A stretch of 64,000 nt of DNA. It comes from an uncultured Gemmatimonadaceae bacterium. Its GTDB lineage: Bacteria; Gemmatimonadota; Gemmatimonadetes; Gemmatimonadales; GWC2-71-9. The stretch covers positions 6,736-70,735 of the forward strand of contig CAYGBV010000017.1 in the NCBI GenBank assembly GCA_964348295.1. The letters run 5' to 3'. How positions within the stretch are numbered: the stretch's first letter is position 1; every line of letters starts with the position of its first letter. The position numbers and the translations under genes were made by a program. Of this stretch, positions 1 through 64,000 are shown in pieces. The notes beneath the pieces were generated by a model. That model ran no database searches. It was given only the letters and a program-made list of their open reading frames with translations, and was not told the DNA's origin.

Positions 1-1603
1 ACCAGAGCGGCAGCCGCGACTTCACCGCGGGGATGACCGAGAAGTTGTACACCGGCGGGGGCGATGCCATGGACCACTCCAGCATGGCGCCGTCCCACGG
101 ATTGCCGCTCGCCGGGGCGCCCTTGCGGCGCGCGTACACGACATTCGCCACGAAGACCAGCGTGCCCAAGGCCATGGCAAACGCGCCGACGGTGGCAACC
201 AGGTTCATCGCGTCGAGCCCCAGCTCGGGGGCGTACGTGTATACCCGCCGCGGCATCCCCAACAGCCCGATGAAGTGCATCGGGAAGAACGTCAGGTTGG
301 CACCGATCACGGTGAGCCAGAAGTGCCACTTGCCCACCGCCTCGCTGAGCTGGTGCCCGAACACCTTGGGCCACCAGTAGTAGATCCCGGCGAACAGCCC
401 CATCACGGCGCCGCCCACCAGCACGTAGTGGAAGTGAGCCACCACGAAATACGTGTCGGTCTGCTGCAGGTCGGCCGGCGGGGAGGAGTGCATCACTCCC
501 GAGAGCCCGCCGACGATGAACATCGCGATGAACCCGATGGCAAAGAGCATCGCCGTGGTGAACTTCAGGCGGCCGCCCCACATGGTGGCGATCCAGTTGA
601 AGATCTTCACACCGGTGGGAATGGCGATGAGCATCGTGGTGGCCGAGAAGACCGAGTCGGCGATGGGGCCGAGCCCCACCTGGAACATGTGGTGCGCCCA
701 CACTCCCCACCCCAGGATGGCGATGAGCAGCCCGGAGTACACCACGACCGCGTAGCCGAACAGCGGCTTGCGCGAGAAGGTCGGGATTACCTCCGAGATG
801 ATCCCCATCGCCGGCAGGATGAGGATGTACACCTCAGGGTGGCCGAACAGCCAGAACAGGTGCTGCCACAGCAGCACGTCGCCGCCGGCCGCGACAGAGT
901 AGAAGTTCGTGCCGAATAGCCGGTCGAACAGCAGGAACACCAGCGCCACCGTGATGACGGGGAACGCGGTCACGATGATGAACTGCGTCACCAACGTCAT
1001 CCATGTGAACACAGGCATCCGCATGAGGCGCATGCCGGGCGCTCGCAGGTTCACGATTGTGACGATGAAGTTGATCCCGGCGGCGATGGAGGCGATCCCC
1101 AGCACCTGCAGGCCGATCACCCAGAAGTCCACGTGCAGACCGGGCGAGTACTGGGCCGACGTCAGGTTGGCGTAGCCGAACCAGCCGGCGTTGGGCGCGG
1201 CGCCGATCAGGAAGCTGGCGTTCATGAACAGGCCGCCCAGCAGGAACACCCAGTAGCTGAACGCGTTGAGCCGCGGGAAGGCCACGTCCCGAGCCCCGAT
1301 CTGCAGCGGCACGATGAAGTTGAAGAACGCCGCCGACAACGGCATGACCGCCAGGAACACCATGGTCGTGCCGTGCATGGTGAACAGCTCGTTGTACAGC
1401 TCGGCACTTACGACGTCGTTGCCGGCCGCCGAGAGCTGCAGCCGCATGATGAGCGCCTCGAGCCCACCCAGCAGGAAGAACGCGAACGCCGAGACCCCGT
1501 ACAGGACCCCGATCCGCTTGTGGTCAGTCGTCGTGATCCAGCTCCAGATGCCCGACGGGGCCTTGACCACGGCCGCGGCATGTTGGTCGAGAGTCGTTGC
1601 CAT
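1..1603 (-). CDS. ctaD: cytochrome c oxidase subunit I (heme-copper oxidase); 3' end lies outside the window
   Basis: Absent from the ORF track because it has no stop in the window. My reverse-strand translation from ATG 1603 gives MATTLDQHAAAVVK..., then LLWQHLFWLFGHPEVYILILP, WAHHMF and AHFHYV hallmarks. It starts 11 nt downstream of subunit II. Confidence 0.95.
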   Translation of the reverse strand, partial: MATTLDQHAAAVVKAPSGIWSWITTTDHKRIGVLYGVSAFAFFLLGGLEALIMRLQLSAAGNDVVSAELYNELFTMHGTTMVFLAVMPLSAAFFNFIVPLQIGARDVAFPRLNAFSYWVFLLGGLFMNASFLIGAAPNAGWFGYANLTSAQYSPGLHVDFWVIGLQVLGIASIAAGINFIVTIVNLRAPGMRLMRMPVFTWMTLVTQFIIVTAFPVITVALVFLLFDRLFGTNFYSVAAGGDVLLWQHLFWLFGHPEVYILILPAMGIISEVIPTFSRKPLFGYAVVVYSGLLIAILGWGVWAHHMFQVGLGPIADSVFSATTMLIAIPTGVKIFNWIATMWGGRLKFTTAMLFAIGFIAMFIVGGLSGVMHSSPPADLQQTDTYFVVAHFHYVLVGGAVMGLFAGIYYWWPKVFGHQLSEAVGKWHFWLTVIGANLTFFPMHFIGLLGMPRRVYTYAPELGLDAMNLVATVGAFAMALGTLVFVANVVYARRKGAPASGNPWDGAMLEWSMASPPPVYNFSVIPAVKSRLPLW

Positions 1604-1614
1604 GCGCCGTTCCG

Positions 1615-2625
1615 TCAGTTCAGGCTCTGGAGGTACGCGACCAACGCCGCGAGCTCCTCCTCGGTCATGGGCATCTGTGGCATCAGGCTGCCTGGCTTCT
1701 CACCCGCGGGATCCCGAATCCACCGCGCAAGCCCCTCGGCCGTGTTGGGGAGGATCCCTGCCGCAATCGTGCCGCGGCTGCCGACGTGCGTCAGGTTCGG
1801 ACCGAGTACTCCAGCCGCCACACCCTCGATTGCGTGACACGCCATGCACCCCTTGGTGCGGAACACCTCGAGCCCCCGCGCCAGGTCGCCGGTGAGCGTC
1901 TCCGCGCCCGGCGGCGCGGTCCGCTCCCGCTCCACCCACGCCGCGAAGCCGGCCGAGTCCTCCACCACCACGCGCATCCGCATGTTGGCGTGCGACTCGC
2001 CGCAGAACTCGGCGCACTGCCCGAAGAAGACGCCGACCGAGTCGGGTGTGAACGAGATCCGGGTGCTCCTGCCCGGCATCACATCCCGCTTCCCGCCGAG
2101 TTTCGGCGCCCAGAAGCTGTGGATCACGTCGGCGGAGGTCATGACGAGCGTCACGGGCTCGCCCGCGGGGACCCGTAACTCGTTGGCCGTGACGATGCCG
2201 AGGTCGGGGTAGCGGAACTCCCACCACCACTGATGCCCGACTACCTCGACCTGCATCGCGCCCTCGGGCGGGGCACCGTCGGTGCGGAAGATGGTACGGA
2301 TGGTCGGGACCGCGATGAAGATCAGCACCACGGCAGGCGCCAGGGTCCAGGAAATCTCCAGCAGCGTGCTGCCGTGCACGTGCCTCGGCGCCGGCGCGCC
2401 CGGCCGGTCCCGGAACTTCAAGATCGCGATGATGAGCGCGGTCTCCACGACCACGAAGACGCCCAGCGCCCACCAGACGATCGTCCGGTAGAGGGCGTCG
2501 ATCTCGCTGCCAAAGTCCGCGGTGGGATGCAGGGTCGACTGGGGATAGTCTCCACCGCAGGCGGCCAGCACGACCGCGAGCGAGGCCAGCGCCACACCCA
2601 CCAGGGTCCGTTTCTCTGCGTCCAT
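1615..2625 (-). CDS. ctaC: cytochrome c oxidase subunit II with fused C-terminal cytochrome c (caa3 type)
   Basis: 336-aa ORF. Lipoprotein-like leader (VVLAAC) and two TM helices. CuA site CAEFCGESHANM. C-terminal heme-c motif CMACH. Confidence 0.93.
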   Translation of the reverse strand: MDAEKRTLVGVALASLAVVLAACGGDYPQSTLHPTADFGSEIDALYRTIVWWALGVFVVVETALIIAILKFRDRPGAPAPRHVHGSTLLEISWTLAPAVVLIFIAVPTIRTIFRTDGAPPEGAMQVEVVGHQWWWEFRYPDLGIVTANELRVPAGEPVTLVMTSADVIHSFWAPKLGGKRDVMPGRSTRISFTPDSVGVFFGQCAEFCGESHANMRMRVVVEDSAGFAAWVERERTAPPGAETLTGDLARGLEVFRTKGCMACHAIEGVAAGVLGPNLTHVGSRGTIAAGILPNTAEGLARWIRDPAGEKPGSLMPQMPMTEEELAALVAYLQSLN

Positions 2626-2824
2626 TGTGCGTAGGGGTTCCTAGAAACCAACCGGCCCCGCATCGTCACGGAGCCGGCCGCAAATACTACCTATCTCGAC
2701 GCACGAGGTCAACTTTCGGCAGGAGGCCTGCTCTTTACCTTTAGTGTCGGTCCGAAACAGTTGCAGGTCGGAAGCGTCGCGGGGCGCACCGCAGGCTCCG
2801 CGCGTGGGAAGCGAGGAGAGTCAC

Positions 2825-3235
2825 ATGGTCGAACAGCCAACGACATACGGACTGAACGTTGAGGTCGCGCTCCCCTACGAGCGGGCGGTGGAGCGCGCCC
2901 GGGAGGAGCTCAGCAAGGAGGGGTTCGGCGTCCTGACGGAGATCGACGTGAGGGCCACCCTCAAGCAGAAGTTGGACGTGGACTTCCGGCCCTACGTCAT
3001 CCTGGGGGCGTGCAATCCCCCGCTGGCCCACAAGGCGCTCTCGACCGAGCAGGACATCGGGCTGCTGCTGCCCTGCAACGTGATCGTGTACGCCACCGAC
3101 GATCCCGCCAAGAGCGTCGTGGCGGCATTGGATCCGGTCAAGCAGCTCGGGATAACTGGAATCCACGCGCTCGCGCCGCTCGCAGAGGACGTCAAAGCCC
3201 GGATGAGGCGGGTGTTGGAGGGAGTGGCGGGGTAG
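2825..3235 (+). CDS. DUF302 domain protein
   Basis: ORF 2744-3235. A gaggag Shine-Dalgarno sits just before ATG 2825. FGVLTEIDV...PYVILGACNP pattern recalls DUF302. Confidence 0.7.
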   Translation: MVEQPTTYGLNVEVALPYERAVERAREELSKEGFGVLTEIDVRATLKQKLDVDFRPYVILGACNPPLAHKALSTEQDIGLLLPCNVIVYATDDPAKSVVAALDPVKQLGITGIHALAPLAEDVKARMRRVLEGVAG

Positions 3236-3256
3236 GCCAGCCTCTCCACGACCGAC

Positions 3257-3364
3257 GCGGGAAGCGGGAAGGGGGAAGCGAGTCAGGCTCCCGATAGGCG
3301 GGTTGCTTCCCGCCTCCCGTTTCCCGCTTCCCGATTGGCCGCACCGTTCCCCGTTCCCCGTCCC
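3257..3364. repeat. heptamer-repeat inverted element, copy 1
   Basis: Left arm (CGGGAAG)x3 at 3257-3280. Right arm (CTTCCCG-like)x4 at 3305-3333; its outer 13 nt are a perfect complement of 3258-3270. A (CCGTTCC)x2-3 array follows at 3344-3364. Lies between the DUF302 and amidase genes. Confidence 0.85.
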
Positions 3365-3441
3365 GCTGGCGCCCCCGCGGCGCGTACCTCATCTTCTCCC
3401 GATCCATCCAGCGGTAGGAACCATCCACGACCGGACATCCC

Positions 3442-5130
3442 ATGACCGACGAGCGCTCTCAGCCCGCACACATCGACCGGCGCCAGTTCATGGCCTACTT
3501 CGCCGCCCTCTCACCGACCCTCTGGGCCCTCACCCAGCAGGAAGAGGCGAGGATCACCAAGGAGATGCTGGCCCACGCCGAGGCGGTGGCCGGTCTCCAG
3601 TTCACCGACGCCGAGCGCGAGATGATGGCGGAGGGTCTCAACCGCAACCTCGAGGCGTACGAGGCCATTCGCGAGGTGCACGTCCCCAACAGTGTGCACC
3701 CCGCCCTCTTGTTCGATCCGGTCCTCCCGGGACGCACACCGCAGGTCCGGCGCTACCCCAAGCGCCGCACCCGACACCCGGAGGTGCAGCGCCCCGCCGA
3801 CCTCGAGGAGGCGGCGTTCTGGTCGGTGACCGACCTGGCCGAATTGGTCCATTCGCGCCAGGCCTCGTCGGTCGAGCTCACACGGATGTACCTGAACCGG
3901 CTCAAGCGCCACGCCCCCAAGCTGGAGTGCGTGGTGACGTTCACCGAGGAGCTCGCCATGCGGCAGGCCCGGCGGGCAGATGCGGAGCTCGCGCAGGGAC
4001 TGTACCGCGGCCCGCTGCATGGCATCCCCTGGGGCGCCAAGGACCTGCTCGCTGAGGACGAGTACCGCACCACCTGGGGAGCCATGCCGTACGAGGATCA
4101 GGTGATCCCGTACGATGCTACGGTGGTGCGCCGACTCGAGGAGGCGGGGGCGGTGCTCATTGCCAAGCTCACCCTCGGCGCGTTGGCCATGGGCGACGTC
4201 TGGTTCGGGGGAAAGACGCGCAATCCGTGGAACCTCGAGCAGGGCTCGAGTGGCTCGTCGGCCGGATCGGCATCGGCCACGGTGGCCGGGTGCGTGGGCT
4301 TCAGCATCGGGAGCGAGACGTTGGGCTCGATCGTGTCGCCCGCCACACGGTGCGGGGCGACGGGGCTGCGCCCCACGTTCGGGCGGGTGAGCCGCTATGG
4401 GGCCATGGCCCTGTCGTGGAGCATGGACAAGCTGGGTCCACTGTGCCGCACCGTGGAAGACTGCGCGCTGGTGTTGGACGCGATTCACGGCGCCGACGGT
4501 AAGGACCCCACGGCTCGCGATCTCCCGTTCGATTGGAACGCGGAGCTCCCCCTGCAGAGCCTCAAGATCGGCTACTACAAGAGCGCCTTCGAGGCGGAGC
4601 ACGACTGGTACGACTTCGACATGCGGGCCCTAGACGCGCTGCGCTCACTGGGCGTGGAGCCCACTGCCATCGAGCTTCCCGAGACCATCCCGGTGCGGTC
4701 GCTGCGCTTCCTGCTGAGCGTCGAGGCGGCAGCCGCGTTCGACGAGCTCACCCGCAGCGGCCGGGACGACCTCCTGGTGCGGCAGGACCGGCGGGCATGG
4801 CCCACCAGCTTCCGGCGCTCGCGCCTCGTGCCGGCGGTGGAATACGTGCAGGCCAACCGGGTCCGCACCATGCTCATGGCTGCCGTAGACGCCACCATGG
4901 ACGGCATCGACGTGTTCATCACCCCGTCGTACGGTGGGAGCGTCCTCCTCACCACCAACCTCACGGGGCACCCCGCGGTAACGCTGCCCCACGGGTTCCG
5001 TGACGACGGCACGCCAGTGAGCATCTCGTTCGTCGGCAAGCTGTACGGGGAGTCGGAGCTGCTGGCGGTGGCGAAGGCGTATCAGGATGCTACGGGATTC
5101 CACCTGCGGCGCCCGCCCGAGTTCGCGTGA
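3442..5130 (+). CDS. amidase-signature family amidase with twin-arginine leader
   Basis: 562 aa. N-terminal DRRQFMAYFAAL Tat-like motif. Gly/Ser-rich amidase signature block GSSGSSAGSASA. Confidence 0.85.
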   Translation: MTDERSQPAHIDRRQFMAYFAALSPTLWALTQQEEARITKEMLAHAEAVAGLQFTDAEREMMAEGLNRNLEAYEAIREVHVPNSVHPALLFDPVLPGRTPQVRRYPKRRTRHPEVQRPADLEEAAFWSVTDLAELVHSRQASSVELTRMYLNRLKRHAPKLECVVTFTEELAMRQARRADAELAQGLYRGPLHGIPWGAKDLLAEDEYRTTWGAMPYEDQVIPYDATVVRRLEEAGAVLIAKLTLGALAMGDVWFGGKTRNPWNLEQGSSGSSAGSASATVAGCVGFSIGSETLGSIVSPATRCGATGLRPTFGRVSRYGAMALSWSMDKLGPLCRTVEDCALVLDAIHGADGKDPTARDLPFDWNAELPLQSLKIGYYKSAFEAEHDWYDFDMRALDALRSLGVEPTAIELPETIPVRSLRFLLSVEAAAAFDELTRSGRDDLLVRQDRRAWPTSFRRSRLVPAVEYVQANRVRTMLMAAVDATMDGIDVFITPSYGGSVLLTTNLTGHPAVTLPHGFRDDGTPVSISFVGKLYGESELLAVAKAYQDATGFHLRRPPEFA

Positions 5131-5264
5131 CGCACGGCGCGCCGGGAACCGCAGCGGCCGGTCACACGGTGTGTCAATGAGGCGCGGACCGCGCTGAGCC
5201 CATTCAACCGTTCGATCTGAAGGAGGCGCTGTTCAGCGGTGCGGGGCACGAGGGCTTCGTCGGC

Positions 5265-5621
5265 ATGCTGCAAGGGATAGGCGTCCCGGCCGCTGGACTC
5301 ATGGCATGGGTGGTGGGGCTGGTCGAGTTCTGCGGCGGCCTCATGCTGATCGCGGGTGCGTTCGTCATGATCGTCACGGTGCTGCAAGGGCTGGTAATGC
5401 TCGTGGCCCTGTTCACCGTGCACCTGCCCAACGGCTTCAACTTCATGCACATCGTGGGCATGACCGACCAGGGCCCGCAGTTCGGCATGCCCGGCTACGA
5501 GGTGAACCTGCTCTACCTCGCCAGGCTGGCGGCCCTCTTCCTGTTCGGTCCGAGCCCGCTCTCCGTGGACGAGATGATGGCGCAGAAAAAGGCTGGGCCA
5601 ACACCGCCACCGGCGGTCTAG
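5265..5621 (+). CDS. DoxX-family membrane protein, apparently lacking the first TM helix
   Basis: 118 aa, three hydrophobic helices. VEFCGGLMLIAG and FTVHLPNGF motifs are typical of DoxX. The in-frame region upstream is open only from 5181 and encodes no hydrophobic helix. Confidence 0.65.
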   Translation: MLQGIGVPAAGLMAWVVGLVEFCGGLMLIAGAFVMIVTVLQGLVMLVALFTVHLPNGFNFMHIVGMTDQGPQFGMPGYEVNLLYLARLAALFLFGPSPLSVDEMMAQKKAGPTPPPAV

Positions 5622-5721
5622 CGGCGCCTCGAAGCCGGCTTGACGCGGGGGGTAGATGGTCGCCGGAACGATCTGCCCCCCGCGCTGTATTGAGACCGGT
5701 AAGCCATTGGGGAGGTTCGGG

Positions 5722-6885
5722 ATGATGAGGATGAGAGCTCTTCTTGCGTGCGCGGTGCTGTGCGGAGCCACGCCAATAGCCGCGCCCCTCCTGGCCCAGC
5801 AGACTCCCGCCGACACCGCCGCAGTGCTGGTGGACGTGGTGCGCCAGCTCCAGGCCGAGCAGGAGTGGGACACCGCCGAGGATCTGCTGCGCTACATCGT
5901 GCGGCACTACGCCGGCACCCCCGCGGCCCAGGAGGCGCAGCGGCTGCTGGAGGAGCTGCGCGGCATCCGCACGGCCACCAGCGGGCGCACGAACTTCATC
6001 GTCGCCCAGACCCTGTTCGGCCTCTGGCTCGGTGTCGCAATACCGCTCGCGTTCGACGAGGAGCCCTCCGAGACGGCGTTCGGTCTCGGACTGCTGCTGG
6101 GTGGGCCGACCGGCTTCTTGTGGTCCAGCGCCTACTCTCGCAAGAACTCCATGAGCAAGGGCCAGGCCAGCACCGTCAACTTCGCCGAGTGGTGGGGCAC
6201 CTGGCAGTTCATCGGGTGGCAGCAGGTGCTCGAGATCGGAGGCGCGGACTACTGCGACGAGTTCGGCTGCTACGGGGAGTCGCAGACGGCGCCGTTCGCC
6301 GCCGGCGTGATCGGCGGGTTGACCGGGCTCGGCACCGGGCTCTTCCTCACGCGGCGCAGCGAGATTCCCGAGGGGGACGCCGAGCTGGTGAACCACGCCG
6401 CGCTGTGGGGCACTTGGTACGGCATCGCCTTCGGCGTGCTGGTAGACGCAGAGGACGACGCCCTCCTTACAGCTGCTCTGCTCGGAGGCGATATTGCGCT
6501 CGCAGCGGCAATACCGGCCGCCCTCGCATGGCGTCCCGTCGCGAGTCGCGTCAGGCTGACCAGCATTGCCGGGCTCGCGGGCGGAGTCGGTGGACTCGGC
6601 CTGGACCTGCTGTTCTCGGTGGACGACGAGAAGACCGGGATTCTCATCCCCACCATCACGTCCACCGTGGGCCTCATCGCCGGATATGTCCTGACACGAC
6701 CGAAGCCAGGGGCGGAACAGGAGGCGAGCACGGGGTCTCTCACAGGCGCGCTGGTCAACATCCAGGACGGCGTGCGGCTCGATGTGCCGCTGCCCGTGCC
6801 CACCCCCGTCCCTTACGAGGCACCCGATGGCAGGCGGGAGTGGCGGCCCGGCATCAAGGTCACCCTGCTGGACGCGCGTTTCTAG
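5722..6885 (+). CDS. hypothetical exported/membrane protein
   Basis: ATG 5722 preceded by ggagg. Signal peptide MMRMRALLACAVLCGATPIAAPLLAQQ, then a helical segment and several Gly-rich hydrophobic segments. No family recognised. Confidence 0.6.
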   Translation: MMRMRALLACAVLCGATPIAAPLLAQQTPADTAAVLVDVVRQLQAEQEWDTAEDLLRYIVRHYAGTPAAQEAQRLLEELRGIRTATSGRTNFIVAQTLFGLWLGVAIPLAFDEEPSETAFGLGLLLGGPTGFLWSSAYSRKNSMSKGQASTVNFAEWWGTWQFIGWQQVLEIGGADYCDEFGCYGESQTAPFAAGVIGGLTGLGTGLFLTRRSEIPEGDAELVNHAALWGTWYGIAFGVLVDAEDDALLTAALLGGDIALAAAIPAALAWRPVASRVRLTSIAGLAGGVGGLGLDLLFSVDDEKTGILIPTITSTVGLIAGYVLTRPKPGAEQEASTGSLTGALVNIQDGVRLDVPLPVPTPVPYEAPDGRREWRPGIKVTLLDARF

Positions 6886-6893
6886 GAGGCCTC

Positions 6894-8600
6894 ATGGCCG
6901 AGATCGAGCGACGAGACTTCGTGCGCGGCGGCGCCCTTGCAGTGGGCGCCGCTTTGCTCGGTGGGCGGGTCCACCCGGCTGGGGAGCCCCGCTGGGTGAG
7001 CCGCGGGCGCGACGCCGACCTCCTGCTACGGGGGGGGCTGGTGTACGACGGCAGCGGCGCGGCGCCGACCGAGGCGGACGTGGCAGTGGCGGGCGATCGC
7101 ATCGCCGCCGTCGGCTCCGGGCTCGCGGCGGCGGGAGCCGAGACGGTAGACCTCGCCGGGCTCGCCCTGGCACCCGGCTTCATCGACGTCCATTCCCACA
7201 CCGACCTCGAGCTGTTCGTCGACCCGAAGGGGGAGAGCAAGGTGCGCCAAGGGGTCACCACGGAGGTGACCGGCCAGGACGGCGGCTCCATTGGCCCCTG
7301 GACCGGCGACAGGGCGGCGGACATACGGGAGCGCTACCGCGAGCGCTACGGCGTGGAGCTCGAGTTTCACGACCTCGCGGGCTTCTTCGGCCAGCTGGAG
7401 CGCGATGGTGCGGCCCTGAACCTGGCGAGCATGGTGGGCCAGGGCACGGTGCGGGGCTACGTGGTCGGCGACGACGACCGCCCGGCCACGGCCGCCGAGA
7501 TCGCCCGGATGCGCGGCCTGGTGCGAGAGGCGCTAGCTGCGGGGGCGTGTGGGCTGTCGAGCGGTTTGGAGTACGTCCCCAGCGCGTTCGCCGACCTGGA
7601 GGAGCTCGTCGCGCTGGCCAGCGAGCTGCGCGGCACCGACCTCCCCTACGCGAGCCACATGCGCAATGAAGACGACCAACTCTTCGCCGCGGTGGAGGAG
7701 GCGCTCAACGTGGGACGGCTGGCCGAGGTGCCGGTGCAGATCTCCCATCTCAAGGCACAGGGCCAGCGCAACTGGTGGAAGTGCGAGCCGGTGCTGCAGG
7801 CCCTGGAGCGGGCGCGGGCCGACGGCGTGGACGTGATGTACGATCGCTACCCCTACGTGGCGTACAGCACGGGGCTCTCCAACCTGTTCCCCGTGTGGGC
7901 CCGTGACGGCGGTACCGAGATGTTCCTCGCCCGGTTGGACGACCCCGACGAAGCCCCGCGGATCGAGCGCGCCGTGCGCGCCAAGGTCGCCCAGCTCGGC
8001 TCATGGGACGCGGTGCAGGTCACCTCCACCGGGGCGGAGGAGTTCGCCTGGGCGCGCGGTCGGCGGCTCGGCCAGCTGGCGGCGGAGCGCCGTCAGGAGC
8101 CGTATGCGCTGCTGCTGGAGCTCATGATCGGCAACCGCAGTCGGGCCGGAATGGTGGGCTTCGGAATGAGCGAGGAGAACACCGCCCGATTCCTCGCTCA
8201 CCCGCTCGGCATGGTGTGCTCCGATGGCTCAGCACTCGCCATCGAGGGTCCACTCGCATCCGGGTCACCGCATCCGCGCAACTTCGGCACGTTTCCCCGC
8301 GTGCTGGGACGCTACTGTCGCGAGCAGCAGGTGATGCCGCTGGAGACGGCAATCCACAAGTTGACCGGCATGCCGGCGAGGCGGCTGCGACTCGCGGGCC
8401 GCGGCGCCATCACTCCGGGCGCGTTCGCCGACCTGGTTGCTTTCGATCCCGACCGCATCGCAGACCGCGCGACGTTCGAGCAGCCGCGCCAGTATCCCGT
8501 GGGAATCGCTCACGCGCTGGTGAACGGCGTGTTCGTAATGCGCGACGGCGAGCGGACGGCGGCGCTCCCGGGCCGACCGCTGCGACCGGAGCGTCACTGA
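6894..8600 (+). CDS. N-acyl-D-amino-acid deacylase (D-aminoacylase) family amidohydrolase
   Basis: Real start is ATG 6894 after aggagg; the upstream part of the 950-aa ORF is a shadow frame. RRDFVRGG Tat-like leader. FIDVHSHTD metal-binding motif. Overall D-aminoacylase look. Confidence 0.8.
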   Translation: MAEIERRDFVRGGALAVGAALLGGRVHPAGEPRWVSRGRDADLLLRGGLVYDGSGAAPTEADVAVAGDRIAAVGSGLAAAGAETVDLAGLALAPGFIDVHSHTDLELFVDPKGESKVRQGVTTEVTGQDGGSIGPWTGDRAADIRERYRERYGVELEFHDLAGFFGQLERDGAALNLASMVGQGTVRGYVVGDDDRPATAAEIARMRGLVREALAAGACGLSSGLEYVPSAFADLEELVALASELRGTDLPYASHMRNEDDQLFAAVEEALNVGRLAEVPVQISHLKAQGQRNWWKCEPVLQALERARADGVDVMYDRYPYVAYSTGLSNLFPVWARDGGTEMFLARLDDPDEAPRIERAVRAKVAQLGSWDAVQVTSTGAEEFAWARGRRLGQLAAERRQEPYALLLELMIGNRSRAGMVGFGMSEENTARFLAHPLGMVCSDGSALAIEGPLASGSPHPRNFGTFPRVLGRYCREQQVMPLETAIHKLTGMPARRLRLAGRGAITPGAFADLVAFDPDRIADRATFEQPRQYPVGIAHALVNGVFVMRDGERTAALPGRPLRPERH

Positions 8601-8647
8601 GGCGGTCGGCCCTCGCCGCAGACCAAGCCGCGCGGTAAGTTGGCGAC

Positions 8648-9292
8648 ATGCAGGAGCATCACTTCTCGGTTTCGCGCAGCGCCCGGTACTTCACGCTAGG
8701 CGAACCGAGCAGGGACCTGCGTCGGGTCTGGTTCGTGTGTCACGGCTACGGCGCGCTCGCCAACGTATTCCTGCGCGACTTCGAGCTGCTCAACGACGGC
8801 CGCCACCTGGTGGTCGCCCCCGAGGGACTGTCCCGGTACTACACGACCGACGACGAGCGCCACGTAGGCGCGAGCTGGATGACGCGCGAGGACCGTCTGG
8901 CCGAGATCACCGACTACGTCGCCTACCTCGACGCCCTGTACAAGCACTTGTTCAGGAAGATCGACCGCGCCTCGGTCACCGTGTACGCGCTGGGGTTCTC
9001 ACAGGGCGCGGCTACCGTTGCGCGCTGGATCAGCCTCGGCAGCGCGATGGCCGACCGACTCATCCTGTGGGCTGGGCTGCTCCCGCCGGACCTCGACCTG
9101 GGCGTGGCGTGGCCCAAGTTCGAGGACTCCCGGCTAACGTTCGTCATCGGCACGCGCGACAAGTACCTGGCGGGTGCACAGGTCGAGGAGATGGAAGCCC
9201 GTCTCCTCGAGCAGGACATTCCCTATGAGACGATCCGGTTCAATGGAGGCCACCGACTGGACGAGCGCGTGCTGCGCTCCCTGGCGGCGTAA
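8648..9292 (+). CDS. alpha/beta hydrolase (phospholipase/carboxylesterase-like)
   Basis: 214 aa. GFSQG nucleophile elbow and C-terminal FNGGH. Confidence 0.7.
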   Translation: MQEHHFSVSRSARYFTLGEPSRDLRRVWFVCHGYGALANVFLRDFELLNDGRHLVVAPEGLSRYYTTDDERHVGASWMTREDRLAEITDYVAYLDALYKHLFRKIDRASVTVYALGFSQGAATVARWISLGSAMADRLILWAGLLPPDLDLGVAWPKFEDSRLTFVIGTRDKYLAGAQVEEMEARLLEQDIPYETIRFNGGHRLDERVLRSLAA

Positions 9293-9992
9293 TCTCGTAG
9301 CACACGTCGGCTTGCTGCTTGCCGTACTCTGCGGGCCCGTCGTCGCCCAGGAGCGGGATCCCTACCGTGAGCGGCGCGCGGCCATGGCCGATCTGATCTA
9401 CGCCTACGGCGTGCGCGACTCGGCCACGCAGCGCGCGATGCGCGCCGTGCCGCGGCACGAGTTCGTGCCACGAGAGCACTTACAGCGCGCCTATGGCGAC
9501 CATCCTCTCCCCATCGGCCACGGGCAGACTATCTCCCAGCCGTACGTAGTGGCGTACATGACCGACGTATTGCAGCTGACGCCGGGCATGAAGGTGCTGG
9601 AGGTGGGCACCGGCTCCGCATATCAGGCCGCGGTCCTGGCCGAGGTCGGCGTCGAGGTCTACACCATCGAGATCTTCGGCGCCCTGGCCGCCAGCGCCCG
9701 GGAGCGGCTCGAGCGGCTCGGCTACGAAGCGGTCACGGTACGGCACGGTGACGGCCACTTCGGCTGGCCAGAAGAGGCACCGTTCGACGCGGTCATTGTG
9801 ACGGCGGCGCCCACCTACATCCCGCCGGCTCTCGTCGAGCAGCTGGTGCCGGGTGGCCGCATGGTGATCCCCGTGGGGAGCATCTACGGCGCGCAGAACC
9901 TCATCCTGGTCGAGAAGCACGCCGACGGCGACGTGACCACGCGCAGTCTCATGCCCGTGCGGTTCGTTCCCATGCTGCAGGGGCTCCGCTGA
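9243..9992 (+). CDS. pcm: protein-L-isoaspartate O-methyltransferase with N-terminal hydrophobic leader
   Basis: VPRHEFVP, TISQPYVVAYM and LEVGTGSAYQAAVLA SAM-binding motifs. Start is uncertain (GTG 9174, ATG 9243 or ATG 9384). The LLLAVLCGPVVAQE leader lies upstream of the catalytic core. Confidence 0.85.
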   Translation: MEATDWTSACCAPWRRNLVAHVGLLLAVLCGPVVAQERDPYRERRAAMADLIYAYGVRDSATQRAMRAVPRHEFVPREHLQRAYGDHPLPIGHGQTISQPYVVAYMTDVLQLTPGMKVLEVGTGSAYQAAVLAEVGVEVYTIEIFGALAASARERLERLGYEAVTVRHGDGHFGWPEEAPFDAVIVTAAPTYIPPALVEQLVPGGRMVIPVGSIYGAQNLILVEKHADGDVTTRSLMPVRFVPMLQGLR

Positions 9993-10108
9993 AGGCCGCG
10001 GATCGCTCCCGACCGCCGGCCGTCGCCCTGCTCTCGGCCGGCACCCTGACCTACGAGATCCTGCTCGTCCGGGTCTTCGCGATCGAGCAGTTCCACCACT
10101 TCGCCTAC

Positions 10109-12385
10109 ATGGCCATCGGCGTGGCAATGCTCGGCTTCGGCGCCAGCGGGACGTTGCTCGCCCTGGCGGGCAGGGTGGAGCGCGCGGCGGCCCAGCGCTG
10201 GTTTCCCAGCGTCGCCGTCGTGGCCGCAGCGGCGCTCGTGCTTTGCCCCGCCGCCGCGGATCGCATCTCTGTCGATCCGACGCAGCTCGCCTGGAACCTC
10301 GGCGCCTGGCCGCGCCTCGCGGCCGTGTATCTGATGCTGGCCCTGCCGTTCGCGGCGGGAGCACTCGCGGTGCTGCTGGCTCTCGGGCTCGAGGCGGAGC
10401 GCCCCGGACGCATCTACGGCGCGAGCTTCGTGGGATCCGGCCTCGGTGCCGCAGCAGCGGTCGCCGTGCTGTGGCTGCTTCCACCGGTGCGGGCCCTGGC
10501 GCTGCCCGCGCTGCTCGCCGCTGTGGGAGCGATCGTGGCGGCACACTCTGTGGGGTGGCGCCGTCCGGCCCACGGCCTCGCGTGGCTGGCCGCGGTGATC
10601 GCCGTGGCGGCGCTGGCTCGCCCCCCGTGGCGACTCGAGATCACGCCGTACAAGGGGCTCCCCCAGGTCGAGGCCTATCCGGAGGCGCACCGCATCGCGG
10701 CGGCCACGAGCCCCCTGGGGTGGGTCGCTGCCGTGGAGGCACCGGCTTTTCGCTACGCGCCCGGCCTTTCCCTCGCGTTCCGGGGAGAGTTCCCCCGGCA
10801 GGTTGCGCTGTTCGTGGACGGGCACCTGGCCGGTGCCGTCTCGCAGTGGGAGAGCGACAGCGCGGCGGCGGCAGTGCTCGACTGGCTCCCCGCGTCCATC
10901 CCATATGCCTTGGGCGTGCCGGATCGCGTGCTAGTGATCGGGGCGGGCGGCGGGACGGAGGTGTGGAGCGCGCTCGCCCACGGCGCCCGCAGCGTGACGG
11001 CGACAGAGCTGCTTCCCACCCTCGTCACGCTGACCACCGGGAGCGCGCCCCGGCTCGCCGATTCGGCCGTGCGGTGGCGCACTGGCGACGCCCGCTCGCT
11101 GGTGTCGCGGTCGCGGGAGGCGTTCGACCTGGTGAGCATCGGTCCGGCTGGAGGGATGGGAACCAACGCCGCCGGGCTGCATGCCCTCAACGAGGACTTC
11201 CTGCACACGGTCGAGGCCTACACCACTTACCTCGGCCTGCTCTCCGACCGCGGCGTGCTCGCGGTCACCCGGTGGCTCACAGCGCCGCCCCGGGAGAGCG
11301 TGCGGGTCATTCTCACCGCCGCCGAAGCGCTGCGCCGCGTCGCACCCGAGCACGTGCGCGACGGACTGGTTGTGGCGCGGAGCTGGGGAACGGTCAGCGT
11401 GCTGGTGAAGCCGACGGGCTTCGTCGGGTCGGAGATCGCTGCCCTGGCGGCGGGGGCCCTGTCGCGCGAGCTCGACCTCGACTGGCACCCCGGCCTGGAT
11501 GCACCCCGCAGCCGCTTCCACGTTCTGGAGGGGACAGTGCTGTTCGATGCGGCCCGCGCCGGGGTCGCGGGCGGCAGGGATGCCCGGCGGTTCGCTGGCA
11601 ACTATCCGTTCGACGTCGCACCGGCCACCGACGCCCGTCCCTACCCACACCACTTTCTACGCGGCCGGTCACTGGGCACCTTCTTGCGGACCGACCAGGG
11701 GAGCTGGCTCCCGTTCGCCGAGTGGGGGTACCTCGCGCTCGCGGCGACCCTGGTGCAGAGCCTGGTACTGGCAACGCTCCTGATGCTGCTTCCCGCTCTC
11801 GTGCGCACGCGCTCGGCGCTCACGGGTCGCCTATTGCCCCTCATCGCGTACTTCGGCGCCATTGGACTCGCCTACCTCGCCGCCGAGATCGCCGTGATCC
11901 AGCAGCTGAGCCTCCTGCTCGGTCACCCGGTCTATGCAGTGGCCGCCGTGCTCGCCGCGCTGCTAATTGGCTCCGGGATCGGGAGCACTTGGTCCGACCG
12001 GCTCGCCGTCGGAGGCGGCTGGCTCGCGGGCGCGATTCTGGCTGCCGCCCTGGCCACCGTAGCGCTAGCCGGCCTGCTACTGGTGCACCTGCTGCAGCCG
12101 GCCCATCTGTTGGTGCGGGCCGGCGCGGCGCTGCTCGGTGTCGCGCCTCTGGCCGTAGTCATGGGAATGCCGTTTCCCCTTGGGCTCAGGCGATTTGCGG
12201 AGGGAGATACGGCGCGGGTGGCGTGGGCGTGGGCGGCCAACGGGTTCGCATCGGTGGTGGCCGCGCCGCTCGCGGCACTGATCGCGCTCGAGGGAGGGTC
12301 GCCGCTCGTGTTGGCCGGCGCCGCGGCGGCATACGCCGGGGCCGCGGCGCTGTACCGCGGGGCTCGCCCAGCCACGCTTCACTGA
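10109..12385 (+). CDS. fused MFS-like membrane domain / spermidine synthase-like protein
   Basis: 758 aa from the first canonical start. Many TM helices flank a VLVIGAGGGTE Rossmann-type spermidine-synthase-like core. Paralogous to 28009-30627. The conserved first helix (LLSAGTLTYEILLVRVFAIEQF) is encoded in-frame upstream of ATG 10109. Confidence 0.8.
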   Translation: MAIGVAMLGFGASGTLLALAGRVERAAAQRWFPSVAVVAAAALVLCPAAADRISVDPTQLAWNLGAWPRLAAVYLMLALPFAAGALAVLLALGLEAERPGRIYGASFVGSGLGAAAAVAVLWLLPPVRALALPALLAAVGAIVAAHSVGWRRPAHGLAWLAAVIAVAALARPPWRLEITPYKGLPQVEAYPEAHRIAAATSPLGWVAAVEAPAFRYAPGLSLAFRGEFPRQVALFVDGHLAGAVSQWESDSAAAAVLDWLPASIPYALGVPDRVLVIGAGGGTEVWSALAHGARSVTATELLPTLVTLTTGSAPRLADSAVRWRTGDARSLVSRSREAFDLVSIGPAGGMGTNAAGLHALNEDFLHTVEAYTTYLGLLSDRGVLAVTRWLTAPPRESVRVILTAAEALRRVAPEHVRDGLVVARSWGTVSVLVKPTGFVGSEIAALAAGALSRELDLDWHPGLDAPRSRFHVLEGTVLFDAARAGVAGGRDARRFAGNYPFDVAPATDARPYPHHFLRGRSLGTFLRTDQGSWLPFAEWGYLALAATLVQSLVLATLLMLLPALVRTRSALTGRLLPLIAYFGAIGLAYLAAEIAVIQQLSLLLGHPVYAVAAVLAALLIGSGIGSTWSDRLAVGGGWLAGAILAAALATVALAGLLLVHLLQPAHLLVRAGAALLGVAPLAVVMGMPFPLGLRRFAEGDTARVAWAWAANGFASVVAAPLAALIALEGGSPLVLAGAAAAYAGAAALYRGARPATLH

Positions 12386-12409
12386 AGGGCTACAGACACT
12401 CGGGAGATC

Positions 12410-12631
12410 ATGATGCGACTCATCGTCCTGACGGTCACGATACTGCTCGCCGCCTGCAGCGGTGGTGATGGCGGCGAAGCGACGAGCGACACGCTCACGC
12501 GGCGCCAGCGCGACAGCATAATCGGTGAGTCGAGCCTCCCGGGAGCGGGAGGCGTGCGGGGAGCGTTGCGGGCGTCTGACTCTGCGGCCGCGCGGCGGGC
12601 TCGGCGGGACTCCGTGGCCCGTCAGCCCTGA
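12410..12631 (+). CDS. small lipoprotein, unknown function
   Basis: 73 aa. gggag SD. Signal peptide with lipobox LLAAC. Confidence 0.55.
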   Translation: MMRLIVLTVTILLAACSGGDGGEATSDTLTRRQRDSIIGESSLPGAGGVRGALRASDSAAARRARRDSVARQP

Positions 12632-12665
12632 GCTAGGCGGGTCGGAGGCGGCTTGGAGACTCCGC

Positions 12666-12950
12666 TCACGAACCCTGCGGCCCGAGCGAGAACGCCGCTT
12701 CCAGGTCGTGGCGCGCGTACGCCCTGAAGGCTATGAGCGTCTCCGTGCTCTGGATGCCCTTGAGCTTGAGCATCTGCGACGTGACCAGGTCAGCTAGCTC
12801 CTCGTTGGTCCGCACGCACAGGATGGCCACGAGGTCGTAACGACCGGCCACCGAGTAGACCTCGGAAATCCCCTCGAGCGCCGCCAACGTCTCGGCCACC
12901 TCGTTTATCTGATCGCGCTGGACGTGCAGCAGCACCACGGCTGAGACCAT
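12666..12950 (-). CDS. Lrp/AsnC ligand-binding-domain protein (stand-alone, no HTH)
   Basis: From ATG 12950: MVSAVVLLHVQRDQINEVAETLAALEGISEVYSVAGRYDLVAIL..., typical of the AsnC-type effector domain. Confidence 0.7.
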   Translation of the reverse strand: MVSAVVLLHVQRDQINEVAETLAALEGISEVYSVAGRYDLVAILCVRTNEELADLVTSQMLKLKGIQSTETLIAFRAYARHDLEAAFSLGPQGS

Positions 12951-13028
12951 CGCCACACCCTCGTTTCTTCGGGAGGACCACACCTGGGCCAAGATAGATG
13001 GTGGTCAGTGCAGGTGCCAGCGGCCCCG

Positions 13029-13727
13029 CTACCGCGGTGACGCCACGCCCGCGCTGGCCGCCACCAGGATGTCGTCGAAGAACGTGCGCGCCAGGGTGCT
13101 GGTGTTATCCGTGTCCACCATAACGGCCACCGCCGAAACCGTCCGCGGCGGCTCGCCGAAGAACGCGCGGTAGTCGGAGACGAAGTCGCGCTCGACCTCT
13201 GCCCACTCACCGGCCCCGGCAACACCGCTCGCCACCACGATCATCGCGACGTTCTCGGTATACGGACTGGCGAACACGCTTCCGACGGGGAGGTCCGCAG
13301 CCCAGACGTAGCAGACGGCCCGCGCATCCCGCTCGGCGAACTCCCCACCGAACACGACGAACACCCGCGCGGCGTAGTCGTCACCCCGCTTCTCCCGCTC
13401 GCGGCGGTTGCGGGGGATGGGATGCTCGATCTTCCAGCGCCACGAAATCGTTCCGGACACCGGAGCATCGACCCTCAGCGGCCTCCATAGCCCGGACGCC
13501 GAGCGCCAGCTCTCCGCCCGCAGCACGGCCTCACCGTCCCGCTCCACCGTGCGGTACAGCGTCTTGCGCCAGGCGAGCCGCTGTTCCCGCCAACGCTCCT
13601 GCCATCCTGCGTCGAACGACTCCTGGAGCACGGATGCCTCTTCGAGCTGCACCGCTCCCGCCGGGCGCAAGGCTGCCAATCCGAGAAGGCCTACGATGCC
13701 GACGATGCGGCAAGCCGAAAGCTGCAC
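13029..13727 (-). CDS. DUF3047-like secreted protein
   Basis: 232 aa. Signal peptide. WRWKIEHPIP...DDYAARVFVVF...VCYVWA pattern as I recall for DUF3047. Confidence 0.6.
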   Translation of the reverse strand: MQLSACRIVGIVGLLGLAALRPAGAVQLEEASVLQESFDAGWQERWREQRLAWRKTLYRTVERDGEAVLRAESWRSASGLWRPLRVDAPVSGTISWRWKIEHPIPRNRREREKRGDDYAARVFVVFGGEFAERDARAVCYVWAADLPVGSVFASPYTENVAMIVVASGVAGAGEWAEVERDFVSDYRAFFGEPPRTVSAVAVMVDTDNTSTLARTFFDDILVAASAGVASPR

Positions 13728-13835
13728 GGGGGATCCTCCCTGAGGGTCACATGATTAGTAGTGCAACACGTCACCCGGCCCTCGGTTCCCCAACTGGGCC
13801 ACGGAGCGCAGGGGTGATTGAAGCTGGAACGCCAA

Positions 13836-13864
13836 CCGCCCGCGCCCCGAGGGGGCGCGGGCGG
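13836..13864 (-). terminator. GC-rich hairpin downstream of fabH
   Basis: CCGCCCGCGCCCC-GAG-GGGGCGCGGGCGG, a perfect 13-bp stem with 3-nt loop, 21 nt after the fabH stop. No clear U-tract. Confidence 0.5.
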
Positions 13865-13884
13865 CGGATCGGTAGGCCAGCGCT

Positions 13885-14886
13885 TCAGTACCGCAGCAGG
13901 CTCGCGCCCCAGGTGAATCCGGAGCCGAAGGCCACGAGGCACACGAGGCTGCCGCGTCCAATCGTACCTTCCGCTACCACCTCGCTCAACGCGATGGGAA
14001 TGCTGGCGGCGGTCGTGTTCCCGTACTTGGCGATGTTGCTGTAGACCTTCTCGGGAGCGCCCTTGAACCGCTTCCGCACCGCCTCCGTTATCCGCTCGTT
14101 GGCCTGGTGGGGGATCACCAGATCCACGTCGTCCGCCGACAGCCCCTGCGTCTCCAGGGCTTCCATGATGACCTCGGGGAACCTGGTCACCGCGTGCTTG
14201 AAGACCTCGCGGCCGTTCATGTAGGGATGGACCGAGCCCTCGTCGATCATTTCCTTGGTGATCCATGGCTTGTTGGCGGCGCCCGGCTTCAGGATGCACA
14301 ACTCCTCGGCGAAGCGGCCGTCGGCGTGGAGATGGTGCCAGATGAGATGGCTCCCGTCGGCGCCGTCGGTCACCTCGAGACAGACAGCGCCCCCTCCGTC
14401 GCCGAACAGCACTGCGGTGTCACGCCCGGCGTTATCCATCCGCAGTCCGCAGGACTGCCGCTCCGCACCCACCACGAGCACGCGGTCGTACATGCCCATG
14501 CGGATATATGCGTCCGCGGCCGAGAGGCCGTACACGAACCCCGTACACTGGTTGCGGATGTCCAGGGCACCGACGCCCGGAAGTTCCAGATCCCGCTGCA
14601 ACAGCACGCCGTTGCCCGGGAAGTACATGTCCGGCGAGAGGGTCGCGAAGATGATGAACTGGATGTCCTTGGGCTCCCAGCCGGCATCCCCCAGCGCCGC
14701 GCGAGCGGCCTCTACACCCAGGTCGGTGCAGCGCACGTCGTCAGCGGTGAAGCGCCGCTCCAGAATGCCCGTGCGCTCCTGGATCCACTCGTCAGTGGTG
14801 TCCATCAGCGCCTCGAGGTCGTGATTCGTCACCACCTTGGGAGGCACGTAGTGTCCGACTCCGGCGATGCGGCTCAGGCGAGTCAT
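13885..14886 (-). CDS. fabH: 3-oxoacyl-ACP synthase III
   Basis: MTRLSRIAGVGHYVPPKVVTNHDLEALMDTTDEWIQERTGI. Active-site context NQCTGFVYGL. ggagga SD before ATG 14886. Confidence 0.92.
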   Translation of the reverse strand: MTRLSRIAGVGHYVPPKVVTNHDLEALMDTTDEWIQERTGILERRFTADDVRCTDLGVEAARAALGDAGWEPKDIQFIIFATLSPDMYFPGNGVLLQRDLELPGVGALDIRNQCTGFVYGLSAADAYIRMGMYDRVLVVGAERQSCGLRMDNAGRDTAVLFGDGGGAVCLEVTDGADGSHLIWHHLHADGRFAEELCILKPGAANKPWITKEMIDEGSVHPYMNGREVFKHAVTRFPEVIMEALETQGLSADDVDLVIPHQANERITEAVRKRFKGAPEKVYSNIAKYGNTTAASIPIALSEVVAEGTIGRGSLVCLVAFGSGFTWGASLLRY

Positions 14887-15110
14887 CGTCCCATCCTCCA
14901 CAGGTCCCATTCATTCCTACGCTCTCGGCGCGGCGAGGTCAATCGCCACTCCTGCCGCGCGTCACTCCCGCCACGGCCCGCTCCACCTGGCCGCCCCATG
15001 TCGCGGCGGATATCGTTTAGGAAGCCACCGCGGCGCGGTTGGCCACATACCCCATCACACTCGCGCGCGCCCGCTCCGTACGGGCGGCGGAGAGCCCCGC
15101 TGAGGTACCG

Positions 15111-15950
15111 ATGTTGATGTTCGATGGTGTGCCAGTCGATTCACACGGCTGCACGAATGTGGGGAGGGTACGGGAAGAGAACGAAGATCAGTTCTTGATC
15201 GCCGCGCTCCACAAGGTCGTCGAAGTCCAAGGAACGAGCATCCCCGGCTCCTACCAGCGGAAGTTCGACTCCGGAGCGCGCGCCCTCCTGTTGATGGTGG
15301 CGGACGGCGTCGGAGGAACGGCCGCCGGCTTGGAGGCGAGCAGTGCGACCCTCGACGAGATCATGACCTACGTCACCAACTCGATGCGCTGCTTCTACAA
15401 GCTCGACGAGCAGGTCTCCCACGACCTACTGCAGGAGCTGGCCCGCTCGGTGCAACAGAGCCACGCCAGAGTACGCTCCCAGGCGGAGCAGGCGCCGGAC
15501 CGTTCCGGGATGGCCACCACGCTCACGATGGCGCACGTCCTATGGCCCCGCGTCTACATCGTGCAGATCGGCGACAGCCGCTGTTACCACGCGCGCGCAT
15601 CCGAGATCACGCAGGTGACCAAGGACCAGACGGTAGTGCAGTACCTGGTGGATCACGGGGCACTCGATCCCGACGAAGCCGCGGCCTCACCCTACAGCCA
15701 CGTGCTCTCCCAGGCGATCGGCGCCGGGGAGCCCGAGATCGAGCCGGAGATCTCCAAGGTGGATCTCCAGCTCGGCGACGCACTGCTGCTGTGCACCGAC
15801 GGGCTCACCAAGCACGTGAGCGACGCGGAGATCATCCGCTGCCTCCAGGCCGCTGGGGCCGCCCAGGAGGCGTGTGACGGTCTCATCGCGGCTGCGCTGG
15901 ATGGCGGTGGCAGCGACAACGTGACGGTGGTCGTGAGTCGCTTCGGGTAG
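15111..15950 (+). CDS. PP2C-family Ser/Thr protein phosphatase
   Basis: GRVREENEDQF, MVADGVGG, LLCTDGL and GGSDNVTVVV motifs. Confidence 0.88.
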   Translation: MLMFDGVPVDSHGCTNVGRVREENEDQFLIAALHKVVEVQGTSIPGSYQRKFDSGARALLLMVADGVGGTAAGLEASSATLDEIMTYVTNSMRCFYKLDEQVSHDLLQELARSVQQSHARVRSQAEQAPDRSGMATTLTMAHVLWPRVYIVQIGDSRCYHARASEITQVTKDQTVVQYLVDHGALDPDEAAASPYSHVLSQAIGAGEPEIEPEISKVDLQLGDALLLCTDGLTKHVSDAEIIRCLQAAGAAQEACDGLIAAALDGGGSDNVTVVVSRFG

Positions 15951-15977
15951 CTGAGCCGGCGGCGCCTGGTAACGAAA

Positions 15978-16009
15978 GAGCCCGGTGACCCTCGAGGGTC
16001 ACCGGGCTC
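15978..16009. terminator. bidirectional hairpin between convergent genes
   Basis: Perfect 32-nt palindrome GAGCCCGGTGACCCTCGAGGGTCACCGGGCTC between the PP2C stop (15950) and the Omp85-like stop (16031). Confidence 0.7.
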
Positions 16010-16030
16010 AATGCCGGCCCGTCGCACGGC

Positions 16031-18607
16031 TCAGAATGCGAAGCCGGAGCCGAAGTAGACGGCGACCCGCTCGTCGCCGGCAGCCACGGCGAGGTTGGCA
16101 GTCGCCATCCTGCCCACGAACGACAGCCACACCCCTCCCCCGGCCGCCCAGTGCCACCTGTTAGAGTCCTCACCCTCCAGAAACACGCGGCCCACGTCAC
16201 CGAGGGCGAACAGCCCGATCTGGGCCGGCAGGAGCAGGAACAGCCGTGACAGGCCAAACCGTACCTCAGCATTGCCCCACACCGAGGCATCCCCGCCGTA
16301 GCGGTTCTGCCGCCCCATGCGCACAGTGCGCTGATCGCCGATGTATGCGGCCTGCTGGAACGGGAACGTGCCGAACACCTTCTTGCCGCCGGCCCGCAGC
16401 GCCAAGGTGGGCTCGAGGGGCACCGACGGCGCGCTGAGGTACGTGCGCACGACTCCGTGGATCTCACCGAACACGTCCTCCACATCCCACACGGCCGGGT
16501 ACACGCTCCCGCCGAGGTCGATGAACCAACCCCGTGTCGGCCAGGTGGCCATGTCACGCGTGTCCAGCCGGATGGCGCCGATGAGTCCCAGCTCTCCGAA
16601 CTTGCCCGAGCCGTAGGGCAAGGAGTCGGCGATGATGCGGCCCGCCTCCTCCCGCGTGTTGAAGAAGGCGACGGTCGGCCCGATCCCGAGCTGTGCCCGG
16701 CGCCCGAGGGGCAGAACCAGCAGCTGATCGACCCTGAACTCACGCTGGCTCACCCGATAGTAGTCATCCTCCTCAGTGAGCTCCGTTTCGTTGCCCAACC
16801 CGAAGTAGCGCAACGTCTCGATTCCCGAGGCGAGCCCGTAGGTGAGGAAGTGGACCCGGGAGTTGAGCCAGTACGTGTCCAGTGAGAGGTCGAAGCGCGC
16901 GGTCTTAGCCGCGGTGGCGTAGCCACCCCGCAGCCGCGTGTACGACCCATACGGTATCGTCCGGAACGCGTAGTGGGTGACGTTGGCGCCGGCCCCGAGG
17001 AACAGCCCGATGTCGGGACCGAACTCGAACCAGCCCGTGCCCCGCCAGCGGCTGCCCCAATCCCGCGGTGGCAGCTCGGTGGGATACCGCTTGGGTGGGG
17101 GGGTGTACGGCCGGCGATCCACGATGAGCGCGGTCGGGCCACTCGCCCGATCGTCGCCGGTCGCATAGAAGTTGACCATGCCGCCGCTGGACGAGTCAAC
17201 GACCTCGTCGCTCCCACCACCGATGACTCGGATGGTGATGCCGTGACCGGGCCCCCGCACGATCACGTGATCCTCGCCCCCGTGGAGGAAGATCCGTATC
17301 TCCTTCGTTTCGCCTATGTGGAACCGCCGGTGCAAGTATGTGATCTCGGCGCCGGACGAGGGAAGCGTGCTCGTGAGCGTGACCTCGACGTCCCCATCGT
17401 CGTGCCGGTCCACGACGACCCGCTCGTCCTGGTCGGTAGCGTGGATGTCCACGGCTCCCGCGAGGACCCGGTAGAACCGGTCGGCCGCTTCGTGCAGCCT
17501 GTCGCGCCGCGCCTTCAGGGTCCGGCTGAGGCGCTCCCCGTCGAGGGCGTAGTACTCGGGGGGCAGCGCCCTGACGGAAGCGTCTATGACCGAGTCGTTG
17601 AGGCGGAACTTCAATTGCGCCGTGACCGTATCCCACACCGGCTTCTCGAGCCCCACGAGGAACCGCCGGTCCAGCTCGCGGCCGTTCCACGTGAGACCCA
17701 CCATGTTGGGGTAGCTCTCGCCGAACTCAACGAACTGCGGGAAGTACTGCCGCACTAACGTCAGGCCCACGCCGTCGAACCGGACCAGCGCCTGGTCCCG
17801 GTCCTCGGGTATCGGGATCCAGTGGGTCACCGCCGCGTCCTCGAATCGCGCCCATCCCCACTGGCCGCGATGCCGGTCCCAGTCACCGATCAGCAGGTCG
17901 AACATGCGCTCATAGAGGAACATCCGGGCATCGACGCGGTCGGCCGGGCTGCGCTCGACCCGTTCGAACATCTCATCGCTCCCGATGATCTCCACGGCAC
18001 CCGCGAAGCCGGGAGCACCGGGCTCGGTGATCGGCCGGCGAGCGATGTACCCCAGCGTGCCGGCGAACCGCTCGCGGTGCTCTGCGAGCCGCGGATCGTC
18101 GGGCAGCACGACCAGCCGCGGATCGGTGTGCACGATGCCGGCGCCCTCCATGAGGGGAGCCAGGACCGATGGCGCGGCGGGGTATGCCGAGTGGGTCTGG
18201 TCTTGCACGATGTCCTCGACGAACGTGCCCTCGAGACCCTCCGGGAGTATGTCCACGTCCTTGTCCACCGAGCGGAAGCCGTACTGGAGGCCGTCGGCGC
18301 CGCGGAACCGCAGCGACTTGGTCTGGAAGCCACCGCCCGCAGTGGTCGGCGTCAGGCCGCCGGCGAAGGTGCCGAGGTCGAGCAACTCCACCCTTATGGG
18401 AGCCGTCCAGAGCTTGCGGTAGTCGCTGCCGAAGTAGAACCGGTAGAGTCCACCCTTGGCGTAGTGGGCTCCGGCAACGATGGTAGTGTCTGGGCCGCGC
18501 TGCCCCCCCGCGGTCTCCTGTGCCAGCGCCGCCGACGGCGCGAGCCAGGTGGCAGCGAGCAGCACCAGCGTGGCCCGCAACAACCATGGGAAGCGTGAGG
18601 TAGTCAT
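16031..18607 (-). CDS. large outer-membrane protein with C-terminal Omp85/surface-antigen-like beta-barrel and unassigned N-terminal domain
   Basis: ATG 18607 overlaps the upstream stop (ATGA). Signal peptide ...LAPSAALAQE. N-terminal region carries IGDWDRHRGQW. The C-terminus is rich in alternating aromatic/Gly strands and ends ...VAVYFGSGFAF. Confidence 0.7.
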   Translation of the reverse strand: MTTSRFPWLLRATLVLLAATWLAPSAALAQETAGGQRGPDTTIVAGAHYAKGGLYRFYFGSDYRKLWTAPIRVELLDLGTFAGGLTPTTAGGGFQTKSLRFRGADGLQYGFRSVDKDVDILPEGLEGTFVEDIVQDQTHSAYPAAPSVLAPLMEGAGIVHTDPRLVVLPDDPRLAEHRERFAGTLGYIARRPITEPGAPGFAGAVEIIGSDEMFERVERSPADRVDARMFLYERMFDLLIGDWDRHRGQWGWARFEDAAVTHWIPIPEDRDQALVRFDGVGLTLVRQYFPQFVEFGESYPNMVGLTWNGRELDRRFLVGLEKPVWDTVTAQLKFRLNDSVIDASVRALPPEYYALDGERLSRTLKARRDRLHEAADRFYRVLAGAVDIHATDQDERVVVDRHDDGDVEVTLTSTLPSSGAEITYLHRRFHIGETKEIRIFLHGGEDHVIVRGPGHGITIRVIGGGSDEVVDSSSGGMVNFYATGDDRASGPTALIVDRRPYTPPPKRYPTELPPRDWGSRWRGTGWFEFGPDIGLFLGAGANVTHYAFRTIPYGSYTRLRGGYATAAKTARFDLSLDTYWLNSRVHFLTYGLASGIETLRYFGLGNETELTEEDDYYRVSQREFRVDQLLVLPLGRRAQLGIGPTVAFFNTREEAGRIIADSLPYGSGKFGELGLIGAIRLDTRDMATWPTRGWFIDLGGSVYPAVWDVEDVFGEIHGVVRTYLSAPSVPLEPTLALRAGGKKVFGTFPFQQAAYIGDQRTVRMGRQNRYGGDASVWGNAEVRFGLSRLFLLLPAQIGLFALGDVGRVFLEGEDSNRWHWAAGGGVWLSFVGRMATANLAVAAGDERVAVYFGSGFAF

Positions 18608-19782
18608 TTCATCGAACCTCCGCCGGCGTTCAACCACATCGTGAAGCTCTCGGTGGCCTGCGCATGCTCGTCCACAGTGAGCACGGCCAGCCGTAAGCGA
18701 CCGTCCTGCAGCACGTCCACCCGCATGAAGCCGCCCTCCGACGTCGCGTAGCGTGACTGCGCCAGGTAGAAGGCGTGGTCGCGGTGATCATAGTAGCCGC
18801 CTCCGCTGACGAGCATGTGCGTCACGACCTCCCCGTCGAGCACCTGCAGGTTGTGCTCGTGCCCACCGGCGTAGATCAGGGGCGGATGCTCGGCGAAGGC
18901 AGCGTGAAGCGAGTCGCGCATCTCCTGGTAGGCGCCGCTCGGAATGTCCTGTGACGAGATCCCCGACATCCGGGCGACGGGGTAAGCCGACCCGATGATC
19001 GGGAGCGGCAACCAGAGCCACGACGCGAGCTCGCGCAGCGGAAACAGGTGGTCTAGGATCGTGAAGTATCCCCCGTGCTTGCCACCAGAGGCGAGCGGAT
19101 GGTGAGCCATCACCGCTACGTACCGGCCGCCGGCCGCGCGCAACGCAGCGCGGATGGAGTCGGTCACCTCTTGCGGGCTGTCGGCGGGGCACGAAGAGGT
19201 GGGGTGCACCGGCTTGGCGTGCTTGTGGAGCCACCACTGGGTATCGAGTATCATGAGCCGGAGCCGCTCACCGAGGTCGACCACTACAGGACCAGGGCAT
19301 CCGCCGTGGGGCAGCAGCACCACGTCGGGCGAGCCCTGGGCCTCGATGTACTCCTGCTGCCGCCGCATGGTATCCCAGCCCGTGGCGCGGCCGTGCGCCC
19401 AGTCGTGATTCCCCGGCACGAAAACGGCGCGACCGCCGGCATCCACCACTGCGTCGATCTGTTCCTGGAGTCGCCGCTCCATCTCTCCACGGTCGGGGTC
19501 CGCGCTATCGGGCATCCCCTCGGGATAGATGTTGTCTCCCAGGAACACCACCGTGCTCCGCTCGGGGTTGAGTGACACGTCGTGCCGCAGCGCCGTCAGC
19601 ACCTGGTCACCGGGCTGCGGCAACCCGGCGTCCCCGATCAGATAGAGCGAAGTCTCCACGCTTCCGGGCCGCGGCTCGGGAGCCGGCTGCGTCTCGAGCA
19701 CCGGTGACGAGCTGCATGAGAGCAGCAGCGCTATGAGCACAGTCAGCGCGGTCGGGCGGCCGGCCATGCCGCGTGCCCTCAT
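18604..19782 (-). CDS. calcineurin-like metallophosphoesterase lipoprotein
   Basis: Lipobox LLLSCSS. GDAG, GDNIY, GNHD and GGHEHN motifs. Confidence 0.85.
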   Translation of the reverse strand: MRARGMAGRPTALTVLIALLLSCSSSPVLETQPAPEPRPGSVETSLYLIGDAGLPQPGDQVLTALRHDVSLNPERSTVVFLGDNIYPEGMPDSADPDRGEMERRLQEQIDAVVDAGGRAVFVPGNHDWAHGRATGWDTMRRQQEYIEAQGSPDVVLLPHGGCPGPVVVDLGERLRLMILDTQWWLHKHAKPVHPTSSCPADSPQEVTDSIRAALRAAGGRYVAVMAHHPLASGGKHGGYFTILDHLFPLRELASWLWLPLPIIGSAYPVARMSGISSQDIPSGAYQEMRDSLHAAFAEHPPLIYAGGHEHNLQVLDGEVVTHMLVSGGGYYDHRDHAFYLAQSRYATSEGGFMRVDVLQDGRLRLAVLTVDEHAQATESFTMWLNAGGGSMK

Positions 19783-21068
19783 CGGGAGCGAGCCAGCGCA
19801 CGCTCGAAGTCCCTCCCCGCCGGGTGCTGGAACAGCCGCAGGTCGAACTCGGGCGCGATGGCCAGGATGTGGTCGAAGATGTCGGACTGGATGCGCTCGT
19901 ACGTCACCCAGTCGGTGTCATTGGAGAACGCATAGACCTGGAGCGGGAGTCCGTCGGGCGTGGGATCGAGCTGCCGCACCATGAGGGTCATCCCCTTGTG
20001 AACCTTGGGGTGCTGCCGCAGGTAGTTCGCGATGTACACCCGAAACGTCCCGATGTTGGTGAGGCGCCTGGTATTGGCCACGAGCTCCGGGTCCGCCGGG
20101 CGTGCATCCTCATCGCCCGCCAGTTCTTCCTTCTTGCCCCGCATGTAATCCTGCAGCAAGGCGAACCGTGCGAATCGCTCGATATCTTCCTCCTCCAAGA
20201 ACCGGATCGTGTTCATGTCCACGTAGACCGCCCGCTTGATGCGACGGCCGCCGGACTCTGACATGCCCCGCCAGTTCTTGAAGGAACTCTCGATCAGCTT
20301 GTGCGTTGGGACCGCCGTGACGGTCTTGTCCCAGTTTTGCACCTTGATCGTGTGCAGCGAGATGTCCACCACATCGCCGTCGACGCCGTACTCGGGCAGC
20401 TCGACCCAGTCTCCCTCCCGCACAAGGCCGTAGCTACTCAGGGTGATGCTGGCGACGAACGAGAGGATGGTGTCGCGGAACACCAGGATGAGCACAGCGG
20501 TCATGGCTCCGAACCCGCTCAGGAACCAGAGCGGTGAGCGACCGAGCAGCGTCGCGATAATCACCACCGCACCCAGCACGTACATGATGATCTTGGCTAT
20601 CTGGACGTAGCCCTTGATGGGGCGGTGCCGGGCCGCCGGCGTGTTGGAGTATATCTCGCTCACCGCGGAGAGGAACGCGCCCGCGGCGAGGAGCCCGATG
20701 AGCTCCATCACGGCAACCGCCACGCGCGACACGAAGACCTTGAAGGCCGGGCTCAACGAGGGCACGAGCTGCACCCCGTAGTACACGACCAGCACACCCA
20801 CTATGTGGGAGAGTCGCTCGAACACGCGGTACTCGTGCAGCACGTCGTCCCAACGGAACTTCGTGCCCTTCACGAGCTTCTTGCTCAGCGGTGGAATCCC
20901 CCGCCGCGCCAGCTTGTCCACCGCGTACGCCGCGAGCAGGACGAGCAGGAAGCCCGTCACCTGCGCTGCCGGCGTCGGCTCCCGCAGCCATCCGAGGATC
21001 GACTGGGCGACGCCCGTGGTGTCCGCCGCCTCTTGCAGCAGCGCCACAATACCGATCATAGCCGTCAC
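19779..21068 (-). CDS. MscS-family mechanosensitive channel
   Basis: 429 aa. Several TM helices, then the conserved GDWVELPEYGVDGDVVDISLHTIKVQNWDKTVTAVPTHKL beta-domain. GTGA and ATGA overlaps at both ends. Confidence 0.85.
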   Translation of the reverse strand: MTAMIGIVALLQEAADTTGVAQSILGWLREPTPAAQVTGFLLVLLAAYAVDKLARRGIPPLSKKLVKGTKFRWDDVLHEYRVFERLSHIVGVLVVYYGVQLVPSLSPAFKVFVSRVAVAVMELIGLLAAGAFLSAVSEIYSNTPAARHRPIKGYVQIAKIIMYVLGAVVIIATLLGRSPLWFLSGFGAMTAVLILVFRDTILSFVASITLSSYGLVREGDWVELPEYGVDGDVVDISLHTIKVQNWDKTVTAVPTHKLIESSFKNWRGMSESGGRRIKRAVYVDMNTIRFLEEEDIERFARFALLQDYMRGKKEELAGDEDARPADPELVANTRRLTNIGTFRVYIANYLRQHPKVHKGMTLMVRQLDPTPDGLPLQVYAFSNDTDWVTYERIQSDIFDHILAIAPEFDLRLFQHPAGRDFERALARSR

Positions 21069-22282
21069 CGTGTCCCGTCGCGCTCCGAGCCCGCCGCCAC
21101 CGGCCGCGCGCCCTGTAACGGGATCCCGAAATGGACGTCGAAGTACACCTCCAGCACCTCCGCCAGGGCCTGCGCGAACGCCTCGCGGGCCGCTTGAGTA
21201 TCCCGTACTCCCTCGTAGTGCATCTCAAGCTGCACCCCGGAGACCGGCCCGCCCTCTGATGATCCGTGCCGTCTCGTGTCGTAGCCGCCGCTGTAGTACG
21301 GCGCCCCGCCGGGATCGGGCATTGCGGGACTGGGTACCGCCGGGAAGCCGCGCTGCGCCAGCAACGCTCCGAGGCTGGCGCCCCCCCGCAGCAGCGAGGC
21401 GAAGCTCGAATCGCACTCCAGCGCCAGGGTGCGGATGCTGCTCTTGTTCACGTACACCATGCTCTCCAACATGGCGTCGGGCAGCCCCAACTCGCTGCCT
21501 GTCACGAGATACCCCAACTCCAGCCGCGGGATCTCGTGAGCGTGCCCGTGGAGATCGACGTAGAAGCCGCGTCCGTGCTGCTGGGCCACGGCATCCGCCG
21601 CATCATCGATGAACCCATGGAACTCGCCCCATGCCCACTCGGCGTATGGGCTCCCCTGCGCCGCTTCCTCGATCTCGCGGTTGGGATCGAGCTTGACGCG
21701 GTGCAAGTGCGAGATGACTACATGGGGCCAGCCGCCGAACCGGTCGTGGAACGCCGTGCGCACCGCCCGCGCCATCTCCTGCGTCTGGCGATCCCGAGCC
21801 GTGGTTCCCCAGGTGCGATCAGGAATCTCCGTTGGCTCCTCGTACCCTCCGTGTGGGGCGGAGAAGATGACCGGCAGATCCCCGGCCAGATACTCCACGT
21901 ACTGCCTGCGTCCGAAGTAGACCTCGCCGGCGACGTAGTCCAGCTCCGGCGAGACGTATACCTCCAGCGTCGCCACACCGGATGCGGGCCCCGCGGTCGC
22001 GGTGATCGTCGTGATGCCCACGCCGACCGCCGTGGCGACCCCGGAAGTGGCGTCGATCGTTGCGACCGCCGGCTGACGGCTGTTCCAAGTCACGACGACG
22101 CCAGACATCACCGCGCTGTCGGCGCGCCGCACCACTGCACCGAATGAGACCGTGGTGCCGATGCTGGTGATCAACTCGATGGGCGGCGTGACCGACACGT
22201 AGGCGGGCGCATCGGGGCCCAGATCGCCGCAGCCGACCCAGGCCAGGCCAGCGAACACGGCGGCGGCCGCGCCACGGCCCAA
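21065..22282 (-). CDS. lipoprotein with Big_2-like Ig domain and N-formylglutamate amidohydrolase-like domain
   Basis: Probable TTG start at 22282, giving leader MGRGAAAAVFAGLAWVGC. The track's ATG 22387 would overlap the upstream gene by 89 nt. Ig-like ...VTWNSRQPAVATIDATSGVATAVGVGITTITA. FSAPHGG...DLHGH pattern resembles the FGase family. Confidence 0.65.
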   Translation of the reverse strand: MGRGAAAAVFAGLAWVGCGDLGPDAPAYVSVTPPIELITSIGTTVSFGAVVRRADSAVMSGVVVTWNSRQPAVATIDATSGVATAVGVGITTITATAGPASGVATLEVYVSPELDYVAGEVYFGRRQYVEYLAGDLPVIFSAPHGGYEEPTEIPDRTWGTTARDRQTQEMARAVRTAFHDRFGGWPHVVISHLHRVKLDPNREIEEAAQGSPYAEWAWGEFHGFIDDAADAVAQQHGRGFYVDLHGHAHEIPRLELGYLVTGSELGLPDAMLESMVYVNKSSIRTLALECDSSFASLLRGGASLGALLAQRGFPAVPSPAMPDPGGAPYYSGGYDTRRHGSSEGGPVSGVQLEMHYEGVRDTQAAREAFAQALAEVLEVYFDVHFGIPLQGARPVAAGSERDGTR

Positions 22283-22298
22283 CAGGGCGGCGCGCCGC

Positions 22299-22838
22299 TC
22301 AAGCAGCGCGCCGCTCCAGCCGCTCCAGCTCCCCCAGCGCTGCCATGAACTCGTGCGCCGATTTCTCCAGATAAGCACGGACCTCATCGATGTACCCGTC
22401 TGCCGACGCCGACCAGACGCGGTTGAGGTACCGCTCGCCCGCCGCGAAATGGTTCATGACGTCGGCGTACGCTTGCAACCCATGCACATGCGCGATGCTC
22501 TCCCGCGCCTCGACGAAGCTGTTGAGGTCGTCGGGGAGGAGCTCGTCGATGTGCTGTCGCGCCTCGTAGGGGTCGAGGGACTCCTTCTGCTGGTCGAGCA
22601 TGCTAACCTTCTGAACGATACTGCGCAGGCTCTCACCCAGGACCTTCATGCTGAGTGCGAGCTTGCCCTCGGCCCGCGCCTCCTGTCGAATGGCCAGCCG
22701 CACCGCCGCCACCCCGATCACGCCGACCGCCAGTGCGATGGCGTAGGTTCCCCATGCGACGTTCTGCTCGTCCACCACCGCGGCCAGGGCGCCCATCAGG
22801 AAGCCGAGGACAATCAACACGTAGCCCGCGTTTCTCAT
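22299..22838 (-). CDS. hypothetical two-TM membrane protein
   Basis: 179 aa. ggaaggaga SD. Two N-terminal TM helices, then a helical soluble region. No family recognised. Confidence 0.55.
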   Translation of the reverse strand: MRNAGYVLIVLGFLMGALAAVVDEQNVAWGTYAIALAVGVIGVAAVRLAIRQEARAEGKLALSMKVLGESLRSIVQKVSMLDQQKESLDPYEARQHIDELLPDDLNSFVEARESIAHVHGLQAYADVMNHFAAGERYLNRVWSASADGYIDEVRAYLEKSAHEFMAALGELERLERRAA

Positions 22839-22849
22839 GCTCTCCTTCC

Positions 22850-24598
<1,749 letters not shown>

Positions 24599-24754
24599 GA
24601 GGTGACGTCCTTTCTCCCTGTGTTCGCCTCGCGAGGTGCGTGAAACGGTGGCGTGCGCCCGCGGTCGTGAGGGCGGGCCGGAGTCGCCACCTATTTTGGC
24701 CGCGACCGGCCCGGGCCGCTACCCCCCGACCTCCGCCGCTGACGGGATTGGCCC

Positions 24755-25177
24755 ATGGCCGCTATGATTCGCGCTATGCCCAAGGGCCTGCTGAACGAGA
24801 ACCAGAGACGGCACGTGGCGACGCACGTCCACCTCCTGCTGGACGACATTGCACAGTTGGGTCAGCTGGCGGAGCTGAGCCGATCCGAGGAGCCATTCCA
24901 GAGGCTGCGGGAAGCGCTGGACGAGGTGGAAGCCGGAGCACAGGAGATGGTGGCCGAGCTCGACCTGCCGCCGCGCCGGGCCCGCCGCACCAGGGAACGC
25001 GTACTGGCCGCAGCCAACGTATGGGTCACCCGGCTCCATGAGCTCAGCGCCAGGCGGCTCCGCGCCTACGGACCGGTGCACGCTGACCTGGCGGACCACC
25101 TGGATCCGCTGGCGGCCGACCTCAGGCGCCGCCTGCTGGAGCTGGGAGAGGCCGCGCTCGCGCTGCCCGAGGAGTAG
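24755..25177 (+). CDS. hypothetical all-helical protein
   Basis: 140-aa ORF with coding-like composition. No motif recognised. Confidence 0.45.
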   Translation: MAAMIRAMPKGLLNENQRRHVATHVHLLLDDIAQLGQLAELSRSEEPFQRLREALDEVEAGAQEMVAELDLPPRRARRTRERVLAAANVWVTRLHELSARRLRAYGPVHADLADHLDPLAADLRRRLLELGEAALALPEE

Positions 25178-25306
25178 GCTCGCATCCGGCCTCACAGCTC
25201 CTTGGGTCATCAACCGCCACACTCCAAGGCAATCCGGCGGCAAGAGTGGGGCGGTCCGTGGCGACCTTCGCTCGCACGTGTCCGGCCTAGAGGCCTTGCC
25301 TACCCT

Positions 25307-25783
25307 CTAGCCGCCGCCTGAAGCCGGCTGCAGCATCGCGAACGTGACTCCGGAGGGATCATTGAACAGGCAGATCCAAGAACCGCTGGAGATCACGTGT
25401 GGCGGTTCGATGATCAGGCCACCACTCTCCTCGATGATCCGGGCTTTCTCCTCGATGTCATCGACCAAGATGTATACCGTGAGGAAGGGCAGCTTGGCCT
25501 GGCGGAGAGTGAAGATACCGCCACTGATCCCGCCCTCGTCCGTTCGGGAAGAGACCTCGTAGAGGATCGTGCCCGGCGCCTGAGCTATCTCCCAGCCGAA
25601 GACCTGCTCGAAAAACCTCACCGATGTCTCGGCATCGTGTGACGCCAGCTCCCAGAAGACCACGGGGTTCCCCTGCAGGGCCTCCGTGCTGTGAATCGGG
25701 CGTGGAGCGTTTGCGGAGCGGCGAGCCGCCAAAGCACCAAGACCGACGACCGCAACCGCGAGGAGAATCATAGCGATCCTCAT
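25307..25783 (-). CDS. VOC/glyoxalase-family protein with N-terminal signal/anchor
   Basis: ATG 25783 has GGAGG 8 nt upstream. Leader MRIAMILLAVAVVGLGALAA, then the VFWELASHD...FFEQVFGWE fold pattern. Confidence 0.7.
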   Translation of the reverse strand: MRIAMILLAVAVVGLGALAARRSANAPRPIHSTEALQGNPVVFWELASHDAETSVRFFEQVFGWEIAQAPGTILYEVSSRTDEGGISGGIFTLRQAKLPFLTVYILVDDIEEKARIIEESGGLIIEPPHVISSGSWICLFNDPSGVTFAMLQPASGGG

Positions 25784-26040
25784 TTCCCACCTCCTGTCTC
25801 GGCGCGCCAGTTCCCACTGCGTTGTGCCCCCTAAGAGGGCTACGCGGGCCCGCGGGACCCGGTTCCGACCTGAGTGGCGACTCGACGGTGCCAGTGCCCG
25901 ACGCGCAGCGGCAACGTACCACGCGAAGCCGATGAGCTGCCTCGTGATTGAAGGAACCGTCGGTGCCAATGGCGCGTAGCGGAAGCGTGGGCAGTCACAG
26001 AGGCCAAGCCTCGATCCCGTTAACCTGCCTCGAAACGCAA

Positions 26041-26352
26041 ATGGAACGTTACAAGATCGGCATCGCATCCAAGGACTGGGAGTATCCGATTCCCGGCGTT
26101 CGTCAAGAGGCCGCTGTCAGCGAACCGAAGCGGGTCCGACTCGTGGAGTACTCGAGGGAAATGGAGCCTCACTGGTGCGAGGCAGGGCACTACGGCTACG
26201 TACTCGACGGCGTGCTCGAGATCGAATTCGACAACGAGACCGACGTGTTCGAGTCCGGTGATGCTGTGCTCATACCCCATGGATCAGAGCACAGGCACAA
26301 GGCCAGGGTTCTCACCGATACGGTGAGAGTCGTGTTCGTTGAGGATGTCTAG
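26041..26352 (+). CDS. cupin-domain protein
   Basis: MERYKIG...HWCEAGHYGYVLDGVLEIEF...GDAVLIPHGSEHRH cupin motifs. Confidence 0.7.
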   Translation: MERYKIGIASKDWEYPIPGVRQEAAVSEPKRVRLVEYSREMEPHWCEAGHYGYVLDGVLEIEFDNETDVFESGDAVLIPHGSEHRHKARVLTDTVRVVFVEDV

Positions 26353-26489
26353 CCAGCGGTAGCAGGGCTCGATTGAACCACGCGTCAGCCCGTGGAGCGG
26401 ACAAGAAGGGCTGCCCGCCCCCCCGCCCAGCAAGGCCGTGCACGGTGGCGATCCGGTGCTTCGGCCCGCCGGAGTGCCCTCCTCGGACT

Positions 26490-27782
26490 CTAGGTGGGAA
26501 CTCTATCCTGCACGTGAGCGACTTCGCCGCCTTTGATGACAGCGACCACCCTCTCCATCGCCCGGAGGTCGCCCAACGGGTCGCCGTCTACGACGATGAT
26601 GTCTGCGAGCTTCCCAGCCTCTAGGGTGCCCAACTCGGCATCTTGCCCGCACACAAAGGCCGCGTGCCTGGTGCCCGCCTCAATGACCTCCATCGGACTG
26701 AGACCGGCTGCCATTAGCAGGTTCATCTCCGTCAACGGCATACCCGACCTGCTGTCGGCTCCGGCACCGTAGTCGTTCCCGAGCGCCACGACACCACCCA
26801 CGGCATGAAAGCGGCTCACAGCTTCGACATGTACGTCGATGACAATCTGCTCTATGCGCGAACGATCGAGCTTCCTGTAGAGACTCCCGAGATGCCCGGC
26901 CAGGGTCGGCACCATCACCACATTGTGCTCCGCCACTCTGGCGAGCAGCCCCTCGAACTCCAATGCAACGACATCGAATAGCTGAGCACGCGGAATCGGA
27001 CTCTCCAGCACGCTCCTCTCCTCTTCTTCAGACAGGATCGGGAAAGGAGAATGCTCGATGACATCTACGCCGGCTGGGAGAACGATGTCAGCCACGATGT
27101 ACGGCTCAAACACATGAGCCCGGACCAACACACCACGACGGTGAGCTTCCTCCACTACAGAACGTACCCGTTCGAGGTCGAGGACCGGCCAGGGGTCCCG
27201 GGGATCTCCGGGCGCCAGGGCGATCTTGATCATGCTCGCCCCGCGATCCAGGAGATCGGCGACGGCCTTTCGACCATCCTCGGGCGTCCCCACTTCGTAG
27301 CCGAACTGGGCCCCGTACACCGGCCCCGGGTAACCACCAGGTGCCGTGAGGATCGGCCCGGCCCAAAAGGCCCTCGCCGCTGGACCCTCGGGCACTGCGG
27401 CTTGCTCAAAGGCCGAAAGCCCATCCAGTGAGACACCCACGTTGCACACGCTTGTGACTCCGTCGACCAGGAACTCGCGACGGATGGCTGGATTGCCCGT
27501 GCCATGAGTGTGTGAGTTGATGATGCCGGGCATGATCGTCCCGCCACCGGCATCGACGATCCTGACGCCTTGCGGCACCACGAAGTCTGCCGCCGCTCCT
27601 ACTGCCGTGATGCGGGGCCCCCGAATGACGACAATGCCGTCGCGGATGGGGGACTTCCCGGTAGCATCGATGACGGTCCCGTGCCACACGACCAGAGCAT
27701 CATCCGGAACCAGCGTATTCGCACGAGTACATCCCGCGAGGGCGATCGTCAGCAGAGTCAGACAGAAGCCGTACCTCATCAT
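26490..27782 (-). CDS. amidohydrolase-family lipoprotein
   Basis: Lipobox IALAGC. GIINSHTHG metal-binding HxH. aggagggag SD. Confidence 0.8.
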   Translation of the reverse strand: MMRYGFCLTLLTIALAGCTRANTLVPDDALVVWHGTVIDATGKSPIRDGIVVIRGPRITAVGAAADFVVPQGVRIVDAGGGTIMPGIINSHTHGTGNPAIRREFLVDGVTSVCNVGVSLDGLSAFEQAAVPEGPAARAFWAGPILTAPGGYPGPVYGAQFGYEVGTPEDGRKAVADLLDRGASMIKIALAPGDPRDPWPVLDLERVRSVVEEAHRRGVLVRAHVFEPYIVADIVLPAGVDVIEHSPFPILSEEEERSVLESPIPRAQLFDVVALEFEGLLARVAEHNVVMVPTLAGHLGSLYRKLDRSRIEQIVIDVHVEAVSRFHAVGGVVALGNDYGAGADSRSGMPLTEMNLLMAAGLSPMEVIEAGTRHAAFVCGQDAELGTLEAGKLADIIVVDGDPLGDLRAMERVVAVIKGGEVAHVQDRVPT

Positions 27783-28008
27783 AGCCAGGCTCCCTCCTCG
27801 TTATCTCTCCGTTTCTACGATCCTCCGGTTCTCGCGGTTGCCATGACCCGCGCGATCGAATCCTGATTCGTCCGATCGACGATCCCAGCGCCCCCCAGCG
27901 CCATGGACGCGGTACGGACAAGACGGGTCGCGCGCTGTGCTAGCTGCAGGGCGGGCCACGAGGTGGGACTAGCACGGCAGGTGGTACCCCAGGTGGAGAC
28001 CGATCATC

Positions 28009-30627
28009 TCACCTTCCGGGTTCACCGGAACCCCATGTAGAGTTCAGCCAATTCTTCTCTTGCGGGTCGATCTCTAAGGCCGTGCTGTATTCGACCAATG
28101 CCTGCTCTCTCCTTCCCAGGAGGAGAAGCATGTCTCCACTGATACTGTGATATCTTGCATCAAACCGCTGCTGCACCTTCTCTGCCACGGCAGCGACTTC
28201 CTCGTCGCTGTCTCCCACGTTGATCAAGAAAGGGAATACGCTCTCTCTCAACTCCCTGACGGCAAGCGTGTTTCGTATGCGGTACAGGCTCGACACGAAA
28301 TAGGCCATCGCCGGAGTGAACTCCAGGTAAGGATGATCATCTGTGTTTATTCGAGCATCTCCGACATACTCGGCTAGCGGCTGCTCACCCATCACGAACC
28401 AGCTCAGGACATCAATGGGCCCAGTTACGTTGAGCTGCTCCAATTCTGGGAGGACGGTACCCGTTGCCAACTTCCGACTCAACGCTCTGAAGTCAATCTG
28501 CAGCTCCTCCTGAGTCCCAACTAGAATGATGTGATACCTCATTGGTGTGAACCAGAGCGTCGTGTGCGGAAACACTGTCGTGAACGTCTTCGCTATCATC
28601 CTCACTTCCTCACTCGACAGCAAGTGGAACGGCAACCATTGGACCACTAATCCCTCACTGGACAGCCTCTGCTCGAGCAACTCATAGAACTCGAGAGTGT
28701 ACAGGCTGCCGTTTCCGGCCATCTTGGGTGAAGTAGCATCAATCGAGATCACATCATATTCCTTGTCGGTCACCAAGGCATAGTTCCTCCCATCTCCCAT
28801 CATCAAGTTGAATTTGGGCTCTTCCAGCACACCATGATTGGCTTCCGGAAACCACTTCGCAGCATCTATCACGGCCGGCACCAATTCGACACAGTCCACT
28901 TGTGCGACGTCGTACTGTGTCACGCCCCACGATGTCCCGCCCGTCCCAAACCCTATGATGTTCACGCGCGGGGATGGCACACTACTCAACAGAAGGGGCA
29001 GATGCGCCAACGGCTTCTGAATCTCGTGAGCCTCCAGAGCCGTTCCAGCCACCGGAAAGCCGTTCACACTCAGGACTTTCTCACCCCATCTGTCACGATA
29101 GACCTTGACGGTACCACCTATGCCTTCCTGATACGACAGCACCTCGGGGCTCTGGACTCCCTCGTAGTAGGATGTCAGGGTGATCGCACCACCGGTCACG
29201 TAGAAGGCCCCCATGCTGACGAACACCACCCCGGATCCGACAGCCAGCCCCATTCTGGTGCGGTGGGTCATCAGCGGCTCAGAGAGGATCAGAGCCACAC
29301 CGATCACGACGTTGATCCCGGCAATCACAATGATGCCGTGCTGCACGCCTATTAGAGGGATCAGTGCGAAACCAGCTAACACGGACCCAACGACCCCTCC
29401 GATCGTATTGATGGAATACACGTTGCCCAACGCGGTGCCCACCAGATTGAGGTTTCTCGTGTAGATCCTGCTCACCAGAGGAAACGTCATCCCCATCAGG
29501 ACGGTGGGCACGAGCATGACCGAGAGGCTCTTGAGGAACCTCATACCCATCCACTTCCAGGGGAGGGCTGAGTCAACGGCGACGCCCGCCATGCTTTGAA
29601 ATACGGGAGTCAGGCGACTCAGTATCGGAATTGCGAGGATGGCCGACACCCCAATCAGTACCTCTATCACTCCCAACCACGCCAACAACTTCTTTCTCGT
29701 GTCGATGAACCTCGCGATGACGAAGCTCCCGATGGCTATGCCCAACAGGAAGGCCGTAAGAATCGTCGTGAAGGCGTGAGTGGAATTGTCCAAGAAGAAC
29801 ACGAGAGCCCTGGTCCAGAACACCTCGAAGGCCAAGGCACACAAGCCGGACAGGCCGACAGCCCACAGCGCCAGGCGAGCTTCCTTGGGAGAGAAGACTT
29901 CCCCTCCGATCACCTCCGGCGCCTTCTCGCCTTCCTTCCTGCTGGCTTGGACGACCCCGCCAACCGCCTGCCACCGGTACAGGGCCAAGACGGTGCAGGC
30001 GATGAAGAGGTTCACCACCCCGGCGACATAAGCGGATTCCCTGACGCCCAGTAGGAGGATGAGAAAGAACCCCGCAGCAAGGGTGCCCCCAACCGCCCCG
30101 AACGTGTTCATGGCGTACAAGTGACCGACATTCCACGCCAGTCGCTCGCGTCTCTTGGCGAAGAACTTGACCAGGACAGGGAGCGTTCCACCCATCAGAG
30201 TGGCTGGAATGAGCAACACCAGGAACGAGAGGGCGAATCTGACCAGGCTGAGCTGGTAATAGCTCACGCCAAAACGCCGAGATACGCCAACATAGACCTC
30301 GGTCAGGACCGAGAAGAGCAAGGGCATCAGGAAGGCAAATACGGCGATCCCTGCTTCCAGCAGCGCATATACGAGAAGCGGGTTCCGGCCCCTATCGATG
30401 ACTCTGCCGAAGTAGAAACCACCCAGAGCCAACCCGGCAAAGAACGACGCCAGAATCGTGCTGGTGGCGAAGGCGGTCGCACCGAATACCAGGGTGAGCA
30501 TCCGCATCCAGACGACTTCATAGACCAATCCACAGGCGCCTGAGAGGAAGAACAACACCAGGATCGTCAGTCGCAGGCCGACCTCCTCCCGTGGCATGTC
30601 TTGTATGCGCTGTGGCGTCGCTGTCAT
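28009..30627 (-). CDS. fused MFS-like membrane domain / spermidine synthase-like protein with C-terminal TPR-like tail
   Basis: 872 aa. N-terminal FFLSGACGLVYEVVWMRMLTLVFGATAF helix, about 12 TM helices, spermidine-synthase-like core (NIIGFGTGGTS...VISIDATSP) and a C-terminal helical repeat. G+C is clearly lower than the flanks. Confidence 0.8.
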   Translation of the reverse strand: MTATPQRIQDMPREEVGLRLTILVLFFLSGACGLVYEVVWMRMLTLVFGATAFATSTILASFFAGLALGGFYFGRVIDRGRNPLLVYALLEAGIAVFAFLMPLLFSVLTEVYVGVSRRFGVSYYQLSLVRFALSFLVLLIPATLMGGTLPVLVKFFAKRRERLAWNVGHLYAMNTFGAVGGTLAAGFFLILLLGVRESAYVAGVVNLFIACTVLALYRWQAVGGVVQASRKEGEKAPEVIGGEVFSPKEARLALWAVGLSGLCALAFEVFWTRALVFFLDNSTHAFTTILTAFLLGIAIGSFVIARFIDTRKKLLAWLGVIEVLIGVSAILAIPILSRLTPVFQSMAGVAVDSALPWKWMGMRFLKSLSVMLVPTVLMGMTFPLVSRIYTRNLNLVGTALGNVYSINTIGGVVGSVLAGFALIPLIGVQHGIIVIAGINVVIGVALILSEPLMTHRTRMGLAVGSGVVFVSMGAFYVTGGAITLTSYYEGVQSPEVLSYQEGIGGTVKVYRDRWGEKVLSVNGFPVAGTALEAHEIQKPLAHLPLLLSSVPSPRVNIIGFGTGGTSWGVTQYDVAQVDCVELVPAVIDAAKWFPEANHGVLEEPKFNLMMGDGRNYALVTDKEYDVISIDATSPKMAGNGSLYTLEFYELLEQRLSSEGLVVQWLPFHLLSSEEVRMIAKTFTTVFPHTTLWFTPMRYHIILVGTQEELQIDFRALSRKLATGTVLPELEQLNVTGPIDVLSWFVMGEQPLAEYVGDARINTDDHPYLEFTPAMAYFVSSLYRIRNTLAVRELRESVFPFLINVGDSDEEVAAVAEKVQQRFDARYHSISGDMLLLLGRREQALVEYSTALEIDPQEKNWLNSTWGSGEPGR

Positions 30628-30697
30628 GGGTGGTCCTCGGACTCCATGAGCGGAGTCCCTATGCTGTCAACGGCTCAGAGGCTACTTTACCCATCCC

Positions 30698-30779
30698 GCG
30701 GCCGTGGCGGAACTGGTAGACGCGCCAGCCTTAGGAGCTGGTGGGGCAACCCGTGGGGGTTCGAGTCCCTCCGGCCGCA
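30698..30779 (+). tRNA. tRNA-Leu, anticodon UAG
   Basis: Acceptor GCGGCCG/CGGCCGC. D-arm GGCGGAACTGGTAGACGC, nearly identical to E. coli tRNA-Leu. Anticodon stem CCAGC/GCTGG with loop CTTAGGA. Long variable arm. T-arm GGGGGTTCGAGTCCCTC. CCA is not encoded. Confidence 0.93.
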
Positions 30780-30874
30780 CTGGGGTCGTGCGCGGCGGCG
30801 ACCGCACGGTCGCTCCGGCGAGCCCCCAGCTCCGCTGCCCCCCTGCTCAGTGGTCGCCGTCGCGACCCACCGCC

Positions 30875-31618
30875 CTACTGCCCTTCCCCGTCGCCGCCCG
30901 CTCGCTCCTCCGCCTGCCGCTTCTTCCTGTCCCGCCACCGTTTGCGCGGCTCCAGCTTGGCTAGCCTGTACAGATTCTTGCCGAAGCGCACCGCGAGCAC
31001 CGTGAACATCGCCAGCGCCATCACTGCTACCACGGCGTTGGCGACGAAGCGAACCTCGTCCCCCACGCCGGGGAGCAGCGTGGAGCTGAGCCACAGCACT
31101 CCGTTCACCAGGATCAGGATGATGCGTGCCTCGGTCGGGCCGATCTTCGCGTAGGCGATCTTGAACACGCCGAAGACCGCGGATTCGAGGTAGACGTTGA
31201 TCGAGAGCGTGAGGTATACCAGGACCAGGACAAGAGCGATGTCGAGGCGCACGTACGGCGACAGGCCGAGCCCGACACCAATCACGGCCGTGTTGAACGC
31301 ATCGACCACGTGGTCGATGTAGTACCCGTAACGCGGCCGCTCGGCCTTGCGCACGCGCGCCAGCGTCCCGTCGAGGCTGTCCCCGAACCAGTTGACCACG
31401 AGCATGGCGCTCGCGAGCCAGAGCCAGTCGGGGTCGTAGGCCGAGAGCGCGTAGCCGAGACCCGTGCCGACCGCGCCGGCCACCCCCAGCATGGTGAAGT
31501 GGTTCGGGTTGAGCCAGCCGGGCACCTTCCCGGCCATCGCGCGGAGCACCCGTCGCTCCGGCTCGGCCAGCAGGAAGGCCATCTCGCGCTTCGCCTTTGC
31601 CGTCTCTGCCTTGTCCAT
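30875..31618 (-). CDS. CDP-alcohol phosphatidyltransferase family protein
   Basis: GDSLDGTLAR...YYIDHVVDAF matches the D-x2-D-G-x2-A-R...D-x3-D motif. Start is ATG 31618 or 31657. Confidence 0.82.
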   Translation of the reverse strand: MDKAETAKAKREMAFLLAEPERRVLRAMAGKVPGWLNPNHFTMLGVAGAVGTGLGYALSAYDPDWLWLASAMLVVNWFGDSLDGTLARVRKAERPRYGYYIDHVVDAFNTAVIGVGLGLSPYVRLDIALVLVLVYLTLSINVYLESAVFGVFKIAYAKIGPTEARIILILVNGVLWLSSTLLPGVGDEVRFVANAVVAVMALAMFTVLAVRFGKNLYRLAKLEPRKRWRDRKKRQAEERAGGDGEGQ

Positions 31619-31777
31619 GGTCCGTCCCCGGGACGTGACTACTGCAAATTGGCGCACCTGGTGGCCCGCCCGCCAGCAGGCGGCTCGCCGCGCGAGGTCA
31701 CCCCTGGGGGCGGGGGCGTGCCGGGGTTAGATTTGGCCCCTCGTAGGCCGCTGGGAGCCCCGTGTAGATTGCAGGTG

Positions 31778-33037
31778 ATGAGCGTCGGCGTGAACGAGAT
31801 TCAGATCACGAAGGTCAAGGACGAGCCGGGCGAAACCTCGCTCCGGGTCGAGGTGCCCGTGGACCGGGTCCAGGCCGCCGAGCGGAAGGCGGCGTCGCAC
31901 TGGGCCAAGCGGGTCCGCATCCCCGGGTTCCGCAAGGGCAAGGCGCCACTGGACGTCGTGAAGAAGAAGTACCGCGACGCGATCCGCGAGAGCGTGATCC
32001 AGGATCTGGTGACCGATAGCTGGCGGGCTGCCGTGGACCAGGAGAGCCTCAAGCCGATCGCCGACCCGCGCATCCGGGATCTCAAGTTCGAGGACGGCTC
32101 ACCGGTCACGTTCGAGCTGCTGGTGGAGGTCAAGCCCGACATCACCCTCGACCGGCTGGGCGGGTTCCGCCTCACTCGCAAGGCGGCCGTTGTCAGCGAC
32201 GACATGGTGGAGGAGCAAATCGACGATCTCCGGCGGCAGAAGGCCCCCTGGGTACCGGTGGAGGGTGCGCAGCCGAAGCCCGGCGAGCTAGTATCGGTGA
32301 CGATCGCGACCCTCGCGGAGGGCGAGTCCGACGAGCCGCGCCAGTATCAGGTCGTGCTCGGCTCGGGCCAGGCGATTCCGGACCTCGAGGAAGAGATCAT
32401 GAAGCTCGCGCCGGGGCACACGGCCGAGGCGAACGTGCGCTATCCCGACGACTTCCCGGACGAGGCGAAGCGGGGAGAGACACGCGGCGTGCGGATCACC
32501 CTGCACGAGGTGAAGCGCCAGGAGCTGCCGGAGCTGACCGACGAGTTCGCCCGGGAGCTGGGGGACTTCGACTCGGTTGCCGCGCTGCGGGACACGGTCC
32601 GGGAGGACCTAGAGGCGCACGCTGGCCGCGAGGCCGATGCCGAGGTCCGGCGGCAGCTCATCGAACAGGTCATCGCGGCCAACAATCTGGAGGCGCCGCG
32701 CCCGCTGGTGCAGCGTGTGCTGAGCGCCTACGCGCAGGCCTATGAGGTCCCCGACGACCAGCTCGAGAAGTTTGCCGCCGAGTTCGGGCCGGTGGCCGAG
32801 CGGCAGGTGCAGCGGGACCTCATCATCGACCACGTGGCGCAGCGGGAGACCCTCAGCGCGACTGAGGAGGACGTAGACCGACGGATAGCAGAGATCGCCC
32901 AGCGGCGCAACGCCCAACCGGCCCAGGTCTATGCGTCGCTACAGAAGGCGAACCAGCTCCGGGAAATCGAGCGGAGCCTGACCGAGGAGAAGGTGTTCGA
33001 GCACCTGCTCGAGCAGTCCACCGTGACCAATGAGTGA
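31778..33037 (+). CDS. tig: trigger factor
   Basis: Start at ATG 31778; the upstream part of the 575-aa ORF is antisense shadow. ...[18 protein letters not shown]... signature. Conserved tig-clpP-clpX order. Confidence 0.92.
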
Positions 33038-33056
33038 GAGACACCGCGAAGAAGCC

Positions 33057-33671
33057 ATGGGAACCATCTTTCCACCGTACGTGATCGAGCGCTCCAGCAG
33101 GGGAGAGCGGACCTACGACATCTTCTCTCGCCTGCTCATGGATCGGATCGTCTTCATGGGCACGCCGATCAACGATGACGTGGCCAACGTCATCATCGCC
33201 CAGCTGCTGTTCCTCGAGGCAGACAACCCGGAGCGGGACATCTACCTCTATATCAACTCGCCAGGCGGGATCATCTCCTCCTCGTTCGCCATCTACGACA
33301 CCATGCAGCACATCCGGGCGCCGGTGAACACGATCTGCATGGGGATGGCGGCGTCCGCGGGGTCGTTCCTGCTGGCGGCGGGTGCCCAGGGGAAGCGGGC
33401 GGCACTGCCCCACGCGCGGATCATGATGCACCAGCCCTCGGGCGGGTATCAGGGCACGGCCGCCGACATCGAGATCCAGGCGAAGGAGATCCTCTACCTG
33501 CGCAACAAGCTCAACGAGCTGTACTCAGTACACACGGGGAAGCCGATCGACCAGATCGAGCTGGACATCGACCGCGACCGCTTCATGTCGGCCGCGGAGG
33601 CCGTGGAGTACGGGATCATCGACAAAGTGATCCAGCAGCGGGCCGAGCTCGAAACCGACAAGTCGGCTTGA
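33057..33671 (+). CDS. clpP: ATP-dependent Clp protease proteolytic subunit
   Basis: [20 protein letters not shown]. Active-site context [12 protein letters not shown] and IMMHQP. Alternative start at ATG 33030. Confidence 0.95.
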
Positions 33672-33719
33672 CGAAAGGACTTGCGAGGCCCATACTAGCG
33701 GCAACTCGACGCACGACCG

Positions 33720-34970
33720 ATGCCTCAAGACAAGCACCTGCGCTGCTCGTTCTGCGGTAAATCCAAGGACGCGGTCCGGAAGTTCATCTCTGGCCCGTCG
33801 GTGTACATCTGCAACGAGTGCATCGCCCTCTGCAACGAGATCCTGGCGGAGGACGAGGAGCGCGAAGTCGCCGAAGCGATCACGCAGGTCCCCACGCCGG
33901 CCGAGATCAAGGAGGTGCTGGACGAGTACGTGATCGGGCAGGAGCAGGCGAAGAAGGTGCTCTCCGTGGCGGTCTACAGCCACTACAAGCGCATCAACTC
34001 CGATTCGCTGCGCAACAGCGAGGTCGAGCTCGAGAAGTCGAACATCCTGCTGCTCGGCCCGACCGGCGTGGGTAAGACGCTCCTCGCACAGACGCTCGCG
34101 CGCATCCTCGACGTGCCGTTCACGATCGCCGACGCCACGACACTCACCGAGGCGGGGTACGTGGGCGAAGACGTGGAGAACATCCTGGTCCGGCTCCTGC
34201 AAGCGGGAGACTTCAACGTCACCGAGTGCGAGCACGGCATCGTCTACATCGACGAGCTCGACAAGATCGCGCGCAAGAGCGAGAACCCGAGCATCACGCG
34301 GGACGTGTCCGGCGAGGGAGTGCAGCAGGCCCTGCTCAAGATCCTCGAGGGGACGGTCGCCTCGGTGCCCCCGCAGGGCGGACGCAAGCACCCGCAGCAG
34401 GAGTACATCCAGATAGACACCCGCAACGTCCTGTTCATCTGCGGTGGGGCGTTCGACGGGCTCGAGAAGATCATCGAGGCCCGCACGGGCCGCCGGCAGA
34501 TCGGGTTCAGCAAGGAGGAGCTCGAGGCTGGCAAGGACCAGCAGCTCAAGCGCAACCCCTACTACGACGTGGAGCCCGACGACCTGCTGCGCTACGGGCT
34601 CATCCCCGAGCTGGTGGGACGCCTGCCCGTCACGGTGGCGCTCGACCAACTCGACGAGGTCGCCCTGGTTCAGATCCTGCTGGAGCCGAAGAACGCCCTC
34701 AGCAAGCAGTACAAGAAGCTGTTCGAGCTGGAGAACGTGGGCCTCACGTTCGAGCCCGACGCGCTACGCGCGGTCGCACGCCACGCCATCAATCACGGCA
34801 CGGGGGCACGAGGCCTCCGCGCCATCCTCGAGGAGGTCATGACCGAGATCATGTTCGAGCTGCCCAGCCGGCATGACGTGCGCGAGGTCGTGATCACCAA
34901 GGAATGCATCACCGAGGGCCGGCCGCCGCTCGTGGTCACCGAGGGTGCCCGGGCGAAGAAAGAGGCCTGA
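33720..34970 (+). CDS. clpX: ATP-dependent Clp protease ATP-binding subunit
   Basis: Zinc-binding CSFCGK...CNEC. Walker [18 protein letters not shown]. Confidence 0.96.
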
Positions 34971-35572
34971 CTAGCGTCACCTTCATCGGCAGCTATCCGG
35001 CTGCCGATTTCCGCCTACGGCCCCTGCTTCCCGAAGTCGGCTTCCTGGGCCGCTCCAACGTCGGGAAGTCGTCCCTGATCAACGCCCTCGTGGGACGGCG
35101 TGCGCTCGCGCGCACCAGCAAGACCCCCGGGAAGACCCGGATGTGCAACGTGTTCAACATCGGGGACCGCTACTACCTGGTGGATCTGCCGGGGTACGGC
35201 TATGCCCGGGCCTCCAAGCGAGACCGGCGCCGGCTTCACGCGCTGCTGCAGGAGTATCTTTCCACCAGGGAGCCGCTGGCGGGGGTAGTGTGGCTGCTGG
35301 ACGTGCGCCGCGAGCCCTCCGCGGAAGATCGGGACATGGGCGCTGAGCTGGCCGAGCGGGGCGTCCCCACCCTCGCCGCCATCACCAAGGCGGACAAGCT
35401 CGGCCGCGCGCGGCGGCTGGAGCGAACCCGCGAGATCCTCTACGCCGTGGGGCTCCCGCAGGAGCAGAGCGTGGTGACCAGTACGCGCACCCGAGAGGGA
35501 ATCGAGCAGTTGCGGGACGCCATCGACGGGCTGGTGGACGGATGGAGCGCGGGCCCCGGGGGAGCGGCGTGA
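34904..35572 (+). CDS. engB: ribosome-biogenesis GTPase YihA/EngB
   Basis: [21 protein letters not shown]1, DLPGYGYA G3 and TKADK G4. The only canonical start is ATG 34904 (67-nt overlap with clpX); a CTG at 34967 would fit the family length better. Confidence 0.88.
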
Positions 35573-36213
35573 GCGCCGCGGCCCGTGCGGTGATCGGCCT
35601 CGTGCCGATCGTGGCCCTCCTGGCCCACGCCGGCTCGGCCCGCGCCCAGCAGGACTCGGCCGGGCCAGGCGACCAGACCCGGGCCCTGCCGCCGGCCGGG
35701 TACGGCACCCTGCGGCAGGACGACGTCTCGTTGCGGCTCGACATCGAGACGCACCGGATCCAGGTCGTGCCGCTGCACGAAGGGATCATCCGGCTCCTCG
35801 CCAACGACACTTACGCCTCGCTCCACCGCCTGCGCGAGTCCAAGGCGGAGGAGATCCAGCAGGTAGCCAGCCGGTACGGCATCCGCGAGCCGACCCTGTT
35901 CCTGGTCACCTTCTTCGGCCGCCAGGACCAGGCACGGTTCCTGCCTGAGATCCTCACCGTGACCAGCCAGAGTCGGCTGTTCCGCCCGATCGAGATCTTC
36001 CCCCTCTCCCCCCTGTGGAGTGGACAGCTGCTGAACCAGCGCGAAACGGCCCGCGCGATCTACATGTACGAGGATGGGATCCGGCTGGCGAACGAGATGA
36101 CCATCTCCTACGGGAGCTTCACCAACGACGCGTGGGCCCTCATCGTTCGGGTGCTCGATGCCGAGCGGGGCGCGGTCCTGGCCCGCGCCGCGCGGCAGCA
36201 GGAGAATCCCTAG
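35569..36213 (+). CDS. hypothetical secreted protein
   Basis: GTG 35569 overlaps the engB stop (GTGA). Signal peptide ...VALLAHAGSARAQQ. No family recognised. Confidence 0.55.
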   Translation: MSAAARAVIGLVPIVALLAHAGSARAQQDSAGPGDQTRALPPAGYGTLRQDDVSLRLDIETHRIQVVPLHEGIIRLLANDTYASLHRLRESKAEEIQQVASRYGIREPTLFLVTFFGRQDQARFLPEILTVTSQSRLFRPIEIFPLSPLWSGQLLNQRETARAIYMYEDGIRLANEMTISYGSFTNDAWALIVRVLDAERGAVLARAARQQENP

Positions 36214-37178
36214 CGGCCCGCGCGCCGCCGGCCGGACTGCAGCACCAGCACCGCTTCACGCACCTGAGATTCGATCCATCGCGCCATTTGCGGGTGCGCG
36301 AGAAGCGCGTCTCCCACGTACTTGACCGGGAGCCCGGCCAGGTCGGCCGGGAGCTTCTCCGCCGTGATGCGCCCACGCGCCACGAGGAGCGGCACGACCA
36401 CGACCGGACGGCCCGTCAGCCCGTATTGCAGCTCTATCACGTCCCGCACCTGTCGCACCGCCTCCTCCCGGACCACGGCCGGGGCATCGTCGCGCACGAG
36501 CCCCACCCTCACGTCGCGGAAGCCAGTCCAGGCGGCGATGCTGTCGGCCAGCGTGCGCATGTTCCGCATCCAGAGGGCCCAGCGCTGCGGCGAGTTGGGG
36601 CCGTGCCCCACCACGTAGAGCGCCTCCTCGGCCGGTGCCGTGGCGAGGGCGAGTGCCCGATCGGCCAGGACTCGGGCGACCTCCGGGGCGTCGTCCATCC
36701 CGCCGGCAAGCACCGTGGGAACCACGCTCTCCGGACGCTCGATCCCACCCATCGTCAGGTGGCGCCGCATCTCCGCCGACAGCGAATCAGTCTCCCCCAC
36801 CAGGTAGCGCACCTGCTCGTAGTGGCCGCTGTGGCTCGAGACCAGCAGGGGCACCACCACGATGAGCGCCGCTCCGGCGTCCACCAGTCTTTGCAGGGCG
36901 ACCTGGAAGGGACGCTGCGGCGCTCCCGGACCCATCAGGAAGCTCACCTCCACCGGCCCGTCGCTCTCGACCATCTCGGCCACGGCGACGACCTGAGCGT
37001 TCCACTCGGGCCCACCACCGTGGGCCACCACGAGGGTGCCCACGGGCCCAGCCGCCTGGGCGGCCGCAGCAGTGGGCCACGCCACCCGGGCCAGGAGGAG
37101 GCCCACGAGGGCGGTACGCGGCAGGGAGAGAGAAGCCGTAGGCCGAGGGCAGACAGCCCGCTCAGCGGGGGTTAGCAT
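36210..37178 (-). CDS. CbiX/SirB-like double-domain protein with signal peptide
   Basis: ATG 37178. Leader ...LVGLLLARVAWPTAAAAQA. Two repeats each with an xxVxHG start (LVVAHGGG, YVVGHGPN) and VVVPLLV strands, like the CbiX chelatase fold. Confidence 0.5.
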   Translation of the reverse strand: MLTPAERAVCPRPTASLSLPRTALVGLLLARVAWPTAAAAQAAGPVGTLVVAHGGGPEWNAQVVAVAEMVESDGPVEVSFLMGPGAPQRPFQVALQRLVDAGAALIVVVPLLVSSHSGHYEQVRYLVGETDSLSAEMRRHLTMGGIERPESVVPTVLAGGMDDAPEVARVLADRALALATAPAEEALYVVGHGPNSPQRWALWMRNMRTLADSIAAWTGFRDVRVGLVRDDAPAVVREEAVRQVRDVIELQYGLTGRPVVVVPLLVARGRITAEKLPADLAGLPVKYVGDALLAHPQMARWIESQVREAVLVLQSGRRRAGR

Positions 37179-37336
37179 TGTGGGGGACACGGGGCACGTA
37201 CTCGATTCGATGTGGCGAAATCTGGGAACTTTCGGGGGAATGGACTTCGTTGATAGCACACCCCAACTTGAACAATCCCGAATCTACTCGGGGTATTTGA
37301 CGTGGTCAACGAACCTTTCGCCGAAGGGAATCCAGG

Positions 37337-38167
37337 ATGGTACTCCGTCCGCTCCGCAAGTTGAGCCTCCCGAAACCCGCGGATCGGGCCTACGGTCAGT
37401 GGCTGGGCGAACTCGAGGAGCGCCTAGCCGACCCGCAGTGCGACCGTTACCGGCTGTGTCGGGACGTGCTGTTCGACGTCTACTACCCGGGGCTCGACAG
37501 CTACGACGACCTCGTGGCCGACCCGGAGCTGCCGCCCGCCACGCGCGCCGCGCTCCTCGCGCTCGACCCACACCACATCACGCTCGAGCCCGAGTACTAC
37601 CACGAGATCGACGCGGAGCGGTACGCTCGGGTGAAGCCGCTGCTCTGGCTGTGGCAGAGCTTCGATCGCTCACCGCTGGGCGGCGGGAACGTGGATGCGG
37701 CCGTACGGTTTCGCCGGATCCTGGCACGGCACATCTTCAAGCGGTGCGGGAAGAACTTCAAGTGCTTTCAGTTCGTGGAGTTCTCCTTCGGGTACAACAT
37801 GGAGGTGGGGGACAACGTGGTCGTTCACCGACACGTGCTGCTGGACGACCGGGGTGGGATCGTGCTCGGCAACCGGGTCTCGGTGGCCGACTACGCCAAC
37901 ATCTACAGCCACACTCATGCCCTGGCCGACCAGGAAGACGTGACCGACGCCGTGGTGGTGCTCGAGGACGGCGTCCGAGTCACCTACCACGCCACGGTCC
38001 TCGCAGGCGTGCACGTGGGTGAAGAGGCCATGGTGGGCGCCGGGGCGGTGCTCACCAAGGACGCCAAGCCCTGGCACCTCTACCTCGGGGTGCCCGCCAA
38101 GCCCGTGCGGGTGAAGCCCAACGCCCCGCCCGAGATCACCGACGACTTGGAGCGTCCACCCACGTGA
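37337..38167 (+). CDS. hexapeptide-repeat (LbH) acyltransferase with unassigned N-terminal domain
   Basis: C-terminal VGDNVVVHRHVLLDDRGGIVLGNRVSVADYANIY...VTYHATVLAGVHVGEEAMVGAGAVL left-handed beta-helix repeats. Confidence 0.75.
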   Translation: MVLRPLRKLSLPKPADRAYGQWLGELEERLADPQCDRYRLCRDVLFDVYYPGLDSYDDLVADPELPPATRAALLALDPHHITLEPEYYHEIDAERYARVKPLLWLWQSFDRSPLGGGNVDAAVRFRRILARHIFKRCGKNFKCFQFVEFSFGYNMEVGDNVVVHRHVLLDDRGGIVLGNRVSVADYANIYSHTHALADQEDVTDAVVVLEDGVRVTYHATVLAGVHVGEEAMVGAGAVLTKDAKPWHLYLGVPAKPVRVKPNAPPEITDDLERPPT

Positions 38168-40296
38168 CCTTGCTCTGGATCCTGGCAGCTGTGGCGGCGC
38201 TCGCCGGCGGGTGGTGGCTCGGGTGGCGGATGGCCAGGAGCCGGTCCACCCAGGGCGTGGGCGGGGCCCTGGAGGAGACCCGCACGGAGCTCACCCGGCG
38301 ACTGAACGAGCTGTTCTCACTGCAAGAGCTGGCCTACGTCCTCTCCGACTCCATCCACCTGGACCGGATTGCTGAGCAGGTGGCGCGTTACGTGGACCGG
38401 TTCCTCGAGTGCGACGGCGTGGCCGTCGCACTCGCCCTCGACACACCGGACCGCCTCCGGGTGGTAGCCGCCCGTGGGTTCCTGTCCCGGCTCGAGGGCT
38501 ACGAGGTACGGGCATCGGTCGATGCCGGGCTCATGGGATCCGCCATGGTGCGGGAGCAACTGCAGGTTGCCGACGCCGCGGGCGATCGCGTGCTCACGCT
38601 GATGGGCGACATCGAGGCGGAGCGCGGGGCGGCCGTTCCGCTCCGGGCCCACGGGATGACAATCGGCGCGGTCGGCGTGGCCAAACACGAGGGACCGGAG
38701 TTCACCGAGGAGGATCTCCGGCTCCTCTCCACGGTGGCCACCCACGCGGCGATGGCCCTCGCCAACGCGCATTTCTTCTCGCTGGTCCACAGCGGCAAGC
38801 TGCAGTGGGAGACCACGTTCGACGCGCTGGCCGACGGCGTGGCGGTGGTGGACCAGGCGGGGCGTATCCGCCGCGCGAACCGCTCGGTGGCCACCATGCT
38901 GGGAATGAGTCTTCCGGAGATCATCGGCATGGAGCTGGAGCGAGCGCTGTTTGGCGCCTCGCCGGAGGTGGCCGATCTCCTCGAGCTTGCCCGGAAGGAG
39001 ACCCACTGCTCGCCCGTAACCCTCCGCTCCGCCTCGCTCAACCGCATCCTCCGCATCACGGCATCCGCGATCGCCGCGGACGTGGCAGCCGGGTGGGTCG
39101 CCATCCTGATCGAAGACGTCACCGAGCAGAAGGCGTTCGAGGCACAGCTGATTCAAAGCGAGAAGATGGCGGCCGTCGGCCAGCTGGTCTCCGGCGTGGC
39201 CCACGAACTGAACAACCCCCTCACCTCGATCGCTGGGCTCTCGGAATTTCTGCTCCAACGACCCGAGCCCGAAGAGCGCGACCGGGAGCACATCCGGGTG
39301 ATCCACGAACAGGCCGAGCGCGCTGCACACATCGTGCAGGACCTGTTGACGTTCGCCCGCAAAGGACCGGCCGAGACGGCCGCCGTAGACCTCAATGAGG
39401 TGGTGCAGCGGGCTAGCTCGCTGATCAACTACGAGGTGCGGCTCCGCAAGGTTGACCTCGAGAAAGCGCTGGCCGATAGGCTGCCGCCCGTGCTGGGCGA
39501 CCGCCACGAGATTCAGCAAGTCGTGCTCAACCTGCTCACCAACGCGGTCCACGCTGTGAGCGAGCTGCCGCCCCACGAGGCGCGTGTGGTGCGCGTGAGC
39601 ACGGAGCGGAGGAGGAACAAGGTCGTCCTCCGGGTAGCGGACTCCGGACCTGGGGTGCCGGACGAGCTGCTACCGCGGATCTTCGACCCGTTCGTCACCA
39701 GCAAGGATCCAGGCAAGGGGACCGGGCTGGGTCTTGCGATCACCTTCCGCATCGTGGAGGGGCACGGCGGGACGATCGAGGTGCAGCGCGCGAAGCTGGG
39801 TGGTGCCCTCTTCGTGGTCACCCTTCCGGCAGGCAAGGCCCGCTCGACGCCGCAGCCCGGCGCGGGCCCCGGGAGCGATGCCCAGCCGGCGGGATCCAGG
39901 GCGGGGCTGCCGCGAGGGCGGCGGGTGCTCCTGGTGGACGAGGATCCAGGGGTCCAGCGCATGATCGGCATCCTGTTTGCCCAGGACGGCCAGGAAGTGG
40001 AGGCGACCCGCGATGCGGCCCGCGCCCTCGAGCTGCTCGAGCGCCACCCCTACGACCTAGTACTGGCCGACCCGCGAGCCGCCGTCTCCGCCGGGGAGTC
40101 CTTCGCCACCGTGCTCTGCTCCCGCCACGCTGAGCTCGCGCCACGCACCATCTTCCTCACCGCCGATGTGCGACCCGAGACCGAGGAATGGCTCAGCGGA
40201 CTCGGGTGCCGCTACTTCCGCAAGCCGTTCAACATGCGCGAGCTGCGCGCCGCGGCGGCCGAGATTCTCGGCTCGACACACCCCAACCCGGCCTAG
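38164..40296 (+). CDS. hybrid sensor histidine kinase (TM-GAF-PAS-HisKA-HATPase-REC)
   Basis: GTG start overlaps the upstream stop (GTGA). H-box SGVAHELNNPLTSI. N/G boxes LLTNAVHA, DSGPGV and GTGLGLAI. C-terminal receiver RVLLVDEDP...DLVLAD. Confidence 0.9.
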   Translation: MTLLWILAAVAALAGGWWLGWRMARSRSTQGVGGALEETRTELTRRLNELFSLQELAYVLSDSIHLDRIAEQVARYVDRFLECDGVAVALALDTPDRLRVVAARGFLSRLEGYEVRASVDAGLMGSAMVREQLQVADAAGDRVLTLMGDIEAERGAAVPLRAHGMTIGAVGVAKHEGPEFTEEDLRLLSTVATHAAMALANAHFFSLVHSGKLQWETTFDALADGVAVVDQAGRIRRANRSVATMLGMSLPEIIGMELERALFGASPEVADLLELARKETHCSPVTLRSASLNRILRITASAIAADVAAGWVAILIEDVTEQKAFEAQLIQSEKMAAVGQLVSGVAHELNNPLTSIAGLSEFLLQRPEPEERDREHIRVIHEQAERAAHIVQDLLTFARKGPAETAAVDLNEVVQRASSLINYEVRLRKVDLEKALADRLPPVLGDRHEIQQVVLNLLTNAVHAVSELPPHEARVVRVSTERRRNKVVLRVADSGPGVPDELLPRIFDPFVTSKDPGKGTGLGLAITFRIVEGHGGTIEVQRAKLGGALFVVTLPAGKARSTPQPGAGPGSDAQPAGSRAGLPRGRRVLLVDEDPGVQRMIGILFAQDGQEVEATRDAARALELLERHPYDLVLADPRAAVSAGESFATVLCSRHAELAPRTIFLTADVRPETEEWLSGLGCRYFRKPFNMRELRAAAAEILGSTHPNPA

Positions 40297-40328
40297 CGGG
40301 GGCTTCCAGCCAACGACACGCAGACCAC

Positions 40329-40351
40329 CCTCCCGACAACGACTCGGGAGG
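40329..40351. terminator. hairpin between convergent kinase and ATPase genes
   Basis: CCTCCCGA-caacgac-TCGGGAGG, an 8-bp stem. Confidence 0.4.
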
Positions 40352-40376
40352 CGTTGCCTGCGACCGTCGAGGGAGA

Positions 40377-42728
40377 CTAGGTGTCGAGGGGGCGGTGCGT
40401 TCCGCGTGCGCGGCTGAGCACCGCCTGGAGTCGTGCGGATAGGGCGCGGGCCCGGAACGGTTTCGACAGGAAGTCGTCGGCTCCCAGTTCGAAGACCCGT
40501 ACCTCGGCGTCCTCATCGCCACGGGCCGTGAGCACCACCACGGGGATGTCCTCGGTCACCGGCCGCGAGCGGAGGTGGCTCAGCACGCCGTAGCCGTCGA
40601 GGCCGGGGAGATTGAGGTCCAGCACGATGATGTCCGGAGCGTGCCGATCCACCTGGTCGAGGGCCTCTACCCCGTCACTGGCCTCGGAGACCTCGTACCC
40701 GTCTCGCTCCAGCAGATCGCGCATCACCTTGCGCAGCTGGTCCTCGTCGTCCACCAGCAGCACCTTGCCGCCCGCTACCCGCCGGTCCGGCGGCTGGACC
40801 GGCTCCAGCAGTTCGAACTCCTCTGACAGCGCCGTCGCAGCCGCCTCGGTCTCCGACGGTGCGACTTCCCTGGGGGGGGTGGTCCGGGCGCCCTTAGTGC
40901 GGGCCTTGGCACCCGAGGAGCGCCGCTTCCTGGGGTCCTCGGGGACCGGAAGCTCGTCTTCCTGCGGTACGTCCACCACTCGCAACAGCTCGTCTATGGT
41001 GGACTCGCCGCGCAGCACGTGCGACAGCCCGCTCTCCCACAGGGACCGCATCCCGCCGTGACGGGCGGCGTCCGCAATCCGGTCGGCCGTCTCGTTGGCA
41101 CCGATCGAGCGCTCCACCTCGGGCGTCACGCGCAGGATCTCCATGATGGAGAAGCGGCCCCGGTACCCGGTCATGGCGCACTCGGGGCAGCCCACCGCGC
41201 GGAACACCGGCGTATCACTCGGGATCCAGCGCTGCAGCTTCGCGGGGATCTGCTCGACCCAGACCTCCTTGCACGTGGAGCAGAGCCGTCGCATCAGGCG
41301 TTGGGCGACCACGCCGCGGAGCGCACTGGCGATCTTGTACGGCTCCATCCCGATGTCCACCAGCCGCGTGACCGCGTTGGGGGCGTCGTTGGTGTGCAGC
41401 GTGGAGAGCACCATGTGACCCGTCAGCGACGCCTGAGTCGCGATCTGGGCGGTTTCCCGGTCGCGGATCTCACCCACCAGCACCACGTCGGGGTCCTGAC
41501 GCAGGATCGATCGCAACGCCGCGGCGAACGTGAGACCCGCCTTCTCGTGCACCTGTACCTGCACGATCCCCTGAATGCGGTACTCGACCGGGTCCTCCAC
41601 CGTCACGATGTTCACGCCCTCACTCTGCACGTAGCGGATCGCCGAGTACAGCGTAGTGGTCTTGCCCGAGCCGGTGGGACCGGTGCACAGGATGATGCCG
41701 TCCCGGTTCTCGAGCAGCTCACGGATCTGCTCCGCCTCGTTAGGGTTGAGGCCGAGCTTCTCGAGAGAGAGCACCGTGCGCGACGTATCGAGCACGCGCA
41801 CCACGACCTTCTCACCGAGCGATGCCGGTAAGGTGGACACGCGGAGGTCCACAGGGATGCCGTTGACGGCCACCCGGGCCCTGCCGTCCTGCGGCCGCAG
41901 TCGGTCGGCGATGTCCAGCCCCGAGATGATCTTGATGCGCGAGATGAGCGGGAGCCCGGCCGCCCGCGGGATCTTCATCACCTGCCGCAGCACGCCGTCG
42001 ATGCGGTAGCGCACGGCGACCCCGCCCTCTTCGGGCTCGATGTGAACGTCGCTCGCGCGGGAGTTGATCCCCTCGGAGAGAATCAGATCGACCAGCCGCA
42101 CGACGGGCCGCTGGGAAGCCTCCTCGGCGGAGATGGTGAGGTCATCGGCCTCCAGCTCCTCTTCTTCGAGCTGCGTGATCTCGGAGTCGCTGGTCTCCAT
42201 CCCCTCGAGGAGCTGCTCGATCACGTTCTCGGGGCGGTAGAACTCGTCGATCTTCTCCCGGATCTTGCCGGGACTCGCCAGCTGGATGCGCACCTCGCGG
42301 CCGGTGGCGAACGCCAGCGTCTTCTCGCAGTCGAGATCGAACGGGTTGGCGGTGGCGATCTCGAGGTAGGAGTCGGTGATGCGGACGGGCAGGATCTGGT
42401 AACGGCGCGCCACTTGCTCCGAGACCATTTCCCGGGCCGCGCGCTCGCTTTGGGAGACGTCGGCCAGCTTGAGGCGGAACCGGGTGGAGAGGTTGCTCAG
42501 CAGCGCCTCGTCGGAGACCAGTTCGTCGCCCACGACCAGCTCCCAGAGGGAGTCCCGCTCGGGCTCGCTCTGACGAATCTCCTCGAGCTTCTCCGTGCCG
42601 ATCAGCTCTTCGACCGTCGGAGTCAGCCACTCATCCTTGAACACCGTAACGGCGATACCCCCAGGAAGCGTATATCGGACAACGAGATGGGGCCCTAACC
42701 TAAAAAAATTACGGCCGCCCGACCCCAT
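40377..42728 (-). CDS. GspE/PilB-type secretion ATPase fused to a C-terminal response-regulator receiver
   Basis: T2SSE_N-like N-terminus. Walker A GPTGSGKTTT. Zn-binding CSTC...CPEC. After a Pro/Arg linker comes a canonical REC (LLVDDED...IIVLDLNLPGLDG...VVVLTA...SKPF). The start may be GTG 42644 rather than ATG 42728. Confidence 0.88.
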   Translation of the reverse strand: MGSGGRNFFRLGPHLVVRYTLPGGIAVTVFKDEWLTPTVEELIGTEKLEEIRQSEPERDSLWELVVGDELVSDEALLSNLSTRFRLKLADVSQSERAAREMVSEQVARRYQILPVRITDSYLEIATANPFDLDCEKTLAFATGREVRIQLASPGKIREKIDEFYRPENVIEQLLEGMETSDSEITQLEEEELEADDLTISAEEASQRPVVRLVDLILSEGINSRASDVHIEPEEGGVAVRYRIDGVLRQVMKIPRAAGLPLISRIKIISGLDIADRLRPQDGRARVAVNGIPVDLRVSTLPASLGEKVVVRVLDTSRTVLSLEKLGLNPNEAEQIRELLENRDGIILCTGPTGSGKTTTLYSAIRYVQSEGVNIVTVEDPVEYRIQGIVQVQVHEKAGLTFAAALRSILRQDPDVVLVGEIRDRETAQIATQASLTGHMVLSTLHTNDAPNAVTRLVDIGMEPYKIASALRGVVAQRLMRRLCSTCKEVWVEQIPAKLQRWIPSDTPVFRAVGCPECAMTGYRGRFSIMEILRVTPEVERSIGANETADRIADAARHGGMRSLWESGLSHVLRGESTIDELLRVVDVPQEDELPVPEDPRKRRSSGAKARTKGARTTPPREVAPSETEAAATALSEEFELLEPVQPPDRRVAGGKVLLVDDEDQLRKVMRDLLERDGYEVSEASDGVEALDQVDRHAPDIIVLDLNLPGLDGYGVLSHLRSRPVTEDIPVVVLTARGDEDAEVRVFELGADDFLSKPFRARALSARLQAVLSRARGTHRPLDT

Positions 42729-42812
42729 CCGCCAGCGGGCCCGGTCGGCCCCGGCCCCAACGACCCAGCCTACCTACCCCACACCGCCCCGTCTGTGCGG
42801 CGAGTCACCGTC

Positions 42813-44861
42813 TCACAGGATCCCCCATAGGTCTCGTCGCACATCGAGCACCACTCCCACGTTCTCGGCCCTCGGACTCCAGCCGATGTCCAGCCGGAAG
42901 AACCGGTGGAACCACTCGACCGCGAGCCCCAGCACAGGCCGCACCCCATCGGAGGGCTGCCACGGCATCCCGTCCACGACGCCGTCCGCCCAGCCGAGGC
43001 TCACGTAGGGTGCCAGCACGATCTCCCGGCCCGTGTTGGCGAACGGCCCGAGCGGGGCGGCGGGGAACGGGACCGGGAGCTGCCACTCGACGGTGCCGTA
43101 TGCGGCGCGACGCCCGCCCCAGGCACGGAACGGATCGCCCACGAGCCCGCCCCGCCCACCCAGCACGAAGGAGCGGTGGGGCGGCAGGTCTGCCGAGCCC
43201 CATCCGACCCAGGCTCGCACCACCAGCGCGGTGCGGCCGACCGGCGCGTGGGCCCGCCCCACCGCCCGCACTCGCGCGTACGCGACGCTGTCGCCCAGGC
43301 CCCCCTCGAGCGCGAACTCGCCGCTCACCCCGCCGCGCACCGTGAGCTCCGCGCTCCCCCGCTCCAACCTGAGCACGCCGACCCCGTATGTACCCGTCCC
43401 CAGGGCCGGATTCTCCCGAAACTCCCCGCTGGCGGGCTCCGCATTCACCTCTACGCTGGTAGTCTGCTCCACGCCCGCCGACAGCGAGATGCTGCCCCGC
43501 GTACCGAACCGGCGCCGCACGGTGGCCATCGCCCGGTCGGAGAGGTAGTAGTCGCCGAAGTCCTTCCCCGCCTCCTGGGCCATGAGGGAGTTCAGCGCGG
43601 GCGAGATGACCAGGTCGTCCCCCACGTCAGCCAGCTGGCGCGCTCCCAGCAGCTCGACGCTCCACCGGCCGGTGCCGTACGCGATGCGGAGCCGGCCCTT
43701 GAGCCGGCCGTCACTCACCCCAAAGCCGCCCCACACCTGCACCTCGGTGCGCTTGCTCCCCGGCCGGAAGATCCAGCCCGCCCCCGGCGCCAGACCCTCC
43801 ACCCGGTTGAAGTGCAGCAGATCGGACAACCCGCCCACACTGGGGCGGTTGGCGGCCAGCCCAGTGAGGACGTTGGCGCCCGCCACGTCGCTCACCTGCC
43901 CGCGCACCTCCTCGAGGTCGAAGGTCGTCACCGCCCCAGCCACCTCCCCGATGGCAGCCTCGAGCGGGATGTCCCAGGTGAACGTGTCGCGCACCGCCTG
44001 CGGGGCAGCCACTATCTCCGGCCCCAAGAACAGCCCGTCCGACAGGCCCAGGTTGAAGCTGTAGTCCTCGATCTCCCACCGCCCCCGGATGATCCCGCGC
44101 GCGGGAAGGTCCAGGAACTTCGTGCGCCGTCGGATCTCGATCTCCTGGCGGCGGGGCAGCCAGTAGCGACCTTCCCACAGGCCGTTCTCCAGCACGACCG
44201 TGATGTCTTCCAGCGTGTCGTCGAGGTACGCGTTGCGGGTGAAGCTGAAGCGGAAGAACACCAGCTCCGCGGTGTCCATATCGAAGTAGAGGCTGCCCAC
44301 CACGCGGGGGGCGCCGAAGTCCCGGGGGCGCACCAGCACCTGGTACACCCGGACCTCGCGCTGAGGCAACCCAATCGACAGCGAATCCGCGAGGGCGTAG
44401 TCGTACAGCTCGGGTCCCTCGGGGGCCAGCGGATGCGGTACGTCCCGCACCTCGTCGCCGTGTCCCATCCGGATGCGGTCGCGGAACATGTTCTGCACGA
44501 TCCCGAGGTGGTCCCGGTGATACTGGATGTCGGTCGGGAGATCCTTGCGGTCGCGCCACCCTACGATCCGCTGCTTGCTGCGGTCCGGAGCCTTCCAGTA
44601 GACTTCCAGCACCAATTCATCGGACTTGATGAGCCTCGGCGGTTCCACCAGCCCTTCGCCGAGTTGCCCCAGGAAGAAGACGAATCCATGCGCCCGCACA
44701 CGGTAGTCCCGCAGCGAGCTATCGGCCTGTCGTTCCGCCCGTCGCGCGATGCCGCGCCCGACGAGCTCGACGGTATGCGGGCTGTTCCATTCCTGGGCCG
44801 GCAGCTGAACGGGGGTGAGTGCGAGGAGGACGCAGAGAACCAGGCGCGAGGAAGGCATCAC
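42813..44861 (-). CDS. hypothetical outer-membrane protein (signal peptide, probable C-terminal beta-barrel)
   Basis: 682 aa. Leader MMPSSRLVLCVLLALTPVQLPAQE. The C-terminal third has alternating Gly/aromatic strands. The opposite-strand 853-aa ORF is Arg/Pro/His-rich shadow. Confidence 0.6.
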   Translation of the reverse strand: MMPSSRLVLCVLLALTPVQLPAQEWNSPHTVELVGRGIARRAERQADSSLRDYRVRAHGFVFFLGQLGEGLVEPPRLIKSDELVLEVYWKAPDRSKQRIVGWRDRKDLPTDIQYHRDHLGIVQNMFRDRIRMGHGDEVRDVPHPLAPEGPELYDYALADSLSIGLPQREVRVYQVLVRPRDFGAPRVVGSLYFDMDTAELVFFRFSFTRNAYLDDTLEDITVVLENGLWEGRYWLPRRQEIEIRRRTKFLDLPARGIIRGRWEIEDYSFNLGLSDGLFLGPEIVAAPQAVRDTFTWDIPLEAAIGEVAGAVTTFDLEEVRGQVSDVAGANVLTGLAANRPSVGGLSDLLHFNRVEGLAPGAGWIFRPGSKRTEVQVWGGFGVSDGRLKGRLRIAYGTGRWSVELLGARQLADVGDDLVISPALNSLMAQEAGKDFGDYYLSDRAMATVRRRFGTRGSISLSAGVEQTTSVEVNAEPASGEFRENPALGTGTYGVGVLRLERGSAELTVRGGVSGEFALEGGLGDSVAYARVRAVGRAHAPVGRTALVVRAWVGWGSADLPPHRSFVLGGRGGLVGDPFRAWGGRRAAYGTVEWQLPVPFPAAPLGPFANTGREIVLAPYVSLGWADGVVDGMPWQPSDGVRPVLGLAVEWFHRFFRLDIGWSPRAENVGVVLDVRRDLWGIL

Positions 44862-44882
44862 CGCGCAATATCACGGCGGCTG

Positions 44883-45467
44883 GTGGCGGCGGCAAGCGCG
44901 CTGCTCGGCGGAGCAGCGTTGGCCTGTGGCGACCTGGACCTGACGGACGACACTACCGTCTCGACCCAGGAGCTGTTGATCCTGGCCACACAGGCGAGCG
45001 CTCCGGCCGTCCCGCAGTCCAGCTTCTTCGTGTTCAACGCCGGGACCACGGTGCGCCGCCTGCTGCACAGCGACGCGTCCAACACCCTCTACCTAGAGCT
45101 GCGCTTTCCGAGCGGCTCGCTCGCGAGCCTCAACGGTCAGCCCCTGGGCGCCGCCGACTCCGTGCTGGCCACGGCGCAGCCCCGCGCGGGAGGGTACGGG
45201 CTGGTCCTGTCACCGACCGGGCTGGAGTTCATGTCCACCCTGCGACCCAGCACCACGTTCTCGTTTGCGCTCTACGGTGACCTCGGCGTCGCCGACGGCT
45301 CCGCCACCTACGCCACGCGATCAGAGTACGCCGCCGCCCTCGCTCTGTGGTTCGAGATCACGCCGGGACGGTGGCGGCGGGTGAGCGGCTCGGGGTTCGA
45401 CGGCTCTGACGGCGTCACGGGCAACATCGCCGAGCCCGGGACCTACGTGGTGGCGGCACCTCGATGA
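44883..45467 (+). CDS. hypothetical lipoprotein
   Basis: GTG 44883 gives MAAASALLGGAALAC with a lipobox. The stop overlaps the trpE start (ATGA). Confidence 0.5.
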   Translation: MAAASALLGGAALACGDLDLTDDTTVSTQELLILATQASAPAVPQSSFFVFNAGTTVRRLLHSDASNTLYLELRFPSGSLASLNGQPLGAADSVLATAQPRAGGYGLVLSPTGLEFMSTLRPSTTFSFALYGDLGVADGSATYATRSEYAAALALWFEITPGRWRRVSGSGFDGSDGVTGNIAEPGTYVVAAPR

Positions 45468-46957
45468 GCCGCAGCACCCCGTTCGAGCGGTACTGCGAGC
45501 TCGCCGCTGGTGGCGGGATCGTGCCGGTGACCCGAGAGTTCTCCGCCGCTGGCCTCACCCCGGTCACGGCATTCGCCGCACTCGCGCGCCCTCCGTTCGG
45601 CTTCCTCTTGGAATCCCTGGTGGGAGGCGAGCACTGGGCGCGGTACACGTTCCTCGGCACCGAGCCGAGCGAGGTGCGGCGCTACCGGCGCGGCGCAGTG
45701 GATTGCTGGACGCCGGGACAGGGGTGGAGGCCCGCCGGAGCCGCGCCGGACCCGTTGTCCGACATCGCGGGGCGCATGCGGGCACTCCGACCCGTCCCCA
45801 TCGCCGGGTTGCCGCGGTTCACCGGGGGTGCGGTGGGCTATCTGAGCTACGACGTGGTGCGCACGATCGAGCGGCTTCCCGGAGGCCCGCGGGACGACCT
45901 GGAGCTCCCCGACGCGGTCTTCATGCTCGCCGACAGCCTGGTAATCATCGACAACGCGTTCGGCACGGCGATCGCGGTGGCCAACACCCACGTGTCGCCG
46001 GGCGCGGGCCGCTCGGAGCTCGAGCGCGAGTACCAGCGTGCCGGCGAGCGTATCGAAGCCGCCCTCGACCGGTTGGCGTCACCGCCCGCGCTGGCTCCGC
46101 TTGCCGCCGAGGGACGGTCGCGCCAGACACCGGAGACGCCCTACGGCCAGGCGGCCTTCGAGCGCGACGTGGCACGCATCAAGGACTACATCCGCGCCGG
46201 AGACGCCTTCCAGGTGGTGCTGTCGCGGCGCCAGGACCTGCCGTGTAGCGCGTCGCCCCTAGAGGTGTATCGCGCCCTGCGGACGCTCAACCCGGCACCG
46301 TACATGTACTGCCTCACACTGGACGACGTGCACCTAGTGGGCAGCTCTCCCGAGGTACTGGTCCGGGTGGAGGACCGCGAGGTCACGGTGCGGCCCATCG
46401 CCGGGACGCGGCCCCGCGGCGCCAGTGCGGACGAGGATGCGGCACTCGCGGACGAGCTCCTCGCGGACGAGAAGGAGCTGGCCGAGCACGCCATGTTGGT
46501 CGATTTAGGCCGCAACGACGTGGGCCGCGTGGCCGAGTACGGCTCGGTGCGGGTGACCGTGGACAAAGCCCTAGAGCGCTACTCCCACGTGCAGCACATC
46601 GTGAGCGAGGTACGAGGGCGCATGCGCCCCGAGCTGGACGCGGTGGACGCGCTGCGTGCCTGCTTCCCGGCCGGCACGGTGTCGGGCGCCCCAAAGGTCC
46701 GGGCCATGGAGATCCTGGACGAGCTCGAGCCGAGCCGCCGGGGACCGTACGCGGGCGCTGTCGGGTACATCGGATGGGGCGCGGCCAACCTGGACACGGC
46801 GATAGCGATTCGCACCGCGATCCTGCGGAACGACCGCGCCCACGTGCAGGCCGGCGCGGGCATCGTGGCCGACAGCGATCCACACCGGGAGTACCTCGAG
46901 ACCGAGGACAAAGCGGGAGCGGTGCTGCGGGCACTCGCCCTGGCGGGAGGTCGCTGA
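45464..46957 (+). CDS. trpE: anthranilate synthase component I
   Basis: 497 aa. ...FLLESLVGGE..., LVGSSPE, GTRPRG, LAEHAMLVDLGRND and GAPKVRAMEI motifs. Confidence 0.93.
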   Translation: MSRSTPFERYCELAAGGGIVPVTREFSAAGLTPVTAFAALARPPFGFLLESLVGGEHWARYTFLGTEPSEVRRYRRGAVDCWTPGQGWRPAGAAPDPLSDIAGRMRALRPVPIAGLPRFTGGAVGYLSYDVVRTIERLPGGPRDDLELPDAVFMLADSLVIIDNAFGTAIAVANTHVSPGAGRSELEREYQRAGERIEAALDRLASPPALAPLAAEGRSRQTPETPYGQAAFERDVARIKDYIRAGDAFQVVLSRRQDLPCSASPLEVYRALRTLNPAPYMYCLTLDDVHLVGSSPEVLVRVEDREVTVRPIAGTRPRGASADEDAALADELLADEKELAEHAMLVDLGRNDVGRVAEYGSVRVTVDKALERYSHVQHIVSEVRGRMRPELDAVDALRACFPAGTVSGAPKVRAMEILDELEPSRRGPYAGAVGYIGWGAANLDTAIAIRTAILRNDRAHVQAGAGIVADSDPHREYLETEDKAGAVLRALALAGGR

Positions 46958-46992
46958 GCGACGCATCTTACGGCGAGTGAAGGAGTTGAGTC

Positions 46993-48612
46993 TTGGCCGC
47001 CTTCAAGCTGCAGAGCACCACTGGTGACCTGACAATCGATATGACGCAGCCCCGCACGGTCGTCGTGGGCCGCGCGGTCACCAGTGACATGCCGATCTAC
47101 GATCCCACCGTTTCGCGCCGGCACGCAGAGCTCTCACTCTCCGACGGCGGCGTCCGCGTGCACGATTTGGGGTCCAGCAACGGCACGTTCGTCAACGGCA
47201 CGAAGGTGACGGACACCGTGGTGGGCGACGGCGACGTCGTAACCTTCGGCAAGGTCGCCTTCAAAGTGCAGGAGGTGACCCCGCCTACCGCGCGGCCGGC
47301 GATTCAGACCGATGCCGGGTTCGCGCAGCGGCCCCCGCCACCCGAAGCGACCATCGTGCGCCAGGTAGCGCTCGAGGATTCCGGGGAGCTGATAGACAAG
47401 GTGACCACTCCCCGACGCAGCTCCGCGTCCCAGCTCAAGCTCGAGGCAGAATCGGTCGACGAGCGGCAAGCCGAGAAACTGTCGCTGCTGCTCGACATCT
47501 CCAAGGAGCTGTCGAAGCAACAGGAGGTGGACCGGCTCCTCGAGAAGGTCGTGGATATCACCTTCAAGGTGATGAACGTGGACCGCGTTTCCATCCTCAT
47601 GCTGGAGGGCGTGGAGGACGACCTCGTGCCCCGGGTCTCGAAAAACCGGCTGGCAGAGGGCAGCGGGGCACGGGTCCCCCAGTCCATCGCTCGGCGCGCA
47701 GTGGACGAGCGCCTCGCGATCCTCACCGACAATGCGGCGGCAGACGATCGGTTCAAGGGCAAGTCCATCGTGATGCAGAGCGTGCGGAGCGCCATGTGCA
47801 CGCCGCTCATGGGGAGCGAGGGGAACGTCCTTGGCATCATCTACGTGGACAACATGACCGCCACCAACTCCTTCGGCGATGAGGACCTCGAGTTCCTCAT
47901 CGCGTTCTCGGGGATCGCGGCGGTAGCCATCGAGAACGGTCAGCTCACCGAGCGCATCCAGCGCGAGGCCGTGGTGCTGTCCAACTTTCAGCGTTACTTC
48001 GCGCCCGACCTAGCCGAACAGATCGCGAGTCAGGTAGAGGAGGTACAGCTGGGCGGCGCCAAGCGCCCGGTGGTCGTGTTCTTCAGCGATATTCGCGGCT
48101 TCACCTCGATGTCGGAGAACATGACGCCCGATCAGATCGCCACCCTGCTCACCGAGTACTTCACCGAGATGGTGGAAGTCGTGTTCGAGCACGGTGGCAC
48201 GCTCGACAAGTTCATGGGCGATGCGATCATGGCTCTGTGGGGCGCACCGATCACCCATGGCGACGATGCCGATCGGGCCATGCGGGCCGCGATCCAGCAG
48301 CAGGAGACGCTCGCCACGCTGAATGCGAAGTGGGCCGAGGACGGACGGCCCCAGGTGGGGATCGGCATCGGGATCAACTTTGGTGAGGTGTTCGCGGGGA
48401 ACATCGGCAGCGATCGCAGACTGGAGTACACCGTGATCGGTGACGCCGTGAACACCGCCTCGCGGCTCTGCTCCAAGGCTGAGGTCGGCGAGATCCTGAT
48501 CTCCGAGCCCTTCTACCAGGCGCTGAAGAACCCACCCGAAGTGGAGGCCCTCGAGCCGCTCGAGCTCAAGGGCAAGGCGCAGGCGGTTCCCGTCTATCGC
48601 GTGAAGCGGTAG
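46993..48612 (+). CDS. FHA-GAF-class III adenylate/guanylate cyclase
   Basis: TTG start 8 nt after aaggag. FHA (VVVGR...VSRRHAEL...GSSNGTFVNG). GAF (VDRVSILMLE...). Cyclase (VVVFFSDIRGFTSMSE, GDAIMALWGAP, TVIGDAVNTASRL). Confidence 0.88.
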   Translation: MAAFKLQSTTGDLTIDMTQPRTVVVGRAVTSDMPIYDPTVSRRHAELSLSDGGVRVHDLGSSNGTFVNGTKVTDTVVGDGDVVTFGKVAFKVQEVTPPTARPAIQTDAGFAQRPPPPEATIVRQVALEDSGELIDKVTTPRRSSASQLKLEAESVDERQAEKLSLLLDISKELSKQQEVDRLLEKVVDITFKVMNVDRVSILMLEGVEDDLVPRVSKNRLAEGSGARVPQSIARRAVDERLAILTDNAAADDRFKGKSIVMQSVRSAMCTPLMGSEGNVLGIIYVDNMTATNSFGDEDLEFLIAFSGIAAVAIENGQLTERIQREAVVLSNFQRYFAPDLAEQIASQVEEVQLGGAKRPVVVFFSDIRGFTSMSENMTPDQIATLLTEYFTEMVEVVFEHGGTLDKFMGDAIMALWGAPITHGDDADRAMRAAIQQQETLATLNAKWAEDGRPQVGIGIGINFGEVFAGNIGSDRRLEYTVIGDAVNTASRLCSKAEVGEILISEPFYQALKNPPEVEALEPLELKGKAQAVPVYRVKR

Positions 48613-49169
48613 GGCAGCCCCGCTGCCTCGAGCAGATCCACCACCAGCCGCAGCGGCAGCCCCATCACACCGAAGAAGTCCCCCTCGACGCGCTGCACCA
48701 ACACCGCGCCCACTCCCTGTACCCCGTAGCTCCCCGCCTTGTCCAGCGGCTCACCGGTCGCGACGTACGCCTTGATGAGCTCGGTGGTGAGGGGGCGGAA
48801 CCACACTCGCGTCACGTCGCACTGCTGCAGAACCTCGCCGTTCGTCTCAGCGAGTGCGACCGCGGTGATCACCCGGTGCTCGCGCCCCGACAGGGTTGCG
48901 AGCATTCCCTCCGCCTCGGCTGCGTCCCGCGGCTTGCCCAGGATCTCGCCGTCCATCACCACCACGGTGTCGGCAGCGAGCACCGGTCGCTCCGGATGCC
49001 GCTGCCACACGGAGCGTGCCTTCTCCGTAGCGAGCCGCACCGCCATCGCCTCTGGCTCCTCGCCGGGGTGCGGACGCTCCTCTATGTCTGCAGGGATCAC
49101 CTCGTGGGCGATGCCCAGCATCTCGAGCAGGTAGCGCCGCCGGGGAGAACTCGAGGCCAGGGTGATCAT
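48594..49169 (-). CDS. maf: Maf-like nucleoside triphosphate pyrophosphatase
   Basis: ATG 49169 overlaps the dtd stop (ATGA). [20 protein letters not shown]...AADTVV...GKP...AGSYGVQG. Confidence 0.9.
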
Positions 49170-49603
49170 CGCTCGAGCAGGAGCGTGACGGGACCGTCGT
49201 TCACGAGTGCGACCTCCATCAGGGCGCCGAACTCGCCGGTTTCCACCCGCAGGCCGCGCGCGGCCAAGGCCGCCGCGAACCGCTGGTAGAGGGGGTCCGC
49301 CAGCTCCGGGGGAGCGGCGTCCACGAACGAGGGGCGCCTGCCCTTGCGGGCGTCGCCGTACAGGGTGAACTGGGAAACCAGGAGCACGGCCCCCCCCACG
49401 TCGCCGATTCCCCGGTTCATCTTCCCCTCGTCGTCGGGGAACAGGCGCAGACCGGCGATCTTGTCGGCCATCCACTGCAGCTGCTCGTCACCGTCGGACG
49501 GGGTGAACCCCGCAAGCACCAAGAAGCCGCGCCCGATCTCTCCTACGACGCGGCCTTCCACGGAGACCGAAGCGCGGCTGACGCGCTGGAGGACTACCCG
49601 CAT
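49166..49603 (-). CDS. dtd: D-aminoacyl-tRNA deacylase
   Basis: [13 protein letters not shown]...GFLVLAG...[11 protein letters not shown]...GRRPSF...[10 protein letters not shown]. Confidence 0.95.
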
Positions 49604-49628
49604 CCTCGCCCGGGCCTCTACCCAGCCC

Positions 49629-51455
49629 TCATTCCACCGTCACCGACTTCGCGAGATTCCGCGGCCGGTCCACGTCGCAGCCGCGCCGCACCGCGGTGTA
49701 GTAGGCGAACAGCTGGAGCGGCAGCACGCTCAGCACCGGCGTCAGGGGATCGATGCTCTCCGGAATGGTGATCACGTGGTCCGCCAGCTCGGTGATCTGC
49801 TCATCTCCCTCGGTGACCACTGCGAGCACCCGGCCGCGCCGCGCCTTCACCTCCTCGATGTTGGATAGGATCTTGCGGTGTACGGCGTCCTTCGGCGCGA
49901 TGAAGACCACGGGCATCATGTCGTCGATGAGGGCAATGGGCCCGTGCTTCATCTCGGCAGCGGGATAGCCCTCTGCGTGGATGTAGGAGATTTCCTTGAG
50001 CTTGAGGGCTCCCTCCAGCGCCACCGGGAAGTTGTAACCCCGCCCCAGGTACAGGGCGTTCTGCGCGCGCATGAAGGTCTCGGCGACCTGCTTGACGCGA
50101 TCCGCCTGCGACAGGACCTCTGCCACCTGTTCTGGCAGTCGCTGCAACGCCTGCACGATCTCCCGACCCTGTAGCACCGACAGAGCGCGGAGCCGGCCGA
50201 TGCGCAACGTGAGCAGGGCCAGGACCGCCACCTGGCAAGTGAACGCCTTCGTGCTGGCCACGCCGATCTCGGGACCGGCGTGCAGGTACGTCCCCCCGTC
50301 CACCTCCCGCGCGATGGAGCTCCCCACCACGTTCACGATGCCGAGCGTGCGCGCGCCCCGCTGCTTGGCCTCGCGAATCGCGGCCAGCGTGTCGGCGGTC
50401 TCCCCGCTCTGGGAGATCGCGATGACCAAAGTGTTCTCGTCCACTATGGGATTGCGGTAGCGGAACTCCGAGGCGTATTCGACCTCCACGGGCACGCGAG
50501 CCAGCTCCTCCAGCATGTACTCCCCGATGAGTGCCGCGTGCCACGACGTGCCGCAGGCCGTGATCACGATGCGGTCGAACTCCAGCAGCTCATCGTCGTC
50601 CAGGTTGATCCCGGAGAGCTTTGCTGTGCCCTCGTCCTCCAGCAGGTGCCCGCGGAGCGTGTTCCGGATACTCTCCGGCTGCTCCATGATCTCCTTGAGC
50701 ATGAAGTGGGCGTGGCCGCCCCGCTCGATCTTGGCGAGGTCCCACTCCAACGTGGTCACCAGTTTCTCCACGTGCTGGGCCTGGAGGTCGGTGATCTCGT
50801 AGCCGTCTTGCCGCACCACGGCCATCTCGCCGTCGTCCAGGTAGACCACGTCACGGGTGTACTCCAGCAGCGCCGCCGCATCGGAAGCCACGAAATGCTC
50901 GCCGTCGCCGAGGCCCACCAGGAGCGGCGAGCCGAACCGGGCAGCCACCAGGGTCTCCGGCTCCGTGGTGGACACCACGGCGATCCCGTATGCCCCTTCG
51001 ACGTGGCCCAGCGCGGTGGATACGGCCTCCACCAGAGACCCGTTGAGGAACTGCTCGATCAGGTGGGCGAGGACCTCCGTGTCGGTGTCCGACCGGAACC
51101 TGTGTCCCTTCTCCTTGAGCCACTCTCTGAGGGCGTTGGCGTTCTCGATGATGCCGTTGTGCACGATTGCCAGGGTACCGCCGCAGTCGATGTGCGGGTG
51201 GGCATTGGAGTCATTGGGCACCCCGTGCGTGGCCCACCGGGTGTGGGCCAGGCCGACCGTTCCTTGGGGCAGCCGCTCGCCCAGGTGGGCCTGCAGATCG
51301 ATGATGCGCCCGGCGACCTTCTCTACGACGAGGCCGCCGTCCGCGACGACGGCCAGCCCGGCCGAGTCGTAGCCGCGATACTCCAGGCGCTGCACCCCGT
51401 CCAGCAGGAGAGGCGCCGCGTCTCGCTTTCCGACGTATCCCACAATTCCGCACAT
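49629..51455 (-). CDS. glmS: glutamine--fructose-6-phosphate aminotransferase
   Basis: [10 protein letters not shown]-terminal nucleophile. Two SIS domains. C-terminal ...LAKSVTVE. Confidence 0.97.
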
Positions 51456-51463
51456 GAATCCGA

Positions 51464-52819
51464 CTACTCCTCAGAGAGAACCAAGCGGCCGGCCGCTACC
51501 ATCTCCTGGGCGGCCTCCGCCGTCGGCGCCTCGGCGATCAGCCGCACTACGGGCTCGGTGCCAGAGGGGCGCACGTGCAACCAGCGGTCGGGCCAGCCGA
51601 GGCGCAGCCCGTCCTGCCGATCGGGGGCTGCATCGGCGAACTGGCGCTCGAGCGCGGCGTAGGCTGCCTGTAGGTCGCCGCCGCACGGCGCCTTTGCCTT
51701 GACGATGGTATAACGAGGCTGCGCTTCCACCAACCCCCGCAGCGACGCACCGCTCCGGGCTAGCAGGTCCAGGACCAGCGCCGCCGCTGCCGGCGCGTCA
51801 CGGCCGAGGTGGAGATCGGGAAGCATCACCCCGCCGTTGCCCTCCCCGCCGACCACCGCTCCCACCCGCTGCATGGCCCGCGCCACGTTGCCCTCGCCCA
51901 CCGGCGCCCGGTGCACCTCGACGCCGAAGTCTCGGGCCACATCGTCCACCACCAGCGAGGTCGAGAGGTTCGCTGCCACCGGGCCGACCCTCCGCTCCAG
52001 CACCGCCCGGATGGCAAAGGCGAGGGTGTAGTCCTCACCGACTGCCGTCCCGGTCTCATCGACGAGGGCCATGCGGTCGCCGTCGGGGTCCACCGCCATG
52101 CCGAGCACAGCGCCGGAGCTGCGCACCAAGCCTTCCAGCTTCCCGAGGTTGGCGGGCACAGGCTCCGGGGCCCTAGGGAACTTGCCGTCGGGCTCGAGGT
52201 CCACACCCGCCACCCGGCAGCCGAGCTGCTCCAGGAGCTGGGGCATGATCACGCCCCCGGCACCGCGCACGCAGTCCAGCGCCACCGTGAAGCCCCGCTC
52301 GCGAATCCGCTCGACGTCCACGTACGGCAACGCCACCACCGCCTCCACGTGTCGCGCCACCGCCTCTGGGTCGCTCGTGGCCATGCCTGCGGGCTCCACC
52401 CCACCCGGGAGCCCCTCCCCATCGACCAGCCGAAACAGCCGATCGACCGTCGCGTGGTCCAGGAACAGCCCGTCGGGGCCGACGAACTTGAGCGCGTTCC
52501 ACTCGATGGGATTGTGGCTCGCCGTGATGATGATCCCGCCCGCCGCGCAATGGTGCTCCACGGCGAGCTGCGCGGTGGGCGTCGGGACTAACCCGCAGTC
52601 GACCACATCCACCCCGACACCAAGCAAGGCCTCGCGTGCCGCTGCGGCGAACGCCGGGCCGGACTCCCGCGAGTCCCGTGCGAGCACCACCCTAGGCCGG
52701 GCGTCGCTCGTCGTCAGCGCGCCGAATGCCGCCGCGTAGCGCGACACGACATCCGCCGTGAGGTCGCTGCCCACGATCCCCCGCACGCCCGAAACGCTGC
52801 GCATCAAGGTGGCGGCCAT
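51464..52819 (-). CDS. glmM: phosphoglucosamine mutase / phosphohexomutase family
   Basis: ATG 52819. SGVRGIVG. Active-site TASHNPIEWNALKF. MAVDPDGDR metal loop. Lies 8 nt upstream of glmS. Confidence 0.75.
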   Translation of the reverse strand: MAATLMRSVSGVRGIVGSDLTADVVSRYAAAFGALTTSDARPRVVLARDSRESGPAFAAAAREALLGVGVDVVDCGLVPTPTAQLAVEHHCAAGGIIITASHNPIEWNALKFVGPDGLFLDHATVDRLFRLVDGEGLPGGVEPAGMATSDPEAVARHVEAVVALPYVDVERIRERGFTVALDCVRGAGGVIMPQLLEQLGCRVAGVDLEPDGKFPRAPEPVPANLGKLEGLVRSSGAVLGMAVDPDGDRMALVDETGTAVGEDYTLAFAIRAVLERRVGPVAANLSTSLVVDDVARDFGVEVHRAPVGEGNVARAMQRVGAVVGGEGNGGVMLPDLHLGRDAPAAAALVLDLLARSGASLRGLVEAQPRYTIVKAKAPCGGDLQAAYAALERQFADAAPDRQDGLRLGWPDRWLHVRPSGTEPVVRLIAEAPTAEAAQEMVAAGRLVLSEE

Positions 52820-52971
52820 GGGGCGAAAGGTAACTCGGACCGTCGGCCAGCCGCATGGCGAGCCGACGGCTCCCCGGCGCCGGTGGCGGCGACGCGAGGC
52901 GGGACCAAACCCCCTCACGGGCGGTATAACCCATGAGGCAGGCCGGGCAAGCTCATCTCGAGGTGGGGTGC

Positions 52972-53757
52972 ATGGCCGGACGAAGCGGTCGGCTGGTACC
53001 GCTCTCGCTCATCCTCTGGAGCGGCTGGGCGTGTAGCAGCACCACCGAGTACGACCCGTTCCTGGTCAAGCCGGAAGTCCTCCACGCCGACGTTCAGACC
53101 GTCGTGCTCACACCGGTACAGCTGCCTCCCGACCTCGACATCCCGGAGCGAATCCTCCTGAGGCTGGACTCCCTCATCGGGACCACGGTGCGTACCGCCG
53201 GTTTCACCACCGTGGCGTCGCACGACTTCAGCGAGATCTGGGACCGGGTCCAGCTCGAGGTGGGCGGCCTGTTCGACCCCCGCACCGGCGAGCGGGACGA
53301 ACTGCGGTTCGCGGACGCGCGGGAGCTGCTCGCGTGGGAGCTGGAGGACCGCTTCGGCGCGGACGCCTTGTTGTACGCCGACCTCGTGGTGGTGAGTGCG
53401 CCGTTCGCCAACGGCGTGGCCCACTGGGATGAGACCTCACAGCCGTTGACCGGATGGGGCTGGCGGCTGTTGGACGCCCTGAATGCACTGCTGGGCGAGG
53501 AGGGTGGGTCCCTCCCGGAGGGCACGGTCCCCGCCCTGTCCCTGTCCGTTACGCTGGAGCGAGTCTCGGGCGAGCAGCTCTACGCCAACGCCGGTGGCAT
53601 CGAGGTGCTGGAGAAGGTGGGTACCAGCGAGTCCGATCGGACACCCGTGCCGCAAGAGAAGTTGTGTCGCAATTGGCGCCGCAACCGCAAGGCGGTCGAG
53701 ATCGCTCTCGGTCCGCTCACGGCTCACGTCCGGGAGCACCGTCCCCCAGCGCGGTAG
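52972..53757 (+). CDS. hypothetical lipoprotein
   Basis: ATG 52972. Leader MAGRSGRLVPLSLILWSGWAC. No family recognised. Confidence 0.5.
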   Translation: MAGRSGRLVPLSLILWSGWACSSTTEYDPFLVKPEVLHADVQTVVLTPVQLPPDLDIPERILLRLDSLIGTTVRTAGFTTVASHDFSEIWDRVQLEVGGLFDPRTGERDELRFADARELLAWELEDRFGADALLYADLVVVSAPFANGVAHWDETSQPLTGWGWRLLDALNALLGEEGGSLPEGTVPALSLSVTLERVSGEQLYANAGGIEVLEKVGTSESDRTPVPQEKLCRNWRRNRKAVEIALGPLTAHVREHRPPAR

Positions 53758-53851
53758 ACAAGTACCACAGCTCCCACACCGCCTCACAGCTCGGTTGCCC
53801 GACCTGCGCCGCCCGGTATAGGTTCCGATGCGCTCGCGCAACGAGCTTCCC

Positions 53852-55021
53852 ATGACACGCGTACTCCAAGACGATCTCGAGAGTCGGCTCGCCACCCGCG
53901 CCGTGCATGCGGGGCAGCGTCCCGAAGACGACCCCGCCGGCGCGATCATGACGCCCATCTACCAGACCTCGACGTACGTGCAGCCCGCCCTGGGCCGGCA
54001 CAAGGGGTTCGAGTACGCCCGCACGCGGAACCCCACGCGCGACGCGCTGGAGCGGAACGTGGCCGCGCTGGAAGGAGCGACCCACGGCTTCGCCTACGCC
54101 TCGGGACTCGCGGCCACCGATGCAGTGCTGAAGCTGCTCTCCGCCGGGGACCACGTCATCTGCGGCGAGAACGTGTACGGCGGGACGCACCGCCTCATGA
54201 CCCACGTGTTCGAGCGGCTGGGCCTGGAGTTCTCCTTCGTGGACACCCGCGACGTTGCCAACGTCGAGGCGGCGCTGACCGAGGCCACGAAGATGATCTT
54301 CGTCGAGACCCCCACGAACCCGATGATGCACATCACCGACCTCGCAGCGGTGGCACAGCTCGCCCGCAGCCGCGGGGCGGTACTAGCAGTGGACAACACC
54401 TTCGCCACCCCGGTGTTCCAGCGACCCATCGAGTTGGGGGCCGAGCTCGTGGTGCACTCCACCACCAAGTACCTCAACGGCCACAGCGACATGGTGGGCG
54501 GCGTGGTGCTCACCACCCGCGATGACCTGGCCGAGCAGTTGGGGTTCATCCAGAACGCCGCCGGGGCGGTGCCGGGACCGCTGGACTGCTGGCTCACCCT
54601 GCGGGGGACGAAGACGCTTCCCGTGCGGATGGCCCAGCACGATCGGTCTGGCCGGCGCATCGCCCAGTGGCTCACGGAGCACCCGGCGGTGGAGCGGGTC
54701 TACTACCCCGGACTCCCGGACCACCCGCAGCACGACCTGGCGTGCCGCCAGATGAGCGGTTTCGGGGGGATGATCTCTCTGGAGCTGGGATCCCTGGAGC
54801 GGGCGAAAACCGTAGTAGAAAGGACCAGGCTATTCGCCCTGGCCGAGTCGCTGGGCGGCGTGGAGAGCCTGATCGGCCACCCGGCGACGATGACGCACGC
54901 CAGCGTGCCGCAGCAGATGCGGGAGGAAATGGGCCTCACCGACGGCCTGGTCCGGCTCTCGGTGGGCATCGAGGACACGGACGACCTAGTGGCGGACCTC
55001 GACCAGGCCCTGGCGCGGTGA
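53852..55021 (+). CDS. PLP-dependent cystathionine gamma-synthase/gamma-lyase family enzyme
   Basis: TPIYQTSTY. PLP lysine context HSTTKYLNGHSDMVGG. LAESLGGVESL. Confidence 0.88.
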   Translation: MTRVLQDDLESRLATRAVHAGQRPEDDPAGAIMTPIYQTSTYVQPALGRHKGFEYARTRNPTRDALERNVAALEGATHGFAYASGLAATDAVLKLLSAGDHVICGENVYGGTHRLMTHVFERLGLEFSFVDTRDVANVEAALTEATKMIFVETPTNPMMHITDLAAVAQLARSRGAVLAVDNTFATPVFQRPIELGAELVVHSTTKYLNGHSDMVGGVVLTTRDDLAEQLGFIQNAAGAVPGPLDCWLTLRGTKTLPVRMAQHDRSGRRIAQWLTEHPAVERVYYPGLPDHPQHDLACRQMSGFGGMISLELGSLERAKTVVERTRLFALAESLGGVESLIGHPATMTHASVPQQMREEMGLTDGLVRLSVGIEDTDDLVADLDQALAR

Positions 55022-55076
55022 AACCGCTCCTAAAGGCTCGCGTACGGTCTAGGGTTGGAACGAACCGGAGGCAGCA

Positions 55077-56093
55077 ATGACAGATGACACAGGCCTTCCG
55101 TCGGCCCGGCCGCGGAAGGTGCTCGAGAACATCGCGGCGGTGACCTGGGAGCACCCGGCCGACCGCGCCGCCCTGCAGACCGTCCGGGCCGTGCCCGGAT
55201 TCAACGAGGCGGTCAAGAAGATCGTCGGATTCTTCGGCGAGCGCGGCATCCGTCTCATCTTCCAAGCCAACGCCGTGCGGGTCGGGCCCAAGCAGTTCCC
55301 CGAGCTCCACTCGCTGATGACCGAGGTCACGGCCACGATGGATTGGACGGAGCAGCCCGAGCTCTACGTCTCCCAAACGCCCATGGTGAACGCCGGCGCC
55401 TTTGGCGTGGACCACCCGTTCATCGTGCTGAACTCGGGAGCGGTGAAGTTGCTGGACGAGGACGAGCTCCGCGTGCTGCTGGGACACGAGCTGGGCCACG
55501 TCATGAGCGGCCACGCCCTGTACCGCACTGTCACGATCCTCATCCTCACCCTCGGCTTCCAGAACCTGCCGTTCCTGGCCGGTATCGTGTTGCTGCCGAT
55601 CAAGCTTGCCCTGCTGGAGTGGTACCGGAAGAGCGAGCTCTCGGCCGACCGGGCCGGGCTGCTAGCCAGCCAGGATCCGGTGGCGTCGATGCAGGTCTTC
55701 CTCAAGCTCGCCGGCGGTGGCGACATGAGTGAGATGGACCTGCAGGCGTTCATGGAGCAGGCGCGCGAGTACGAGGAAATGGGCGGCCCCATCGACGCCA
55801 TCTACAAGATCCTCAACATGCTGGGACACACCCATCCATTCCATACGCTGCGGGCCGCGGAGCTGGAGCGCTGGATCGAGGACGGCTCCTACCAGCGCGT
55901 GCTGGATGGTGAGTACACCCACCGCGGCGAGGAGGAGGAGGAGCGCCCGTTGGCGAGCGACATCGGGGAGGCGGCAAAGCACTACGCCGAAGAGGCTAAG
56001 CACACGGTCTCACAGATGACCGACGCCGCCAAGCGTGCCGCCTCGGCGTTCACCGACGCGATCAAGGGCAAGGGCAAGGGCAAGAGCGAGTGA
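55077..56093 (+). CDS. M48-family zinc metallopeptidase
   Basis: HELGHVMSGH HExxH followed by hydrophobic helices and ELSADRAG. Lys/Gly tail KGKGKGKSE. Confidence 0.82.
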   Translation: MTDDTGLPSARPRKVLENIAAVTWEHPADRAALQTVRAVPGFNEAVKKIVGFFGERGIRLIFQANAVRVGPKQFPELHSLMTEVTATMDWTEQPELYVSQTPMVNAGAFGVDHPFIVLNSGAVKLLDEDELRVLLGHELGHVMSGHALYRTVTILILTLGFQNLPFLAGIVLLPIKLALLEWYRKSELSADRAGLLASQDPVASMQVFLKLAGGGDMSEMDLQAFMEQAREYEEMGGPIDAIYKILNMLGHTHPFHTLRAAELERWIEDGSYQRVLDGEYTHRGEEEEERPLASDIGEAAKHYAEEAKHTVSQMTDAAKRAASAFTDAIKGKGKGKSE

Positions 56094-57364
56094 AGGTCCT
56101 CGTCGTCGGGAGCGGCGGCCGGGAGCACGTGCTCTGCTGGGCCCTATCCCGATCGACCACCATCTACTGCGCCCCGGGGAATCCGGGAACCGCCCAGCTG
56201 GGCGCCAACCTGCCGATCAAGGTGAGCGACCACGCCGGCATCGTGGACGCCGTGCGCGAGCACGGCATCGACCTCACCGTGATCGGTCCGGAGGCCCCGC
56301 TCGCCGAGGGCCTGGTGGACGACCTCGCAGACGCCGGCTTCAAGGCATTCGGGCCGACGGCGGCTGCCGCGCAGATCGAGGCCTCCAAGGCATACGCCAA
56401 AGAGGTGATGTTCGCCGCCGGCGTCCCGGCCGCGGGGAGCGAGACCTTCACCGCCGAGCGGCCGGCGCTGGACTACATCGCCGCGCACGCGGAGCCGCTG
56501 GTGGTCAAGGCATCGGGACTGGCCGCCGGGAAGGGGGCGACCGTGTGCGAGACCCGCGCCGAGGCGGCGAGCGCGGCCAGGGAGATGTTCGGCGGGAAGT
56601 TCGGCGAGGCAGGGAGCACCGTCGTGGTGGAGCAGTTCCTCACCGGCGAGGAGCTCTCCATTCTCGCCTTGACCGACGGGGAGCAGGTCATGCTGCTCCC
56701 CGCCTCCCAGGACCACAAGCGCATCGGCGAGGGGGACACCGGGCCGAACACCGGCGGCATGGGGGCGTACACGCCGGTATCAATCGCCGACCAGGCACTG
56801 CTGGAGTGCGCCGACCGGGAGATCATCCGGCCGGTGCTCGCTGAGCTCGCCAAACGGGGGACACCGTACCGCGGCGTGCTCTACGCCGGGCTCATGGTGG
56901 ACGACGCGGGCCAGGCCAGGGTACTGGAGTTCAATTGCCGCTTCGGCGACCCCGAGGCGCAGGTGGTGCTGCCCGCTGCCGACCTCGACCTCACTGAGCA
57001 GCTATGGCCGATCGCCGCCGGCGAGGAGTGGCACCCGCCGACCACGTATTGCGCGGCCCGGCAGGCCGCCGTCACCACCGTCCTCGCGACCCCCGGATAC
57101 CCAGCGGCGCCCGTGAAGGGCCAGGAGATCTACCTCCCCAGCCCGCTGCCCGAAGACACGATCCTGTTTCACGCCGGCACCGCCGAGGAGGCCGGCACCC
57201 TGCGCGCGGCGGGGGGCCGAGTGCTCAACGCCACAGGGCTCGGGCCGGACGTGGTCGAGGCCGCGGAGCGGAGCCGCGCCCTGGCCGAGGCCATCACGTT
57301 CGAGGGACGCCAGTACCGCAGGGACATCGGGTGGCGCGAGGTAGCGCGTGCCGGAGCTTCCTGA
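56090..57364 (+). CDS. purD: phosphoribosylamine--glycine ligase
   Basis: GTG start overlaps the upstream stop (GTGA). MKVLVVGSGGREHVLCWAL, PGNPGTA, VVKASGLAAGKG. Confidence 0.96.
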   Translation: MKVLVVGSGGREHVLCWALSRSTTIYCAPGNPGTAQLGANLPIKVSDHAGIVDAVREHGIDLTVIGPEAPLAEGLVDDLADAGFKAFGPTAAAAQIEASKAYAKEVMFAAGVPAAGSETFTAERPALDYIAAHAEPLVVKASGLAAGKGATVCETRAEAASAAREMFGGKFGEAGSTVVVEQFLTGEELSILALTDGEQVMLLPASQDHKRIGEGDTGPNTGGMGAYTPVSIADQALLECADREIIRPVLAELAKRGTPYRGVLYAGLMVDDAGQARVLEFNCRFGDPEAQVVLPAADLDLTEQLWPIAAGEEWHPPTTYCAARQAAVTTVLATPGYPAAPVKGQEIYLPSPLPEDTILFHAGTAEEAGTLRAAGGRVLNATGLGPDVVEAAERSRALAEAITFEGRQYRRDIGWREVARAGAS

Positions 57365-58184
57365 GGTCGAGACGATCGTTCGCGACCTGCGCCCCAGGCT
57401 CACCGGTCGAAAGCTCAGCACTCCCCATCTCCACCGCACCGACGTGCTTCGCCGGGTCAGCCGCCAGCGGCTGATCCGGACCCTGGACCGCAACCGCATC
57501 GGCACCGTGGCGCGACGGGCCAAGCACGTCGTGATCGGCCTCGCCAGCGGCCACCGGCTGGTCATCCAGCCCCGCATGACCGGCAGCCTCCTGGTGTATG
57601 AGCGCCGCCTCACCGCGGAGCAGCGCCGCTACGCAGTCCTGGACGCCGGCATCGGGGGCGGGGCACGGTTCGTGTACCGCGACGTGCGCCGCCTCGGTAC
57701 CATCTGGCTCTTGGACGAACGCGGGTGGCAGACCTATACTGCGCGCATTGGTCCCGAGCCTCTGGATGACGACTTCGACGCCGACCGCTTCGCGACGCAG
57801 ATGACGGGCACGCACCAGGCCATCAAGAAGGCGCTGATGGACCAGCGCCGCCTGGCGGGGGTCGGCAACATCTACGCGAACGAGGCGCTGTTCCGGGCGG
57901 GCATCGACCCCTCGCGTCCCGCCGCCCGGCTCAGGCGCACCGAGCTCGAGTGGCTGCATCACCACGTGCGCGAGGTCTTGGAGGCAGCCATCGCGGCTCG
58001 GGGCACCACGGTGCGGGACTACCGTACCGGGACGGGACAGTCCGGCTCGTACCAGGATCTGTTACAGGTGTACGGGCGCGGCGGAGAGCCGTGCCGCCGC
58101 TGCGGGGCGCGGCTCGTGACCACGCACGAGATCGACGGGCGCGCAACGACGTTCTGCTGGCGCTGCCAGGGGAAGCCGCGATGA
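57348..58184 (+). CDS. mutM: formamidopyrimidine-DNA glycosylase
   Basis: MPELPEVETI N-terminus (GTG start). H2TH region. C-terminal zinc finger CRRCG...FCWRCQ. Confidence 0.95.
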   Translation: MPELPEVETIVRDLRPRLTGRKLSTPHLHRTDVLRRVSRQRLIRTLDRNRIGTVARRAKHVVIGLASGHRLVIQPRMTGSLLVYERRLTAEQRRYAVLDAGIGGGARFVYRDVRRLGTIWLLDERGWQTYTARIGPEPLDDDFDADRFATQMTGTHQAIKKALMDQRRLAGVGNIYANEALFRAGIDPSRPAARLRRTELEWLHHHVREVLEAAIAARGTTVRDYRTGTGQSGSYQDLLQVYGRGGEPCRRCGARLVTTHEIDGRATTFCWRCQGKPR

Positions 58185-59200
58185 AGATCGCCGTCGTGTT
58201 CGACACCCCCAACGACGGGTGGGAAGACGAAGATTACAAGCAGGAAGTAGCCGCGGAGGTGGACGAGCCCGAATACGAGGTGGCGGAGGCCTTGATGGCC
58301 TATGAACACGACGTACTGCTCGTGGGTGTGCACGACGACCTGCATCACATGTTCGAGCGGCTCGCGGCATTCAAGCCTGATTTGGTGTTCAACTGCTCGG
58401 AAGCATTCCACGAGCGGTCACGGCTGGACTACGTGTTCCCAGCGCTGCTGGAGGCGGAGGGGTATCACTACACCGGCTCGCCGCCCATCGCCCTCCTCAC
58501 CACCCGCAACAAGGCGATGAGCAAGAAGGTCCTGGCGTGGCACGGGGTGAAGGTGCCGCGCTTCGTGACGTACCGGCGCACCGAGGAGGTCGAGACCGCT
58601 CCCGACCTCGCCTTTCCGCTCATCGTGAAGCCGCTGCAGGAGGACGCCTCGGAGGGGATCGCCCAGGCTTCGGTGGTGCAGGATCTCGACGGACTCAAAG
58701 AACGCGTGCACTTCATCCACGGGAGCTTCCATCAGCCGGCGATCGCAGAGGAGTTCATCGAGGGACGGGAGCTGTACGTCAGCATGCTGGGGAACGGGGC
58801 GGACCTCCAGATCCTCCCCATCATCGAGATGGTGTTCGACAAGGACAAGACCAAGCCCGAGGAGCGTATCGCCACGAAGGCCGCCAAGTGGGACGAACCC
58901 TACCGGGAGCGCAAGGGCATCAAGAACGTGTTCGCGCGACCACTCTCGCAGGCCGCCGAGGAGCGCATCGAGGAAACCTGCCGCACCGCCTTCCGGGCTC
59001 TGTGGCTGCGGGACTACGCCCGCATGGACGTGCGGCTCACGCCGGACGACGAGGCGTGTGTGGTGGAGGTCAACGCCAACCCGTTCATCAGCTTCGGGCA
59101 CGACACCGCCAACGCCGCAGAAAAGGCCGGTCTGGACTACTACGCATTCATCGACCGCATCGTACAGGAGGCCCTCGCCCGGTATGAGTCGCACCCGTAG
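58181..59200 (+). CDS. ATP-grasp ligase, D-Ala-D-Ala-ligase-like
   Basis: ATG 58181 overlaps the mutM stop (ATGA). MKIAVVFD..., KAMSKKVLAWHGVKVPRF, FPLIVKPLQEDASEGI, EEFIEGRELYVSMLGN and RMDVRL...VVEVNANP ATP-grasp elements. Confidence 0.8.
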   Translation: MKIAVVFDTPNDGWEDEDYKQEVAAEVDEPEYEVAEALMAYEHDVLLVGVHDDLHHMFERLAAFKPDLVFNCSEAFHERSRLDYVFPALLEAEGYHYTGSPPIALLTTRNKAMSKKVLAWHGVKVPRFVTYRRTEEVETAPDLAFPLIVKPLQEDASEGIAQASVVQDLDGLKERVHFIHGSFHQPAIAEEFIEGRELYVSMLGNGADLQILPIIEMVFDKDKTKPEERIATKAAKWDEPYRERKGIKNVFARPLSQAAEERIEETCRTAFRALWLRDYARMDVRLTPDDEACVVEVNANPFISFGHDTANAAEKAGLDYYAFIDRIVQEALARYESHP

Positions 59201-60200
59201 GCGGAAGACCCGCCACCCGACGCCGCGCCCCGAGTTACGCTGCGCCTGCGGCCACGAGCTCAGGCGGTTCTGGCCTCACTGCCCCTGGTGCGGCCGCAAG
59301 CAGGTATGGCGCGACGACCCGCCGATCACCGGGGCGGAGTGCTACAAGTGCGGCTGGGTCGTGTCGGACCACAGCAATTTCTGCCCGTGGTGCGGCACCG
59401 ACATCTACGAGGAGGGCTACTCCGTCGAGGAGCCGCTCAAGGCTCCCAAGGGCTTCCGCTTCGACGGGCGCTGCGACGGGGGATGCGGTGGGGGCGTGCA
59501 GTATCCCATGCCCTATTGCCCGTGGTGCGGCGAGGAGCAGGAGTGGGACGACGAGGGCTTCGACGGCCCGTGCCCCCACTGCCACCGCGGTGTGAACGAC
59601 TGGATGGAGACGTGCCCCTGGTGCGGCGGCGACCCCACCGGCCAGGACCTGATTCCGCGCGCGCTGCGGCGTGTGAGGGAGCTCTTGCGGGCTTCACGCA
59701 TCAAAGACTGGAACTACCGCGTGGTGCTCCGTCCCGGCGTATCCGGCGTGGACCCCAAGTTCCCCAAGATCATCGAGATCGACTGGGATTACGTGCTGCA
59801 CGCCCGCGGGCGGGACGAGATCCCGTGGACCACCCTGGTCGGTCTCATCTGTCACGAGGCGGGTCACAGCTTCCTGTACCACCACTGGGGGTGGACCAGA
59901 AGGCCCACGTTCAGGCGCGTGTTCGGCGAGGTACACCGGGCGTACCGGGTGCGCGACGAGACCTGGGTGGACATGCAGCGCCGGCGCGTGAGCGCGACGA
60001 AGCCTCAGTACGTGAGCGCCTACGCATCCAACCACCCGCTGGAGGACTTCGCGGAGACGTTTCGCTTCTACGTGATGCGGCGCGGCCGGATGCGGGAGCT
60101 CCTCGCCGAGCTGGGCCAGAAGCGCAAGGCAGTGATCGTATACGAGAAGTTCCTCGCGCTGGACCACTACCTCCGCTACATCCGTTCGCTCCGGCGATGA
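59184..60200 (+). CDS. four-zinc-ribbon protein with C-terminal HExxH metallopeptidase-like domain
   Basis: ATG 59184, 17-nt overlap with the upstream gene. Four units of Cx(1-3)C-x10-CPWCG. Then ICHEAGHSF (HExxH) and NHPLEDFAETF. Confidence 0.75.
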   Translation: MSRTRRRKTRHPTPRPELRCACGHELRRFWPHCPWCGRKQVWRDDPPITGAECYKCGWVVSDHSNFCPWCGTDIYEEGYSVEEPLKAPKGFRFDGRCDGGCGGGVQYPMPYCPWCGEEQEWDDEGFDGPCPHCHRGVNDWMETCPWCGGDPTGQDLIPRALRRVRELLRASRIKDWNYRVVLRPGVSGVDPKFPKIIEIDWDYVLHARGRDEIPWTTLVGLICHEAGHSFLYHHWGWTRRPTFRRVFGEVHRAYRVRDETWVDMQRRRVSATKPQYVSAYASNHPLEDFAETFRFYVMRRGRMRELLAELGQKRKAVIVYEKFLALDHYLRYIRSLRR

Positions 60201-61312
60201 CGGCGAGCCAGGCCCTCGCGCTACCACTCGGCGACCTCGACATGCTCAGGCGCCGGGTGGCGGCGCTGGCCGAGAACCGTCCCGGGGTTTACCGCATGCT
60301 CGACCCGTCGGGGCGTGTGGTCTACGTGGGAAAGGCAAAGCGGCTGCGCGGCCGACTCCTCTCCTACTTCCGTGCGAGCTACCCAGCAGACAAGGCGGCC
60401 CGCATTCTGCACGCCGCGGCCGACATCCGCTGGGACTACGTGCCGTCTGAATTCGCCGCGTTCCTGGGAGAGCTCAAGCAGATCCGCCGCTACCGACCTG
60501 TCTTCAACGTGCGAATGAACCGCCACCGCAGGGTCGGGTTCATCAAGATCGCCGGGGGAACGGCACCGAAGCTCTACGTGGGCGGCACCGTGGGCGGCGA
60601 CGACGTGCGGCACTACGGACCGTTCGTGGGCGTGGGGCGCCTGAAGGAGAGCGTGAAGGTCCTGAACGACCTCCTGGGCTTGCGGGACTGCGCGCTCTCG
60701 ATGCCGATGGCCTACTCGGATCAGCAGGATCTGTTCGTCGGCTCGGAGCGGGCTGCGTGCATGCGTCACGAGCTCGGAACCTGCGTCGCTCCCTGCGCCG
60801 GATTTGTGACGGAGCCCGAGTACCGGCGCCGCGTGCGCATGGCCATCGACTTCATCGAGGCACGCGACGTGGCGCCCCTCGACCGGATCATCGCCCAGAT
60901 GACGGGGGCGAGCGAGGCTCAAGACTTCGAGCGCGCCGCCTGGTGCCGCGGCAAGTTCGACGCCCTCACCTGGTTGCTATCCGCCTGCACCCGAGCGCAG
61001 GCGGCGCTCGAGGCGCTGAGCTTCGTGTACGTCGATCCCGGCGTGTACGGCGACGACCGCGCCTACGTCGTCCGACGGGCCACCGTGCGCGCCGCGGCCC
61101 CGGCACCGCACACCCCCATCGAGATCGAGGCATTCCGCTCGCTGGTTGCCGAGCACGCCAACGGCGAGCCCCAGCCCGGCCCGATCCCGGCGGCGGCGAT
61201 CGACGAGACGCTGTTGCTGCTTTCCTGGTTCCGTCGCCACCCCGGCGCGCTGCGCCGCACGGTGGGACTGGAGGAGTGGCTGGAGCGGCACGCACCGGGG
61301 TTACACACATGA
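60197..61312 (+). CDS. UvrC N-terminal-half homologue (GIY-YIG nuclease + UVR motif; Cho-like)
   Basis: ATGA overlap. GVYRMLD...VVYVGKAKRLRGRLLSYF, SEFAAFLGELKQIRRYRPVFN, GPF...LRDC, C...HELGTCVAPCAG, and UVR-like EAQDFERAAWCRGKFDAL. No EndoV-like or HhH C-terminal half. Confidence 0.8.
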   Translation: MTASQALALPLGDLDMLRRRVAALAENRPGVYRMLDPSGRVVYVGKAKRLRGRLLSYFRASYPADKAARILHAAADIRWDYVPSEFAAFLGELKQIRRYRPVFNVRMNRHRRVGFIKIAGGTAPKLYVGGTVGGDDVRHYGPFVGVGRLKESVKVLNDLLGLRDCALSMPMAYSDQQDLFVGSERAACMRHELGTCVAPCAGFVTEPEYRRRVRMAIDFIEARDVAPLDRIIAQMTGASEAQDFERAAWCRGKFDALTWLLSACTRAQAALEALSFVYVDPGVYGDDRAYVVRRATVRAAAPAPHTPIEIEAFRSLVAEHANGEPQPGPIPAAAIDETLLLLSWFRRHPGALRRTVGLEEWLERHAPGLHT

Positions 61313-62295
61313 TCGGCCAGACAGCGCTCGCCGTCCTCGAGCTCGTTGCCGGCCTCGCGGTGCTGTTCTACGGCGGGAGTCTTCTGGTGCGCGGCGCCAC
61401 GGCCGTGGCTCTCCTGGCCCGGATCTCCACCGCCGTCGTGGCACTCACGGTGGTCGCGATGGGGACGAGCCTGCCGGAACTCGCGGTGAGCGTACGAGCG
61501 GCCTGGCGGGGCTCCACCGACATCGCCTACGCCAATGTCATCGGCTCGAGCATCTTCAACATCGGAGCCATCCTGGGCTTGGCCGCAGTAATGATGGCCA
61601 TTCCGGTGCGCAAGCACGCCCTTCAGGTCGAGTACTGGATCATGCTGGTGGCCACCGGCGCCGTCCTGTACTTCGCCTTCAACGGCAACGTGGGTCACCT
61701 TGAAGGCGTAGCACTGTGCGTCGGTCTCGGGCTGTTCGTGCTGTACAGCATCTACCACGCCCGGCGCGGGGTCAGCGGGAGCGAGGCGGCGGCGATGGAG
61801 AGTGAGGTGAAGCGCGCGGCGCACATGAAGGACGGTGCCGTGCGTGCCTGGGGACTCAACGTCGCGCTCATAGTGCTGGGCCTGATCGCGCTGGCCGTCG
61901 GAGCGGAGCTCTCCGTTCTGGGGGCGGTGACTGGTGCGCGCGTGCTGGGCGTGGAAGAGCGGGTCATCGGCCTTACCATCGTGGCCATGGGGACCAGCCT
62001 GCCGGAGTTCGCCACCTGCGTGGCCGCGGCGCGGCATAAGGAGCCGGACATCGCCCTGGGCAACGTGATCGGCTCCAACATCTTCAACCTGTTCGGTATC
62101 CTGGGAGTCACCGCCGCGATATTCCCCGTCCCGGTACGCGGCACGTTCCTTACGGCAGACAACTGGGTCCTGCTCACCTTCACTGTGCTGCTGTTCCCGA
62201 TCATGCTGTCGCGCCGGAGTGTCTCGCGCCGCGAGGGGCTGTTCCTACTGGTGGGCTTTTCCGTCTACATCGTGTGGGTGGTGGTGGCGCGGTAG
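61309..62295 (+). CDS. CaCA-family cation/Ca2+ antiporter (YrbG-like)
   Basis: ATGA overlap. Two alpha-repeats, GTSLPELAVS...NVIGSSIFNI and GTSLPEFATC...NVIGSNIFNL. Confidence 0.9.
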   Translation: MIGQTALAVLELVAGLAVLFYGGSLLVRGATAVALLARISTAVVALTVVAMGTSLPELAVSVRAAWRGSTDIAYANVIGSSIFNIGAILGLAAVMMAIPVRKHALQVEYWIMLVATGAVLYFAFNGNVGHLEGVALCVGLGLFVLYSIYHARRGVSGSEAAAMESEVKRAAHMKDGAVRAWGLNVALIVLGLIALAVGAELSVLGAVTGARVLGVEERVIGLTIVAMGTSLPEFATCVAAARHKEPDIALGNVIGSNIFNLFGILGVTAAIFPVPVRGTFLTADNWVLLTFTVLLFPIMLSRRSVSRREGLFLLVGFSVYIVWVVVAR

Positions 62296-62298
62296 CGT

Positions 62299-62772
62299 CT
62301 ACAACTCCACCAACCTCGCCCGGGGCGGAATTCCCGGCTCCAGCTCCATTATTCCCACCGACGGCCGCAGTCCGAAGCGGGCCGACCCCGCCGAGCCCGG
62401 GTTCATCACCGTAACCGTCTTGTCCACCAGCTGCAGCAGCGGGCGGTGCGTGTGGCCGTACACCAGGATCTCGGCCTGGGGAAACGCGGCGACCAGCGCA
62501 TCGGGGGTGGGCGAGCCGAACTGGTCTCCGTGGGTCACTGTCACGCTGAACCCGTCCAGCTCCACCTCGGCCACCCGCGGGCACTTGGCGCGGACATTCA
62601 TGCCGTCGGTGTTGCCATAGACCGCCGTCACCGACGCAAGCGCTTCGAGCTCGGTGAGGACGTCGAGGCGGCCGATGTCCCCGGCGTGCAGGATGTGGTC
62701 GACCTGCGCGAACACCTCGAATACCGCGGGTCGCAGATGGTTGTGGGTATCGGAGATGACTCCCAGGCGCAC
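62299..62772 (-). CDS. YfcE/MJ0936-type metallophosphoesterase
   Basis: MRLGVISDTHN, HAGDIG, GNTD and GHTH motifs. Confidence 0.85.
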   Translation of the reverse strand: MRLGVISDTHNHLRPAVFEVFAQVDHILHAGDIGRLDVLTELEALASVTAVYGNTDGMNVRAKCPRVAEVELDGFSVTVTHGDQFGSPTPDALVAAFPQAEILVYGHTHRPLLQLVDKTVTVMNPGSAGSARFGLRPSVGIMELEPGIPPRARLVEL

Positions 62773-62776
62773 CCGC

Positions 62777-63361
62777 TCACCCCTCCCAGCGGGGCACGAG
62801 ACTCGCCTCCACCCCCATGTGGTCCAGCACGCGCTGCACGATGAAGTCCACCAGGTCCCGCACCTGCTGCGGCCGGTGATAGAACCCCGGGGCAGCGGGA
62901 ATCACCGTCGCACCGGCCTCGGTGACGGCCGTGAGGTTGCGCAGGTGAATCAGTGAGAGGGGCGTCTCGCGGGGCACGAGGATGAGCGGCCGCCGCTCCT
63001 TGAGCGTCACGTCAGCGGCACGCTCGATGAGTGACCGGCTGTTGCCCTGAGCGATAGCCGATACCGTCCCCATCGAGCAGGGGCAGACCACCATGCCGGC
63101 GCTCCGCGCCGAGCCCGACGCGGGGGTCGCGCCGCGGTCGGCGTTGTCGTACGCGGTGATGCTCGACCAGTCCCCCCCCGTGGCCTCCCTGAGCTCCTCC
63201 TCCGAGCCGATGCCGGTCTCGGTCTGAAGCAGTCGCCATCCGTGGCTGGAAACCACGAGCATGAGCGGTACCCGGTGCCGGGCCAGCACTTCCAGCAGGC
63301 GTACCGCATAGGGCCCGCCGGAAGCGCCGGTGATCCCGAGGACCCAAGGGACGGTCTTCAC
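62777..63361 (-). CDS. ubiX: flavin prenyltransferase UbiX
   Basis: GTG start. WVLGITGASGGPYAVRLL...MVVCPCSMGTVSAIA...ERRPLILVPRETP. Confidence 0.93.
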   Translation of the reverse strand: MKTVPWVLGITGASGGPYAVRLLEVLARHRVPLMLVVSSHGWRLLQTETGIGSEEELREATGGDWSSITAYDNADRGATPASGSARSAGMVVCPCSMGTVSAIAQGNSRSLIERAADVTLKERRPLILVPRETPLSLIHLRNLTAVTEAGATVIPAAPGFYHRPQQVRDLVDFIVQRVLDHMGVEASLVPRWEG

Positions 63362-63398
63362 TGGCCTCTCCTGTTGGGGGTAGGGACCTTGTGCGGGT

Positions 63399-63568
63399 GC
63401 CGGGGAGGGCCGGGAGGGGCGGGTCCCTTGGGGCCCTTGGGGAACGGGGAACGGGGAACCGGGAACGTGCCGCCCTTCCCTTTCCCCGACTTGCGCACCG
63501 GCTCGCTGCGGCCCCGCCTCGAACGCCGACCGGTCTTACCGTTCCCCGTTCCCCGTTCCCTGTTCCCC
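63399..63568. repeat. heptamer-repeat inverted element, copy 2
   Basis: G-tract run from 63399. Left arm GGGGAACGGGGAACGGGGAACCGGGAACG at 63439-63467. Right arm CGTTCCCCGTTCCCCGTTCCCTGTTCCCC at 63540-63568. Arms are 27/29 complementary with a 72-nt spacer. Lies between ubiA and ubiX. Confidence 0.9.
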
Positions 63569-63569
63569 T

Positions 63570-64000
63570 TCATGATAGTCTATCCCCCAAAGCAAAGAGG
63601 AAGACAACTATGCTCATGATCCCGTTCATTCGAAAGAAGGCCGCGTCGAGCCGACGCAGGTCACCCGGCCTCACGAGTTGATGCTCCCAGGCGAGGATGG
63701 CCGCCGCCAGCGCCACGCCGACGTAGTACAGCGTCCCAAACGGCGTCCCCACCGCGAACGCCACCAGCATCACAATGGTCACGCCGTGGAGCAGCTTGGC
63801 CGCGAGAATGGCGCGACGCTGGCCCAGCAATACCACCGCGCTCTTGAGGCCATGCTCCCGGTCGAACGACTCATCGGGCAGTGCGTAGAAGATGTCGAAC
63901 CCGCCGACCCAGGTAAGCACGGCCAGCGCGATCACCGGCAGCGTCCACCACGGCTCGCTCCAGGTGCCCGTCACCGCGATGTAGCCGGCACCGGGCGCGA
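63570..64000 (-). CDS. ubiA: UbiA-family aromatic prenyltransferase; 5' end lies outside the window
   Basis: The frame stays open upstream of the track's GTG 63974 to the window edge. ...GGFDIFYALPDESFDREHGLKS... is the second Asp-rich motif region. Adjacent to ubiX. Confidence 0.85.
   Translation of the reverse strand, partial: APGAGYIAVTGTWSEPWWTLPVIALAVLTWVGGFDIFYALPDESFDREHGLKSAVVLLGQRRAILAAKLLHGVTIVMLVAFAVGTPFGTLYYVGVALAAAILAWEHQLVRPGDLRRLDAAFFRMNGIMSIVVFLFALGDRLS

Follow-up and report, generated by a model that had tools for sequence, protein, structure and literature searches.

Organization of the Locus

The window analyzed here, a 64,000-nucleotide stretch of DNA from an uncultured Gemmatimonadaceae bacterium, contains on its plus strand a chain of seven overlapping genes of mixed function, encoding in order an M48 peptidase, PurD, MutM, an ATP-grasp ligase, a zinc-ribbon peptidase, a Cho-like nuclease, and a CaCA antiporter (Table 1). 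The initial annotation had described five of these genes, beginning with mutM. Its coordinates and its ATGA and 17-nt overlaps are exact, with all reading frames in frame and closed by one terminal stop each, and its five gene identifications are all correct, as judged by family-profile scores and, for the nuclease, by a match to UvrC structures. However, the true start of the chain lies two genes earlier, at the M48 peptidase gene and purD.

Table 1. Genes and motifs of the seven-gene chain (positions are those of the window).
Feature	Position	Strand	Evidence
M48-family zinc peptidase gene, first member of the chain	55077..56093	+	Pfam Peptidase_M48, 85.5 bits
purD, phosphoribosylglycinamide synthetase, housekeeping purine gene	56090..57364	+	GARS_N/A/C, 239, 122, and 87 bits
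mutM/fpg, formamidopyrimidine-DNA glycosylase	57348..58184	+	NCBIfam equivalog NF002211, 260.5 bits (cut-off 212)
Divergent Ddl-fold ATP-grasp carboxylate-amine ligase, first partner of the pair	58181..59200	+	Dala_Dala_lig_C, 77.7 bits
Cytoplasmic zincin with four zinc ribbons and Peptidase_Mx domain, second partner of the pair	59184..60200	+	Peptidase_Mx, 50.2 bits (cut-off 27); DZR, 36.3 bits
Array of four zinc ribbons (CxC/CxxC … CPWC), 16 Cys	59241..59624	+	All Cys invariant in the family
HEAGH zinc-binding/catalytic motif of the zincin domain	59853..59867	+	H224, E225, and H228 invariant (22-sequence alignment)
HPLEDFAE motif, probable third zinc ligand (gluzincin-type Glu)	60033..60056	+	H284, P285, E287, D288, and E291 invariant in the family
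Cho-like nuclease (UvrC N-half homologue)	60197..61312	+	GIY-YIG, C4, and UvrB-binding-like regions; EndoV/HhH and ExoIII absent
YrbG-type Ca2+/Na+ (CaCA) antiporter, last gene of the chain	61309..62295	+	TIGR00367, 212.2 bits (cut-off 179.65); Na_Ca_ex, two repeats

The junctions consist of GTGA (M48 gene/purD), a 17-nt overlap (purD/mutM), ATGA at 58181 (mutM/ligase), a 17-nt overlap at 59184-59200 (ligase/zinc-ribbon peptidase), ATGA at 60197 (zinc-ribbon peptidase/nuclease), and ATGA at 61309 (nuclease/antiporter), and an AGGAGG is located approximately 12 nt 5' of the ATG of the zinc-ribbon peptidase gene. GC3 varies little from gene to gene (0.87-0.91), and no plus-strand terminator-like site was found within it. 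Co-transcription of the seven genes is very likely, and translational coupling across the chain is plausible from the sequence. The mutM gene has a GTG start, and its product carries the canonical Fpg N-terminus PELPEVE together with a C-terminal CxxC…CxxC zinc finger (Cys 249, 252, 270, and 273). The M48 gene is syntenic in every locus of the context designated A.

Gene overlap also occurs elsewhere in the window, where minus-strand genes of unrelated function are joined by three 4-nt overlaps in a row (approximately 16031-22453); overlap is thus partly a matter of style in this compact genome of 68% GC.

The Cho-like Nuclease

The nuclease matches the UvrC GIY-YIG structures 1yd6 and 1ycz (E = 6e-12), and the catalytic residues Y, Y, R, E, and N are aligned. 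Its match to TIGR00194 is confined to model positions 8-227, that to PRK07883 covers the C-half, and PF27096 (UvrC_M) is found in its homologues. This arrangement, including the UvrB-binding-type region, is that of the Cho-like UvrC/Cho GIY-YIG subfamily, on which the classification is based (Dunin-Horkawicz et al., 2006, PMC1564403), except for an extra C-terminal tail of approximately 110 residues. Over its full length, the nuclease is best matched by the C-terminal halves of actinobacterial fusions between a DEDD exonuclease and a Cho-like domain. Orthology to E. coli Cho was ruled out (48.7 bits versus a cut-off of 367).

The ATP-Grasp Ligase

The ligase exhibits the three-domain ATP-grasp fold of the Ddl/VanA family (e.g., E. 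coli DdlB, PDB 2dln): the top fold matches of its AF2 model (pLDDT 90.8) are Ddl, with a TM of ~0.75, and no solved sequence or fold is closer to it than those of Ddl, VanA, and VanG. The ligase retains the full set of nucleotide, Mg, and acyl-phosphate residues (K111, K150, E190, E197, K236, R281, D283, E296, and N298), and these equivalents of Ddl K97, K144, E180, E187, K215, R255, D257, E270, and N272 are 98-100% conserved. Judged by these residues, the ligase is catalytically intact.

However, the differences from Ddl are considerable. Identity is only 20-26%, scores fall below every Ddl cut-off (112 bits for the Ddl family models, less than half of the cut-off of 243), and the ligase gene was not detected with E. 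coli DdlB in a tblastn search at E <= 1e-3. The ligase lacks the N-terminal motifs GGxSxE and HGxxGEDG as well as the E15 motif, and an insertion of approximately 20 residues is found around the omega-loop. In the D-Ala pocket, the S150/Y216 triad and S281/L282 have been replaced (S150->A, Y216->W, S281->H, and L282->D), as has G276 (G276->F). The initial view that D-Ala-D-Ala synthesis is less likely is in accord with this loss of D-Ala-binding residues and with scores so far under the Ddl cut-offs.

The Zinc-Ribbon Peptidase

The peptidase has kept its key motifs intact and is under strong constraint, an alignment of 22 sequences having a mean column identity of 74%. The ribbon cysteines are residues 20, 22, 33, 36, 53, 56, 67, 70, 97, 101, 112, 115, 130, 133, 144, and 147. 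In distant Peptidase_Mx relatives, the HEAGH columns are invariant or nearly so and the key residues of HPLEDFAE are at least 90% conserved; the third zinc ligand is probably the distant gluzincin-type Glu of the latter motif. The AF2 model of this protein was poor (pLDDT 55.7) and gave no structural inference.

Canonical Peptidase_Mx proteins, which are annotated in Proteobacteria as 'putative zinc-binding metallopeptidase' (PF10005 Zn_ribbon_DZR_6 plus PF15887, ~350 aa), follow the same overall plan, with a zinc ribbon at the N-terminus and, after it, a zincin domain containing HExxH … YA.HP.EDFAE. They differ from the Gemmatimonadota peptidase in having a single PF10005 ribbon domain instead of four CPWC ribbons, in covering all 236 positions of the Mx profile instead of positions 81-165 only, and in being encoded by stand-alone genes with no ATP-grasp neighbour. 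No biochemically characterised canonical member was found.

In joining zinc-binding modules to a small HExxH zincin, the protein also recalls the SprT/Spartan/Wss1 DNA-protein-crosslink proteases, a likeness drawn in the initial annotation. However, this likeness does not extend to the family: the protein belongs to Peptidase_Mx, it has no Pfam match to an SprT-like or WLM domain, and its 22-sequence alignment has no conserved third His near HExxH, the probable third ligand being a distant Glu and not a nearby His.

Conservation of the Ligase-Peptidase Pair

The pairing of ligase and peptidase, as initially proposed, is well conserved. In 71 of 80 judgeable species-level loci, the peptidase gene is immediately preceded by the ligase gene; the two still adjoin and overlap on one strand even though protein identity is no more than 60-70%, with overlaps of 1-17 nt retained in the gene-called loci. 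At least four or five distinct genomic contexts contain the pair, several of them unrelated; many of these have flanking genes that run the other way, which makes the pair a stand-alone operon there. The ligase gene has been lost independently at least three or four times with the peptidase gene left intact, and one genome has a solo second copy of the peptidase gene. An adjacent ligase, therefore, cannot be a strict requirement for the peptidase.

The peptidase family is narrow, with 132 matches at E <= 1e-3 among 1.84 billion representative proteins. A peptidase relative occurs in 414 species genomes, the best 80 of which are all Gemmatimonadota, and the pair is essentially a cassette specific to this phylum. 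Neither a third component (carrier, precursor peptide, or GNAT) conserved beside the pair nor a literature description of a Ddl-clade ATP-grasp paired with a four-ribbon Peptidase_Mx protein was found.

Possible Functions of the Pair

Modules of an ATP-grasp amidoligase and a dedicated peptidase have reportedly been predicted by comparative genomics. The present pair resembles them: two enzymes of unrelated folds, one a ligase and the other a peptidase, stay side by side from one context to the next, which implies a shared substrate on which the first forms one amide bond and the second cleaves another. We consider it likely that the functional unit is a self-contained two-gene cassette of ligase and zincin, essentially confined to Gemmatimonadota and with no demonstrable tie to repair. 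The two genes would be translationally coupled. Using ATP/Mg2+, the ligase would convert a carboxylate to the activated acyl-phosphate and then join it to an amine; because the D-Ala pocket has been rebuilt, its substrate is presumably other than D-Ala-D-Ala. The peptidase may hydrolyze an amide bond of that same product or target so as to turn it over, trim it, or mature it, and the ribbon array may serve to dock the peptidase on a partner that is conserved and probably macromolecular. We infer that the two activities are coupled.

Alternatively, an enzyme of the L-amino-acid-ligase type might make a dipeptide or pseudopeptide metabolite that the peptidase recycles or activates. This is possible, though it seems rather unlikely. 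Most characterised Ddl-clade enzymes have small-molecule substrates, and the nearest non-orthologous relatives of the ligase, which at 31-34% identity are much closer to it than true Ddl is, are ATP-grasp genes on plasmids, in amino-acid-derivative clusters: one, in Thioflavicoccus, is clustered with diaminobutyrate transaminase, SbnA, an ornithine cyclodeaminase, and KamA, and another, in NGR234, adjoins CapA. However, these relatives lack the Gemmatimonadota-specific motifs FDTP, W14, EY, KW, and SFGH, and precursor-synthesis or export genes are not conserved beside the pair. In addition, the peptidase is conserved over its full length, ribbons included, at the level of a housekeeping protein, for which a macromolecular partner fits better.

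Remodelling of cell-wall precursors by VanA/VanX logic, in which the ligase makes D-Ala-D-X or a related dipeptide and the zinc peptidase destroys the competing dipeptide, is improbable. The structural kinship of the ligase to Ddl, VanA, and VanG would suit it, as would a gene for what we take, from its sequence by eye, to be a PBP4-like D-Ala-D-Ala carboxypeptidase, found in one of the stand-alone contexts on the other strand, a few genes from the pair. However, the D-Ala1 and D-Ala2 contact residues are replaced by family-specific ones, the low Ddl scores and the failed DdlB search argue against it, the peptidase, a ribbon-bearing HExxH gluzincin, is not of the M15 VanX type, and no further van or mur genes are linked to the pair in the contexts examined.

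There is likewise little probability that the two are mere neighbours, the peptidase doing a generic Peptidase_Mx job and the ligase something unrelated. The repeated ligase losses, the solo peptidase copy, and the stand-alone canonical genes would agree with this, but both genes have moved together into several unrelated contexts and have kept their overlapping arrangement despite the sequence divergence noted above.

Relation to DNA-Repair Genes

The initial annotation had proposed that ligase and peptidase form, with MutM and the Cho-like nuclease, a repair-linked module for protein modification or DNA-protein-crosslink processing, with an SprT/Spartan-like zincin. The full mutM-ligase-peptidase-cho order with overlapping junctions is found in 25 of the 68 fully judgeable peptidase-bearing species genomes, and 5-8 species without the ligase still have the peptidase gene flanked by mutM and cho. 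The cassette is thus tightly coupled to these two genes in approximately 40% of sampled species, which makes co-expression with the repair genes likely there, and the zinc ribbons could conceivably bind nucleic acid. However, in addition to the family assignment of the peptidase, Cheo-, E. coli-, alpha-, and cyanobacterial-type LexA boxes were found upstream of 0 of 41 stand-alone pair operons, a weak negative result as the LexA motif of the phylum may differ.

The mutM-ligase-peptidase-cho order always occurs within one block of 8-10 genes (metC-M48-purD-mutM…caca), and its recurrence, proposed at the outset as a test, therefore reflects descent within a single synteny block and not independent recurrence. 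The cassette lies between mutM and the Cho-like gene because it is inside an old, vertically inherited block in one lineage; this position is inherited gene order and not evidence of a repair function, and a repair module is very improbable. Pair and block each occur without the other: the pair stands alone, neither mutM nor cho occurring within 10 kb of it, in 36 of the same 68 genomes, and four of five cho-anchored Gemmatimonadota genomes have metC-M48-purD-mutM-cho-caca without the pair, mutM directly abutting cho.

Conservation and Genomic Context of the Ligase–Peptidase Pair

The Ddl-like ATP-grasp ligase and the four-ribbon Peptidase_Mx zincin (hereafter, the peptidase) probably constitute an autonomous two-gene cassette, which in one lineage is located inside an old synteny block of housekeeping and repair genes. 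The window itself derives from a metagenome-assembled genome of Gemmatimonadota. In a survey of one genome per GTDB species, 414 genomes were found to encode a relative of the peptidase, and the best 80 loci, all from Gemmatimonadota, were analyzed with 10-kb flanks that were searched with ten proteins of the window. The pairing pointed out in the initial annotation persists across contexts: in 71 of the 80 judgeable loci, the ligase gene immediately precedes that of the peptidase, and in two loci anchored on the ligase, the peptidase gene again comes directly after it. Among the 68 fully judgeable loci, the pair stands alone in 36, is arranged as mutM-ligase-peptidase-cho in 25, and occurs as mutM-peptidase-cho without the ligase in five, with one further locus having no cho and one having a solo peptidase gene.

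All mutM-bearing loci also contain the whole block metC-M48-purD-mutM…cho-caca (cho, Cho-like nuclease gene; caca, CaCA antiporter gene), and mutM, the pair and cho therefore represent a single synteny block maintained by descent. Downstream of this block, a metallophosphatase gene and ubiX usually come next, encoded on the opposite strand. Its downstream end varies: cho is shortened to 248 aa and caca is missing at one locus (L096, 6192-6938), and caca is also missing at another (L097). Over all loci, the pair is kept in four or five contexts or more, with its two genes overlapping on the same strand. The loci with the pair alone are spread over several unrelated contexts, in which the neighbouring genes often run in the opposite direction, and the pair is therefore a stand-alone operon there. 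A search anchored on the Cho-like nuclease revealed that four of five further genomes possess metC-M48-purD-mutM-cho-caca with mutM directly next to cho and the pair missing; two of the four are near-complete chromosomes (5.5 and 3.2 Mb). The mutM-cho block occurs without the ligase–peptidase pair and the pair without the block; what stays together is the pair.

In a neighbor-joining tree of the peptidase, all pair-alone loci form one clade and the block-embedded loci form a grade, in which the ligase was lost independently at least three or four times. This repeated loss, with the peptidase retained, indicates that the peptidase has ligase-independent work as well. The ligase gene is cleanly missing between mutM and the peptidase gene at loci L019, L020, L024, L029, L038, L049, L051 and L063, where a gap of ~70-150 nt is left at about 9900-10050 in each and the peptidase gene is intact. 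One metagenome-assembled genome (MAG), MFD09964.bin.2.64, carries two peptidase copies, one paired with a ligase (L064) and one solo in a different context (L080, 10040-10996).

The ATP-grasp Ligase

The ligase matches the profile Dala_Dala_lig_C but scores under half of every Ddl cut-off (NF002378, 112.5 vs 243 bits; TIGR01205, 97.4 vs 245.65 bits). AF2 predicts a Ddl-like fold for it with good confidence (pLDDT 90.8), and the structures closest to this model belong without exception to Ddl or VanA (TM ~0.75; 20-26% identity). When 50 family members were aligned with E. coli DdlB, the sequence of which was verified against PDB 2dln, the residues for ATP, Mg2+ and acyl-phosphate were found to be 98-100% conserved (K111, K150, E190, E197, K236, R281, D283, E296 and N298 in the window ligase). 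The residues that accommodate D-Ala1 and D-Ala2 in DdlB are not kept: S150, Y216, S281 and L282 are replaced by A, W, H and D, respectively, with 92-100% conservation of the substitutes, DdlB G276 is replaced by F, and the GGxSxE (E15) and HGxxGEDG motifs are absent from the aligned family. Judged from these residues, the protein is an active ligase and not a D-Ala-D-Ala ligase, in keeping with the earlier view that D-Ala-D-Ala synthesis was the less likely role. It is a Ddl-derived enzyme with a rebuilt substrate pocket, of a kind that public annotations routinely call D-alanine-D-alanine ligase. No canonical ddl was found within the 64-kb window.

The nearest non-orthologous relatives are plasmid ATP-grasp genes (31-34% identity), the products of which have an FNxAEG motif in common with the ligase but lack the Gemmatimonadota-specific residues. 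One of these relatives clusters with diaminobutyrate transaminase, SbnA, ornithine cyclodeaminase and KamA genes, and another adjoins CapA. A MysD-type mycosporine ligase was considered as an identity for the ATP-grasp enzyme and rejected, as no MysA-, MysB- or MysC-type genes are present in any context.

The Four-ribbon Peptidase

The peptidase passes the Peptidase_Mx cut-off (PF15887; 50.2 vs 27 bits), with a match that spans the profile core only (positions 81-165 of 236), and also matches DZR. It contains four zinc ribbons, every one ending in CPWC, and all 16 of the 16 Cys are invariant in the family alignment, as are the HExGH and HPxEDFAE motifs. Residues 233 and 234 are variable across the family (H/Y and H/N), and because the His just after HExxH is not conserved, the third zinc ligand is probably a distant Glu. 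No signal-peptide-like or hydrophobic segment was seen by eye in the sequence.

An AF2 model of the peptidase built from a 22-sequence alignment reached a pLDDT of 55.7, and a PDB fold search with this low-confidence model returned nothing below E = 0.68, with faint zincin matches such as anthrax lethal factor, BepA and BlaR1 (all E >= 0.68); the model was set aside. A PDB sequence search with the family gave marginal matches only, to 9urd and 4l7a, both uncharacterised. The possibility of a LysW-like carrier, i.e., a zinc-ribbon protein serving as the ATP-grasp substrate, was rejected, as the protein lacks an acidic C-terminal tail and the fold match that had prompted it (E = 8) is meaningless.

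With the zincin domain as query, only 132 of 1.84 billion representative proteins were retrieved at E <= 1e-3, and the distant matches are ordinary Peptidase_Mx proteins. Of 62 such distant proteins, nine carry a PF10005 zinc ribbon at the N-terminus, and a fusion to an AstE/AspA-type domain is seen in one. At three proteobacterial plasmid loci, canonical Peptidase_Mx genes stand alone with no ATP-grasp gene beside them, and the pairing is therefore a lineage-specific innovation rather than a general trait of Mx proteins. No characterised PF15887 member and no publication on the family were found in the literature, and the pair is a clean test case for giving Peptidase_Mx its first function.

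Gene Chain and Flanking Repair Genes

The coordinates given in the initial annotation for the five open reading frames are exact, and each frame stays open up to one stop codon at its end. The genes join, in order, by ATGA, a 17-nt overlap, ATGA and ATGA, in agreement with that annotation. The overlaps of that five-gene string stand, but its start at mutM does not, as the M48 peptidase gene and purD also overlap and extend it to seven genes.

Coordinates of the overlapping gene chain in the window
Gene	Position	Strand	Remarks
M48 peptidase gene	55077-56093	+	GTGA overlap with purD; start of overlapping chain
purD	56090-57364	+	purine biosynthesis; 17-nt overlap with mutM
mutM	57348-58184	+	GTG start; product N-terminus PELPEVE
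ATP-grasp ligase gene	58181-59200	+	in frame, one terminal stop
Zn-ribbon/HExxH peptidase gene	59184-60200	+	AGGAGG ~12 nt 5' of ATG
UvrC N-half homologue (cho)	60197-61312	+	in frame, one terminal stop
CaCA antiporter gene	61309-62295	+	in frame, one terminal stop

The mutM start is secure because PELPEVE is the canonical Fpg N-terminus. GC3 is even along the chain (0.87-0.91), giving no hint from base composition that the pair was acquired horizontally, and no plus-strand terminator-like site was found within it; the chain genes are very likely co-transcribed. The chain nevertheless mixes functions, with purine biosynthesis and cation antiport among them, and overlap is no evidence of shared function in this genome. 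Compact high-GC genomes chain unrelated genes through overlapping stop and start codons, and caution is required, as overlap alone proves no common function. A second string lies on the minus strand at ~16031-22453, where three consecutive 4-nt overlaps, located with a crude GC3-based gene caller that missed several real genes, join unrelated products: a 918-aa protein without a Pfam match, a metallophosphatase, an MscS-type channel and an FGase-like protein.

The identities first assigned to mutM, the CaCA antiporter and the UvrC N-half homologue are borne out by profile scores and structure-sequence alignment. The mutM product scores above the Fpg equivalog cut-off (260.5 vs 212 bits) and has both the N-terminal Pro and a CxxC…CxxC zinc finger, and the CaCA protein is above the TIGR00367 cut-off. 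The Cho-like nuclease (371 aa) covers only positions 8-227 of the 574 in the UvrC model. Alignment with the UvrC GIY-YIG crystal structures 1yd6 and 1ycz indicates that the catalytic Tyr, Tyr, Arg, Glu and Asn are kept (GVY, YVGKA, R, E and N), and a C4 region is formed by Cys 165, 188, 196 and 200. The UVR motif (PF02151) is sub-threshold in the window protein (17.2 bits; cut-off, 21.5) and is precomputed in several homologues. Proteins of the "Cho-like" type have the architecture GIY-YIG-C4-UvrBb, without EndoV/HhH or ExoIII (Dunin-Horkawicz et al., PMC1564403), and the window nuclease is assigned to this type by its GIY-YIG and C4 regions and its lack of EndoV/HhH and ExoIII. An E. coli-type Cho orthologue (NF007833) was ruled out (48.7 vs 367 bits). 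Nearly the full length of the nuclease matches the C-terminal half of actinobacterial DEDD-exonuclease fusion proteins, and a protein in NCBI has 100% identity to it.

The base-excision glycosylase and the UvrC-half nuclease may themselves make up a genuine repair unit of two genes within the purD…caca block. In genomes without the inserted pair, mutM directly adjoins cho (L089, L090, L093 and L094), with one base in common at the junction in L093.

From the position of the pair between these two enzymes, the initial annotation had suggested a repair-linked module, possibly one processing DNA-protein crosslinks by a SprT/Spartan logic. Had it held, this link would have meant a new bacterial pathway for such crosslinks, but the evidence goes against it, and we consider it highly improbable. 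The order mutM-pair-cho exists only inside the one syntenic block, over half of the fully judgeable loci have the pair alone, and the block is mostly pair-less in the cho-anchored genomes. Furthermore, the crosslink proteases SprT, Spartan and Wss1 combine a SprT-like or WLM domain with a nearby third His; the window zincin has no Pfam match to either domain at E <= 0.01, and such a His is not conserved in its family. As weak negatives, no SOS/LexA boxes were found inside the window, and no LexA boxes of the Cheo-, E. coli-, alpha- or cyanobacterial type upstream of 41 stand-alone pair operons. PADLOC defence models gave no match for the ligase, the peptidase or cho.

Possible Function of the Pair

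The cassette belongs to a known kind, that of ATP-grasp amidoligase plus peptidase modules. In such a scheme, the ligase would form an amide bond on some substrate that is not D-Ala-D-Ala, and the zincin would cleave one in that same product or target. The ribbon array may bind a conserved macromolecular partner, as suggested by its invariance and by the conservation of the whole peptidase at the level of housekeeping proteins. The target would be either a protein or peptide, or a small-molecule dipeptide.

One rather unlikely, more specific reading is that the pair is a reversible protein or peptide tagging system specific to Gemmatimonadota, in which a carboxylate of a conserved cellular protein would receive one or several amino acids from the ligase, and the zincin, docked on this same protein by its ribbons, would remove or trim the tag, by a logic similar to that of RimK, or of TTL plus a carboxypeptidase. 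A DNA-associated target is a much less likely variant of this reading; it would explain the lodging of the cassette between mutM and cho in one lineage.

Taken singly, the families involved are already known and have annotations; their pairing and the architecture with four ribbons appear to be undescribed and uncharacterised, and no literature on this ligase and peptidase pairing was found. What remains, minus the surprising repair connection, is a solid orphan enzyme pair, well delimited, highly conserved and present in hundreds of species of Gemmatimonadota, a soil-abundant phylum that is biochemically barely studied.

Additional Observations

The pair also occurs in MAGs labelled Myxococcota (L002, GCA_016717005.1, Myxococcales; P0106, Kofleriaceae), the peptidase of which branches within the Gemmatimonadota clade; this could reflect horizontal transfer, or a binning or taxonomy error. 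In one stand-alone context, a TAGGATAATGCAG element followed by CCACCAGGGGT and GCCACTATTCGG is conserved ~100 nt 5' of the ligase start in a divergent intergenic region (L042, L047, L053, L059, L060, L061, L062, L069, L071 and L078; not in the window), and may be the cassette's own promoter. Heptamer tandem repeats occur just 5' of the ligase start at two stand-alone loci, CTGCACC x5 in L032 (~8860-8930) and TTCCCGA x6 in L033 (~8880-8945). Finally, an 872-aa open reading frame on the minus strand of the window (28009-30627) joins domains of an MFS transporter and of a spermidine/spermine synthase, an unusual fusion.

Follow-up and report, generated by a model that had tools for sequence, protein, structure and literature searches.

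What does a bacterial protein with four zinc ribbons in front of a metallopeptidase-like domain act upon, and with which of its neighbors? The question is raised by a gene located toward the end of the window, that is, the whole stretch of 64,000 nucleotides analyzed here. The gene, the hexamer that precedes it and the first segment of its product are as follows.

59184..60200, + strand: four-ribbon Peptidase_Mx gene (P0001), 338 aa, from translation, Pfam and ortholog comparison
59166..59171, + strand: AGGAGG, a Shine-Dalgarno-like hexamer read from the sequence, 12 nt 5' of the ATG and within the 3' end of the ligase gene
59184..59237, + strand: Arg/Lys-rich N-terminal tail (residues 1-18), charge +6, modeled as disordered (pLDDT 47-67)

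Translation starts at the ATG at 59184, in a 17-nt overlap with the stop of the upstream ligase gene. A longer open reading frame from GTG-59058 was dropped, since that start is unsupported by the orthologs, which begin at the Met of ATG 59184. The N-terminal tail has a mean charge of +3.4 in orthologs versus +6 here. The protein is cytoplasmic.

The Zinc-Ribbon Module

The first-pass annotation had described four CPWCG units in the N-terminal 150 aa, and ICHEAGHSF and NHPLEDFAETF in the C-terminal half. Translation bears out both descriptions, and the ribbon units are placed as follows, each from sequence and conservation.

59241..59294, + strand: zinc ribbon 1 (C20, C22, C33, C36; C20-A-C22-x10-C33PWCG)
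59340..59396, + strand: zinc ribbon 2 (C53, C56, C67, C70; C53YKC56-x10-C67PWCG)
59472..59531, + strand: zinc ribbon 3 (C97, C101, C112, C115; C97DGGC101-x10-C112PWCG)
59571..59627, + strand: zinc ribbon 4 (C130, C133, C144, C147; C130PHC133-x10-C144PWCG)

The first knuckle of ribbon 1 is CxC in its own clade, and a conserved PKGF linker directly precedes ribbon 3. Together, the four Cys4 ribbons form two DZR units over the N-terminal ~150 residues, and Pfam places two stretches of the protein in DZR (PF12773, 36.3 bits against a cut-off of 27.3). All 4 CP.CG pentapeptides in the window's 128,000 six-frame residues fall within this open reading frame, as do 4 of the 10 Cys4-like patterns. Every ribbon Cys (16/16) is invariant across 44 orthologs (62-88% identity), and the same 16 are kept in 13 distant proteins with a mean identity of ~29%. 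Judged from these alignments, such invariance is far beyond chance.

Sixteen invariant Cys in a cytoplasmic protein invite the alternative that the Cys4 sites serve as a switch, as in Hsp33, RsrA or the PknG rubredoxin domain, so that the protease would be redox- or zinc-gated. DZR arrays also front signaling proteins, for example Ser/Thr kinases and FHA proteins, which would agree with such gating. However, each ribbon is modeled as an ordinary, well-folded unit (pLDDT 92-96). Gating seems unlikely, although it could coexist with the reading that we favor below.

What the module might bind is suggested by its charge. It is acidic (mean charge -6.5, pI 5.2), versus a mean of +15 for the Mx domain, and because of this acidity nucleic-acid binding, one of the roles initially proposed for the ribbon array, is disfavored on sequence grounds. 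Rather, the module may be concerned with partner recognition or regulation. Homology extends over the whole module among proteins with Mx, JAB or C39 as the C-terminal domain, and the idea of a targeted protease is compatible with this pattern of fusion. No ATP-grasp neighbor was seen for the JAB and C39 ribbon proteins, whose loci are short contigs or have unannotated neighbors. A second ribbon match in the same genome (C19) was rejected as a relative, being an unrelated DZR-FHA protein.

The Catalytic Domain and Its Predicted Metal Site

Three features define the C-terminal half.

59646..60197, + strand: Peptidase_Mx catalytic domain (residues about 155-338), Pfam match at residues 213-298; domain model pLDDT 84.8, pTM 0.85
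59853..59867, + strand: HEAGH motif (H224, E225, H228), zinc-binding/catalytic, invariant in orthologs, contacting the modeled Zn
60021..60062, + strand: second motif, Y280-ASNHPLEDFAETF, with E287 as modeled third zinc ligand and Y280 beside the metal, invariant in orthologs

The domain is strongly basic (charge +16, pI about 10.6). HEAGH lies within I222-CHEAGHSF-230 and the downstream helix reads N283-HPLEDFAETF-293. Eight residues (H224, E225, H228, D258, Y280, H284, E287 and E291) are invariant in the 44 orthologs. The elements HExGH, Y, HP and E-FA-F are conserved at 90% or more in 35 sequences, distant Mx proteins included, and invariant in an eight-sequence alignment spanning both of the cassette types described below.

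The metal site formed by His-Glu-His and a downstream acid, as first suspected from the letters, reappears at the level of the model. The docked metal touches domain residues 75, 76, 79, 109, 131 and 138, corresponding to H224, E225, H228, D258, Y280 and E287, so that D258 is in contact in addition to the expected set. Docking scores, for which the tool issues no verdict in the case of ligands, were 0.90 for Zn, 0.26 for Ca and 0.18 for an unrelated protein. The ligand set of a gluzincin (the two His of HExxH and a downstream Glu, with the catalytic Glu alongside) is thus found in the model only, and the predicted active site consists of HExxH (H224, E225, H228) plus E287, with Y280 alongside.

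Relationship to Peptidase_Mx and Zincins

The proposed resemblance to Peptidase_Mx proved right: the protein scores 50.2 bits on PF15887 against a Pfam cut-off of 27, with the same match in the whole-genome scan, over HMM positions 81-165 of 236 only rather than the full length. For comparison, a canonical member combining PF10005 and PF15887 (P0268) reaches 267 bits on PF15887. Alignments including P0268 show that the protein shares with canonical members (PF10005 Zn_ribbon_DZR_6 plus PF15887, the former DUF2248/UCP012641) the HExGH motif and the downstream (V/I)(S/T)xYAxxHPxEDFAE, and in both a zinc-ribbon domain stands N-terminal to the catalytic domain. The differences are equally clear. 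PF10005 has no Pfam match here, where four single Cys4 ribbons of DZR type (the two DZR units) replace it; P0268 has an acidic catalytic domain, our protein a very basic one; and no Ddl-like ligase neighbor was seen at the P0268 locus. A zinc ribbon ahead of Mx is therefore canonical, and the four-ribbon form itself makes up a database cluster of ~1245 proteins that already bear the name "putative zinc-binding metallopeptidase", so that to call the architecture uncommon was an overstatement.

By structure, the whole model and the catalytic domain retrieve mainly zincins with Foldseek (~40 of 49 matches), led by lethal factor and PPEP-1. These matches are weak (best E 0.05-0.08, best TM 0.44), and none reached E <= 0.001 with either the whole model or the catalytic domain. 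Lenart et al. 2013 (PMC3650047) arrived at the same zincin assignment for DUF2248/PF10005, placing it by FFAS with the lethal factor fold. The best structural matches are anthrax lethal factor and PPEP-1 (MEROPS M34) and MtfA-type gluzincins. All have the layout seen here, HExxH followed by a Tyr and then, on a later helix, by the Glu ligand, and we take the active-site layout to match that of lethal factor residue by residue. Nevertheless, the likeness to M34 and MtfA-type enzymes is weak (E >= 0.05, TM <= 0.44), and the protein is neither a toxin nor equipped with a secretion signal. Membership of M34 was rejected, the sequence profile giving E of about 1 against PPEP-1.

With a single peptidase sequence, a search of PDB sequences returned chance matches only. 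With a sequence profile, the nearest solved relatives are 4l7a (E 1e-4) and 9urd (E 5e-4), both Bacteroidota proteins of the type [quoted passage not shown] (TIGR04549/Peptidase_Mx1). They have in common with our protein the helix YA..(P)xED(F/I)(A/V)E, but are secreted lipoproteins tied to SusCD-type import, with neither ribbons nor a ligase partner. On TIGR04549 the peptidase scores 27 bits only, against a cut-off of 75.

The peptidase thus belongs to a named family without a characterized member. Among the papers searched, none was found on the function of Peptidase_Mx or on the ligase/peptidase pair, and no curated family naming either partner was found. The main interest of the locus is the conserved partner ligase.

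The Ligase and the Flanking Genes

The peptidase gene is the third of four genes chained by ATGA or 17-nt overlaps; the other three are listed here.

57348..58184, + strand: mutM (Fpg), Pfam H2TH and Fapy_DNA_glyco; an inherited-synteny neighbor, outside the cassette
58181..59200, + strand: Ddl-like ATP-grasp amide ligase, PF07478 at 77.7 bits; its start overlaps the mutM stop (ATGA)
60197..61312, + strand: Cho-like UvrC N-terminal-half protein, weak GIY-YIG and UVR matches; its start overlaps the Mx stop (ATGA)

JGI sources annotate the ligase as a D-alanine-D-alanine ligase. That it could be the D-alanine--D-alanine ligase of this genome was rejected: it scores 96.8 bits on TIGR01205 (cut-off 245.65) and 112.5 bits on NF002378 (cut-off 243), and the true Ddl, at 267 bits, lies on another contig. 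Moreover, the D-Ala2 pocket segment lacks conservation, and the omega-loop region carries insertions. Its closest relatives are Ddl/Van and L-amino-acid ligases; on the RimK model it falls short of the cut-off of 21, at 19.9 bits. This conserved ATP-grasp partner of Ddl-like type, our main clue, had gone unmentioned in the first-pass annotation.

Four overlapping genes, two of them related to DNA repair, raise the possibility of a DNA-damage module, in which a SprT/Spartan-like crosslink protease with DNA-binding ribbons would work alongside MutM and the Cho-like nuclease. In effect, Mx has mutM and cho on its flanks in 12-13 of the 21 loci, including loci that lack the ligase. However, in these loci the whole block of ~10 genes from a metC-like gene to ubiA is syntenic, and the adjacency of mutM and cho therefore reflects inherited gene order. 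In 9 other loci the ligase/Mx pair occurs with neither mutM nor cho, and across phyla only the ligase and Mx are conserved. From gene order, then, MutM and the Cho-like nuclease appear as neighbors through inherited synteny only. Membership of SprT/Wss1/Spartan was also rejected, given that no SprT-like Pfam match was obtained, the linkage to repair genes is one of synteny only and the ribbons are acidic. We regard a role in DNA damage as very improbable.

A Two-Gene Cassette in Many Phyla

The ligase gene lies directly upstream of four-ribbon Mx in 16 of 21 loci, and in 31 of 33 in a second locus set. All 55 sampled Gemmatimonadota genomes with a ligase ortholog also carry the peptidase. The two genes are found together in at least six genomic contexts: in 9 loci the pair alone is matched among the window's flanking genes, with otherwise different surroundings, and in the loci of genus g2 the flanking genes also differ from those in the window. 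The reverse dependence does not hold, as genus g2, G059 and G112 keep the peptidase without a ligase ortholog, and therefore the peptidase can work alone.

A related arrangement occurs with an Mx protein that has no ribbons. Such a ribbon-less Mx adjoins a paralogous Ddl-like ligase in Gemmatimonadota too, and, over more than 10 phyla, in 44 (tblastn) or 46 (clustering) of 47 loci. The 44/47 count is biased, however, since the search motif for these distant loci came from ligase-linked types. The phyla include Acidobacteriota, Myxococcota, Proteobacteria, Bdellovibrionota, Omnitrophota and Verrucomicrobiota. This ribbon-less "type B" cassette, exemplified by Bradyrhizobium (L135) and Cystobacter fuscus (L131), has the same two-gene composition, the same catalytic motifs and a ligase paralogous to ours at ~40% identity. 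It differs in having the peptidase first, whereas the ligase comes first in the four-ribbon cassette, and in a peptidase with an N-terminal helical region and a ~150-aa C-terminal extension where the four-ribbon type has ribbons. Apart from the ligase and peptidase clusters, no gene cluster is conserved over the 47 diverse loci. As far as gene order can tell, the ligase and the peptidase form a self-contained two-gene cassette, the local version of one that occurs in more than 10 phyla.

Two further candidates were set aside. A graspetide or other RiPP ATP-grasp system was rejected, no precursor or third conserved gene having been found across the 47 loci, and an anti-phage defense or toxin-antitoxin reading obtained no PADLOC match for either enzyme, in the four-ribbon or the ribbon-less type.

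What Might the Cassette Do?

Pairs of an ATP-grasp-type ligase and a hydrolase acting on the same bond are known from RimK (S6 glutamylation), from tubulin tyrosine ligase-like enzymes and carboxypeptidases, and from glutathionylspermidine synthetase/amidase. These writer/eraser systems offer a working analogy of mechanism, although their hydrolases are not homologous to Mx and our ligase is Ddl-like rather than RimK-like. In this context, we put forward that the ligase would spend ATP to make an amide bond, peptide or isopeptide, on a cellular substrate common to both enzymes, and that the Mx peptidase, as a presumably competent gluzincin, would hydrolyze the same bond or trim the product, the two making a writer/eraser pair. 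The ribbons would provide targeting or regulation. Since the catalytic domain is very basic, the substrate may be acidic. We give this explanation as a whole, gluzincin activity included, a probability of about one half. Prediction of a ligase-peptidase complex (ipSAE 0.00) gives it no support; nor does that value count against a common substrate.

In an alternative scenario the cassette belongs to small-molecule metabolism: the ligase would make a free di- or oligopeptide or an amino-acid conjugate (an osmolyte, a store or a signal), Mx would recycle or detoxify it, and the ribbons would be structural only. The nearest relatives of the ligase, Ddl/Van and L-amino-acid ligases, take free amino acids as substrates, no gene for a protein substrate is conserved in the cassette, and transporters often adjoin it (CaCA, a Na/H exchanger, CorA twice, MscS, an amino-acid permease and MFS). 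Yet these transporter types are unrelated to one another, the proteins closest in fold (lethal factor and PPEP-1) are endopeptidases, and a four-ribbon module of 150 residues, found also on the typically protein-acting JAB and C39 peptidases, is unexpected in a dipeptidase. We consider this scenario possible but on balance doubtful.

The order of events might also be reversed, with Mx as a maturation protease that cuts a precursor and exposes a residue which the ligase then extends or links. Such processing before ligation would predict the same gene linkage, and both gene orders do exist, ligase first here and peptidase first in the ribbon-less type. However, no precursor-like small open reading frame or third conserved gene was found, and the ATP-grasp families of graspetide type differ from the Ddl-like ligase, so that maturation strikes us as unlikely.

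Returning to the writer/eraser reading, a more speculative extension, to which we would lend little weight, is that ATP-grasp/Mx pairs carry out reversible tagging of proteins with amino acids or peptides in more than 10 phyla, the ribbons reading the tag or its carrier. Three unrelated folds (zincin, JAB and papain-like C39) would then have recruited the module independently.

In soil and sediment bacteria from many phyla, the Ddl-like ligase and the Mx zincin occur as a strict unit of two genes. Should the pair indeed act as writer and eraser of an amide modification, it would represent a new system of post-translational modification or metabolite conjugation for bacteria, and the cassette would explain hundreds of mis-annotations as "D-alanine--D-alanine ligase". 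The four-ribbon module, common to JAB and C39 peptidases, may offer a handle toward the target.

Architecture and Family of the Peptidase

The ORF at 59184-60200 (+) translates into 338 residues, with four CPWCG ribbon units spelled exactly as in the first-pass annotation and, in the C-terminal half, the HEAGH and NHPLEDFAETF motifs also claimed there.

Features of the four-ribbon protein (translation, residue numbers)
Ribbon 1: C20xC22-x10-C33PWCG
Ribbon 2: C53xxC56-x10-C67PWCG
Ribbon 3: C97xxxC101-x10-C112PWCG
Ribbon 4: C130xxC133-x10-C144PWCG
222-230: ICHEAGHSF, downstream of the ribbons
283-293: NHPLEDFAETF

Six-frame translation of the window (128,000 residues) places all four occurrences of the CP.CG pentapeptide inside this ORF. 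Its true start is ATG 59184, with AGGAGG ahead of it at 59166-59171, and orthologs begin at the same Met; this start sits 17 nt within the 3' end of the upstream ligase gene. On inspection, there is no hydrophobic segment beyond the Arg-rich tail, and the protein reads as cytoplasmic.

The family named in the first-pass annotation, Peptidase_Mx, was the right one: Pfam assigns residues 213-298 to PF15887 (50.2 bits, cut-off 27), together with a DZR match (PF12773, 36.3 bits, cut-off 27.3). A protein search returned 335 relatives, the best 120 of which have 289-344 aa and 61-88% identity, all with PF15887 and nearly all with DZR; the named relatives among these 120 are Gemmatimonadales MAG proteins labeled "putative zinc-binding metallopeptidase". 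In the ESM Atlas, the four-ribbon plus Mx architecture forms a cluster of 1245 members. Databases thus already list both family and architecture, though only by a generic name, and the literature and curated families searched yielded no described function for any family member, the partner ligase or the cassette that the two form. Among 201 sampled Gemmatimonadota genomes, the full-length protein occurs in about two-thirds of those that belong to the same family as the window and in a single genome from another family; other families give weak matches only, to the Mx core or single ribbons. In 44 orthologs the 16 cysteines, H224, E225, H228, D258, Y280, H284, E287, and E291 are invariant. A redox switch is one rival reading of its function.

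Fold and Modeled Metal Site

The AlphaFold models of the full-length protein (pLDDT 83.6, pTM 0.77) and of the catalytic domain (pLDDT 84.8, pTM 0.85) are both confident, with pLDDT values of 92-96 in the ribbons of the former. Foldseek match lists contain zincins almost throughout, but neither model has a PDB match at E <= 0.001. Anthrax lethal factor comes first (E 0.05-0.08), and other matches include PPEP-1 (TM 0.44), selecase and related minigluzincins, BepA, HtpX, BlaR1, M32 carboxypeptidase, and IRAP. These lists agree with Lenart et al. 2013 (PMC3650047), whose prediction for DUF2248/PF10005 was a zincin fold best templated by the C-terminal domain of lethal factor. By sequence profile, 4l7a (E 1e-4) and 9urd (E 5e-4) are solved relatives; a YA..xED(F/I)(A/V)E helix is common to them and the Mx protein.

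Zinc docked into the domain contacts residues 75, 76, 79, 107, 109, 131, 138, and 141 (H224, E225, H228, V256, D258, Y280, E287, and A290 in full numbering). Zn, Fe, and Cu each score 0.90, Ca scores 0.26, and an unrelated protein used for comparison gives 0.18; these values are a model-level indication from a tool that gives no ligand verdict. The model suggests E287, rather than H284 or E291, as third zinc ligand, with Y280 beside the metal; at that level, the anticipated site of His-Glu-His plus a downstream Glu is recovered. The HExxH...Y...E layout is presumably that of lethal factor. As modeled, the protein is a conserved, apparently active gluzincin.

The Partner Ligase

The peptidase gene lies in the following order:
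57348-58184 (+): mutM
58181-59200 (+): Ddl-like ATP-grasp ligase
59184-60200 (+): four-ribbon peptidase
60197-61312 (+): Cho-like protein (UvrC N-terminal half)

The ligase matches PF07478 (77.7 bits) and reaches only 96.8 bits on TIGR01205 (cut-off 245.65), whereas the true Ddl of the same genome, on another contig, scores 267 bits. Compared with the latter, the partner ligase shows no conservation in the segment forming the second D-Ala pocket and carries insertions around the omega-loop. The partner is a predicted amide ligase, not Ddl, and the two-gene linkage is conserved: the ligase lies directly upstream of Mx in 16 of 21 related loci, and the same holds for 31 of 33 four-ribbon loci in a species-level genome collection. 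Each of the 55 sampled genomes that has a ligase ortholog (at least 53% identity) contains Mx too. Genus g2, G059, and G112 carry the peptidase without a ligase ortholog, none was found in the fragmented assemblies G013 and G169, and three g27 genomes have the ligase away from the peptidase; G034 is uninformative, its contig stopping inside the peptidase gene. Complex prediction gave no stable ligase-peptidase complex (ipSAE 0.00), which would fit sequential action on a common substrate and proves nothing.

At L015, L016, L019, L022, and L025 (genera g27 and g18), the ligase is absent between mutM and the peptidase in an otherwise syntenic block, and three of these five genomes have a ligase ortholog on another contig; G112 and G059 hold only paralogs of 35-39% identity. 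At G182:C143:24469-26460 the ligase match and the peptidase match each contain an in-frame TAG, which may reflect decay of the copy or faulty assembly. A metagenomic representative of 470 aa (P0134) combines a Dala_Dala_lig_C fragment, ribbons 2-4, and the Mx domain, being either a real fusion or a frameshifted gene call. Outside the window, the same genome has two further Ddl-like ATP-grasp paralogs in tandem (G000:C5:120193-122006, L004/L005; 134.7 and 124.4 bits on TIGR01205, under cut-off), separate from the true Ddl and the cassette ligase.

In other Gemmatimonadota, the gene for a ribbon-less Mx of 345-410 aa (N-terminal helical region, HEAGHA, WYAQKHPDEDFAETF, C-terminal extension of ~150 aa) is immediately followed by one for a second Ddl-like ligase, ~40% identical to that of the window; one example is from the unpublished genome G157, on which no claim rests. 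A shared-motif scan with one genome per species located 47 distant ribbon-less loci in Acidobacteriota, Aminicenantes, Thermoanaerobaculia, Myxococcota (including Cystobacter fuscus), Alpha-, Gamma-, and Deltaproteobacteria (including Bradyrhizobium and Methyloceanibacter), Bdellovibrionota, Omnitrophota, Verrucomicrobiota, Planctomycetota, and Eisenbacteria. A Ddl-like ligase, mostly downstream on the same strand, adjoins 44 (tblastn) or 46 (ORF clustering) of the 47, a proportion biased by a motif derived from ligase-linked proteins. ORF clustering found no third conserved gene among them, and the canonical PF10005 plus Mx protein P0268 has no ligase neighbor.

Genomic Neighborhood

DNA-crosslink repair is an unlikely alternative role. 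The ATGA overlaps at 58181-58184 (mutM/ligase) and 60197-60200 (Mx/cho) are real, and wherever mutM and/or cho flank the peptidase in related loci, up to eleven genes are syntenic (metC-like, M48, purD, mutM, (ligase), Mx, cho, CaCA, YfcE, ubiX, ubiA). Nine further loci match window genes in the ligase and peptidase alone, beside unrelated neighbors (amine oxidase, TIR protein, Na/H exchanger, ScpA, MscS, CorA, subtilase, AMP-binding enzyme). Because mutM and cho occur only within the syntenic block and the pair alone matches in those nine loci, gene order identifies the repair genes as neighbors by descent and the pair as the unit.

The Cho-like protein has sub-threshold Pfam matches (GIY-YIG 17.6 bits, UVR 17.3 bits) and 62-86% identity among syntenic genomes. 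The cassette or peptidase has a membrane transporter or channel no more than two genes away in most independent genomic contexts (window 61300-62295; L059 5323-6906; L053 5914-7944; L056 5722-6870; L002 8512-9840; L153 5052-6608). This proximity may be chance, the types being mutually unrelated (CaCA antiporter, Na/H exchanger, MscS and CorA, CorA, amino-acid permease, MFS). At L153 6544-7782 (genus g2), a peptidase without ligase follows the MFS transporter and a gene of the polyamine-linked deoxyhypusine-synthase family. A TIR-domain protein (TIR_2, 73.9 bits; L061 10414-11625) adjoins the cassette in a g4 genus context; PADLOC models do not match the cassette proteins themselves.

The Ribbon Module and a Possible Mechanism

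A profile search of 1.84 billion representatives gave 594 matches, among them proteins covering the whole 130-residue array. In 13 aligned array proteins all 16 cysteines are invariant, the KGF-linker G, G103, and W114 nearly so, and the C-terminal domains differ.

C-terminal domains of whole-array proteins (counts out of 31, names from the aligned set)
Mx, 3/31: P0122, P0163, P0165
JAB, 4/31: P0213, P0227, P0247, P0249
Papain-like C39, 2/31: P0191, P0221
No named kind: other array proteins

By these comparisons, the module is mobile. It is acidic (mean charge -6.5, pI 5.2), as is the ligase; strong basicity marks the Mx domain (+15, pI 10.6). These charges argue against nucleic-acid binding by the ribbons, a role the first-pass annotation had raised for such arrays; the basic domain in turn hints at an acidic substrate. 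Since DZR arrays also occur on kinases and FHA proteins, a regulatory role of the ribbons is possible by analogy. A signaling cluster unrelated to the cassette (L041 4495-8113, G000:C19:206494-210112) encodes a double-zinc-ribbon protein whose C-terminal part looks FHA-like by eye, a Ser/Thr kinase that begins with a zinc ribbon, and a phosphatase of PP2C-like type.

Small-peptide metabolism and precursor maturation are further alternative roles for the cassette. We put forward that the Mx peptidase would hydrolyze the bond made by the ligase, or trim the ligase product, while the ribbons would select a partner or gate activity.

Follow-up and report, generated by a model that had tools for sequence, protein, structure and literature searches.

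Our analyses indicate that the feature located between the ubiA and ubiX genes at positions 63399-63568 of the window (the whole 64,000-nucleotide stretch of an uncultured Gemmatimonadaceae genome that was analysed here) is probably, with a likelihood that we put at about 0.75, one copy of a lineage-specific, dispersed heptamer-armed hairpin and not a conserved regulator of ubiX. Elements of this type consist of two facing arms, with the G-rich strand 5' on whichever strand is read and unique sequence between the arms, and they lie mostly just past stop codons. In terms of class they are bacterial heptamer repeats, represented here by what may be the gene-less form of the arms that bracket S23p genes in this bacterial family. 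The characteristics that evolution seems to have kept are the period of 7 nt, the length of the arms and their complementarity to each other (an RNA hairpin or a DNA cruciform), and not the G-tracts. The sequence observation made in a first-pass annotation of this DNA is confirmed by the present work, and the interpretation that was offered with it is partly supported. The evidence for these statements and their significance are discussed below.

Sequence and predicted folding of the ubiA-ubiX element

The element consists of two arms of 29 nt each (63439-63467 and 63540-63568), which in an inverted-repeat search are complementary at 27 of 29 positions (93%) and stand 72 nt apart. TRF reports (GGGGAAC)x4.1 at 63439-63467 and a complementary array of x4.3 at 63539-63568; hence, the (GGGGAAC)x4 array and its complement described in the first-pass annotation are confirmed by both searches in copy number, in the 27/29 match and in the 72-nt spacing. 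Read in the mRNA sense (minus strand), arm 1 (63540-63568) is G-rich with about four GGGGAAC units, and arm 2 (63439-63467) is C-rich with GTTCCCC units. Arm 1 is followed on its inner side by a polar flank (63532-63539, minus strand), GGTAAGAC in the mRNA sense, which has 1 mismatch relative to the consensus of the family, GGTACGAC. The 72-nt inter-arm stretch (63468-63539, minus strand) is unique sequence that aligns with relatives devoid of arms. In minus-strand orientation, the start of the G-rich arm lies 1 nt past the ubiA stop codon (63570-63572) and the end of the C-rich arm 78 nt before the GTG start of ubiX (63361-63359), both as originally annotated. A second copy of the family is present within the window at 3257-3364 (no strand assigned), where a GGGAAGC-type inverted pair and a GGGGAAC-type arm are found directly past a stop codon.

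Dense tracts of three or more G had been noted on the plus strand at 63399-63467, and this holds, but the tracts number 10 and not about 11, and six of them fall in the non-repeat portion at 63399-63438, which is the complement of Pro/Gly/Lys codons (PKGPKGPAPPGPP) in the conserved half of a small open reading frame (ORF) on the minus strand. The statement that each arm fits the G-quadruplex (G4) consensus is also borne out, the canonical motif being present on both strands with G4Hunter sequence scores of +1.76 (left arm) and -1.86 (right arm). For the mRNA-sense RNA of 146 nt, a fold of -80.3 kcal/mol is predicted (z = -3.7; 0/200 shuffles were equally stable), in which pairing of the arms gives a stem of about 28 bp.

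Several known types of elements do not account for this sequence. The intrinsic terminator reading finds no U-run 3' of the stem, the sequence there being AAGGGCCCC, and promoter-like or terminator-like sites were called neither at the element nor in the ubiA-ubiX spacer. Searches with Rfam covariance models gave no match at the gathering score for the window, the element or five composite loci, and returned only sub-threshold matches to miRNA hairpins. CRISPR was rejected as there are just two copies and these are inverted. An independent assembly of the source metagenome run (Logan) is identical in both flanks (0 differences); the contigs break within the right arm, as is expected for a repeat, and since none spans it the number of units in that arm is unconfirmed by the assembly. 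The sequencing runs that contain the locus are DNA metagenomes only, with no RNA run among them.

A conserved small gene spans the arms

The locus is flanked by the 3' part of a gene for a UbiA-family prenyltransferase (63570-63998, minus strand), which runs off the window, and by a gene for a UbiX-family flavin prenyltransferase (62777-63361, minus strand), which starts with GTG and is preceded by the Shine-Dalgarno sequence AGGAGAGG at 63365-63372. The first-pass annotation had placed the element in an intergenic region, but the whole stretch is covered by a conserved 71-codon ORF (63358-63573, minus strand), whose ATG overlaps the ubiA stop codon (ATGA), whose TGA overlaps the ubiX start codon (GTGA) and whose conserved C-terminus reads HPHKVPTPNRRGQ. 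An ORF of 47-90 codons occupies the same place in 13 genomes, which belong to two families of the order. In 11 of these the start of the ORF and the ubiA stop overlap, and in the 13 genomes its tail follows the motif HP-x-[KR]-x-PT-[PA]-[NS]-RRG-x. When the final 17 codons are compared in pairs within the genus, the differences number 17, 18 and 124 at codon positions 1, 2 and 3, respectively. In view of these third-position-biased substitutions and the presence of the ORF in 13 genomes, comparative sequence data indicate that the ORF spanning the arms is very probably a real gene. We had also considered that it might be spurious, given a codon score of -3.6, a GC2 of 0.68 and the fact that open reading extends through four of the six frames, and this possibility was overturned by the comparative data; a score of -3.6 is what would be expected if half of the 71-codon ORF were derived from the repeat.

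A profile search has identified 26 further homologues with a matching tail, all of them unnamed or annotated as "hypothetical," and no match to the product was found in Pfam or NCBIfam. The gene is predicted to encode a small basic protein of 47-90 aa whose tail reads HPHKxPTPNRRG[QR], and it appears translationally coupled on both sides (loci L006-L017). In one sister family the small ORF is lacking and ubiA and ubiX overlap directly (L018).

The arms lie in frame in that portion of the small ORF which is variable, namely the N-terminus and the middle, and they are predicted to be translated as KGNRERGTGN (arm 1, residues 2-11) and TFPVPRSPFP (arm 2), with the inter-arm stretch specifying the basic middle of the protein. 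The orthologous peptides in G003, G007, and G009 are devoid of the arms. The situation thus resembles the in-frame palindromic elements of the Rickettsia type, viz. a palindromic repeat located in frame within a real ORF, with translation of the repeat as a prediction. Three lessons for annotation are provided by this locus: a small conserved gene occupies what looked like a spacer between ubiA and ubiX, the density of G-tracts there is in part a matter of proline codons, and heptamer repeats can conceal real small ORFs from codon-based gene callers.

A genome-wide family of heptamer arms

The first-pass annotation had proposed a genome-wide search for further arrays, and such copies do exist: the assembly of the source genome (G000; 3.42 Mb, 67.7% GC) contains a family of 166 arms at about 120 loci. 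Among tandem arrays of at least three copies, period 7 is conspicuous in this genome (n = 169, compared with 26 of period 8 and 15 of period 10), and the pattern (GGGGAAC)3 has 65 matches with no more than one mismatch, the reversed control having 0. The units of the arrays are GGGGAAC (61), GGGAAGC (51), GGGGAAA (15), GGGAAAC (11), and variants of these. The most frequent arm length is 30 nt (34/166 arms), corresponding to about 4.3 units of 7 nt, and four tracts of three or more G are present in 83 of the 166 arms.

When the G-strand is read 5' to 3', the arms terminate on their inner side in (GG)TACGAC. The flank TACGAC is found exactly in 39 of 166 arms and with at most one mismatch in 70 of 166, the corresponding values for random 15-mers being 0.4% and 4.4%. 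Neighbouring arms are arranged in the order G..C and not C..G at a ratio of 32:1 (35:1 in a second count). The loops between them start with TACGAC and finish with GTCGTA, are otherwise non-homologous, and cluster at lengths of about 17-24 nt and about 57-64 nt. The two arms of a locus are also matched to each other. The same unit is shared by both arms in 19 of 32 inverted pairs (24% expected) as against 1 of 16 direct pairs, and complementarity of arms within a locus is 18.5 compared with 15.2 +/- 0.8 for shuffled partners, a value of 18.5 being reached in 0 of 300 shuffles.

Location of the arms with respect to genes is strongly biased. The sequence called intergenic makes up about 8.6% of the genome and contains 78% of the arms; these intergenic and genic counts are approximate, as genes were called with a custom program based on codon scores (3,060 genes, 91% coverage). 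The density of arms is 1.15 per kb in gaps between convergent genes, 0.43 between tandem genes and 0.16 between divergent genes, and the 5' end of the G-strand is found at a median of 23 nt past the stop codon. This enrichment past stop codons could reflect selection for function instead of mere tolerance.

Single arms also occur in frame within genes, viz. those for FtsK, AlaRS, the CCA-adding enzyme and biotin carrier, in every case in inter-domain linkers (G000:C46:25001-43973, L045). The AlaRS arm, including TACGAC (Tyr-Asp), is in a region whose length is identical across the orthologues of the genus. Insertion into AlaRS was rejected on this ground, and the constant length indicates that the arm has been rewritten in place toward the repeat. 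A transposon-like insertion was likewise rejected for the family, because at orthologous "empty" sites a hypervariable stretch past the stop codon is seen to be replaced, with neither a target-site duplication nor a clean boundary.

Another dispersed repeat, about 100 nt long and starting with GCGAGGCCGGG, is found at G000:C16:27009-27108 (L001:209-308) and 21 other sites. Its 22 copies share 71-100% identity, 14 of them are located within 60 nt of a heptamer arm, and the usual order is a GGGGAAC array, TACGAC, about 10 nt, a GGGAAGC array and then the ~100-nt module. This repeat has no match in Rfam.

Heptamer units and hairpins in related genomes

The (GGGGAAC)3 pattern is patchily distributed: against the 65 matches of the source genome, its genus mates have between 0 and 15, and it is found in 0 of 16 genomes from the other families of the order. 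Relatives that are without it have other units instead. Genome-wide, G001 contains 36 matches to GGTGCGC, G021 contains 30 matches to GGCTAAC, and G017 contains 53 matches to GGCTAAC and 137 to GCGAAAA. In addition, G024 has an inverted pair of ATTGAAA arrays and G007 has GYGCAAC arrays; for both GYGCAAC and GCGAAAA the reversed control is a rotation of the repeat itself, and hence it is not independent. The arrays of the relatives are built alike, as pairs past stop codons with a conserved inner flank of their own. A higher-order organization is seen in G001, in which GGTGCGC, CCGCCGA[AT], and GGGGAGC arrays form mosaics in a fixed order with units of about 95 nt (L009 1340-1493 and 2365-2466; L029), and arrays of this genome flank ubiX on both sides.

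These genomes provide a natural experiment, as the relatives make paired arms of four units from heptamers incapable of forming a quadruplex, and the hairpin can thereby be separated from the G4. The use of G-tract-free units by sister genomes also weakens a G4 explanation of the preference for four units. At one orthologous convergent locus the arms are of GGGGAAC in G000, of GCGCAAC/GTTGCGC in G007 and of mixed units in G009, and the three hairpins are comparable (-58.5, -53.8 and -55.8 kcal/mol, respectively). The hairpin is thus kept while the unit changes, which points to pairing, and not quadruplex formation, as the shared property; and since the G-tracts are not kept in evolution, the G4 potential of the ubiA-ubiX copy is best regarded as a by-product of the unit that G000 happens to use. 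At a second orthologous site the element is absent in G009 and G003, an unrelated insert is present in G007, and an ordinary GC-rich stem-loop is found in G006. The patchy presence of the element at orthologous sites suggests that the hairpins come and go in a hypervariable stretch past the stop codon.

The ubiA-ubiX locus itself shows the same pattern. A long stem is present there in 4 of 13 genomes (G000, G010, G017, and G019), and the stem of G017, which lies inside the ubiA-ubiX ORF, is made of GCGAAAA arms with no G3 tract. In the closest relatives, G007 and G009, whose UbiX is 91% identical, both the C-arm and a long stem are missing, and a long stem is absent in seven further genomes; in G021 arrays are located upstream of the small ORF and not inside it. 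The absence of the hairpin from this place in the closest relatives makes a conserved, locus-specific ubiX switch unlikely, and from the comparative sequences the element is unlikely to be a dedicated or conserved regulator of ubiX.

S23p cassettes and the absence of RNase III matches

The arms can be linked to genes for S23p proteins (PF05635, "23S rRNA intervening-sequence protein"), which are found in 31 of 41 genomes of this bacterial family, in up to 13 copies each. In all of the sampled cases (8/8) the S23p gene lies between inverted arms composed of 3-10 heptamers. The bracketing units vary from cassette to cassette (L052-L062; G017, G020, G021, G024, G043, G052, G054, G057, and G063). 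In G024 an S23p cassette has GGGGAAC...GTTCCCC arms and is located directly past a stop codon, and in G017 the cassettes have GCGAAAA and GGCTAAC arms, which are the units of the gene-less hairpins of the same genome. This matching of units and architecture in the relatives indicates that the gene-less hairpins and the arms of the S23p cassettes are the same kind of object, and the tie to S23p provides a concrete handle for experiments.

Within the genus, S23p scores above the family cut-off only in G001 and G002. No gene matching the PF05635 profile is present in the source genome, and tblastn searches of it with the S23p proteins of ten relatives gave a best E of 0.015, at a place not beside any arm, so that no convincing remnant was found. 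Since the source genome has neither S23p nor such a remnant, its link to the cassettes is one of architecture and of units shared in relatives and not of homology. At the ubiA-ubiX locus the inverted arms can form a long stem, as in an S23p-type intervening sequence (IVS), but the loop codes for part of the small ORF and there is no S23p ORF between the arms.

Processing of the stem by RNase III was dropped from consideration as searches of this class gave no match to the enzyme. Neither PF14622 nor PF00636 has a match in the source genome; PF14622 is found in 0 of 41 genomes of the family, and within the class PF00636 has a match in none of 46 genomes, of which many are 97-100% complete and some are single contigs. 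PF00636 is present in 14 of 15 genomes from other classes of Gemmatimonadota. Our literature searches found no paper on the absence of RNase III in this class.

Interpretation and alternative explanations

If the ubiA-ubiX feature is a copy of a dispersed heptamer-armed hairpin, the ubiA-orf-ubiX mRNA would carry a stem of about 28 bp starting 4 nt past the AUG of the small ORF. Such a stem would be expected to persist, as no RNase III was found in the class. Were it active, it might, in the generic manner of REP elements, impede 3'-exonucleases or act as a pause site, slowing 3' decay of the ubiA part of the message, and it would tie entry into the small ORF to ribosomes arriving from ubiA. 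A further-reaching proposal, which we regard as tentative and somewhat improbable, is that the heptamer-armed hairpins are non-autonomous S23p cassettes, i.e. widespread, self-propagating and essentially undescribed elements whose arms are rewritten in concert throughout a genome. Concerted rewriting is suggested by units that differ between sister species while an orthologous hairpin persists, by genome-specific repertoires of units and by the overwritten AlaRS linker. If true, a templated or gene-conversion mechanism would be implied and not simple slippage, and Gemmatimonadetes devoid of RNase III could accumulate stems in their operons and even within ORFs such as the small gene between ubiA and ubiX.

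The alternative that comes nearest to this reading is that the elements are selected RNA stem-loops of 3' ends, either REP-like or acting as U-less terminators, which stop or pause transcription or block 3'-exonucleases. It overlaps with the explanation that we prefer and differs from it in invoking selected function instead of tolerated selfish DNA. The peak of arm density between convergent genes and its minimum between divergent ones, the median of 23 nt past stop codons, the excess of complementarity over shuffled partners, the persistence of a hairpin at the orthologous convergent locus despite a changed unit, and the ordinary GC-rich stem-loop that G006 has in place of a heptamer hairpin of G000 all agree with it. 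However, only about 120 loci serve some 3,000 genes, presence at any one locus is patchy even among close relatives, arms also occur singly and inside genes, and at the element there is no T-run past the stem and no terminator-like call; we hold a selected 3'-end function to be a real but minority possibility. That the arms are arrays for binding a protein we consider rather unlikely. A reader protein would fit with the tight arm length of about 30 nt, the polar and conserved inner flank, the physical association of arms with S23p genes in relatives and the genome-specific repertoires of units, which are expected if units co-evolve with their reader; against this, the source genome has many arms and no S23p, several types of unit coexist within one genome, and no candidate protein was identified.

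The first-pass annotation had proposed that a choice between a hairpin and a G-quadruplex/i-motif acts as a switch tuning the expression of ubiX. A part of this proposal stands, as the hairpin is predicted with z = -3.7, the G4 consensus fits and both structures are possible from the sequence; moreover, K+-dependent G4 formation in vitro has been described for the related repeats GGGAATC and GGGGAYT, whose C-strands form i-motifs (PMC4692102). But the sister units cannot form a G4 and yet build the same architecture, in G017 even within the ubiA-ubiX ORF itself, and four G3+ tracts are present in just half of the arms (83/166). With the complement only 72 nt away, duplex should out-compete G4. 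The role assigned to ubiX fares no better: the element is one of about 120 dispersed loci, the nearest relatives have arms that are absent or degenerate at ubiA-ubiX, lacking the C-arm and the stem, and a Shine-Dalgarno sequence of its own precedes ubiX, which is coupled to the small ORF. A switch of this kind is hence quite improbable. Least credible of all, with scarcely any likelihood, is that the heptamers are ordinary low-complexity coding sequence which merely encodes a Gly/Arg/Asn/Pro-rich peptide. The real ORF, its in-frame arms and the similar purine-rich linkers of AlaRS, FtsK, and BCCP would be in keeping with it, but the period, 7, is not divisible by 3, the same units and flank recur at about 120 mostly non-coding loci, the arms are mutually reverse complementary, and the orthologous peptides of G003, G007, and G009 do without them. 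A lineage-specific, dispersed hairpin thus remains the reading that we favor for the ubiA-ubiX feature.

Comparison with known repeat classes

Heptamer repeats have been known from cyanobacteria since 1990 and from Xanthomonas since 2015, and they are still without an accepted function. The STRR sequences of heterocystous cyanobacteria are reportedly dispersed tandem arrays of heptanucleotides that are species-specific and mostly extragenic, with their function said to be unresolved; the family described here differs from them in its units and lineage, and a paired-arm architecture is not emphasised for STRR. REP/REPIN sequences, which are associated with RAYT, are said to be short extragenic repeats that commonly form hairpins as inverted doublets, are enriched at the 3' ends of genes and occur as singlets too. 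The arms of the source genome differ in being tandem heptamers that are purine-rich and neither self-palindromic nor self-complementary as a REP palindrome would be. A RAYT/REPIN identity was rejected, as no match to the Y1 transposase profile (PF01797) was found in the source genome, the control genomes giving matches. The RPE of Rickettsia, reportedly palindromic selfish repeats that lie in frame in genes and are translated in tolerant regions, are alike in being in-frame palindromes; they have no sequence relation to the present family, in which at least one intragenic arm appears to have arisen by same-length rewriting.

The heptamer repeats with the unit TAACTGA, which have been described in Beggiatoaceae, cyanobacteria, and Bacteroidetes, are abundant intergenic arrays of 2-6 copies whose function is unknown (MacGregor, 2015; PMC4679880), and they differ from the present family in being direct repeats with nearly no inverted pairs, located just upstream of start codons. 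In Coxiella, IVS elements bearing S23p are excised by RNase III from 23S rRNA (PMC4990558). The IVS/S23p elements of Coxiella burnetii and the ubiA-ubiX element are alike in having an insert enclosed by inverted arms that can pair as a long stem, and in relatives of the source genome the arms flanking S23p genes are heptamer arrays of 4-5 units, GGGGAAC arms among them. The ubiA-ubiX element differs in that it is without S23p and located in an mRNA and not in 23S rRNA, and in that searches of the class gave no match to RNase III.

The closest counterparts of the family are the GGGAATC repeats of Xanthomonas and the GGGGAYT repeats of Nostoc, which occupy about 180-185 sites per genome, of which some 90% are intergenic (Rehm et al., 2015; PMC4692102). 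These repeats show a preference for four units, form 70-75 convergent inverted pairs, are depleted between divergent ORFs, lie at a mean of 28 nt from the 5' neighbouring ORF, and differ in length and sequence between close species; they form G4 and i-motif structures in vitro, competition with stem-loops has been suggested, and they have no known function (PMC4692102). The same characteristics are found in the source genome, viz. dispersed 7-nt units with G3-4 tracts, a non-coding bias, depletion in divergent gaps, preference for four units, convergent inverted pairs and a G-strand 5' end beside the neighbouring ORF. Hence, the heptamer that the first-pass annotation could not assign to a known pattern has a published precedent, and, judged by its sequence-level features, all of which are shared, the ubiA-ubiX element is a new copy of this class of heptamer repeats (PMC4692102). 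No paper on heptamer repeats of this kind in Gemmatimonadota was found in the literature. The family of Gemmatimonadota is distinguished from the repeats of Xanthomonas and Nostoc by its different units and its conserved polar flank (GG)TACGAC, by sister genomes in which the units are free of G-tracts, and by the location of the ubiA-ubiX copy inside a gene.
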